Positions 1-37,908 of a DNA stretch of 37,908 bases are shown here, in pieces. Source of the DNA: a virus (lineage: Duplodnaviria > Caudoviricetes); the IMG/VR virus record IMGVR_UViG_3300030329_003932, positions 1-37,908 of that record; one strand, given 5' to 3'. Position numbers and translations under genes: made by a program. Numbering within the stretch: position 1 is the first letter of the stretch; the number at the start of each line of letters is the position of its first letter. The notes under the pieces are model-generated. The model saw only the letters and a list, made by a program, of their open reading frames with translations, ran no database searches and was not told the origin of the DNA.

Positions 1-953
1 CCTGCATTTAATATAAGCTGACCAGTATTAGTATGCTCATTACCAGCTAATTCAATATAAGCACCTCTTGATTGTGAAACATCACCACCGCCACCAATTC
101 TTGTTCGTCTATTGTCAGAAGCATCATCTGATGTTTGATATATGTCAAAGTTTGTAGAATTGCCTTTTATACTACCTGCGAATGTGGCTTGACCAGTTGA
201 TGTATCAATGACCACCATATCTGGATTATTTGAACTTCCTATTGAAACATCTCTATCACCTTCACCTCTTAAATGAACCTTGCCACTAGAATTATATATA
301 CCACCAAGAAGAGTTGTGTTTGAATAAAGTCTAAATCCAGCCTTACTATCAGATTCAGCCGTTACTGTTACTCCCCCTGCAAATGTGGCATTTCCCGCAT
401 TTAATTGTAAAACGCCACTATTACTATTGTCCCCCAGTTTGGTAATGTTTGAACTATCTACAGCAAGAATTGATTTTGAAGTTCCACTTGTATTGTTAAA
501 ATTTATTGATTTATTATTACTTAAATTTATATTACCTGCGAATGTAGCATTTTGAGCATCGTCTAATCTTAATACACGAACATCTTCTGTATGAAAATCA
601 ATGTGGTCTGTTTGAAATCGAATATATGTGTCAGTATCTTCTGTGTGTTTAATGTATTCTGGAACAAATACATCACCACCAAATGTAGCATTTTGGGAAG
701 TATCAAGATGTAATGCTTGTGTTGTACTAGAGCCAGTATAGAAATATATTGCTTCATTATCTGAAAGCATCATTCTTACACCACCTGAACCTTTTAAGTC
801 TATCTGACCATCTGTAAATGCAAGGTAAGTTCCTGTGTCATCATTATGATATAACTTATTTGGTATACCTAAATCACCAGTTAGTGTACCACCAGAGGTA
901 GATAAACCTAAGTCACTATCACCTGCTAATATTACTTTTTTCCAGGTAGCCAT
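1..953 (-). CDS. Long tail fibre / receptor-binding protein, N-terminal part (runs off window start)
   Basis: Not in the ORF track. ATG at 953 (MATWKKVILAGDSDLG...) opens a frame with no stop to position 1. G/S/T/N-rich with recurring (N/Q)ATF(A/G)G motifs; GGAG SD upstream. Confidence 0.8.
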   Translation of the reverse strand, partial: MATWKKVILAGDSDLGLSTSGGTLTGDLGIPNKLYHNDDTGTYLAFTDGQIDLKGSGGVRMMLSDNEAIYFYTGSSTTQALHLDTSQNATFGGDVFVPEYIKHTEDTDTYIRFQTDHIDFHTEDVRVLRLDDAQNATFAGNINLSNNKSINFNNTSGTSKSILAVDSSNITKLGDNSNSGVLQLNAGNATFAGGVTVTAESDSKAGFRLYSNTTLLGGIYNSSGKVHLRGEGDRDVSIGSSNNPDMVVIDTSTGQATFAGSIKGNSTNFDIYQTSDDASDNRRTRIGGGGDVSQSRGAYIELAGNEHTNTGQLILNA

Positions 954-957
954 CTAA

Positions 958-1107
958 CTATTCTCCTTTTGACGATTCTTTTTCAAATGCATTCTGAATC
1001 CTAATAAGTAATTTTCCCAACTGGGGTGCATCTTTACCTCTTATAGTTACACTTTCTAATGCCTGGATAAGTAGAAATAAATCTTCACCTTTTAAATCAA
1101 GCTTCAA
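958..1107 (-). CDS. Small hypothetical protein (49 aa), tail region
   Basis: Hand-translated TTG-start ORF MKLDLKGEDLFLLIQALESVTIRGKDAPQLGKLLIRIQNAFEKESSKGE; fills the gap between flanking genes. Confidence 0.65.
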   Translation of the reverse strand: MKLDLKGEDLFLLIQALESVTIRGKDAPQLGKLLIRIQNAFEKESSKGE

Positions 1108-1288
1108 GTTTATCCCTATGTATAGCGCTTAGTTTTTTAATTACCTGGGAACAGGTTTCAATCTCTGTCCCATCAAACTGACTCCTTAAAATAAGCTTTA
1201 GTAAGAAGTCAGTTTCTTTCATGGTTAATCCATTATCCTGGTTAACACTTTGGACCTTATTTGCTGCCCCTTTTATAATTTTACTCAT
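1097..1288 (-). CDS. Small hypothetical protein (63 aa), tail region
   Basis: ORF track; start overlaps the stop of the upstream gene. Confidence 0.65.
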   Translation of the reverse strand: MSKIIKGAANKVQSVNQDNGLTMKETDFLLKLILRSQFDGTEIETCSQVIKKLSAIHRDKLEA

Positions 1289-2229
1289 TAAGCAGTCCTA
1301 ACGTATAACACTCCAGAAATGTTTTGTAGATGACCCACAGGAACTTTTGTACTATCTGAATCAAAGCTACTATCTCTTCTCACCAACATTACATCACCTG
1401 TATATGTAGGAGTTGATGTTAAATCCGCTTCATTATTTGTTCCTATACACCACCTATCATCACCTTCATCCCAGTAAAATAAAGCATTGTGACCATCTCC
1501 ACCTCTTTCAACAATAATTCCAGCATCTACATCAGCAGTCGCAGTTTTATCACTATTTAGTATTAAGGTATTATCAGCAATCTCTAATGTTTCAGTTGTC
1601 GTAGTCACCGTTGAGCCTGAAACCGTTAAGTCACCTGCTATTGTAACATCAGCACCTGAAAGAGTAATCGCTGTTGCTGAACTTGATTTTATATCATTAC
1701 CAGTAACAGTAAGGTCTCCTGCTACTGTAACATCTGCTCCACTTGTAGTTACAGCTACTGTGCCATCACTTGCCTTAATGTCATTACCACCAAGTGTTAA
1801 ATCCAGGACACTAAAGTTTTTAGCAGCATCTCCGTTTATTCCTGCATAGGTACTATCGTGATTATGAGCCTTCGCAGCAATTCCTGCATCAGATAATGTC
1901 TTATTTTCCCATCTGGAATCCCCAGAATCGTAACTAAGAACATCTAAATTTGCTAAACTAGATTCTACAACATCCGTTACATCATTTAATGCTACTGATG
2001 TAACATTGCTTGTCCAGGAAAAACTTCCATCTCCATCCGATTGTAATACCTGACCAGATGTACCATTGTCTGCTACATTCAATGCTGAAGCATCAACTAC
2101 ATTATTATCTATTGTAAATGAATTACTTGATACTGTTATATCACCATAATCTGCATCTACCAGACCTGCTGACTTTTGTGCTATCGTTCCTGAAGCATTT
2201 TCAACAACGACCTTATTCCATGTTGCCAT
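1288..2229 (-). CDS. Tail fibre-like virion protein
   Basis: 313 aa, G/S/T/D-rich, internal repeats GNDIKxS and SGADVT(V/I)AGDLTV; N-terminus MATWNKV resembles that of the 953 gene. Confidence 0.7.
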   Translation of the reverse strand: MATWNKVVVENASGTIAQKSAGLVDADYGDITVSSNSFTIDNNVVDASALNVADNGTSGQVLQSDGDGSFSWTSNVTSVALNDVTDVVESSLANLDVLSYDSGDSRWENKTLSDAGIAAKAHNHDSTYAGINGDAAKNFSVLDLTLGGNDIKASDGTVAVTTSGADVTVAGDLTVTGNDIKSSSATAITLSGADVTIAGDLTVSGSTVTTTTETLEIADNTLILNSDKTATADVDAGIIVERGGDGHNALFYWDEGDDRWCIGTNNEADLTSTPTYTGDVMLVRRDSSFDSDSTKVPVGHLQNISGVLYVRTA

Positions 2230-2230
2230 A

Positions 2231-2815
2231 TTAAACTCCTATGTTTAATTCACCGTCAATGACAATCAAATCTCCAGCCGTTGGATTCGAAGGTTCATTT
2301 CCGCTTGTTATGTTCTGGAACCGAATTGTCCCGTCTTCTTTTGCTGTCATTAGGTCCGTAGACCCTTTTTGAAGGGTAACATCTGTTGCCCCTAATTTTA
2401 CATTTCCCTTAGTTCCATCCCCTCTTTTCATAGAACTATTAGTCGCATCCATAACCATGTCATCATATCCCTGCGCCTGAAACGTCACAGTTGATTTCGT
2501 AACAATCGGCTTTAAAAAATTAACAGAACCATCACTATTAACAGAAAGTACGTCATGGGTATCACCACTAATTTGCTCCATTAATGTAAGTTTTTCCGCT
2601 TTTACACTTCCATACACCGTTAGATTTGCACCTTGATGTAAGTTTGATGTACCAACCTGGACCGCAGTAGTACTAAGATATAATCGTGAGCCTACACCCT
2701 CGCCATCAAAAACCTGCTTAACAGAAGATTCTAATCCCTGGTTTGTCGTATCGCTAGAAACAGTTAAAAGGTCCTTGTATGTTTCCGAAGGTTTTTTATT
2801 TAATAATGATGCCAT
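2231..2815 (-). CDS. Putative virion/tail protein
   Basis: 194 aa, beta-rich composition, located in the tail module. Confidence 0.55.
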   Translation of the reverse strand: MASLLNKKPSETYKDLLTVSSDTTNQGLESSVKQVFDGEGVGSRLYLSTTAVQVGTSNLHQGANLTVYGSVKAEKLTLMEQISGDTHDVLSVNSDGSVNFLKPIVTKSTVTFQAQGYDDMVMDATNSSMKRGDGTKGNVKLGATDVTLQKGSTDLMTAKEDGTIRFQNITSGNEPSNPTAGDLIVIDGELNIGV

Positions 2816-2866
2816 AGTTTCTCAAATTTCTAATTTTTTGCAGAAGTATTAAACCACATAAGCATA

Positions 2867-5800
2867 TTAATACCCTAATTTTGTTTCAAAGGCTTCATCT
2901 TGCGCTTTCTCAAAAGCCTTAATCCTTGCTTTGTATTCTTTATCATCTATGTGACCCTTATTGTAGTAACTGTCTAGATAGTTATAATATTTTAGTCGAA
3001 CATTATTATCGTAATAGTCTCGCCTCATATTTCTTTCATAGTCATATAGAATTCTAGATTCTGATTTTTCATCAAATTTGCCATAGAAATTTCTAACAAA
3101 AGGAGCCTTGGCCCAGTCTGTATCACCTTCAACTGCATCTTGCACGGTGCTGACAGTTCTGAAAATAGTTTTACCTAATCCGCCACCTAGATAATCAACC
3201 CAATACTCATACAATTCAGGGGACCAGTCACCAAATCCATCTAGTGGTCCACGAACTGCATGGTCAATACCACCATCTTCATTGTATCTAATCTTTCCAC
3301 CTACTGCTTTAAATACCCATTGAGACATATTTTTATATACATTTGGAGTCCTGGACCAGGCCTGTTCTACCTCTGCTTTTTCTGGTCCATAATAAGACTT
3401 AGGTTTTATTGGGCCACCATGGAATGCTTTATTATTAGACAGCTGTATAAGTGGGTCCCCTATAGTTGGTGATAAAACCTGGTCCCATGGTCCACTACCT
3501 AATGGGTTAAATGCACTATTCATCGCTTCTAGGAGCCTGGCAGTATGTCTCCAAGGCTCTAATGGCTTACCTTTCATTTTTGACCAGGTAACATCACCTG
3601 CAATATTACCAGCCACCTTAAATACATTTAATCCATAGGCCAATCTCATTTTAAAGTACTTATCGCCTGACCCATATCTAAAAATCATATTATTGTCTTT
3701 TTCCCAATCAGACAATTTTTCGTATTCATCATCGTCTTCACTTGCCATATTATTTAATATAGATTCAGTTAAACCCATTGCTGCAATTCCTGCTACAGCG
3801 CCCCTGGCTTTCTTTGAATTTTTCAATATGGCATATATTCTATGATTGCCTTGTAATCCTGCATTGGCAAATAAATAGGCACTATTTAAGAATGAACCAA
3901 ATTGACCTTTGCGGTTAAAATTAATAGTCACATTTTTAGCGCCACTTGCAGCTTGTTCTTCAGAGTATCCATGGTCTAATAAAGTCTTAAACAATGTAAG
4001 CCTTACCGCAGATTCTGTGGCTTCGTTCAAACTTTCTATGAAATTAAATACTGATTTTCCAGCAGTCTTGATGCCAATTCCCTTAGACTCTACGCGCTTT
4101 AAATCGACCTCTAATTTTTCTAATTTTGATTCAATACTTTCGTAATCAAAGAATCCTGTTTTACCCCCTGCCTTTCTCAGTTTTTCATATAATTGGGACC
4201 ATTCAGAATCGGTATCCTCATTTTGTACAATATTATATACACCTTTCCAGGCGTGGCCCAGGGCCTTGGGAGATAACGCCTGGGCCATTATAGTATCGCC
4301 TTGCTCCGCAGAGATAGCAAATCCAGCCATCTGAATATCTCTGATAAAATTGCTGAAAATAAAATTCGGGTCGGCTATAGTATTTACATACCTTAAATAA
4401 TTATTAAAAGATTGTAATACACTAATAGCTTTACTAGCCCCCATATTCAACATTGCACCTGCTATTCTTTTTCCCTGGGGACCTTTAAATATGATACGTT
4501 TTGTCTTGCCATCGACCTTAACATGAATCATTCTTTCTGGACCTACATAATCACCGTCCGAATCAATAACTTGTTGTTTCTCCTGCATATAAGAGATTTC
4601 GCCATTATGGTCATACATCGGTTTTTGTTGTACACCCATAACTTCTACAACGCTATCGTCTGGAAACATTTCAATAAGGTTTAATAGTCTCCTATTCACC
4701 AGGTTCTTTTCGGACCGCAACAATGCACCCTGGTGTTGCTCAATAGCAGATACTAAAATATTCTTTACTCTCCTGGTACTACCTTTGACCTTTTTACTTT
4801 CAGCACCTTTTACATCAAATTTTTGTGGACCACCACCTACTCTTTCTTTTATCTTTTCAGGGATACCTAATAATTTTTTCTGCCACCATTTTTTATCATC
4901 TAATATAGCTTCTGTTTCATCTAGCACCCTGAATAGTGGAACATAATTATCATACTTAGCTGTCATGTTATCAAAGTCTTCCTGGGTAATTAAACCATTC
5001 TCTAGTCTAATTTGTAAGGTCTTATCGATAACCTCTTCCCTGAATTCTTTCACAAACTTTCTAAGCTTCACCCTACCATATTTCTTATTAAACTTTTTCA
5101 ATAAAGTCTCAGCTATCTTATTGGTCATTCCACTACCACCATCTTCGAGGTCTTCATTGATTTCAGCTACGGCATCATTTCTTTCTTGGGCGTGTAAAGC
5201 GTGAAGGTATAGATTAAAATCTTCGGTTGTAATTCCACTATCAACAAGCCTTCTTAGGAAGCTATCGGGATTGTCTTTATCTATAATTTTTTTGTTAAAG
5301 TCTGATATCTTTTCTGATACCTTACCTACGAATAATTCAGATGCTAGGACAACATTTACATGGTCCCGTAAGCGCTTACCACCAAGCATTTGTTCCTCGG
5401 TATCCTTCTGCCATCTGACTAAAGGTCCCATAGAATCGAATAGAAAATCATGCGCGCTTTGCATGATAGTATCCGTACTTATATCAAGGGATTTTGTTTT
5501 TTCTTTTGCTTGGATTGCTGCATCTACTTCAGCAGCATAGTCGGGGTTTGGCTCTAGTTGGTAGCTTTTTCTTCGCTTGTCTGATTCTTTTGCGAAGGTG
5601 TCTTCGAGGTGTCGCTCAACCTTCGGCCCATAATGATTGTCGAGCCTTCCGAGTAGACTGGATGGGTGGGTTTTGCGAATGGCCTTTCTATACCGTTCAC
5701 CCTGATTGTTTTTCTTCCAGTTGTTTTTTGTTGCTTCATATTTACTTCCTATTGGTGTAATAGCACCAGGTAAATCTAAATCGATACCTAGTTCATTCCT

Positions 5801-8800
5801 AATTCTTTCTACAGCCACATCTAACGATGGCTCATGTATTTCATAATCTGACTGATTAACATTTGTGCCTACCATTAGTCCTGGCATACCATTATATGTT
5901 ACGCTTGTTGCCCCTGGTGTAAAATCTTTGTCTGTTTCTTCTCTTAAAATATCATATACAGCTTGCTGCATTTCTGGGTTTGATAATTCTTTATGGCTGT
6001 AAATCAAACCTAACCCTTTAAGATTAGGAGCCTTACTGATTAAACCCACTTCGCTTTGTTGAAATAAGATACCAATAGAATTCATCAATGCTTTTATAGC
6101 TTGGTTACTTCCTCTAACATTAATTGTAGCATTGGGTTCTGCTGGGTCATTATCCCAGATACCATACCCCTTACCTTTTACTGAGTTAACTTTTAAACCT
6201 AATTCTTCAGCTAACTCTGGGACCACATCCTGGACCACTCTATCTGTTAATGCAATTTTTTCCTTTTCTGGAAGACCATCAAACGCTTCTCCATACATAG
6301 CGCTATAAGGACTTTCGTCACCAAACCTTAATGCAAATGCTACTGTTGGTTTTTGTAAGCCAATAGCATCCTGGATTGATTGGCCTTCTGATGATTCAGA
6401 CATTCTGGCTATTGCGGTCCACCCGATAGCCTGGACTTGATGAGGTTTTAAGTTGCCACCCATATAACCCATCTCATTTAATGAGTTAGTAAGGTCATTC
6501 ATATACTTTAAAGCATACTCATATTGAGTATCGCTTGGTGAGGAATCCTTAGAGTCAAACCTTAATCTTTTAACTCTATCTTTATCGATTGCAAGTCTGC
6601 CAAGTATATTTTTAATTGCTGCATCAACAAAACCTGCATCTCTATATGTATGTCTATCAATTGCTACTGGCGCTAAACCTCTTTCATCATCTTGCATTAC
6701 GGTCCTGGTTAATTTTCCTAAAGCGCTATCCAGGAAATCATATAACTTAGCACCTGCGCCTTTTTCTGTTCGCAAACCTTGCAATGCTGTTTTAATATTT
6801 TTAGCTACTGATTTTGTACCTGCACTTTTAAATGATGGTAGTGCAGCTTTCAACTGCTCCATTCCCAGGAATGTATTTGATAGCGCTTGTTGAGGACTAG
6901 CCTGGACATTACCCAATAACCAGGCAACCATATAATTCACAGCTTCGTCTTGACCAAATTCCTCAACAAATGCAGGGTATGCATCTTCATACCAATTCAT
7001 TGCAAGTTCTATTTCGTCTTGGTCCAAGATACTCTCTACCTGGCGAATCCAATCTTCTGGAGTTTTATCCCTTCCAAGAATTATTACACCACCATTCTCA
7101 AGTTCAAATTCGACTCGATTATTATTCTGTCTACCAACCAAGGGTGTTTTTTCTCTACGGGCCACAGTAAGCCTTAATCTGTCTTTCTTTGCTTTTGTAT
7201 TCATCACATCAGGATAAATACCAACAGCCTTTTCTACTACACCTGGCTCTAACTGGTGAGATATGTTGGCATCATTAGGGTCAAAAGTTCCCTGGTTAAA
7301 TACTGATTTAATTTGATTGGGTTCAAAAACTTGATATGTAGTTCCTAAAAATTCTGTTTCTAGATTATTTCCAACTTCATTTATATTTTTTAATATTATT
7401 CCATCTGTTTTTTCAAATGTAATTTTCTGACCAGGGTTTCTGTCATCGTTAAATTCTTTTCCAACCTTATGCATTTCTGCTAATTGATGAATATTTGCCC
7501 ACTTGTAACCAGTCCACACTTTAAAATCTGCCCAGTTCAACCCTTTAGCATCATATACTGCTGGGTTTTTTAATGATAAATAAACTGGATACATTTGTGG
7601 ATTTGTTGCATTTAATCCAGATACCGCATATTCATTTGCAACTGTTGGATTACTAGTAAATGATAATTCTGGTCTATTTATTTCTGTATTAAACTCATCA
7701 AATGTTTGACCAGTCCCATGATAAACAACCAGGGGTTGGTTATTTTCATCTACGACCTTAGAATCTCCAAACCATTTTTTAAATTCTGGTGATTTTGTGT
7801 TTTCACCTGGGACCATTTGTTTGGTTTTCTTTTGTAGTTTTGTCTTTGTAGGATTCTTTGCAGTTGGCGGTGGCCTTTGTTTATCTTGGCCCATGGCTTC
7901 CCTCATTGCTAATTCCTCATTAACATTATCGCGAAAATAGCTATCAGCTTTTTTAACTCCGCCCTGGTCACTTTTCAAAATGTCAAAAACATTGGTCCCA
8001 TCGCTCATTTCACCGAAATTTGCTATAAATTCGTCTGCAAGGCGGTCTGGGATGTATGTTGCAGCCTGAAATTTTTCGTCTAGTCCTGTAAAGCCCCCTT
8101 TGTGGTATAGAATCGCATCAGAAAATAATTCGATGTTACCCTCGGCTGTATCGTCAAAACGAAGTTCTAGGCCCAATTCTGAAGCTTTTTTTCTGACGGA
8201 CCCCCACCAATTTTCAATTTTGGCTATTAAGGCTTGGTCTTCGGGTTTTTTTGAGTTTTGGAGCCTTCTAAGTCTGGCTTCGATTGTTTCTTCAAGAAGT
8301 GTGCTTCTATCCGCTGCGCTGGTGAGTCGTATATTGCCTTGAGAATCTGTCTCGCCTTTAAGGCTGACCGCGTAGTATCTTTTTCCATTTTCATCTGTCC
8401 TACTTACTGGTATGTTATTTAATTCAATATTGTATCCAGTCGCTATAATTTCATCTTCTGACATTTCCATAGCGCCATCATTTTCTTTATCGTACTCAAT
8501 ATTAAAATCATTAGCTTCGTCTTCAGTTATTTGTTGCGCCTGGGTTTCAACTGTTAGCTTTTCTTCAGGTGATACAATAGAACTGGTTTCAATTTCTTGC
8601 TGAGTGTCTACAAGACCACTTACAACATCTTTAATTTTTGGTGGAGCCTGAGTATCAACAGCATAATCAACACTTGCGCGTACTCCCTGCAAAGGAACCA
8701 ACCCTGCTGCTGTTTGCTTAAATGTTTCCCAGGCTTCGGCTGCCATATCTTCAAGTTGCCTTTGTGGAATATCACCTTCCAGGGCAACTGCTAATTCTTC

Positions 8801-9718
8801 TGTAATAAATTGGATTCCTAATTGTGCTTCTTCCTGCCCAATTTGGACAAAATAATCTGTACCATACTTACGATAATTCTCGCCTATCCATTTTGTTAAT
8901 GACTTTGTAATTGTATCGTTGGCTTTTTTCTGTACTGACTTTGGAATAAATTTTGATACTTGCGCTCTTTCAACTAATCCATAAAATAATCCGCCAACTG
9001 ATGCAAGGCCATAAGCTACATCTGGGTCCACTCCCCGTTTGATTAGGTTTCTCAACATCATGCCAGAACCCTGTTGTTGCCAGAATGCTGTTGTCCCTAC
9101 CGCTAATCCACTTGCGCCACTTAATGGGACCGTGACAAACTCATCAGGTATTACTGGGGTAACTGCCCCAACCGCTGCTGCACCAGTCATACCTGCTGCT
9201 GCATATGGAAGTCCTGCTTTAGTTCCAGCGTACATAGAACCTACTAAACCAGCTGAAGATAACAATACATACTCTAGCCAGTTATCTGCTAGAACTGGGT
9301 CGTTCTGATTGCGCTCTTCATATTCATCATAAATCTCATTTATTTCTTCCCAGGATGGATACCCTGGAACACCTGAATAGGACATCCATGACATAGCATC
9401 TAACTCACTAGCCCTTGCAGAGCGTTTTGTTTTGAGTACTATTTTCTCAAGTGTGCCTTTAGGTGGTCTTGGTGGCCCTTGCTTTGCAGCTTCCAGTCTT
9501 TGCTTTTCAGCCATGTCAGCTTCCAGGGCCTTAAATATTCTATCATCGGTCCACCCATCCTTCCGCAGTTTATTAATATTGGATAGGTCCTTGGTCCCTG
9601 GAAATTGGTCCTCTGGGACAACTGGATTGTTCTCTCCATAATTAATAACAGAATCAACCAGGGATTCTTCCTGGGTTTTTAGATATTCAAGTATCTCGGC
9701 TCTTTTCTTAGGGTCCAA
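2867..9718 (-). CDS. Large polyvalent internal virion/ejection protein (ART-PolyVal-like domain, glycosylase-like domain, C-terminal LPD38-like region)
   Basis: 2283 aa. Motifs FKKWFGDSKVVD..PLVVYHGT..YPVYLSLKNP..DGII..VFEPNQIKS (ART-PolyVal-like); WYEDAY..IDRH..QVQAIGW; C-terminal INFNRKG..YLFANAGLQG (LPD38-like). Position matches podovirus ejection proteins. Confidence 0.75.
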   Translation of the reverse strand: MDPKKRAEILEYLKTQEESLVDSVINYGENNPVVPEDQFPGTKDLSNINKLRKDGWTDDRIFKALEADMAEKQRLEAAKQGPPRPPKGTLEKIVLKTKRSARASELDAMSWMSYSGVPGYPSWEEINEIYDEYEERNQNDPVLADNWLEYVLLSSAGLVGSMYAGTKAGLPYAAAGMTGAAAVGAVTPVIPDEFVTVPLSGASGLAVGTTAFWQQQGSGMMLRNLIKRGVDPDVAYGLASVGGLFYGLVERAQVSKFIPKSVQKKANDTITKSLTKWIGENYRKYGTDYFVQIGQEEAQLGIQFITEELAVALEGDIPQRQLEDMAAEAWETFKQTAAGLVPLQGVRASVDYAVDTQAPPKIKDVVSGLVDTQQEIETSSIVSPEEKLTVETQAQQITEDEANDFNIEYDKENDGAMEMSEDEIIATGYNIELNNIPVSRTDENGKRYYAVSLKGETDSQGNIRLTSAADRSTLLEETIEARLRRLQNSKKPEDQALIAKIENWWGSVRKKASELGLELRFDDTAEGNIELFSDAILYHKGGFTGLDEKFQAATYIPDRLADEFIANFGEMSDGTNVFDILKSDQGGVKKADSYFRDNVNEELAMREAMGQDKQRPPPTAKNPTKTKLQKKTKQMVPGENTKSPEFKKWFGDSKVVDENNQPLVVYHGTGQTFDEFNTEINRPELSFTSNPTVANEYAVSGLNATNPQMYPVYLSLKNPAVYDAKGLNWADFKVWTGYKWANIHQLAEMHKVGKEFNDDRNPGQKITFEKTDGIILKNINEVGNNLETEFLGTTYQVFEPNQIKSVFNQGTFDPNDANISHQLEPGVVEKAVGIYPDVMNTKAKKDRLRLTVARREKTPLVGRQNNNRVEFELENGGVIILGRDKTPEDWIRQVESILDQDEIELAMNWYEDAYPAFVEEFGQDEAVNYMVAWLLGNVQASPQQALSNTFLGMEQLKAALPSFKSAGTKSVAKNIKTALQGLRTEKGAGAKLYDFLDSALGKLTRTVMQDDERGLAPVAIDRHTYRDAGFVDAAIKNILGRLAIDKDRVKRLRFDSKDSSPSDTQYEYALKYMNDLTNSLNEMGYMGGNLKPHQVQAIGWTAIARMSESSEGQSIQDAIGLQKPTVAFALRFGDESPYSAMYGEAFDGLPEKEKIALTDRVVQDVVPELAEELGLKVNSVKGKGYGIWDNDPAEPNATINVRGSNQAIKALMNSIGILFQQSEVGLISKAPNLKGLGLIYSHKELSNPEMQQAVYDILREETDKDFTPGATSVTYNGMPGLMVGTNVNQSDYEIHEPSLDVAVERIRNELGIDLDLPGAITPIGSKYEATKNNWKKNNQGERYRKAIRKTHPSSLLGRLDNHYGPKVERHLEDTFAKESDKRRKSYQLEPNPDYAAEVDAAIQAKEKTKSLDISTDTIMQSAHDFLFDSMGPLVRWQKDTEEQMLGGKRLRDHVNVVLASELFVGKVSEKISDFNKKIIDKDNPDSFLRRLVDSGITTEDFNLYLHALHAQERNDAVAEINEDLEDGGSGMTNKIAETLLKKFNKKYGRVKLRKFVKEFREEVIDKTLQIRLENGLITQEDFDNMTAKYDNYVPLFRVLDETEAILDDKKWWQKKLLGIPEKIKERVGGGPQKFDVKGAESKKVKGSTRRVKNILVSAIEQHQGALLRSEKNLVNRRLLNLIEMFPDDSVVEVMGVQQKPMYDHNGEISYMQEKQQVIDSDGDYVGPERMIHVKVDGKTKRIIFKGPQGKRIAGAMLNMGASKAISVLQSFNNYLRYVNTIADPNFIFSNFIRDIQMAGFAISAEQGDTIMAQALSPKALGHAWKGVYNIVQNEDTDSEWSQLYEKLRKAGGKTGFFDYESIESKLEKLEVDLKRVESKGIGIKTAGKSVFNFIESLNEATESAVRLTLFKTLLDHGYSEEQAASGAKNVTINFNRKGQFGSFLNSAYLFANAGLQGNHRIYAILKNSKKARGAVAGIAAMGLTESILNNMASEDDDEYEKLSDWEKDNNMIFRYGSGDKYFKMRLAYGLNVFKVAGNIAGDVTWSKMKGKPLEPWRHTARLLEAMNSAFNPLGSGPWDQVLSPTIGDPLIQLSNNKAFHGGPIKPKSYYGPEKAEVEQAWSRTPNVYKNMSQWVFKAVGGKIRYNEDGGIDHAVRGPLDGFGDWSPELYEYWVDYLGGGLGKTIFRTVSTVQDAVEGDTDWAKAPFVRNFYGKFDEKSESRILYDYERNMRRDYYDNNVRLKYYNYLDSYYNKGHIDDKEYKARIKAFEKAQDEAFETKLGY

Positions 9719-9721
9719 ACT

Positions 9722-10441
9722 TTACTTCCTACTTAAAATTTCATTTATTTTTTTCTTATCTATTCCCATCTGGGTCAGGAATTCAATACCCTCTTTAAGG
9801 CCGTATTTATCTGTTGCTGCATCCACCAGGTTCACTAGTTTATTATCCATCTCCATTTTCAGAATTGCTATTTCTTCCACCATGTCAGCACGTTCTTGTT
9901 TCCACCTATTTACAGTTGGATTATTTTGGTCTTTTACGTCTTCTATCCTTTTGGTTAGTTTATCAACGTCCCTTTGCAAAACATTTATTTCTTGATTTGA
10001 CCTTCTGACATCAACTGCAACCTGTCCAGCATCTAGTTTGATATCCTGCTTTCTTTTGATTTCAGCATTCCTTCTTTTGATTTCAGCATCTCTTGCAGCT
10101 TCTGCTTCTTTTTGCTGGTTTTGCAATGCAGTTTGGTCCTTCTTATCTTGCCACTCTTTGTCTTTTTTATACTGTTCTCTCAACTTAGCCTGGTGTATAG
10201 AGCGGTTTTGTTCAGTACTTTCATCCCTGGCTTCACTTGCAGTTCTTTCTGGGGATTCTTGTTCTAACCTCGCCTTTAATAACTTCTCGAGTTTTTTTCT
10301 TTTAGAAGCAGGCATACTATTCCACTTTTTATCCAATTCAGCCATCTCTTCTTCTGATGGTCCTGGTCCATATGTAGATGTTGTATAATTACCACCTTTA
10401 TTTTTTGCTACCTTTTTTTGAAGTGATTGTAAATAACTCAT
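9722..10441 (-). CDS. Putative internal virion (ejection) protein, coiled-coil
   Basis: 239 aa charged helical protein directly upstream of the giant protein. Confidence 0.55.
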   Translation of the reverse strand: MSYLQSLQKKVAKNKGGNYTTSTYGPGPSEEEMAELDKKWNSMPASKRKKLEKLLKARLEQESPERTASEARDESTEQNRSIHQAKLREQYKKDKEWQDKKDQTALQNQQKEAEAARDAEIKRRNAEIKRKQDIKLDAGQVAVDVRRSNQEINVLQRDVDKLTKRIEDVKDQNNPTVNRWKQERADMVEEIAILKMEMDNKLVNLVDAATDKYGLKEGIEFLTQMGIDKKKINEILSRK

Positions 10442-11058
10442 TATTTAAACCTTTTTTTGTAGTAGTCAAGCCAATCATCTACTTCACTTTCTTCTGTGCC
10501 ACTACCAGGAAGTCCCCCTGTAAAATCCTGATGTGCTAAATATGCATCTGATAAACCACCTACCAGGTTACCAACAACACTATCCCTTCTCTCTTTTCTT
10601 GCTAATGCATTTTGGTACTTTCTTGCTTCTTCTTCTCTTCCAATAGCTGATGCCTGGGCGCTTGCATCTAACTTACTTTGTTCATTCATCTTTGCTATTT
10701 GTTTGGCCATCCTAGCAGCTTGCAATGTTGTCTGTCCACCTTCTTTAATTAAGTGCTGTGCTAATACACCACTATTTTCCAAACCTTGTTTAGTAGCATT
10801 AGAATGCAATGCTGCCCTAGTTAGATTTGAACTCTGTTGTAAATCAGCACCTATCTCATTTTTTACATCTTGACCATACAAGCCTTCCTTACTAATGTTT
10901 CTTAATTTGTTTAGATAAGCTGTTGTCTCAGGCGCTGCTTTTTGCTGTGGAGCCTTGTTTAACCAATCATGTATACCCTTACCAATCTTGGGTGCTGCCA
11001 TCGCTAAACCATAAGCGGTTGCTGGGTCTATAAATGCTTGTACGATATCATATTCCAT
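10441..11058 (-). CDS. Putative internal virion (ejection) protein
   Basis: 205 aa, Ala/Gln-rich helical with hydrophobic Gly/Ala segments; typical position after the nozzle genes. Confidence 0.55.
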   Translation of the reverse strand: MEYDIVQAFIDPATAYGLAMAAPKIGKGIHDWLNKAPQQKAAPETTAYLNKLRNISKEGLYGQDVKNEIGADLQQSSNLTRAALHSNATKQGLENSGVLAQHLIKEGGQTTLQAARMAKQIAKMNEQSKLDASAQASAIGREEEARKYQNALARKERRDSVVGNLVGGLSDAYLAHQDFTGGLPGSGTEESEVDDWLDYYKKRFK

Positions 11059-11062
11059 TTTC

Positions 11063-11332
11063 TTATCCTACCTTCGTTCCAGTAAACATAAATGTGTTAC
11101 CGTCATTATCTTTAAAATAAATTCTTGATTCATCACTAGTTGGTGATGATGGACCCTCTTGGCCCTTCTTAATAGATGTAAAAACAAATTCACCTGGCTC
11201 TATATCAGCTGACCTTACCAGGCCTGTTGTAACCGTGGTCCTTTTGGCTCTTTGTTTTACATTCCTGGTCAATTGAGATACGTTCTTATCAACCTGCATA
11301 TTGGTAAATTTCAATCTACTCATCTGTTTCAA
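11063..11332 (-). CDS. Hypothetical virion-module protein
   Basis: ORF track, 89 aa, tightly packed in the operon. Confidence 0.55.
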   Translation of the reverse strand: MKQMSRLKFTNMQVDKNVSQLTRNVKQRAKRTTVTTGLVRSADIEPGEFVFTSIKKGQEGPSSPTSDESRIYFKDNDGNTFMFTGTKVG

Positions 11333-11678
11333 TCTCCAATTTTCTTATAGTTATGTCATCAGTAACATTATCTGATTGTAATCTTATAGAAACTGTCTTG
11401 GCCCTAATACCCGTTGTAGGTCTTCTACTAACTATTTTTGAACCACTAGCATTTGCAGGAAAAGTAAAGGACCCACTACCATCAACAGCCGTTGTTGAAT
11501 TATCTATATAGATATAACAGGTAATAGCAGCATCGCTTGTATAATTAAGGTTTATTCTCCTTATTAATACATTTTCGTCCATATTTGATATGTCAAAAAA
11601 ACCAGTCCTATATATAACAGATACGGTTTCAACACTACTTGAGTCATGCAACTTTTTTACTGTGGTGTTATATGCCAT
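11316..11678 (-). CDS. Tail-associated protein (resembles the C-terminal part of nozzle/stabilisation proteins)
   Basis: 120 aa beta-rich, YRTGFFD..IRRINL pattern; starts 2 nt after the nozzle gene stop. Confidence 0.5.
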   Translation of the reverse strand: MAYNTTVKKLHDSSSVETVSVIYRTGFFDISNMDENVLIRRINLNYTSDAAITCYIYIDNSTTAVDGSGSFTFPANASGSKIVSRRPTTGIRAKTVSIRLQSDNVTDDITIRKLEIETDE

Positions 11679-11680
11679 AA

Positions 11681-13942
11681 TTATCCGCCACCACCTCCAC
11701 CAGATGTTGCTGATTTAAATCCTATCACATCTAAGGTATCATTAATTGAAAATAAATCAGGACCATCATTGGTTCCATTTGTATAGAACTTCATAGTGGT
11801 CCAAGACTGGCTATCTAAATTGTATACATATTGAGTATTTATCTCATCACCAAACCTGCATATAATCCTATTCCTTAATACGTCATATATCATTCTACTA
11901 TTTTGCAGATTGGTGGAGCCAGTATATACATCTTTAATAGGTTCCGCAATTGGGTTAAATCTAAAATCTGGAGTTATCTGATATATGTTATCCCTGGCGC
12001 AGAAAAATAAATTATCCTTAACACTAATAATTGCTTTACTAGCTACACATCCTATATTTTTATCTGCTTCCATTAAAGACCAATCAGCAGGGTTTCCTGT
12101 TGAACCAACATCTAATCTGAATATTCCCCTGGACATAAAGACAACTAATGAATCCAGGATTCTATTTAGGCCAGTTATATACCCACCTTGTTGGTCCTTC
12201 ACCTGAATATAATTAATGGTAGGTAATATGTCTGGCATACCAGCTTCTGAAAAGATAATCCAATCTGGCCTATCTTCATTATCCCCACCTGGGTCTAGTC
12301 TTACATTCCCTACAAATAATCTATTCCCCATCATTTGGCTATATTTATAATTGACCTTTACCTTTAAGTCGTCAACAAAAGGTTGAGGTGCGCCACTTGT
12401 TAAACCAACGTCATAAAAATAATAAGTAGCAGTATTACTACTATATGTTTCGACATAATTTTTATGGACCGAAACAGAACTAGAATAAGATGTGGTAGAG
12501 TCTGTAAGGAGTATTGCTTTACCTACCGAACCCTGCACAATTTTATGACTATTACTATGAACTGCAATCCCACCATCCCATTGACCAACACCTATCCTAT
12601 CACCATTATCCATATTGTGAAATATTAATGCATTGGTATGGCAAGACCCATTTAAGACATCGGTATATGAATTTAAAGTCTGCGAACTACCACCCTCATC
12701 AGGGTTCTCAACTAGAACTCTAGCAATTCTAAATTCTTCATTGAAAAAATCATCAGCACCACCTGGTATCCCACTAATGATATTCATATAACCTTTTGAT
12801 AATCGATTTACAAAGTCGCTGTTACTACCTGGTCCTGTAATATTTGAACTACCAAGAGATGGTGATGCTTGCCAAATAGGAAATCCATTTGACAAAACCG
12901 AATTCGCATTACCCCCTTCTGACTTCTTAACAACAAAATATTCAACAGTTACATCAGTAGTACTGGTTTGAGTTGCGCCACAATCAAAATCTGCAAAAAT
13001 TCCAGATGCTAAAGTTGAGCCAATCAAAGCATCAGCGTATACCGCTGCACGACCCACTTTATAATTAGTACTCGTAGCTGTAATTGTTGTGTTTTGATTA
13101 TTGCTTGTGGTGTTTATTGGAATGGTCCCAATATGAAAAAATGTACCTGCACTTTCTATCTCGCGATAAATCTTAATTGCTGTTATTCTAGGGTTAAATG
13201 CATACGTTTTATTTGGTGCAGTACCACTAGAACTAGCAGGGATTGTTAATTTAAGTTGAGCCATTCTATTGTTGTTAGCAGTAGATAAAGACTTAAAAGA
13301 ATCACCTAGTGGCATCTCTTGAAATCCATCATACAATACACTTAGTTTATAACTGTGCAGTTTATTGACATCAATTGCAAGACCAGCTGCTGATGCAGAC
13401 TCAAGCAATGATTCAAATACAATATCATCTGCTGCTGGATATGATAATAATGCATCCTGGAAAACAAATTCATCTACGGTATAATTTCCACTAAAAAAGT
13501 TTCTACTAATATGCTGTAGTATTTTTGGACCCTGTGCTAAGTTATTTGGGGCATATCTAAATTCGGTCCCGTGGTCCTGAAGGTCAAAATCTGTAGGTAT
13601 ATTAGAAGAGTATGCTGAACCTAGAACGGTTGGGGTTGGGGCAGGATTTGAAAATAAATTACTGACAATAGTTTTTAATTTTTTATCATCACTATCGTAA
13701 CCAGTCCAAACACCTGCAATTTCTGCCCCAGCAAGATTTACATTACTAGGGGACCAGTATTTCACATCTGAAAATTTTAACGTATTAATAGTGGAACCGT
13801 TACTACGGCCTGGACGTTTAACTAAACTCCCTGGTGTGTCTAATAAAAAGTTTTGATTTGTTAAGGCATATTCATTTCCAAGGTCAGTTGGGTCTGCATT
13901 CGTTGCAATACCTTTAAAGGTTTTCAACTCGATTTTTGCCAT
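11681..13942 (-). CDS. Tail nozzle / tubular protein B (P22 gp10-like beta-propeller)
   Basis: 753 aa; N-terminal FKGIAT..NQNF..GSLVKRPG, and NRLFVG..IIFSE, ITGL..LVVF, IGCV..LFF propeller-type motifs. Confidence 0.7.
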   Translation of the reverse strand: MAKIELKTFKGIATNADPTDLGNEYALTNQNFLLDTPGSLVKRPGRSNGSTINTLKFSDVKYWSPSNVNLAGAEIAGVWTGYDSDDKKLKTIVSNLFSNPAPTPTVLGSAYSSNIPTDFDLQDHGTEFRYAPNNLAQGPKILQHISRNFFSGNYTVDEFVFQDALLSYPAADDIVFESLLESASAAGLAIDVNKLHSYKLSVLYDGFQEMPLGDSFKSLSTANNNRMAQLKLTIPASSSGTAPNKTYAFNPRITAIKIYREIESAGTFFHIGTIPINTTSNNQNTTITATSTNYKVGRAAVYADALIGSTLASGIFADFDCGATQTSTTDVTVEYFVVKKSEGGNANSVLSNGFPIWQASPSLGSSNITGPGSNSDFVNRLSKGYMNIISGIPGGADDFFNEEFRIARVLVENPDEGGSSQTLNSYTDVLNGSCHTNALIFHNMDNGDRIGVGQWDGGIAVHSNSHKIVQGSVGKAILLTDSTTSYSSSVSVHKNYVETYSSNTATYYFYDVGLTSGAPQPFVDDLKVKVNYKYSQMMGNRLFVGNVRLDPGGDNEDRPDWIIFSEAGMPDILPTINYIQVKDQQGGYITGLNRILDSLVVFMSRGIFRLDVGSTGNPADWSLMEADKNIGCVASKAIISVKDNLFFCARDNIYQITPDFRFNPIAEPIKDVYTGSTNLQNSRMIYDVLRNRIICRFGDEINTQYVYNLDSQSWTTMKFYTNGTNDGPDLFSINDTLDVIGFKSATSGGGGGG

Positions 13943-14901
13943 TAGATAGCACCACTACCTACCCTATCCGCAACGTAAGACATTCCACTCACATCTGAAT
14001 TAGCTACTGTGGTCCTTGCCTTCTCCCGATTAGCTACATATAAACCATAATGATTTTGATACTCTTTTGCATTACCAATATCTTGGTGAATCATTGCTTT
14101 AGCATAATCAACTAGCGAATAGTGATAAACATCAGGAACAATAGGAGATGTTTCGCTGTAATCATATTGATTACCATTTATTGTAGCTGCTCCACCAAAT
14201 CCTAAATTATTCCAGGTTTGAACGATACTGGACCAGTTGGTCCCATATAAATTTTCGTAATAGGTTGTTTCGTCACCAGTACTAAAAAAATCTTCATTGT
14301 CAGTTGTGAATCCATTTGTGAAACCAGACAATATTAACTCGCCTGCTTTTGGCTCAAAATGATTTGCTCTTTCAACTGTGGCAACAGTATTAGTTGTGTT
14401 GGATGCACCAACCCTGGATTTTACCTTGTCACCTACTCTAAAATATTCAGATACTAGATTGTCAAAACGGACCTTCTTCATACCTGTTTTACTTCTTAGA
14501 CTTGTAGGTGCAGCAACATAGGTAAGAGTCAATATACCTATCTGAGATGGCCTTGGAATAAGATGTAATCTCCTATCTTCTAGATAGTATTCTGCTGGTG
14601 TACCTTTATTGAATAAATTTGTATCGCTATTCTGATTGTATAAATAATCATTACTTTTTCTTTGCCTTAAATAATCGCCCCTAAATACTGGGGAGTCAAC
14701 CATCTCTATAAAGTCTGATGGTAAATCAATATATGTTTTGCTTGAATAAATATATATATTGAATTTTCTAACATAACACTTTGTAAAAAGTGCAAAATCT
14801 TCTTGCGCTTCATCCAGGTATTTTCCTGCCCTGGTATCTAATTGCCCTACGCGACCTTCAAATGGGACCAGGACTCTGTCTATTAAACTTGCCCAGGTCA
14901 T
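13942..14901 (-). CDS. Head-tail adaptor / tail tubular protein A-like (with insertion)
   Basis: 319 aa; LPSDF, GTPAEYY..LHLIPRP, IVPDVYHYSLVDYA motifs typical of podoviral adaptors. Confidence 0.6.
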   Translation of the reverse strand: MTWASLIDRVLVPFEGRVGQLDTRAGKYLDEAQEDFALFTKCYVRKFNIYIYSSKTYIDLPSDFIEMVDSPVFRGDYLRQRKSNDYLYNQNSDTNLFNKGTPAEYYLEDRRLHLIPRPSQIGILTLTYVAAPTSLRSKTGMKKVRFDNLVSEYFRVGDKVKSRVGASNTTNTVATVERANHFEPKAGELILSGFTNGFTTDNEDFFSTGDETTYYENLYGTNWSSIVQTWNNLGFGGAATINGNQYDYSETSPIVPDVYHYSLVDYAKAMIHQDIGNAKEYQNHYGLYVANREKARTTVANSDVSGMSYVADRVGSGAI

Positions 14902-15533
14902 TATTGAACTCCTGTTGGCGCTTCTGCCTGGTATCTTTCATTTAATATCTTTATCTGCGCCATTGCATTTGCTTGTGCCAATTGCGCCCTACTGGATTTA
15001 TTATCCATTTTCCACATTTCTGCTTCTGCCAGGTCCACGATAATATCATGTAAACCAACATTTAAAGGACTATTAGCACCTGATGCTATTGCTGCTGGGG
15101 ACCCAAGGTAATAAAGCTGTAGTTCTGTCATGCCAACATTAGGTCTAATATGTAACCTGTTTTGAAATATCCAGGCTACAGGACTATCCTCTGATGGTGT
15201 TAAATATTGATTCTCAATATCTTTCACATCCTCAAAAGGCATCATTGTAGCAAATTTAAAATCTCCTGCATATTTAACTTGAACTGCAATAAATCTATTT
15301 CTTATGGGTGCAAGGTTCGAATCAAATGGAATATAACCATTGGTTATGTTAGCTGATGTGGGAGTCTTTGACTGTTGAACTTCTAATTCAGTCAGGTAAG
15401 CTTCATTTATTAAATTAACAACAGTTCTTTGTCCAACATTCAATGCTGAATATTTTGTGGCCGATGGAAAGTTCACATGACCTGTATCTTCCATTCGTAA
15501 GCCTAATAATGTTAACATTTCTGCTGCTGTCAT
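14901..15533 (-). CDS. Head-tail adaptor-like protein
   Basis: 210 aa; MT..EM, LN..QR, P..W..LHIRP, LHDIIVDLA pattern parallels the adjacent adaptor. Confidence 0.6.
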   Translation of the reverse strand: MTAAEMLTLLGLRMEDTGHVNFPSATKYSALNVGQRTVVNLINEAYLTELEVQQSKTPTSANITNGYIPFDSNLAPIRNRFIAVQVKYAGDFKFATMMPFEDVKDIENQYLTPSEDSPVAWIFQNRLHIRPNVGMTELQLYYLGSPAAIASGANSPLNVGLHDIIVDLAEAEMWKMDNKSSRAQLAQANAMAQIKILNERYQAEAPTGVQ

Positions 15534-15617
15534 ATTTATTCAACGGTTCCCCAGCCCGAAGACTGGGGAGTGACCGTATCTCATTTTATTTCGTTATAAG
15601 TCGGTTAAGAACCGAGG

Positions 15618-15878
15618 TTATTCTGTGATAGTACCTATTATTACCCAAGTCACAGAAGCATCTGCTGCTGATGTCTTGGTATAGGTTTTACCAGCATTAG
15701 TGTCAATATAAAGCGAACCTTTAGGACTCGCTTTCAAATCACCACTTGCGCCAGTTGCTGGTGCGCCAGTACCAGTTGCAAAATGGACATTGCCCATTCT
15801 CATAACTGCTACGCCACCAACTTCCTCATTAACCATTGCCATTCCAACTTTATCTACACTTTTTTGTGATATCGCCAT
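15618..15878 (-). CDS. Putative capsid decoration/minor head protein
   Basis: 86 aa directly after the MCP; GTGAP..GSLYIDT..G..Y.K..W motif. Confidence 0.5.
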   Translation of the reverse strand: MAISQKSVDKVGMAMVNEEVGGVAVMRMGNVHFATGTGAPATGASGDLKASPKGSLYIDTNAGKTYTKTSAADASVTWVIIGTITE

Positions 15879-15890
15879 TTAAACCCCCTA

Positions 15891-16886
15891 TTAATAAGCT
15901 GAAGGTCCGCCTGTTAACTTCCCAAGCATTCTTGGGTTACTAACAGTCAAAGCACCTAACCAAAGGATATGTGCTACGGATGCATCTTGGTTAACGGGTT
16001 TATTGAATCCCTGGAAGGCAAAGTTTCTCGAACCATGATGTCTAAATTTGATATATTTAGTGTTCAAGAAATACATATGTCCATCAGGGCAATGGTCATC
16101 AACAACTACAGGTGTGCCACGATATAACAGATTAGTAAAACCAGCGTCTGCTAAAGATTCGCTAGATGCACCAAAACGCTTTTGCGCTGTGAGTGCTGCT
16201 TCATAAGCATCGAAAATGACCTGAGTGGTCACAATCAAATCTGGGGAATCGTTATCAATGGTACACTTACCATACATTTGTCGTAATTCGACCAATATGG
16301 AATCAGCATGAGTTGCATCAGATACCTGGGAAAAAGTACTACTATCAAATGTATCTACCTGTGCATCCCACCATGTATAGTTATTTGAATCAATACCACC
16401 AAGTGAACGGTCTACTGCACAGATATGTTGTAAGCCAACAAATCCTGAAGCTTCCGCATCAGCTGGGGTTGAGACAGTAGACCCATCATTATCGGAGTAT
16501 AACTGAGAACCGAAAAGGTCTTTCAATGATTTTTCTGCATTCTTCACCTTTGCAGAAATCAAATCAATCACTCTTTCGGAACCACTATTCAAAGATTCTT
16601 CACGCCCACTATAAGTAATGGATGCATGACATTGAACCCAATCGTAAGCAGCATCAGTAAAGACTTCTTGTGGTGTTGTATCCAAAGTATCGTAACCACT
16701 ATAGAAACCTTTCGCAGTACTCTTCGCGTATTCAATAGGCTGAAGTACTTTATTACCAGATGCGATTGGCTCTGAATTTTTCAACATTTTAAATGTCAAA
16801 ACATTCGAGTTGAATATGTTATCTACCATAACAGGGATAAACTTGTCACGAGTTACAGCTGTTAAGCTGTCGTAATTAAGTGCCAT
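15891..16886 (-). CDS. Major capsid protein (HK97 fold)
   Basis: 331 aa after the scaffold; GLQHI..GGID, PDLIVT..FDAYE, GF..L.YRG.PVVVD..CP...MYFLNT motifs; AGGA SD. Confidence 0.85.
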   Translation of the reverse strand: MALNYDSLTAVTRDKFIPVMVDNIFNSNVLTFKMLKNSEPIASGNKVLQPIEYAKSTAKGFYSGYDTLDTTPQEVFTDAAYDWVQCHASITYSGREESLNSGSERVIDLISAKVKNAEKSLKDLFGSQLYSDNDGSTVSTPADAEASGFVGLQHICAVDRSLGGIDSNNYTWWDAQVDTFDSSTFSQVSDATHADSILVELRQMYGKCTIDNDSPDLIVTTQVIFDAYEAALTAQKRFGASSESLADAGFTNLLYRGTPVVVDDHCPDGHMYFLNTKYIKFRHHGSRNFAFQGFNKPVNQDASVAHILWLGALTVSNPRMLGKLTGGPSAY

Positions 16887-16899
16887 TTTTTATTCCTTT

Positions 16900-17796
16900 C
16901 TAATCGTAGAAATTGTAATTCTTCAGCGCGGACTGCCTAGCATCCCTGTAGTTCTCAGCTTTTGTAACTGGCTCGGTATGTTGGCCTTTTACTGCACCTG
17001 AAGGTTCAGGTATGCTCTTCATAGCTTTCGCGCTTCTTGCTCTGTTAACCGCGGTTTTAAAAGCACTATCTTCAGCAGCTGTATGATAGGTTAAAACAAA
17101 TGCATCTTCTAATCCTTGAAGTCCTACAAAGCCTTTGTCGATGGCCGTATGAATCACCTGGTCCATCAATTCCTGGTCTTCAAGTTCAGGATGTGTTTGT
17201 TTGAGTTGACCAAGGTCGGCATTTACTTGCTGGTCGGCTTCCATGTCCAGCTTTTCCTGCTCGCGTACTTGATTTATCTCGTTTAACCGTTCTTCCAACT
17301 CCAGGAGTTTACCTTGGGTAGCATCCTTCGTGTCCTGACTGGTATCTTTTACCGCTTCACCTTCTTCCATAGAAAATAATGGATGGTCTTCATCCAATAT
17401 ATCTTTCAAAGCTTCCATTGCATCTTCGTTATTCCGTAATGAGGACCAGGCTTTCTGTTCAGCTTCTAAAGCTTTTCTTTGAGCGCTAATCTCTTGCGAC
17501 TTTTCCGTATTTGTCTTTTGCCATTCGGCTTTATTGTTGAAAGCTTCAAGTGCTTCTTGAATAGTGTCCAGGTCATATTCCTGGCCGTCCAATTCGAGAA
17601 CTTCTACTTCTTGAAGGTCTTCTTGCTCACTTTCAGGTAACTCTGATTGGTCAGTTTCCTGACTTACTGGTTCCTCGGGTTGTGAATCACCCAAATTTTG
17701 CTCCACAGGTTGACTCGGCTCAACACCCATTAACATATTAGCTTCGTCCTGAGAAAGTGTAACACCAGAATAACTGGTTTGTACTTCGTCTGACAT
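16900..17796 (-). CDS. Capsid scaffolding protein
   Basis: 298 aa, very acidic N-terminus and coiled coil, directly upstream of the MCP; AGGAG SD. Confidence 0.75.
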   Translation of the reverse strand: MSDEVQTSYSGVTLSQDEANMLMGVEPSQPVEQNLGDSQPEEPVSQETDQSELPESEQEDLQEVEVLELDGQEYDLDTIQEALEAFNNKAEWQKTNTEKSQEISAQRKALEAEQKAWSSLRNNEDAMEALKDILDEDHPLFSMEEGEAVKDTSQDTKDATQGKLLELEERLNEINQVREQEKLDMEADQQVNADLGQLKQTHPELEDQELMDQVIHTAIDKGFVGLQGLEDAFVLTYHTAAEDSAFKTAVNRARSAKAMKSIPEPSGAVKGQHTEPVTKAENYRDARQSALKNYNFYD

Positions 17797-17866
17797 TTAT
17801 AGTCTCCTGTGATTGTTTAATTTTTTATTAGTTGTCAATAGTATCCAACCTGATAGTTAATCTTTC

Positions 17867-18175
17867 CTACGTTTTTTCACTCTTCTTCCGTTTTAATCTC
17901 ATTTTCTTAATTTTCTTCCGATTTTTAAACTGCCGAACCTTTGATTTTATCTCATCTTTCCATGTTAACTTTTTCAGTCTTCTCTTACCTTTGCTTTTAG
18001 ATGTTATTGTGCCGCGACCAACTGATTTCGCAATTTCTGAACTAATATTCTCTTGTTCATCCTTTTGATTTTTTAAGGGTCTGGGTTGAGGTTTGTGGTC
18101 CCAGGTGTCACCACCAGTCTTAGGTTTCTTGTAGGTACTCTTCTTTTTTAAAGCTTTTGTATAGTGTCCTGGCAT
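17867..18175 (-). CDS. Highly basic Lys/Arg-rich protein
   Basis: 102 aa; stop/start coupling with the upstream gene. Confidence 0.6.
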   Translation of the reverse strand: MPGHYTKALKKKSTYKKPKTGGDTWDHKPQPRPLKNQKDEQENISSEIAKSVGRGTITSKSKGKRRLKKLTWKDEIKSKVRQFKNRKKIKKMRLKRKKSEKT

Positions 18176-18627
18176 TACTTTTTACCTTTCTTTCTTTTCT
18201 TCCGTTTATATTTCATTTTTATATCGGATATAACATTTCGGTATTGTTTCTTCAATTTATCAGTCGGTTTTTTAGGCACACCTTCCCTAAAAACAACCCC
18301 ATAGCCTGATTTCCTGGTTTCTTCATACAGTCCACTCTCATCACGCTTAATTCTTTTGTCCTTCATCTTGGTTTTATTAGGTGTTTCAAATTTCGTTACG
18401 GTTTTCTTAACCAGGTTGCTACGAGGATTCTTTTCAATAGGTGTATCTACAGTTTTTGTATACCGAGCCTTACCTATTTTGACCTTAGTTGTTTTTCGTT
18501 TTCTCTTTTCACCTTTGTGAGGAACTGAATTGGTTACTGCTACAGTTTCGGTTTTAGTAGTCAAAAAGGGTTTTCTCTTCTTCCTTTTTAGCTTCATTCT
18601 TCTGACTCTTTCCTTAGCGGTAGACAT
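18175..18627 (-). CDS. Highly basic Lys/Arg-rich protein
   Basis: 150 aa; start overlaps the portal stop codon. Confidence 0.6.
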   Translation of the reverse strand: MSTAKERVRRMKLKRKKRKPFLTTKTETVAVTNSVPHKGEKRKRKTTKVKIGKARYTKTVDTPIEKNPRSNLVKKTVTKFETPNKTKMKDKRIKRDESGLYEETRKSGYGVVFREGVPKKPTDKLKKQYRNVISDIKMKYKRKKRKKGKK

Positions 18628-20411
18628 TACCCTTCCCCTGGTGGCTGTTGTTGCATCTGTTGCATCATTTGAGGATTACTTTGTAATTGTTGGAATATCT
18701 CATCTTCAGACATCCCTTCAAATTGTTCTGGTCCAACTTGTTGCTGTTCCTTTTGGTCCCTCATTTGCTTGATTAATCTTTCCACACCTGGTAATTGCAT
18801 ATTCTCAAGTATGTACTCAGGGTCTTGTATCAAACCAGCTTGGACCAGGGATAGTATCTTCTCTTCAATATATGCCCTATTATCTGGTAACATAGAACCA
18901 ACCCTGGCTCGGACCATTGTATCCACTTCATTAAATTCCATTCCTATATATCTTACTTCAGCCTGATTCCCATCAGCATCTCGCATATCCAGGATGTGCA
19001 TTTTCTCACCCATATTTTTAATCATCGCTATCCACATCTGACCTAATATCTGCATTGCAGCATCAAGCTGCCTTGCTTTGAAATCAATTTTATTCGTTGC
19101 AGCGCTTCTATACACCTGGGCCTGAATTCCACTTGTTACATTCGGTTCCTGTTTACCCATTGTGGACCTAGTAACACCAGACACCGTTTCAAACATATCT
19201 ACCATTAGCTGATAAAAATTGAATACATATCCTGGCATACTAGATGGTTGCTGCATTGTTACTGAACCTGGACCTCTTTTTCTAATGATAGCGCCAGGTT
19301 TATTGTTTATTTGGTCCTGCACATCAGCTGTTTCATCTACTAACCACATAGGGTTAGCCATAAGATGAATATTATCCATCACTTGCGATGCTATTCTATC
19401 CAATGCCAGATTAATACTTTTCAATCTTTTTGGTTCTGGCTTTCCCCAAAAGGAATGGGCGCTTCCACCATTTTTCATTACAACAAACGGGAAAGGGTAA
19501 GGACATCGGTTCATTTTATCCAAAAATTGATATTTACTAGGCCCATCGTATAGTATGACATCGTTAGCCATGCAGACCTTTCGCAATCCCCCAGGGTACT
19601 TTAGTTTGCCAACCTTATCGTCTTCGTTTGTGTATTCGATGCTGCCATCTCTCATCCAGACTTCTACCAAAAGGGCGCGCTCTTCCAAGTTCTGCATAGC
19701 TTCAGTTTTGCCTTCAAAATAATTAGTCTCTTGCCCCTGTGTATCAGTTACTTGGACCAATGCCTTATCACCTTGTTTAACGTCAGTTATTTTAAGCGCT
19801 TCATATTCATTTAATTTTCCCATAGGCTGGACAAACTTTCCTTTCTCTGGGAATAATTGTTGTATTTCATATAGCGGTCTAGGAGCCATATGAACAATAT
19901 ATTGGGCATTTTCAAGCTTTGTTGCACTAGGATTCACATAAAAGGAGAAAGGGTCCACTATATCGCAATCTGGTAAATCATCATGCATATTCCAGTTTAG
20001 CTTGACTATGCCCGTACCATACACCAAATAATCTGTCAACCACTCTGGAACCAGGGTTGCCATATCGCGCATATACCATAAATCATCTAGCTGCGCCTGC
20101 AATGTATTCGCCATATATTTAGCTTCATCATCTGCACCTACAGCTATCACATCAATTTTAGGTGGTTTAGAAGACATAATAGGTATTTGGGTGTCAATGA
20201 CATTGGCAATCATGTCCAATGTCAATTGATTTTTAAACTCTGGCATATTCATTCCAGACCAATGTTCACCCATATATAATTTTTCTGATTCTCTCCAGAC
20301 ATCTGATGTTGATTTTCTTGCCTTTTTAGACATATCAACCATTGCATGGATTCTTTTTACAAGTTCCGCTTCCTTCCCTACCGCTTGATAAGTTTTTGTT
20401 TTTTCAGCCAT
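18627..20411 (-). CDS. Portal protein (P22-like)
   Basis: 594 aa after TerL; YGTGIVK, VDPFSFYVNPSA, FWG, VSGV..SG..Q motifs; Gln-rich C-terminus. Confidence 0.85.
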   Translation of the reverse strand: MAEKTKTYQAVGKEAELVKRIHAMVDMSKKARKSTSDVWRESEKLYMGEHWSGMNMPEFKNQLTLDMIANVIDTQIPIMSSKPPKIDVIAVGADDEAKYMANTLQAQLDDLWYMRDMATLVPEWLTDYLVYGTGIVKLNWNMHDDLPDCDIVDPFSFYVNPSATKLENAQYIVHMAPRPLYEIQQLFPEKGKFVQPMGKLNEYEALKITDVKQGDKALVQVTDTQGQETNYFEGKTEAMQNLEERALLVEVWMRDGSIEYTNEDDKVGKLKYPGGLRKVCMANDVILYDGPSKYQFLDKMNRCPYPFPFVVMKNGGSAHSFWGKPEPKRLKSINLALDRIASQVMDNIHLMANPMWLVDETADVQDQINNKPGAIIRKRGPGSVTMQQPSSMPGYVFNFYQLMVDMFETVSGVTRSTMGKQEPNVTSGIQAQVYRSAATNKIDFKARQLDAAMQILGQMWIAMIKNMGEKMHILDMRDADGNQAEVRYIGMEFNEVDTMVRARVGSMLPDNRAYIEEKILSLVQAGLIQDPEYILENMQLPGVERLIKQMRDQKEQQQVGPEQFEGMSEDEIFQQLQSNPQMMQQMQQQPPGEG

Positions 20412-20686
20412 TAGTTTCCTATTTTTGGATTAGTCCCAGTTATAATAGTGTCGCTAATTGTGGTCACTATATCTATATAGGCAGTTCTGGTATCTGGGGA
20501 CATATTCTCTATCTCATCATCATTCTGCAACTCTACTCTGTGCCATACACCCGTTTCGAAGTCAAACCTTTCCACTATCCTCTTAGGCCTGGGATATCTG
20601 TCTTGTTTGCTTCGAATTTTTGCATCAGTTTTATTATCCACGGTTTTGCTTCTTCCTCTTTGGGGTTTCCGATATGCATAAGACAA
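20411..20686 (-). CDS. Hypothetical protein between TerL and portal (start uncertain)
   Basis: ORF track; stop is coupled to the portal start; the 5' part overlaps terL. Confidence 0.5.
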   Translation of the reverse strand: MSYAYRKPQRGRSKTVDNKTDAKIRSKQDRYPRPKRIVERFDFETGVWHRVELQNDDEIENMSPDTRTAYIDIVTTISDTIITGTNPKIGN

Positions 20687-21936
20687 TATCTTGCTGAGTC
20701 CGCGAGATGGTCTGGTCCTTTAGTGTCCAGGTCTTCGGGTCTACGAATGTCATGGACCAACATGGGAATAGTTTCGATGAACTTGTTGCAGGTTTTGAAT
20801 ATATGTAGCCGTGGCGGTTTTTCATCATCCCATTTTAAATACTCGCGCAGAAGGTTCCAACCTGATAACCTATCATTGTTTGCTTTTATTACATTTATAC
20901 CACCTTTTCTAAGGATATCAGCTATCGCCATATGACTACCAGCCTGTATATCTGACCTATTTGTATTTTGGGGATTTCGTATCCACATCGAGGGGTCACC
21001 CATTGTTGCGCGGTATGTTTCATCCTTTGATAAATGATTAATTGCATCAATATGGCCTGTTAACTCCATTTCAGAAACATAATATTCCCTATATAGATAC
21101 ACATTCTTTTTTGGGTCAACAGCAAACCAGGTTACAGCAAAGGGTGCTTTATACCCATAGTCAATGCCACGATAACGATACCAGTTACTTGGTATGTGAA
21201 AAGGTTCGCAAACATGAATGTCATAGCGCCATTGACTAAAATATTGTCCATAATACACATCCCAATCACCATCGAGCCAGGCTCTTCTTAATTCATCTGG
21301 GAGTCCTTTTAGCATTTCAAAATAACCTGGGTCTTCTCTCATTAATGTGGGGTTATCATGGATTTTACTGGGTATAAATATTCTGGTCCTATTTGTGACG
21401 GGGTCGTAATACGTTTTCTCTCTATCATTGTCTACAAAACGCTTTTTAAACCAACTATGCCCTGGACCACCAGGATTGCAAGTTAGAAATACTTGTGGCT
21501 CTAAACCTACCGTACTACGACAACTACTAATTAACTTTAAGTAATCCTCTTCATCTCCTATTAGAGTAGCTTCTTCTATACCCATTTTTTGATATTCGTG
21601 TCCCTGGTACTTCTGGTATGCCTGCTTGTCCATTAAGTGACCCGTTCTAATAATTGCACCTGTGGGAAAGCGGAATTCTGCTGGGTTACCAACCACTTCT
21701 ACGTCCAAATGCTTATACATTTGTGTGGCCCTATCAATATAATCCCGTAAATCATCATAGTTACGTCTAATGATTAGACCGCGGAATTGGGGATTATTTA
21801 AATATTCAGGGTCTACCATCCAGGCCATAAGGCAGCTACTTTTACCACCACCTCTACTTCCACCAAATGCTATCTCAAATTCACTTCTTGCCAAAGCAAA
21901 TGCTTGCCTTGGATGTGGCTCCCAATGTATTTGCAT
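20575..21936 (-). CDS. terL: Terminase large subunit
   Basis: Walker A GGSRGGGKS, Walker B-like GIEEAT, TCNPGG motif III, nuclease GIDYG and DHLADSARY. Confidence 0.95.
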   Translation of the reverse strand: MQIHWEPHPRQAFALARSEFEIAFGGSRGGGKSSCLMAWMVDPEYLNNPQFRGLIIRRNYDDLRDYIDRATQMYKHLDVEVVGNPAEFRFPTGAIIRTGHLMDKQAYQKYQGHEYQKMGIEEATLIGDEEDYLKLISSCRSTVGLEPQVFLTCNPGGPGHSWFKKRFVDNDREKTYYDPVTNRTRIFIPSKIHDNPTLMREDPGYFEMLKGLPDELRRAWLDGDWDVYYGQYFSQWRYDIHVCEPFHIPSNWYRYRGIDYGYKAPFAVTWFAVDPKKNVYLYREYYVSEMELTGHIDAINHLSKDETYRATMGDPSMWIRNPQNTNRSDIQAGSHMAIADILRKGGINVIKANNDRLSGWNLLREYLKWDDEKPPRLHIFKTCNKFIETIPMLVHDIRRPEDLDTKGPDHLADSARYCLMHIGNPKEEEAKPWIIKLMQKFEANKTDIPGLRG

Positions 21937-22178
21937 TATCTATTCTTAATACAGTTTTTTAATTGGGATGCCTCTTTGACCTTTTTACTCCAGGTAAAGT
22001 GCATAGGTGAATAATCTTCTATTTTTGCTATATGTGCGACCTTATCCATCGCCCTAGCTAAACACTCAGCTTCTTTGTTATCACCTATAGCAACTAAATT
22101 TGTTATATAGTTATTATTATGATTCATTGTAGTATATAATTCATAAATAGCTTTAGCTTGTTTTTCTGTTAATCTCAT
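21936..22178 (-). CDS. Hypothetical protein
   Basis: 80 aa, coupled to terL. Confidence 0.55.
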   Translation of the reverse strand: MRLTEKQAKAIYELYTTMNHNNNYITNLVAIGDNKEAECLARAMDKVAHIAKIEDYSPMHFTWSKKVKEASQLKNCIKNR

Positions 22179-22396
22179 TTATACCCCCAGTAAGTTTCTT
22201 TATTGAACTTGGATTGTTCATATTTAGTCATCTTTTTCCAGCACTTAGTTAATTTGTATACCCTAGTATCCCCCCCACTTGCTATACCACAAAAAAGTGT
22301 ATTTGTATCAGATTTTTTACGGGTGATTGGGTCCCATTTGGAATATGCAGCAAAGCCACAATTCTTACCTTCTATCTTTGGGCAAGGCTCAAACAA
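22175..22396 (-). CDS. Small Cys-containing hypothetical protein
   Basis: 73 aa with 4 Cys; ATGA overlap with the next gene. Confidence 0.55.
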   Translation of the reverse strand: MFEPCPKIEGKNCGFAAYSKWDPITRKKSDTNTLFCGIASGGDTRVYKLTKCWKKMTKYEQSKFNKETYWGYK

Positions 22397-22401
22397 TAAT
22401 T

Positions 22402-22548
22402 TTATTTACCCACCTGCTTCATTGCAGTCTTATGTGCTTCATCAAAGGTCATCCCCTTGTCCATAAGTGCCTTCATCAGGTTGATATGTTTAGCTGAATG
22501 ATGTTTAGCGTGTTTTTTTAACATCAATGCTTTTTGATATCTATTCAT
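22402..22548 (-). CDS. Small His/Lys-rich protein (48 aa)
   Basis: Hand-translated MNRYQKALMLKKHAKHHSAKHINLMKALMDKGMTFDEAHKTAMKQVGK with a GAGGT SD. Confidence 0.7.
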   Translation of the reverse strand: MNRYQKALMLKKHAKHHSAKHINLMKALMDKGMTFDEAHKTAMKQVGK

Positions 22549-22733
22549 GTTTTACCTCAAATTATTTTATTGCAATCTGTCTAGGAGTCACTATGGTATA
22601 GCACGAGGATGGGACCCGAGGAGTGGGATGCCCCCCTCGCGATAAAATAAGGTGATTGCACTCCTTATTATTGGCGAAAGGCCAAACGACTACCATAGGC
22701 TATTCAGGCTCCATATCATATGGTCATCCTGGG

Positions 22734-23156
22734 TCACTCGCTCTCTAAGCGTGCAGTCTCCGAGGGAGGGCCATCATCTGTTACCACATTGTTACCATTA
22801 GCACCAGAACCAGGGCCAGACTCGGACCCGTCACTCAGAATTTTTTGGCTCGCACTCTGCCCGTTTGTACTAACTATCTGTGGGTCCAGGGATACTTTCT
22901 CAGGCAGTACAATCACACCAGTTATCTGTCTTTGTTCCACTTCCAGGGTCTGCGCTTTTAAGTCTGGGACCATCTTTGGCAGTAGAATTCTCCAGGCAGA
23001 TACCTGTCTTTGGTCAGCATCATTCATAGCTACATCAAATAGCTTTTGCACTAGTTCATTCGCCTGGGGATGTGCTTTCACCAGGTCTTTTACTGATGTC
23101 TTTGGCCTACCTTTTGGGTTACCAGATACACCTTTTAACCATTGTCCTTTATTCAT
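22734..23156 (-). CDS. terS: Terminase small subunit (putative, DUF5681-like N-terminus)
   Basis: N-terminal W.KG.SGNPKGRPK motif; first gene of the late module upstream of terL. Confidence 0.7.
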   Translation of the reverse strand: MNKGQWLKGVSGNPKGRPKTSVKDLVKAHPQANELVQKLFDVAMNDADQRQVSAWRILLPKMVPDLKAQTLEVEQRQITGVIVLPEKVSLDPQIVSTNGQSASQKILSDGSESGPGSGANGNNVVTDDGPPSETARLESE

Positions 23157-23248
23157 TTTAGCCCTGTTTTTAGCCTGTTAAACTTTCTATCTTATATATA
23201 TAAGGTGTACCATCCAACCACATAATAATACTACATTGCATTATTTTC

Positions 23249-23277
23249 TTGCATATTAAGTGCTACGGTGCTACACT
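23249..23277 (+). promoter_or_regulatory. Sigma70-type promoter of the plus-strand operon
   Basis: TTGCAT (23249-54), 17 nt, TACACT (23272-77), with extended -10 TG; 29 nt before the ATG at 23307. Confidence 0.65.
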
Positions 23278-23295
23278 CTCACTCAATCAATAGAT

Positions 23296-23309
23296 AGGAC
23301 AGCAAAATG
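23296..23309 (+). promoter_or_regulatory. Shared RBS element, copy 1 (AGGACAGCAAAATG)
   Basis: The same motif precedes the ATGs at 23307, 24094, 24786 and 26293. Confidence 0.75.
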
Positions 23310-24077
23310 AACTTAATCAAATACATAAAAAAGACCCTTACTTCAGCAGTTGAGAAGGTGTACTCTTTCGAGATAGTAATATCCTTTTCTGGCGGTAAAG
23401 ATAGCTGTGCGATGCTCGCATACATTTGCGATAAGTATCCAAATGCTAAGAAACATATCGTATTCGCAGATACTGGATGGGAACATGAAGGTGTTGAAGA
23501 GTGGTGTCAGGAAATAGCATCCAGGTTCGGCCAGACAGTCAATATAGTCAAGTCAGATACTAAGGATTTTTTCAGCATGGTTGAGTCCAGGGGAATGTTT
23601 CCTGGTGCGAAGTATCGCCAATGCACAAGTGACCTCAAGCGTGGTCCTATCCAGAAATGGATTAGAAATAACTGTGGTCCTAAAGTTGTCCAGGCAATTG
23701 GTATCAGGGCAGAAGAGTCAAGCGCTAGGTCCAAACAGAAACCATTAAAGAGGAACAAATCTCTCACTAATTCCAAGCGCACAGTATATGACTGGTTCCC
23801 AATATTTGACTGGACCGAGGAAGAGGTCAAACAGTACCTGGCTGACAGAAATATACCTCTTCACCCAGTATATGAATACCTACCAAGATTCAGTTGCCAG
23901 GTATGCATTTTTAACACTCCAAAAGAATTGAATGCCATCAGGCATCACAATCCAACAGCCTTCAAAAAGATTGCTGATTTGGAAAAGAAAATTGGGTTCA
24001 CAATGAATCCAAAAGGGTCAATAACTGAACTAGCAGATTCAGCAAGACCATCACGAACAATCAACATAAGTTGGTAA
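23307..24077 (+). CDS. PAPS reductase / DndC-SspD superfamily (PP-loop) protein
   Basis: SFSGGKDS PP-loop, DTGWE, RQCTSDLK, GIRAEES..R, PIFDWT, HPVY..RFSCQVC. Confidence 0.9.
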   Translation: MNLIKYIKKTLTSAVEKVYSFEIVISFSGGKDSCAMLAYICDKYPNAKKHIVFADTGWEHEGVEEWCQEIASRFGQTVNIVKSDTKDFFSMVESRGMFPGAKYRQCTSDLKRGPIQKWIRNNCGPKVVQAIGIRAEESSARSKQKPLKRNKSLTNSKRTVYDWFPIFDWTEEEVKQYLADRNIPLHPVYEYLPRFSCQVCIFNTPKELNAIRHHNPTAFKKIADLEKKIGFTMNPKGSITELADSARPSRTINISW

Positions 24078-24088
24078 AAGGACAGCAA
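24077..24088 (+). promoter_or_regulatory. Shared RBS element, copy 2 (AAAGGACAGCAA)
   Basis: Ends 5 nt upstream of the ATG at 24094. Confidence 0.75.
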
Positions 24089-24093
24089 TAACC

Positions 24094-24699
24094 ATGAATA
24101 AATTCACTCGATTCAATCATACAGTATCAGCGCAGGCCGTGCATAGGGTCATCCATCATCTAATAGATGATATTGCCTATACCTGGCTTCAGGATAACTG
24201 GAAGCAGAAGAAAGACGGCACATTTCACAAGACCGTTAACACCTCACTTAACTCATACATAGAATCAATAATTGTAGATGTTGAGAAGGAAATCTTCACA
24301 AACTATGGTAAGCAAATCAAAATCCGTGTTTGGCAAGACCATCATTCTGTACAAAGGGAAGTCAAGGATTATAAGCATCTAAAACCACATAATGACCCTT
24401 CCAAGGTAGTATTCTTTGTTGATGCAACATACAGAGTAGTAGATACATCTGGCGAGAATAGTCATTCTGTTGGCTATGTGGAGAGTAATCTATATGTCTA
24501 CAAACACGCTCCTGAGTTTGATAAGGATAGAATACCAGTACTAAAGCAAGCCTGGAAGGATACTTATCCAATAAGGCAACCTGATGAAGTGCAAGAAACA
24601 CTATTGAAACAAGCAGAGATAGAATTGCAGATTAATGCCCTCACAGAAGAAAAACGTAATATCTCCAGGGAGTTTGGATATACATATTTAGAAAAGTAA
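24094..24699 (+). CDS. Hypothetical protein (201 aa)
   Basis: ORF track; preceded by the shared RBS element. Confidence 0.75.
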   Translation: MNKFTRFNHTVSAQAVHRVIHHLIDDIAYTWLQDNWKQKKDGTFHKTVNTSLNSYIESIIVDVEKEIFTNYGKQIKIRVWQDHHSVQREVKDYKHLKPHNDPSKVVFFVDATYRVVDTSGENSHSVGYVESNLYVYKHAPEFDKDRIPVLKQAWKDTYPIRQPDEVQETLLKQAEIELQINALTEEKRNISREFGYTYLEK

Positions 24700-24702
24700 T
24701 AA

Positions 24703-24762
24703 TCCATACTGATGATGCCCCAGGTGGTCCCTGGGGCGAAACCCCAGGGTCTATGGAAACCA
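24703..24762 (+). ncRNA. Type I hammerhead ribozyme
   Basis: Stem I TCCATA/TATGGA; core CTGATGA plus one extra T; stem II GCCCCAGG/CCTGGGGC with loop TGGTC; GAAA; short stem III ACC/GGT; cleavage triplet GTC (cut after 24751); possible loop II TGGT:ACCA (24759-62) pseudoknot. Intergenic. Confidence 0.88.
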
Positions 24763-24772
24763 AAAATAAAAT

Positions 24773-24788
24773 AAAGGACAGCAAAATG
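24773..24788 (+). promoter_or_regulatory. Shared RBS element, copy 3 (AAAGGACAGCAAAATG)
   Basis: Defines the likely true start at 24786 rather than 24753. Confidence 0.75.
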
Positions 24789-25133
24789 AAAGTAAAAGAC
24801 CTAATTAATAAGCTACTGAAATTCAATCCAGAGTTGCCAGTATTTGGATTTATACCAGATGATGGTCCATATCCAATCGAGGTAGATAATTGCCTTGAGG
24901 ATAGGGTCGATATAAACCTAGTGATTGATGACGAAACTCGTAAGCCAATAACAATACAACAAATCATCGAATACTTTGAAATCGATTTAGATAACTGCTA
25001 TCTGGACCAACGTGATTTCTGCAAAGAGATATATAAATTGATTTTAAACCCAGAAAAAGAAATTAGTAACTGGGAAAGTAAAATCGAGGAGTACTACAAA
25101 GAAAGGGATGTTAATCCTTGGGGAGAAGGGTAA
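24786..25133 (+). CDS. Hypothetical acidic protein (MKVKDLINKL..., 115 aa)
   Basis: Start reassigned to the ATG following the shared RBS element; its TAA overlaps the integrase ATG (TAATG). Confidence 0.75.
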   Translation: MKVKDLINKLLKFNPELPVFGFIPDDGPYPIEVDNCLEDRVDINLVIDDETRKPITIQQIIEYFEIDLDNCYLDQRDFCKEIYKLILNPEKEISNWESKIEEYYKERDVNPWGEG

Positions 25134-26290
25134 TGCAATCAATAAAAAAACCGAATCTAACAAACCTAAAAAGGACCAGTAAGGATGGTACTTCTTACAT
25201 TACCTACATTTATAGGTATGTAGTGAAGGTATCAGGAAGGTCCATTAGAAAGTTCATCACCTTGGGTACATCCAGGGATTTGAATAGGACCCAGGTATTA
25301 GGACTTTACAAGCAGGCCCAGGTAATTGCCTGGAATGAAAAGTTAGGACTGGTACAACCTGAACAAACCAATAAGGATGAACAGCAACCTATCTTACTTT
25401 GCGAGGTATTCGATGAATGGGTGGCCCATGAAAAGAATAGGTCCAGAACCTGGTTACGGGATATTCATAATCTGAAACACTTCGTACTATTCTTTGGTAA
25501 GGAAGGCGATTGGAAAAAGAATAGGGTCACCAGTAATTGCAAGATTGACCTGGCTAAACTTAGCGCCAAAGATATCAATGCATTTTACGATGACCAATAC
25601 GAGCAAGGGTACAAAACTGAAACCGTATCTAAGCGCAACAACTACCTGAATCCACTTTATACCTGGTTGACCAATGAAGGTATCCTAAAGGATAACTACT
25701 ATGCCAGGAAGGGTAAATTAAAGGAAGTTGGGACCGATAAAACACCTTACCAGGTATTGACCAGGGACCAGGCGGAAAGCATTGTAGCAAATGCACCATC
25801 TAGTTTCTTGAAAACATTCTGGTCCATTATGCTTGATACAGCATTATCACCAATTGATGCACTTAAACTCAATAAGAAAAATGACCTGACCGTTGGTACA
25901 AATAACGATGGTGAGAAGGTTAGCTGTATCGTTACTTGCAGGAAGAAGACTGGTAAGTTCAGCGCAATAGCAATCAGTTGGGAATTAAAACAGTTAGGTG
26001 ATGATATTTGGACCCTAGAAGGCGCTAAAACTGAGATAGATGATAGTAATGACGAATTCAAGAAAGTGTGTAGGAAACTGGGCATCAAGCAAGAGAAGGG
26101 TGAGAAGTTAAGCCAGTATTGTTTCAGGCATTCTTTAGCAACTCACCTGGTAAACCAGGGATGGGAATTGGACCAGGTACAAAGGGCATTAGGCCATACA
26201 CTAGGTTCAAAAGTAACCCAAGGCTATATCGCAAATCAGATAGCCAACGAAGTAACCAAACAACAACAAGTAACCAAAAGGACGGCATAA
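25133..26290 (+). CDS. int: Tyrosine integrase with Ser at the first catalytic Arg position (IntDOT-like)
   Basis: Core-binding region (L..KDINAF..T.SKR..L), TALSPID, RKKT, YCFRHS, LGH, TQGY. Likely start ATG 25133. Confidence 0.88.
   Translation: MQSIKKPNLTNLKRTSKDGTSYITYIYRYVVKVSGRSIRKFITLGTSRDLNRTQVLGLYKQAQVIAWNEKLGLVQPEQTNKDEQQPILLCEVFDEWVAHEKNRSRTWLRDIHNLKHFVLFFGKEGDWKKNRVTSNCKIDLAKLSAKDINAFYDDQYEQGYKTETVSKRNNYLNPLYTWLTNEGILKDNYYARKGKLKEVGTDKTPYQVLTRDQAESIVANAPSSFLKTFWSIMLDTALSPIDALKLNKKNDLTVGTNNDGEKVSCIVTCRKKTGKFSAIAISWELKQLGDDIWTLEGAKTEIDDSNDEFKKVCRKLGIKQEKGEKLSQYCFRHSLATHLVNQGWELDQVQRALGHTLGSKVTQGYIANQIANEVTKQQQVTKRTA
26277..26287 (+). promoter_or_regulatory. Shared RBS element, copy 4 (AAAGGACGGCA)
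   Basis: One A>G change relative to the other copies; ends 5 nt upstream of the ATG at 26293. Confidence 0.6.
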
Positions 26291-26292
26291 CA

Positions 26293-26526
26293 ATGGTAGT
26301 AAAAGCACAAATCAAAGGTAGTAAAACAATCAGAATCTATGCACCTAGCATAGAGTCAAAGTGGAATGCATTTCATATTCATGCAAAGGCCCTGGGGAAA
26401 CAACCAGGGCATCTCTTGGGTGAGATATTTGAAAAGTATTTCACAGACAATCTAAGAGAGATATCACAAGATTGTCAAAATCATGTCAATGCAGAACTAA
26501 TACCAGAGGTTAGCAATGAACAATAA
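26293..26526 (+). CDS. Small DNA-binding protein, possibly ribbon-helix-helix (77 aa)
   Basis: True start likely MVVKAQ; KTIRIY strand followed by WNAF..AKALG and LLGEIFEKY helices. Confidence 0.55.
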   Translation: MVVKAQIKGSKTIRIYAPSIESKWNAFHIHAKALGKQPGHLLGEIFEKYFTDNLREISQDCQNHVNAELIPEVSNEQ

Positions 26527-26683
26527 AAAACCAGATAAGCATGATAGACATAGCTTAGTGAAGGGTGTATTGTATTTAATAAGGGATGTTTTTTTCTATA
26601 GAGAACTTGAGGAAATAAAGCAGTTCCTAGATGAGGTAATGGAAGACAAAAGAAATACTGGACACGATAAACATCCTTATTGA
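26516..26683 (+). CDS. Small hypothetical protein (55 aa)
   Basis: Hand-translated MNNKKPDKHDRHSLVKGVLYLIRDVFFYRELEEIKQFLDEVMEDKRNTGHDKHPY; GAGGT SD; ends before the terminator. Confidence 0.6.
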   Translation: MNNKKPDKHDRHSLVKGVLYLIRDVFFYRELEEIKQFLDEVMEDKRNTGHDKHPY

Positions 26684-26700
26684 TACAACCAGGTAAAGGA

Positions 26701-26728
26701 AAGGCTCCAGGAATGGGGCCTTTTTTTT
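26701..26728 (+). terminator. Rho-independent terminator of the plus-strand operon
   Basis: AAGGCTCCA-GGAA-TGGGGCCTT followed by a T run, at the convergence with the minus-strand operon. Confidence 0.85.
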
Positions 26729-26835
26729 ATCTCCTACCTAGCATTCCTTTATTGGACCAACCTTTACAGATACGTTTTCTTTTTAATGGATGTTTCAATG
26801 GTCCTGGACCATCACCAAACCAATCAATTCTTTTC

Positions 26836-27303
26836 TTATTCTTCTTCCTGGTTACTTTCATATTCTTTCTGTTCTTGTTCTCTTCTTTTTCTTGCTATCT
26901 CAAAAATCATTTCTACTTCAACTGGCACTTCCTTGCCCTGGGTTAAAAAGGTCCGAATGTTGCATAGAAGTCTGGTCCATTCTTCTGACTGGTCCAAATT
27001 TCCATAGGTGCATTCCAGGGTATGGGACAAAGATTCCAATTGCATCAATAATGCGACTGCATCCTGGGTCATAAGTTTTAATTGTTCATCGTACATACCC
27101 TTTATACTGTCCATTCTTTTTTTTCTTACAAGTTCTCTAGATTCCTCATCCTGGTCTGTGGTCATCATCAAGTATTCAGCACCACATTCATTACAAGCCA
27201 GGTTGCTAACAATCCCATCACCATCCATTCCGTGGTCCTCATAGGTATGGTCCCCACCCCATATGACATTTTCCCCACATCTAAAACAATATAGATTGTT
27301 CAT
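26836..27303 (-). CDS. Hypothetical protein with N-terminal Zn ribbon
   Basis: CFRC...CNEC followed by a helical region. Confidence 0.6.
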   Translation of the reverse strand: MNNLYCFRCGENVIWGGDHTYEDHGMDGDGIVSNLACNECGAEYLMMTTDQDEESRELVRKKRMDSIKGMYDEQLKLMTQDAVALLMQLESLSHTLECTYGNLDQSEEWTRLLCNIRTFLTQGKEVPVEVEMIFEIARKRREQEQKEYESNQEEE

Positions 27304-27446
27304 TTAAAATCCTTCAGTAGTTGATAGATAAAAAAGAGGACCAGTAAGGCCAGGGAAAAACATAGTAAGCCAATCCCAAATAGAAACATCCCACCTGAGA
27401 GAACACATATATCCAATAACCAGTTCGGTATCTCGTATAACATCAT
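27300..27446 (-). CDS. Small membrane protein (48 aa)
   Basis: Hand-translated MMLYEIPNWLLDICVLSGGMFLFGIGLLCFSLALLVLFFIYQLLKDFK; ATGA overlaps at both ends; AGGAG SD. Confidence 0.6.
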   Translation of the reverse strand: MMLYEIPNWLLDICVLSGGMFLFGIGLLCFSLALLVLFFIYQLLKDFK

Positions 27447-27580
27447 AATATCTTTCTCCTGGTATCGTTTCGTTTTTGGACCCTTTTATATCTCTCCCAG
27501 TCTTCATATAGAACAAGGGACAAAAGGACCAGGAACAGCATGAATACAGCGCCAATAACGAACCAGGTAAGGCTAACCAT
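27443..27580 (-). CDS. Small membrane protein (45 aa)
   Basis: Hand-translated MVSLTWFVIGAVFMLFLVLLSLVLYEDWERYKRVQKRNDTRRKIL; GAGGT SD; one TM helix plus a basic tail. Confidence 0.6.
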   Translation of the reverse strand: MVSLTWFVIGAVFMLFLVLLSLVLYEDWERYKRVQKRNDTRRKIL

Positions 27581-27983
27581 TATCTGCACCTCTTTTTTTA
27601 GCAAGCAAAGACATGGTTTCTTTATTAATCACCTTTGGGTCTTCAGCACATATCACAACGTGTGGTGTATCATCCCGTTCATTTATACAAGCATAAGTGA
27701 GTTCCAGGTATTGGATGAGGTCCATTATTCTAGAACTGATATCTTCCTCACTATACGACTTACCAGTCTTAATATAGTTCACAATACTAGAATAATGTTT
27801 TTGCATGAATACACCTAACACCTGGATAGGTTCTAATTCCAATGATGTTGCTGTGGCCTTGAAGTTTGCAAGGACATCCTCATCTCCCCTGGATTCTGTA
27901 TATTCTATTCTTTTTTGTTGTGCCTGCTTATCTCCCGTGGACCTAAATGCCGTAATTAAGGCATCGTATTCTTCTATCTTCAT
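27573..27983 (-). CDS. All-alpha NTP pyrophosphohydrolase-like (MazG superfamily / DUF1599-like) protein
   Basis: KRIEY..D.LANF..KH..I..RIMDLIQYL pattern. Confidence 0.55.
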   Translation of the reverse strand: MKIEEYDALITAFRSTGDKQAQQKRIEYTESRGDEDVLANFKATATSLELEPIQVLGVFMQKHYSSIVNYIKTGKSYSEEDISSRIMDLIQYLELTYACINERDDTPHVVICAEDPKVINKETMSLLAKKRGADNG

Positions 27984-28117
27984 TCTGACATCCTTTTATC
28001 TAGTTCAAGTTGTATTCGTTTTACTAATAAGAAGTAGAGTACCACATCCACAGCGCAATGGAATAGCACATCAAATGCCTGGGTCTGTATCACTTCAATA
28101 AAATAATAGTATGCCAT
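27980..28117 (-). CDS. Small hypothetical protein (hydrophobic)
   Basis: Likely start MAYYYFIE after a GGAGGT SD; ATGA overlap with the next gene. Confidence 0.5.
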   Translation of the reverse strand: MAYYYFIEVIQTQAFDVLFHCAVDVVLYFLLVKRIQLELDKRMSE

Positions 28118-28118
28118 G

Positions 28119-28280
28119 TTAGTACCTCCTATTTGCAATGTATTCAGTATGAAGTTCCTTGAGTCTATTGTGAGCAGGTCCACCTATTTGTATCCTACCC
28201 TCATTCAATAATTTTTTATAGTAATTGATTTTCCCTAGCGGACTCATAAACTTCTGTTTATGGGTGATTTGTTCTTTCAT
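28119..28280 (-). CDS. Small hypothetical protein
   Basis: Likely start MKEQITHKQK, coupled to the upstream stop; GGAG SD. Confidence 0.5.
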   Translation of the reverse strand: MKEQITHKQKFMSPLGKINYYKKLLNEGRIQIGGPAHNRLKELHTEYIANRRY

Positions 28281-28687
28281 TATAATATCTCCGAATATTC
28301 GTAAAACCACTTTCGGTCTACGCTACTTTGATTATTCTTTGCTCTTTTTAAAGCCAGGCTAATATTCTTTTCCCCACTATATGGATAGTAGGCAATCAGG
28401 TTATCATGCCAGAGATAAATCGCAACGTAGTCTATATGGTCATTTTTTTTATGGTCTCTCATCCGTACCTCTACAGATGATTTAGTTTTGTAAACTCCAA
28501 CGGTCTTGACCTGAATTCTTTTAAAATGATTATTCAGGAATACAACCAGGTCAGTATTAACCTGGTCCGTGACTGGAGTAAACACTTCGCAGTCCTGCCT
28601 TAGTAAATCAGCGATGATATAATGCTCACCACTAATTCCCATTGTCATCGTACTTAATTCTTTTTCTTGTTTTTGCATCTTGGGCAA
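28280..28687 (-). CDS. PD-(D/E)XK endonuclease-like protein (start uncertain)
   Basis: GEH..ADLL, VFTP..D..DLVV, RIQVKT motif of the PDDEXK_5 type. Confidence 0.7.
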   Translation of the reverse strand: MPKMQKQEKELSTMTMGISGEHYIIADLLRQDCEVFTPVTDQVNTDLVVFLNNHFKRIQVKTVGVYKTKSSVEVRMRDHKKNDHIDYVAIYLWHDNLIAYYPYSGEKNISLALKRAKNNQSSVDRKWFYEYSEIL

Positions 28688-28926
28688 ACCTTTTTATTTA
28701 GTCCATATGTTGGAAAGTCATCATAGATTTCCAGGTATGGTGGTTTGGAAAATGTCTCCCAAGCGCCCTTGCATTGAGGGCAAGCAAGCAAGGTCTTTTC
28801 ATTGATAAAATTCTTATGTCGAGCATACCTATCTGGTTTCTTTTTTTGTCTCTCTAACTGGTCCAGTACCCAATCTATGCTGTTCGAATATTTCTTTGAC
28901 ATCAATTCCTTTGTCAACGGCTTCAC
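28654..28926 (-). CDS. Zn-finger hypothetical protein (start uncertain)
   Basis: CPQC...CPRC. Confidence 0.55.
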   Translation of the reverse strand: MKPLTKELMSKKYSNSIDWVLDQLERQKKKPDRYARHKNFINEKTLLACPQCKGAWETFSKPPYLEIYDDFPTYGLNKKVCPRCKNKKKN

Positions 28927-29266
28927 TAATTAATCTCGCAAGCGGTCTGAGTGGTAGCGATAGTATAGCTTCCATTCTGTCACCACGACTGACAACACCG
29001 ACCTCAGTTTTTTCAGGCAACATCCACCGTGGTACGCGACTACGTCTTTTAGCACCCAACCAAAAACCCAAAACTTCAACATCACCTTTTTCATGGTTGG
29101 CCCCACCTCTATCTCGATTGAAACAAGGAATTGAGTAGTCCCGAAATGTGTTGACTATCTCCCTCTGTAGTTCCGCTCCCCGTTGTCGATTCCTTCGGCC
29201 CCTTTGAGCGTTCTTCAATTGCTTTGAACTCTTCGAAGGTGATGAGTTCTTCTTGTTCTTTGTCAT
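28829..29266 (-). CDS. Holliday junction resolvase-like (Hjc-type PD-(D/E)XK) protein
   Basis: RNRQRGAELQREIV..GDV..LGAKR; located after the replication initiator. Confidence 0.55.
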   Translation of the reverse strand: MTKNKKNSSPSKSSKQLKNAQRGRRNRQRGAELQREIVNTFRDYSIPCFNRDRGGANHEKGDVEVLGFWLGAKRRSRVPRWMLPEKTEVGVVSRGDRMEAILSLPLRPLARLISEAVDKGIDVKEIFEQHRLGTGPVRETKKETR

Positions 29267-30230
29267 ACCTATCTCCTGGTTCTACTTTTACTGGTTTAGG
29301 TTTTTCATGGATTAGGTCATGCCCACATTTTTCGCACATCTGTCCTAATTTCCATTTAGCGCTAAAAAATAAAGGCTCCCTAAAGTGGTTAGATTTTGTA
29401 TTGGTGCAATAAGCAATCCATTCACCACGTTCAGTCTTTCTAAACCTTTCTTGTTTTGGTTCCTGGCTGCCACCAGGTGAATTCTCTTTCTTTCTGATAA
29501 TCCAGTTAGCAACGGCCATGCGCCAGACCTTTATCTTTGCTTTCCCTGAAAACCAGTTGGTCATCTCGTAGTAGTTCCAGAACTTGGTCCCTTCTTCTTC
29601 AGCGTTGGTGATGCCTTTCTCCTTAAAGTAGTCTATTACCATCTTGATGTCTTTGGGTCGGGCAACGTGAGTCTGTTTTTTCTTCTTACTGGTACTGGTC
29701 TTAGGTTTGCTAATTTTTTTATCGTTTATTAAAGAAATATTATTATTTATAGAAGTACTATTGTTATTGGTACTATTAGTATATATATTATTATTATTAT
29801 TAGTACTATTAGTACCTTTAGTACTATTAATACCTGACCCAATAAAGTTATCATACAAACTGGCGGACTGATTCACTTCTTGATTCATTATTGATTCAGG
29901 TTCCTGGGTAACTTCCATAATAACAATAGATACGCGAGTCATTTTTGATTCACTATTGATTCGACATTGATTCATCTTGACCAGCTTATGTAGGAATCTA
30001 TTGACGGTAGCCTGGGGCCAATTTATTGATTCAGCAATATCACGCTGTGACATGATGAATTCACCAGGTTTTAATGTGACCATATAGCCATTTATAAAGT
30101 GGCAATCATCACCCATTTCATCCGCCCATCGCATGAATTGAATAAAGGCCTGGCCTTCACTAAATGGTTTCCCATTGTTCCATAATTTATGGTCCAGTAA
30201 TTCTTTTGGGATTTTGATATAGCTACCCAC
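29109..30230 (-). CDS. Replication initiator / replisome organiser
   Basis: Likely GTG start at 30230 (GSYIKIPKELLDHKLW); winged-helix-like SQRDIAESINW..V.RFL; Asn-rich linker; FWNYYE..W..WRMAVANW domain; contains iteron-like repeats. Confidence 0.75.
   Translation of the reverse strand: MGSYIKIPKELLDHKLWNNGKPFSEGQAFIQFMRWADEMGDDCHFINGYMVTLKPGEFIMSQRDIAESINWPQATVNRFLHKLVKMNQCRINSESKMTRVSIVIMEVTQEPESIMNQEVNQSASLYDNFIGSGINSTKGTNSTNNNNNIYTNSTNNNSTSINNNISLINDKKISKPKTSTSKKKKQTHVARPKDIKMVIDYFKEKGITNAEEEGTKFWNYYEMTNWFSGKAKIKVWRMAVANWIIRKKENSPGGSQEPKQERFRKTERGEWIAYCTNTKSNHFREPLFFSAKWKLGQMCEKCGHDLIHEKPKPVKVEPGDRYDKEQEELITFEEFKAIEERSKGPKESTTGSGTTEGDSQHISGLLNSLFQSR
29755..29974. repeat. Putative replication origin: iterons plus AT-rich tract inside the initiator gene
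   Basis: TGATTC(A/G) at 29869, 29881, 29892 and 29946, 29957, 29968 (11-12 nt spacing); GTACTATT x4 at 29755, 29770, 29803, 29821 in an extremely AT-rich stretch. Confidence 0.65.
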
Positions 30231-30654
30231 AGACAACTTCCTGGATGGGAATAATGACCAGTTTACTAGCGTTTTTATCACCGCCCATGACAATGTGATT
30301 CATATGGATATGTTGGGTAGCCAGGCGTTTGAGTCGCTTACGCGAAATAATCAACATAAGCGACTCTTCTTCAGGGATGCGGATATTGAATAGCCACCAA
30401 TCTGCTGTGGTGGTTTGTAGGCCACTAGGTTTTCCAAAGCATTCTATCTCGATTGCCAGGTTCCCAGTTTTATAGGCCTTGAAATCTGTCTTTACTTCGA
30501 GCCTACCAGTTAAGACTGATAAGGCTTCGACTTCCCCGTTTAAACCCCGTAAAAGGTCTATATCGAAGGATTCTGCGCTATTTTTACCGTATCGTAGCTG
30601 TCCTAATAGATTCTCTATCTGGTCTGCTGATAGGTTCAGTTTTATTTGTGGCAT
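30223..30654 (-). CDS. PD-(D/E)XK-type nuclease-like protein
   Basis: FDIDL..G..GE, EVKTD..TGN.AIE, SGL.TT.ADWW; likely start MPQIKL. Confidence 0.6.
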   Translation of the reverse strand: MPQIKLNLSADQIENLLGQLRYGKNSAESFDIDLLRGLNGEVEALSVLTGRLEVKTDFKAYKTGNLAIEIECFGKPSGLQTTTADWWLFNIRIPEEESLMLIISRKRLKRLATQHIHMNHIVMGGDKNASKLVIIPIQEVVCG

Positions 30655-30740
30655 ATGGTATGTGGTCCATGTTAAAGTTTTGGGGATGGTCCAATATATA
30701 AGAACCACCCCCTTGCAGCAGATGTCTATCGAGTTGTGGA

Positions 30741-31010
30741 TTAGGGTGTGACATCTGCCTTACTGCGGAGCATTTTCCTAAATTCTTCATGGTTGTATAT
30801 ATAGCAGTCCCAAATGCGACCTGCCATATCTGTATCGTATCCCTCAACATCAGTAAGGAAATGTTTACATTCATAGACATCGACATAGCCATTCTTTCGA
30901 ATCAGACTGTTCTGTTCGATATGGAGTGTAATCTTTGGAAAAACATCACAACAGATGCTATCGAAGACTATGTCGAATTCGGTCATCATATTAGAATGGT
31001 AAGTCATCAC
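30741..31010 (-). CDS. Hypothetical protein
   Basis: ORF track, 89 aa, in the early operon. Confidence 0.45.
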   Translation of the reverse strand: MMTYHSNMMTEFDIVFDSICCDVFPKITLHIEQNSLIRKNGYVDVYECKHFLTDVEGYDTDMAGRIWDCYIYNHEEFRKMLRSKADVTP

Positions 31011-31299
31011 CGCTTGGTGAACTTTCTCCCCCTTCCTTTTTTGATTCTGTTGTCTTTAGAACCACCTTACCATTACTGTCGTGATTCTGCCATAGGGACA
31101 CATACTGTTTTTCGCTTTCAGGAATTGCTTCATAGTCAACTACTTTCCTACCATCCACCATTTTAGAATAGGTGTTTAGTGTTCCTACAGAATATGATAC
31201 TCCCTGAAAGTCAGGGTCTGTTTGGTTAGCCTTTTTTTCATTTTTCCAGTATGTTGCCTTACGCTGTGGAACATACTTTGCTTTTGCTGTATCAACCAT
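30991..31299 (-). CDS. Putative single-stranded DNA-binding protein
   Basis: 102 aa; WKN..K..PDFQG..VSLW pattern and acidic DDLPF C-terminal tail; next to the exonuclease. Confidence 0.65.
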   Translation of the reverse strand: MVDTAKAKYVPQRKATYWKNEKKANQTDPDFQGVSYSVGTLNTYSKMVDGRKVVDYEAIPESEKQYVSLWQNHDSNGKVVLKTTESKKEGGESSPSGDDLPF

Positions 31300-32161
31300 T
31301 TTGTTTGGTATCCTTATTGTTGTTTAAAAAAAACTTTTTAGGCAACTTCGGTTTTAGTTTAGGCTGCTCGGTCTTTTGTGCCGTTTCCCATAGTTCGTAT
31401 AGCTTGACTACGCGATGCATTAAATAGTTTGCATCATCAGTAAACTCACCAGACTTATTCCGTACCACCTTAACTTTCATCTTGCCTTCTTTGACTGTAT
31501 CTCTCCATCTTCCCTGGCAATACAAAACACCGAGCGCCTGCACCTTGACATCGTAAATCTTTTCAAGCAAGATTGCATAGGCCATGCATTGTTCAAAATG
31601 TTTATCTTGCTCATTACCAGTCTTTAAATCAGCAAGCATTAAAATGTCCTGGTCTTGTCTTTTGTTATAAATATTTAGGACCAGGTCAGCAGTACCTGCA
31701 TATGGCACTTCAGGATGCCACATCATTATTTCACTATGCAGTATTGTGGGTTTATTATTATTAAACCATTCCTGGTATGACCATAACATTTTCTGTACTA
31801 ATTGTATAGCTTCCCATTTATTTGGGTATATCAACTTCCAACGTATATCCGAATATGTATCCAACATTAACTCTATATCATCAACTGTGACTTCCTTCCC
31901 TTCGTTCATCTCGTCAACACATTGATGTGCTATGGTCCCAATGATTGCAGTTACGGGACCATCTATATCTGCCCATCTACCCTTATCCTTATACCAGTTA
32001 CTAAGTCCAGGTGAGGATTCAACACTTGCTACATTGGTCCAGGAAGGTTTTAATGGATTCTCAACATTCTTATAAACATCAAGTGCTGTTGGACCATAGA
32101 ATCTTCCACCGCCAGTTGCATATCTCCTGGCCTGGATACCTTTAGTAAAGTCTATTTTCAT
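31292..32161 (-). CDS. PD-(D/E)XK exonuclease (recombination exonuclease, RecB/Cas4-like fold)
   Basis: PSWT.V, GTIAH, YAGTADL, DLKTG, QCMAYA motifs. Confidence 0.8.
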   Translation of the reverse strand: MKIDFTKGIQARRYATGGGRFYGPTALDVYKNVENPLKPSWTNVASVESSPGLSNWYKDKGRWADIDGPVTAIIGTIAHQCVDEMNEGKEVTVDDIELMLDTYSDIRWKLIYPNKWEAIQLVQKMLWSYQEWFNNNKPTILHSEIMMWHPEVPYAGTADLVLNIYNKRQDQDILMLADLKTGNEQDKHFEQCMAYAILLEKIYDVKVQALGVLYCQGRWRDTVKEGKMKVKVVRNKSGEFTDDANYLMHRVVKLYELWETAQKTEQPKLKPKLPKKFFLNNNKDTKQNG

Positions 32162-32164
32162 AAA

Positions 32165-32341
32165 TTATCTCCCATTGCTTTTTAGCCATTCTTCAAAGTC
32201 TGACTTTCTTATTCTAATTATTTGATTACTTATTTTATGAGATGGAATTTCACCTGTAGTGACTTTGAGATGTATTAGCTGATAGCTAACCCCCAACATC
32301 TCCGCAATTTGCTTTATACTATAAAATAAAGGCTTATTCAT
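32165..32341 (-). CDS. Excisionase/Cro-like HTH protein (58 aa)
   Basis: Hand-translated MNKPLFYSIKQIAEMLGVSYQLIHLKVTTGEIPSHKISNQKLIRIRKSDFEEWLKSNGR (HTH_17/Xis pattern); divergent from the repressor. Confidence 0.8.
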   Translation of the reverse strand: MNKPLFYSIKQIAEMLGVSYQLIHLKVTTGEIPSHKISNQIIRIRKSDFEEWLKSNGR

Positions 32342-32581
32342 GTTGTGTACCCTTTGTTATGTGGTGTACTGATACTAACTATGCTATACAGTAGTATTTC
32401 AATACTAAATATAACATACTATAATATATTAATATAATGCAAGATAATAATGTAATTATACAGTATAATATCATTTGCTATGGTATATTATAGTATAGTA
32501 ATATACGATAAGGTAATTAATATAGTTTTGGATATGGGTCTAGGGTAATATCTTAAACATTAACATAAAGTGAGGAAATAA
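32342..32581. promoter_or_regulatory. Divergent lysis/lysogeny switch region with candidate operators
   Basis: Very AT-rich; perfect palindrome ATTATAC-A-GTATAAT (32455-69); inverted repeat GTATATTA-N8-TAATATAC (32483-32506). Confidence 0.6.
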
Positions 32582-33373
32582 ATGAACCAACTTAGTAATA
32601 CTGCTAGGATGTTTAAGATGCTGAGAATGGAGTTAGGCATAACACAAAGAGAATTAGCTGATAAGCTAGATATAAGTCCTGGGAGCGTATATAAATATGA
32701 GAATACGCTAATGGAACCAGGCCATAGAGTTATTGAGAAAGTCTATGAGTTGGCAAAAAGCAACAACGTAACATTATCGGATGCTGAAACAGTAGGGACT
32801 GGTAAAGGAACCAGACCATCTGATAACGACCCAAAAGGAGAACAATCAATGGACACATCATATATGGGCCTATTGAAAGATAAAGTAGATTCTCAATCAG
32901 TTGAGATATCTAAACTAAAAGCAGCATTGAATGAGAAACAAGCAGAGTCCACTCATTGGGACGAACTTGAATATCATTTTATCTGCGATGTAAGGATAAT
33001 AAGGAATGGTTTTACACTAGGTCGATGTATCGAATCAGTTAGTGATATATCATCTATAGTGAAATACACGGGATATAGCCAAAAAGAAGTGGAAAAATTC
33101 TTTTCGGTTGGTATAGAATATCCCAGATTGGATGACCATCCAGTAAATGGAATAATATGTGACAAGTCTTTAAAGACACTTCAGTCACATACTAGGTCTT
33201 TACCTTACATATTCGATAGTCTAAAACACATGGTAGGCAATCATTATGTCCCAGTACCTATTACATATAAACATAAGACTATAGACAGAATGGTACATAC
33301 AATCACATTCAATAAGATTGATTGGCGAAATATGATAGTCTACTCCAAGGTTCAATTTTTGGACCTAAACTAA
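32582..33373 (+). CDS. XRE-family repressor with coiled coil and PAS-like C-terminal domain
   Basis: LRMELGITQRELADKLDISPGSVYKYE HTH; C-terminal YTGYSQKEV motif; no S24 peptidase motif seen; GAGG SD. Confidence 0.8.
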   Translation: MNQLSNTARMFKMLRMELGITQRELADKLDISPGSVYKYENTLMEPGHRVIEKVYELAKSNNVTLSDAETVGTGKGTRPSDNDPKGEQSMDTSYMGLLKDKVDSQSVEISKLKAALNEKQAESTHWDELEYHFICDVRIIRNGFTLGRCIESVSDISSIVKYTGYSQKEVEKFFSVGIEYPRLDDHPVNGIICDKSLKTLQSHTRSLPYIFDSLKHMVGNHYVPVPITYKHKTIDRMVHTITFNKIDWRNMIVYSKVQFLDLN

Positions 33374-33376
33374 AAT

Positions 33377-33400
33377 AAAATGGTAACAATATGGTAACAG
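33377..33400 (+). repeat. attP arm-type site pair, left
   Basis: AAAATGGTAACAATATGGTAACAG, identical to 33626-33649; contains ATGGTAACA twice. Confidence 0.75.
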
Positions 33401-33441
33401 TACATATTTGAGACTAGAAAATCGCATCCCTTCTACGATAA

Positions 33442-33467
33442 AAAAGCCCCAGTCATTTGGGGCTTTT
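33442..33467. terminator. Bidirectional intrinsic terminator between the repressor and the tRNA fragment
   Basis: AAAAGCCCCA-GTCATT-TGGGGCTTTT. Confidence 0.8.
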
Positions 33468-33485
33468 CTCGTCAATAGATTGATG

Positions 33486-33545
33486 CGGAGAGAGTGGGAT
33501 TCGAACCCACGTTACGCTATTAACGCAAACACGCTTTCCAAGCGT
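33486..33545 (-). other. attP core: 3' portion of tRNA-Ser(GGA)
   Basis: Minus strand reads ACGC-TTGGAAA-GCGT (anticodon GGA), long variable arm, GTGGGTTCGAATCCCAC T-arm, TCTCTCC-G. No D arm and no CCA. Confidence 0.85.
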
Positions 33546-33625
33546 ATTAACTCTCCTCGGTAAGGTGTGCTTACCGTCAGTAAAGCTTGTTAAATGATTA
33601 TATACCATACTACACAATAATACAC

Positions 33626-33649
33626 AAAATGGTAACAATATGGTAACAG
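33626..33649 (+). repeat. attP arm-type site pair, right
   Basis: Perfect 24-bp direct repeat of 33377-33400. Confidence 0.75.
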
Positions 33650-33660
33650 AGTTTAATAGC

Positions 33661-33702
33661 AAAAAGGCCCCGAAAGGACAGCAAAATCCAGGGACGGGGC
33701 CT
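33661..33702 (-). terminator. Lysis-operon terminator with a 22-nt loop antisense to the shared RBS element (candidate sRNA)
   Basis: Minus strand AGGCCCCG-TCCCTGGATTTTGCTGTCCTTT-CGGGGCCT-TTTT, starting right after the endolysin stop. Confidence 0.8.
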
Positions 33703-33703
33703 A

Positions 33704-34189
33704 TTAAGTGGTAAGCGAACCTACCATATCTCTAAACTTGTCAATGGTCCCAGCACCTTTTTCAGTATTATATACCTTCTTCCACATTCTTGCAGCTTCA
33801 TCGATATTCTTACTCATAGGTAATGGTGACCGCCAATATTTCAATCGGCAATGTACGATACCACTAGCCATATTGACCAATAGAATTTTATCCCAGGTAT
33901 CAGCGTTACCACTAACCCATACATCAGGTTGGGTCATGGTGACTTCAGCGCATTTAAACGCTAATTTGGACCGATACTTGATATAATTCTCACATTGAGA
34001 AACTGCTGTATTTGGTTCTACTTGCCAGAACGACCTGGCAGGCCCAGTACCTAATTGTTTAATATACTCATACCTGGATTCAACGTGTCCAGTCCAGTAC
34101 ACTAAATCAACAGCATCTTTACTGGCATATTTAGAGCCAAGACCGTTTAAGGTATTCTTAATTAAGGTCCTTATTTGTTGGTGATTCAT
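33704..34189 (-). CDS. Putative endolysin (lysozyme-like fold)
   Basis: HVES..Y..QLG.GPARSFWQVEP..WKKVYNT..GAG pattern; last gene of a cassette with TM proteins. Confidence 0.65.
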   Translation of the reverse strand: MNHQQIRTLIKNTLNGLGSKYASKDAVDLVYWTGHVESRYEYIKQLGTGPARSFWQVEPNTAVSQCENYIKYRSKLAFKCAEVTMTQPDVWVSGNADTWDKILLVNMASGIVHCRLKYWRSPLPMSKNIDEAARMWKKVYNTEKGAGTIDKFRDMVGSLTT

Positions 34190-34449
34190 TTTATTTTAAT
34201 TGAGCCAATCAGTCCGACCATCAAATTCTGAATGATATCAGCTAGTGCGCGAAACATCTTTTCTTCCTTTTGGTCCGAGGTCCAGGGAATGTCAACTGCC
34301 TTGTCCATTTTTTCGGCTAATTTTATTTCGAATTCATCACTCTTTAAATATTCAACCACACCGACTTGAACTGCATCGGCTTGTTTTTCTGCAAGTTCCA
34401 TCGCATACTTAACGGCTTCATCTTTCATTTTTTCCATCACGGCTTTCAT
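34186..34449 (-). CDS. Lysis-cassette hypothetical protein
   Basis: 87 aa; ATGA overlaps. Confidence 0.6.
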   Translation of the reverse strand: MKAVMEKMKDEAVKYAMELAEKQADAVQVGVVEYLKSDEFEIKLAEKMDKAVDIPWTSDQKEEKMFRALADIIQNLMVGLIGSIKIK

Positions 34450-34673
34450 ACTATCCTCATTATTAGGTTTACGATTATTGGTAATGCTATTAATCCCATA
34501 GCGCCCCAGGTTTTAATTTGAACCAGATTTGATTCATGCTCTGCAACTTTTCCATTTAGCTTTTCCAAATGGTTATCAATTCTTTTCAAGTGTTTAAATA
34601 TGGTTATCTGCCTTTCATTAAGTTTAACCAGGAGCCTAATAACCTCATCTCTATGTTGATTAGTGTCGGCCAT
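34446..34673 (-). CDS. Holin/XhlA-like membrane protein
   Basis: Coiled coil plus a C-terminal TM helix. Confidence 0.55.
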   Translation of the reverse strand: MADTNQHRDEVIRLLVKLNERQITIFKHLKRIDNHLEKLNGKVAEHESNLVQIKTWGAMGLIALPIIVNLIMRIV

Positions 34674-34986
34674 TGATTCGACTCACGGACCCTTTTACCT
34701 CTGACAAATCATTATCAATATTTGACAAATCTCGCCTTAAATCGTCTACCTTACGGTCCAGCTTATCATCAGATTTGTCCATTCTCTGTAATAATTTGAG
34801 TAGTATCCCCTCAACATTATTTGCAGTTTCGGCAGCCTTTGCCTGGTCTACTGCCATTTTATCCAGGCTCTCATTTTGTGCAGTCTGGGATTTTATGATG
34901 TTAGTTATCATAAAGCCGAATAAAAGGGCCATTACTCCAATGACACCTAATTCACCCCAGGCATCTATTATCTGCTGTGTATCCAT
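34660..34986 (-). CDS. Holin-like protein (N-terminal TM plus coiled coil)
   Basis: LGVIGVMALLFGFMI TM segment followed by a heptad region. Confidence 0.55.
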   Translation of the reverse strand: MDTQQIIDAWGELGVIGVMALLFGFMITNIIKSQTAQNESLDKMAVDQAKAAETANNVEGILLKLLQRMDKSDDKLDRKVDDLRRDLSNIDNDLSEVKGSVSRINGRH

Positions 34987-35285
34987 TATTTCTTTTTCTT
35001 TTTACCTAAAGCTTTTTCGTACCATTTTAATTCTTCTTCCATTTCAGCAAATCTTTCTTGTTCTTCTACGATATGTTTTTCAACGAGTTCTGTGATAGTT
35101 TTATTAGCATCAGACATCTCTCTTTCTAATTCTGCAATTCTTTGAATAACTGAGTAATATGAATAAACAAGCCCTGCAATAACAACAGCCGATTGAAGTA
35201 ACCATTTAATGTTAATTGATATAATGGCGTTATCATCAACGACTGTACCTCTATAGCTTCGTGCAGTTTCAGGCTTACCACTCAC
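34986..35285 (-). CDS. Membrane-anchored coiled-coil protein (lysis cassette)
   Basis: WLLQSAVVIAGLVYSYY TM segment plus coiled coil. Confidence 0.55.
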   Translation of the reverse strand: MSGKPETARSYRGTVVDDNAIISINIKWLLQSAVVIAGLVYSYYSVIQRIAELEREMSDANKTITELVEKHIVEEQERFAEMEEELKWYEKALGKKKKK

Positions 35286-35464
35286 TTAACTTCCCAGCCA
35301 GCTATGGACCAGCCAGAGTCACATCCTGCCACTACTGTAAATAAAAATATAAACAGTAAAAACAGAATGTAACTTGCAATCATTTGCTTACCTGGCGATG
35401 GGTGATTCAATCTAGTCCTGAACCACCGCTTCAGCGATTTCGTCATCTGCAAGAGCCTTTTCAA
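35282..35464 (-). CDS. Tiny predicted lipoprotein (start uncertain)
   Basis: Hydrophobic stretch ending in lipobox VAG-C, followed by only 12 residues. Confidence 0.5.
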   Translation of the reverse strand: MKRLLQMTKSLKRWFRTRLNHPSPGKQMIASYILFLLFIFLFTVVAGCDSGWSIAGWEVK

Positions 35465-35651
35465 GCTTCTTCATAAAGAACTTTCGGCCACCTTGTAACT
35501 GGTCCAGATTAAACTGGGACCCACCTATTTTCCTATCTAGGTCATATACATGGTTAACAAGTAAAAGCTGTTCTTCGTTGAAGTCGCTTACTTTGTATTC
35601 TTTATCATTGATAACCACTACCTGATTTTCTTTTTCTTTTTTATCTGGCAT
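35412..35651 (-). CDS. Hypothetical protein (possible tail-fibre chaperone)
   Basis: 79 aa; AAGGA SD; follows the tail fibre. Confidence 0.65.
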   Translation of the reverse strand: MPDKKEKENQVVVINDKEYKVSDFNEEQLLLVNHVYDLDRKIGGSQFNLDQLQGGRKFFMKKLEKALADDEIAEAVVQD

Positions 35652-35664
35652 TCTTATCCTTTGG

Positions 35665-35988
35665 TTATAACGCTTCGATATCAGCTTTTAAGGCTGTCCA
35701 TCCATCTTTTTCTGCTGTCATGTCTACAATTCGCTTATCACAGTCTGCTATGGATGCATCACATTGTTCAACTGATACATTTTGTATTACATCTGCCAAT
35801 GCCTTACCTGTTTCTCCATCGTAGCGTTTTTTGGTTAATTGAATAACATCGTGGCTAACTTCAGCTTTTGCTTCACGAACCACAACGCCTTTATCATCTT
35901 TAACTTCCGTGACTGCTGGGCTTGTAACAACTTTGTTCTTAGCCACAGACCACTTCTTGTTCTTTTTTCTTTCCGCGTAGTCTTTCAT
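35665..35988 (-). CDS. Hypothetical protein downstream of the tail fibre
   Basis: 107 aa; AAGGAAGGA SD. Confidence 0.65.
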   Translation of the reverse strand: MKDYAERKKNKKWSVAKNKVVTSPAVTEVKDDKGVVVREAKAEVSHDVIQLTKKRYDGETGKALADVIQNVSVEQCDASIADCDKRIVDMTAEKDGWTALKADIEAL

Positions 35989-36000
35989 TTTCCTTCCTTT

Positions 36001-37908
36001 TTATTCAAAAACTAATGTTACTAAAAATTGGTCAACTGCTGTGCTGTTTGGGTCAATGCTAAGTCTAATAGCATTTCCTTTAGATATTGATAACCCACAA
36101 GCAATATTTGTTGAACCAGCTGTTGTTAAATTCTTTGTATATGTTGTAGTGGTAGTTGCTGTGTCATTAACATATACTGCATAATTTGTTGCTACCTCTA
36201 CCTTGAATTGACATCCACTACAAGCAGTTTCAGCAGTTACATATAAAGACCTTAATGTAGTATTAAATGGAGCAATCCAAGTCATTTGTTGGTCTAGGTC
36301 AGAACCCGTAGATACAGTAGCATTAGCAGCCCCATCAGGTCTAAGTGGCATATTCTTTTCTGTACTAGCTCCTTTCCAATCAGCAGAAGCATGAATCATA
36401 AATGGAAATGCACCTTCTACTGATAAGTCTTCTGATATTGTTACATCACCATTTTTAATTTTAACATCTTGGTCGGCAGTTATTTGTATAACAGGAACAG
36501 ATTCCCAAGTAGAACCACCAGTAGCAGTAGACCTTTTAATTGTAAAGTCACCACCATTATTATCGTTCTGTCTTAATCTCCAGTTATAATTAGAGTTTGT
36601 ACCTTGAAAAACAACATAGGGAGAGCCATTTACTGATTTGTCTCCCAAAAGAATACCATTGCCTGAACCAGATGTTTTAATTTCTCCAGTAAATGTAGAA
36701 TTTTGGGATGAGTCAATCTCTAAAGCATAAGAACTTGCACCGCTATAATTAGTAGCGAATTGCATTTTATCAACTTCGTGGTTATAATATATTTGACCAG
36801 AAAATCTGCCATTACCACTAGTAGAGTCGGCAAAGAAAAGTCCAGAGTGGTTAGTGCCACCTGCATATATTGTTAAGTTTTCCTCACTAGAACCAGCTCC
36901 AACAACTAACTTTGAATTCCAAAAACTGTCGGCTGAACTGTTTCCAATTCCAGTTATACCATCTATTTGAACCCCACCATCTACTGAAAGGTCTCCATCC
37001 ACTGTGACATCGTCAAATAAATTTTTACCCGATGGGGCATAAATTGCATAATTCCCACCAGTTACAGTAGCAGCTGTCTCTCCAGTAATATATAAAGTAG
37101 CGGCATTCGTTGCTGTTGCAGAACCAGAAGTTATGTCTGGTGCGGATATTTTTACACCTGACATCATTGTATGAGTTCCACTACTTGCTTCAACTATTGT
37201 ATGCTTAAAATGAGTACCAGAAGCGTGGACTGCATCGTGTGCGGTAACAGTAGTATTAAACAATGCTCCCGATTGCTCACCACCACCATACCAAGTATTT
37301 ATAAATCCCCCAACATGAAAAAAGCAATTAGTAGATTGACCAGTTTGAGTACCAAATGCAACTCTTCCCTGAGAACCTCCTCCACCATATGATTCTATAT
37401 GAAGTATATGAGTATTATGGTCAGATTCTACCCTAAAATCATTATCTCCACCACCTTCATTTACAATAAGTCCACCAGTCATTGTTACATCGCCATTAAA
37501 CTCAACATCGTCATCTTTAATACGCATTGCGATGTCACCACCAGTATAGACATCTATCATATCATTAGCATTGTAATGCAAATAAGTATCACCACCAGTG
37601 CCATCAAATCGTAAATAAGAATCTGTTGATGCGTTTCCTGCTAAACTAAGAGTAGTTCCAGATAAATAAACATTACCTTTTGGGTATAGAGCTTTATCGC
37701 TTCCACTCCATTCAACTACACTTGCCCAAGAACCACTTTCTCTAGACTGAATATCAAACATACCATCTGTCTCAGCAGATAGTCTCCAATTATCAGCATT
37801 ATTATCATTATTATCAGCTTGTATGTAAACATAGGCTGCTGTGTCATTAGCCGCTGTAACTACTAATGCACCTGAGGTAATATTTACTTGATTATAAAAT
37901 TGTGAAAG
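36001..37908 (-). CDS. Long tail fibre / receptor-binding protein, C-terminal part (open at window end)
   Basis: The frame of ORF 36001-37761 stays open to 37908 (LSQFYNQVNITSG...DNWRLSAETDGMFDIQ). G/S/T-rich; SQNSTFTG resembles the SQNATFGG motif of the 1-953 ORF. Confidence 0.8.
   Translation of the reverse strand, partial: LSQFYNQVNITSGALVVTAANDTAAYVYIQADNNDNNADNWRLSAETDGMFDIQSRESGSWASVVEWSGSDKALYPKGNVYLSGTTLSLAGNASTDSYLRFDGTGGDTYLHYNANDMIDVYTGGDIAMRIKDDDVEFNGDVTMTGGLIVNEGGGDNDFRVESDHNTHILHIESYGGGGSQGRVAFGTQTGQSTNCFFHVGGFINTWYGGGEQSGALFNTTVTAHDAVHASGTHFKHTIVEASSGTHTMMSGVKISAPDITSGSATATNAATLYITGETAATVTGGNYAIYAPSGKNLFDDVTVDGDLSVDGGVQIDGITGIGNSSADSFWNSKLVVGAGSSEENLTIYAGGTNHSGLFFADSTSGNGRFSGQIYYNHEVDKMQFATNYSGASSYALEIDSSQNSTFTGEIKTSGSGNGILLGDKSVNGSPYVVFQGTNSNYNWRLRQNDNNGGDFTIKRSTATGGSTWESVPVIQITADQDVKIKNGDVTISEDLSVEGAFPFMIHASADWKGASTEKNMPLRPDGAANATVSTGSDLDQQMTWIAPFNTTLRSLYVTAETACSGCQFKVEVATNYAVYVNDTATTTTTYTKNLTTAGSTNIACGLSISKGNAIRLSIDPNSTAVDQFLVTLVFE

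Follow-up and report, generated by a model that had tools for sequence, protein, structure and literature searches.

A Phage Late-Transcript Terminator Whose Loop Is Complementary to Ribosome Binding Sites of the Integrase Operon, a Candidate trans-Acting Antisense RNA

Gene content of the integrase operon and the late-strand terminus

The window (the whole stretch of Caudoviricetes DNA analyzed, 37,908 nucleotides), from a temperate, uncultured phage, carries a plus-strand integrase operon and, on the minus strand, the last gene of the late strand with its terminator and a likely attP (Table 1). The predicted operon promoter was missed by a strict scan, and visual comparison shows it conserved at most of the 11 loci displayed; its −10 box is overlapped in relatives by a palindrome, TGTAGCA-n-TGCTACA. 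The product of the last tagged gene appears ribbon-helix-helix (RHH)-like from weak fold matches (Z up to 4.7) and atlas neighbors. Sequence searches of solved structures gave no significant match for this protein or the lysin-like protein.

The operon is a mosaic of exchanged cassettes with repeated hammerhead and leader units. The hammerhead-like element has the CUGANGA, GAAA, and UH core and three stems with stem I open, and such elements occur at 21 sites in 14 of the 21 family loci scanned, with stems that vary in sequence and preserve pairing. Minimum-energy folding gives the canonical structure for relative L001 but not for the window copy, which has a competing fold; searches against Rfam gave no match in the window and subthreshold matches in L090 (E values, 0.04 to 0.17). 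Prophage hammerhead clusters, as described in the available portion of the published account (PMC3088659), likewise flank single variable genes beside an integrase, where their supposed role is to divide one long transcript into mRNAs of gene length; unlike the operon here, they are described there without a shared ribosome binding site (RBS) tag or antisense partner.

Table 1. Positions of features in the window
Feature	Coordinates	Strand	Details
Predicted integrase-operon promoter	23249..23277	+	TTGCAT-17-TACACT
RBS tag 1	23296..23308	+	Precedes PAPS-reductase-domain gene (23307-24077)
RBS tag 2	24077..24088	+	Precedes gene of unknown function (24094-24699)
Type I hammerhead-like ribozyme	24704..24756	+	Core pattern; cleavage predicted after 24751 (21 nt 5′ of tag 3)
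RBS tag 3	24773..24787	+	15-nt match, extends over first two start-codon bases; precedes gene 24786-25133
Tyrosine integrase	25133..26290	+	Pfam PF00589, E 1.1e-11; PHROG 1; untagged in this genome
RBS tag 4 (G variant)	26277..26287	+	Precedes RHH-like gene (26293-26526)
Terminator-like hairpin closing integrase operon	26700..26728	+	Fold −19.6 kcal/mol
Candidate attP	33379..33650	−	tRNA-Ser 3′ part (33486-33556) flanked by arm-type repeat pairs (33379-33400, 33628-33650)
Terminator after lysin-like gene	33660..33702	−	Stem 33666-33672/33695-33701; 22-nt loop 33673-33694 with anti-RBS sequence
Lysozyme-fold protein gene	33704..34189	−	Last gene of late strand
UUCG hairpin	33708..33727	−	Spans final codons of lysin-like gene, immediately 5′ of terminator

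The lysin-like protein has no Pfam family and no significant Foldseek match, and its structural model (pLDDT, 84.5) suggests that it is likely an endolysin: the top matches against structures were lysozyme-like (Z 6.5; rmsd 3.5 to 3.8; 110 to 131 aligned). Directly after its gene, a GC-rich stem followed by a U run forms an intrinsic terminator (lysis-strand fold, −21.4 kcal/mol; z, −4.33). No Rfam family matched this hairpin, either in the window or at three unrelated loci. The unusually large loop of 22 nt reported in the preliminary description is present with its anti-RBS sequence but is not fully open, as a 4-bp inner stem (GGAU/GUCC) is predicted within it; six apical bases are free beside this stem, and opening the whole 15-mer costs 6.0 kcal/mol. 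The adjacent UUCG hairpin, which has a similar counterpart in L088 and L087, is a possible 5′ boundary of a stable fragment. The assignment of attP includes a tRNA-Ser fragment scoring 31.3 bits with the Rfam tRNA model and arm-type repeats that have lineage-specific versions in relatives.

A tag shared by four ribosome binding sites and its complement in the terminator loop

All five copies of the tag listed in the preliminary description were found, four over RBSs and one in the terminator loop. Its core, GGACRGCA, occurs five times when both strands are counted, always on the plus strand, compared with a mean of 1.26 in shuffled sequences, none of which (0/100) reached five. The minus-strand loop can pair contiguously with tags 1 to 4 over 13, 12, 15, and 11 nt, respectively, as had been claimed. 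The single G:U pair also exists, in the 11-nt duplex of tag 4, but is nondiscriminating as evidence, the wobble test described below being flat.

The objection that the tag is simply a general Shine-Dalgarno (SD) context is countered by its restriction to 4 of 43 curated gene starts, all within one operon, and the best four loop partners among these 43 starts are the four tagged genes. On the other hand, 17 of 9,470 genome windows, located at 9 sites other than gene starts, equal or exceed the best RBS in pairing with the loop when no accessibility term is included, and these nine sites count against an antisense reading.

Direct control of the integrase is not supported in this genome: the integrase has a purine-rich, SD-like stretch of its own at its start, and the pairing of that start with the loop is weak (−12.4 kcal/mol versus −18.4 to −21.8 kcal/mol for the tagged genes). 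The TAATG overlap between the upstream stop and the integrase start is present at 25131-25135, and translational coupling through it would be an indirect route. In the related family, 4 of 14 integrase starts bear the tag directly.

Covariation of loop and tags in related phages

Nine records representing seven lineages have both the tag and the terminator loop; G002 and G004 were unusable because both end before the terminator. Loss of the loop complement in relatives that keep the tag had been named as grounds for rejecting the pairing. The loop is instead retained and changes with the tag, but two of the seven lineages fit poorly. Mean pairwise identity is 0.42 for the terminator 3′ arm versus 0.69 for the loop. 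L088 has a matched A-to-G change in loop and tags, L087 and L089 have another at a different position, and L082 and G003 share a one-base insertion matched in both elements, the loop insertion having been predicted from the tags before the loop was inspected. With L089 and G003 excluded as near-duplicates of L087 and L082, a lineage's own loop was the best partner in 5/7 cases (permutation, 2/5040, with the lineages related and kinship not corrected for). The poorly fitting lineages are L099, whose own loop ranks 4th of 7 and whose tags are mixed, and G001, in which pairing extends over only 7 to 8 bases and all five leaders have pair-breaking changes. The inner stem also varies in step (GGAU/GUCC to GAAU/GUUC in G003), and the terminator stems, although variable in sequence, retain pairing in 9/9 records, with a weaker U run in G003.

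Descent alone does not explain the match between loop and tags because orthologous RHH genes bear the tag variant of their own lineage. The match could also be a functionless by-product if cassette shuffling homogenized the RBS repeats and the loop were an inherited generic hairpin or a recombination copy. The mosaic structure of the operon, the wide distribution of the loop family, and the mismatches tolerated in G001 and L099 would suit such an origin, but only about 12 identical bases link sites 7 to 10 kb apart, at least three separate matched changes were found (one an indel), and at nine other loci that carry the same hammerhead, the SD sequences are ordinary and the tag is absent. We consider a by-product very improbable.

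Since tag and loop change together across related phages, the late RNA likely represses the tagged genes by base pairing. On the strength of these comparisons, we lean, with modest confidence, toward the interpretation that the terminator of the late (lysis) transcript doubles as a trans antisense RNA repressing four genes of the integrase operon. The original claim of repression by late RNA is thus partly supported, through the complementarity, the restriction of the tag to one operon, and the covariation, but not through its G:U argument; a direct effect on the integrase of this genome is likewise not supported.

The main rival of this antisense interpretation is that the tag is a site for a lineage-specific phage protein, either a DNA operator or the target of an RNA-binding repressor such as the RHH protein, with the terminator copy being a further site beside attP. 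In this family, integrase-arm-type repeats differ between lineages in a coordinated manner at three sites far from one another, and this phage has such sites 10 kb apart; a protein can therefore generate such covariation. Moreover, an RHH-like protein is encoded in the operon. The wobble test lacked an RNA-pairing signature, with wobble-compatible changes at 10 of 119 opportunities and pair-breaking changes at 4 of 46 (28/46 sites kept). The loop also occurs in unrelated phages without partners: a loop identical to that of L088 lies inside hairpins in 38 of 67 pattern matches from unrelated phages, and when the whole records of 16 unrelated loop carriers were searched for tag-like starts, none had more than one. 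Against a protein site, the fifth copy is opposite in sense to the others and is embedded in an RNA structure with a co-changing inner stem, and its distance is fixed to the lysin stop (27 to 30 nt in 7/9 records) but not to the att arm repeats (15 to 123 nt). In 8/9 records, the hairpin is more stable when folded from the lysis strand than from its complement, although the margin in one of them is only 0.2 kcal/mol. Judging from known RHH operators, the palindrome over the −10 box would be a more natural operator for such a protein. Overall, we regard a protein site as unlikely.

Surveys beyond the family delimit the arrangement. Among 79 loci with a homologue of the lysin-like gene, the terminator and motif occur together only in the four family members, and a covariance model of the terminators recovered only the window at a good E value, with six unrelated hairpins at 0.13 to 0.73. 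Queries with the terminase and integrase found no relative in 185,579 GTDB genomes, and anchoring on the PD-(D/E)XK gene yielded no additional family member. The literature searched, largely openly accessible main texts, contained no description of such an arrangement.

Proposed antisense mechanism

In the antisense interpretation, the free apical bases of the loop would pair first with the spacer part of the tag, after which the 4-bp inner stem would open and an 11- to 15-bp duplex would mask the SD sequence, the spacer, and, in two genes, part of the start codon. Hammerhead cleavage would free unstructured leaders. Translation of the tagged genes would thus be blocked after late transcription reaches its end. 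Integrase levels would presumably fall through coupling in this phage and directly in lineages with a tagged integrase, and late expression would therefore lock in lysis. If true, the terminator is a multitarget translational repressor that couples the completion of late transcription to the shutoff of integration genes, and the phage would commit itself between lysis and lysogeny in a step that requires RNA alone. The matched loop-tag pairs across lineages would then provide naturally occurring translational switches that are partly orthogonal to one another.

We infer that repression would be exerted by the 3′ end of the mRNA itself or by a stable fragment of it, about 70 nt long, comprising the UUCG hairpin and the terminator, because the 520 nt preceding the terminator contain no conserved sigma-70-like promoter (6/8 records had none, and the positions in the other two were unrelated). 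The missing promoter also weighs against a variant in which pairing does occur but is carried out by a small RNA (sRNA) made from its own promoter in the lysogen, silencing the accessory and RHH genes much as C4 acts on the P1 antirepressor. The same loop-tag covariation would fit this variant, the two-hairpin unit resembles a small RNA, and the combination of a tagged RHH gene and an untagged integrase in this genome would be in keeping with stable lysogeny, provided that the RHH protein is a directionality factor. We nevertheless think a lysogen sRNA quite unlikely.

Comparison with known systems

The start-associated sequences (SAS) of cluster K mycobacteriophages are described, in the available parts of two accounts (PMC3203893, PMC11373665), as an asymmetric, phage-specific extended RBS motif before nonstructural genes, with a role that the later account still called unknown in 2024 (PMC11373665). 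Like SAS, the tag is an asymmetric repeat over the RBSs of nonstructural genes, is conserved past the SD sequence, and has one opposite-sense copy away from any gene start. In Anaya, CrimD, and Adephagia, the opposite-sense SAS copy makes up the loop of a long hairpin (record positions 58685-58694 in Adephagia); the stretches examined at the right ends of TM4 and Pixie contained no opposite-sense copy. The likeness is an analogy only, as the tag differs in sequence from the 13-bp cluster K consensus and lacks the upstream ESAS inverted repeat. The Adephagia hairpin lies between genes 92 and 93, the interval in which the start of late transcription has been placed (PMC3203893, PMC11373665, in part), whereas the hairpin here is in the late terminator, and sequence and host are unrelated. 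If true, the antisense interpretation offers a concrete partner for SAS, and it is testable in a culturable phage because cluster K1 phages have the same layout: the anti-SAS hairpin of Anaya, CrimD, and Adephagia is mutable in phage growing on M. smegmatis.

Tentatively, we speculate that both cases belong to a general class of phage switch, in which early genes stamped with one extended RBS tag are jointly shut off by an anti-tag loop on the late transcript; the same logic might explain SAS in cluster K1. Here, the loop would be the late terminator itself, and about 27 kb would have to be transcribed before it fires, which would build a timer into the switch. Hammerheads would release the leaders to be targeted. 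Through a second integrase-type site, located within terS, the integrase could in turn act on the late operon, which would make the switch double-negative. Such a class is possible but doubtful.

The resemblance to C4 of P1 and P7 drawn in the preliminary description holds for the proposed manner of action, but the RNA is not a C4 member. Both systems involve a phage RNA, here a candidate one, in trans with an RBS-complementary loop that changes with its target between related phages (here complementarity and covariation), and both concern lysis-lysogeny genes (PMC5320573, PMC12197685). C4, according to the available parts of these sources, is an independent RNA, about 77 nt long and folded into three stem-loops, that is cut by RNase P, acts through loops a′ and b′, and favors lysogeny. 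In contrast, the phage here has a single loop within a lysis-gene terminator, at least four RBS targets 7 to 10 kb away, and a predicted prolysis effect; its fold comprises two hairpins rather than three stem-loops, and one complementary stretch takes the place of two targeting loops. The Rfam C4 models had no match in the window at the gathering score or at an E value of <5. DicF of the Qin prophage and other operon-derived sRNAs, as far as they are covered in the available part of PMC12197685, are similar in being untranslated, terminator-like products of a phage operon that pair in trans. DicF targets host mRNAs and is stabilized by Hfq, whereas the RNA here would target genes of its own phage that carry a common motif.

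Genome setting and architecture of the integrase operon

The window, a whole virus record of 37,908 bases, reads as the genome of a temperate tailed phage. Its minus strand encodes the terminase, portal, and capsid proteins, and the gene set further includes an integrase, a replication block, and repressor-like and cro-like genes. The lysozyme-like fold of the last late gene product makes the earlier label "lysis transcript" a reasonable, if tentative, one for the late strand. The tRNA-Ser 3′ part and arm-type repeats beyond the late terminator are likely attP. Its anticodon is GGA in the window and the relative L099 and GCT in the relatives L087, L088, L090, L082, and G001; attB is therefore likely not the same serine tRNA gene in every lineage. 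A search for the host found none, and records named TARA suggest a marine source for some relatives. GATC (0 observed versus 256 expected) and CCGGG are missing from the whole window, and CCWGG (197) and GGWCC (130) are abundant, a pattern that is not the same across relatives; this composition suggests restriction-modification pressure by the host.

Positions of features in the window and of hairpins in mycobacteriophages
Feature	Position	Strand	Remarks
Polyvalent-type protein gene	2867-9718		2,283 residues; ART-PolyVal (ADP-ribosyltransferase) and LPD38 domains, a combination typical of polyvalent phage proteins
Third arm-type repeat pair, inverted	22735-22799		inside 3′ part of terS; adjoins core-like inverted repeat
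Palindrome over -10 box	23255-23277		integrase-operon promoter
Integrase operon	23307-26526	+	transcribed away from small terminase gene; PAPS-reductase-domain gene, two genes without assigned function, integrase, 77-residue ribbon-helix-helix (RHH)-like protein
Hammerhead core, type I	24704-24756		predicted cleavage 21 bases 5′ of tag 3
tRNA-Ser 3′ part	33486-33556		with arm-type repeats, beyond terminator of last late gene
Last late gene	33704-34189	-	lysozyme-like fold, Z 6.5
Opposite-sense SAS, Anaya (L301)	34874		in hairpin loop
Opposite-sense SAS, CrimD (L304)	6839		in hairpin loop
Opposite-sense SAS, Adephagia (L329)	1486-1495		in hairpin loop

The 77-residue operon protein looks, on weak evidence, like an RHH protein. 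The hammerhead was absent from the preliminary description. Relatives carry one to four hammerheads, each directly preceding a leader; 14 of the 21 loci scanned contain them, with 21 sites in all. Such an arrangement is already known (PMC3088659). At nine unrelated loci the same hammerhead is accompanied by ordinary Shine-Dalgarno (SD) sequences, and the tag is thus specific to the window family. For the hammerhead of the window there is a competing fold, and its cleavage may be slow. Genes between promoter and integrase vary from phage to phage in relatives (L082-L103, L185-L205, L294, L295) and look like swappable cassettes, often each preceded by a hammerhead and a tag.

A shared ribosome-binding tag and its complement in a terminator loop

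All five previously reported copies of the tag, an extended ribosome-binding element (8-mer GGACRGCA), were confirmed, four at integrase-operon genes and one in the loop of the late terminator. The 8-mer occurs five times, on a single strand, versus 1.26 expected, and 0 of 100 shuffles reached five. Loop-tag pairing over 13, 12, 15, and 11 bases likewise held, and the best four loop partners among 43 curated starts are the four tagged starts, with far weaker pairing at the integrase start. The terminator loop is large, as described, but not fully open, with a 4-bp inner stem leaving six bases free. Opening the 15-mer in the loop costs 6.0 kcal/mol and opening the targets 0.8 to 3.9, and the duplexes reach -17 to -22. 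With accessibility ignored, 17 of 9,470 genome windows, at nine non-start sites, equal or beat the best RBS pairing, so energy alone is no proof of targeting.

Integrase, lysin, RHH, and terminase sequences used as queries brought up about twenty relatives; nine records, in seven lineages, hold operon and terminator together. Terminator stems vary between lineages (3′-arm identity, 0.42), and the loop is more conserved (0.69). The co-variation check proposed earlier showed loop changes mirrored in the tags: a tag G stands opposite a loop C in L088, and L087 and L089 carry a further, different matched change. The tags of L082, L083, L084, and L092 have one extra A; the matching extra U, predicted from the tags before the loop was read, is present in the L082 and G003 loops. 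When loops were compared with leaders, the own loop was the top partner in five lineages and came second in L090 and fourth in L099, a result equalled by 2 of 5,040 permutations (seven lineages, relatedness ignored, near-duplicates L089 and G003 excluded); that the match is a by-product seems very improbable. Orthologous RHH genes are tagged in 13 of 15 records, with each genome's own variant. The integrase start is directly tagged in 4 of 14, which supports its membership in the regulon; in the window it would be reachable by translational coupling only.

Complementarity, terminator structure, and joint evolution of loop and tag are shown, and we regard the arrangement as genuine, with comparison among relatives giving it good support. 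Some evidence fits poorly. Tags are mixed in L099, and G001 pairs over 7 to 8 bases only. The argument from G:U pairing gained no support, as no bias to wobble was seen (10 of 119 wobble-compatible versus 4 of 46 pair-breaking changes, with 28 of 46 sites kept); the filter removed four G001 leaders, each with two broken pairs.

Possible modes of action

We lean slightly toward the 3′ end of the late RNA acting on the tagged operon as a trans antisense repressor. The active RNA would be the late-transcript 3′ end or a stable two-hairpin fragment, whose free apical loop bases would pair first with the tag's spacer portion; the inner stem would open, the duplex would cover SD and spacer, and operon translation would fall late in infection. 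Arm-type repeats in the window family likewise change in concert from lineage to lineage, at three sites spaced about 10 kb apart, so a protein can produce co-variation of this kind in this very phage; tag and loop as a protein binding site is an unlikely but credible alternative. The loop keeps a constant distance from the lysin stop, not from the att arms, and the better-folding strand is the lysis strand in 8 of 9 records. No conserved promoter was found upstream of the terminator hairpin, and we give little credence to an antisense RNA made in the lysogen. Of the 79 loci that have a lysin homologue, the four family members are the only ones with terminator plus motif.

In unrelated phages, 38 of 67 pattern matches (mostly one group) place the L088 loop sequence in a hairpin as well, upstream of genes and in antisense orientation, and none of 16 whole records searched had more than one tag-like start. 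Because the same loop exists there without sets of tag-like starts, it may belong to an older hairpin element that had a different role and was taken over by the window family. One fixed 16-base loop on unrelated stems characterizes a hairpin widespread in phages (loci L109, L110, L134, L135, L149, L150, L171, L175, and others), which precedes recombination or endonuclease-like genes; neither an Rfam family nor an RBS partner set was found for it.

Comparison with known systems

The proposed likeness to the C4 antisense RNA of P1/P7 stands for the way of working, which is similar (PMC5320573 and PMC12197685), but the window hairpin differs from C4 in structural membership tests. The closest parallel, by analogy, is with the start-associated sequences (SAS) of cluster K mycobacteriophages (PMC3203893 and PMC11373665). 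Each K1 phage has one SAS copy in the opposite sense (PMC3203893). In Anaya, CrimD, and Adephagia we located this copy in a long hairpin, at the loop; none turned up in the TM4 and Pixie stretches examined. The Adephagia hairpin lies between genes 92 and 93, within the interval from which late transcription reportedly starts. No account in print of a terminator loop controlling shared RBS tags was found in the main text of papers accessible without subscription. The window system would be, as we read it, a novel form of trans-acting phage antisense control.

Additional repeats in terS and the operon promoter

The core-like inverted repeat in terS is similar to the anticodon arm of tRNA-Ser but differs in its 7-base centre, and its flanks match at 9 to 12 of 12 positions in five of seven records. 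The adjoining arm-type repeat matches each lineage's own att repeat; it is paired in the window, L001, L087, L089, L082, and G001, single in L090 and L099, and was not found in L088. These repeats are possibly a second integrase site, for dimer resolution or as a block on late transcription. The -10-box palindrome, conserved in most relatives and nearer a direct repeat in the window, is a candidate operator for the RHH-like protein.
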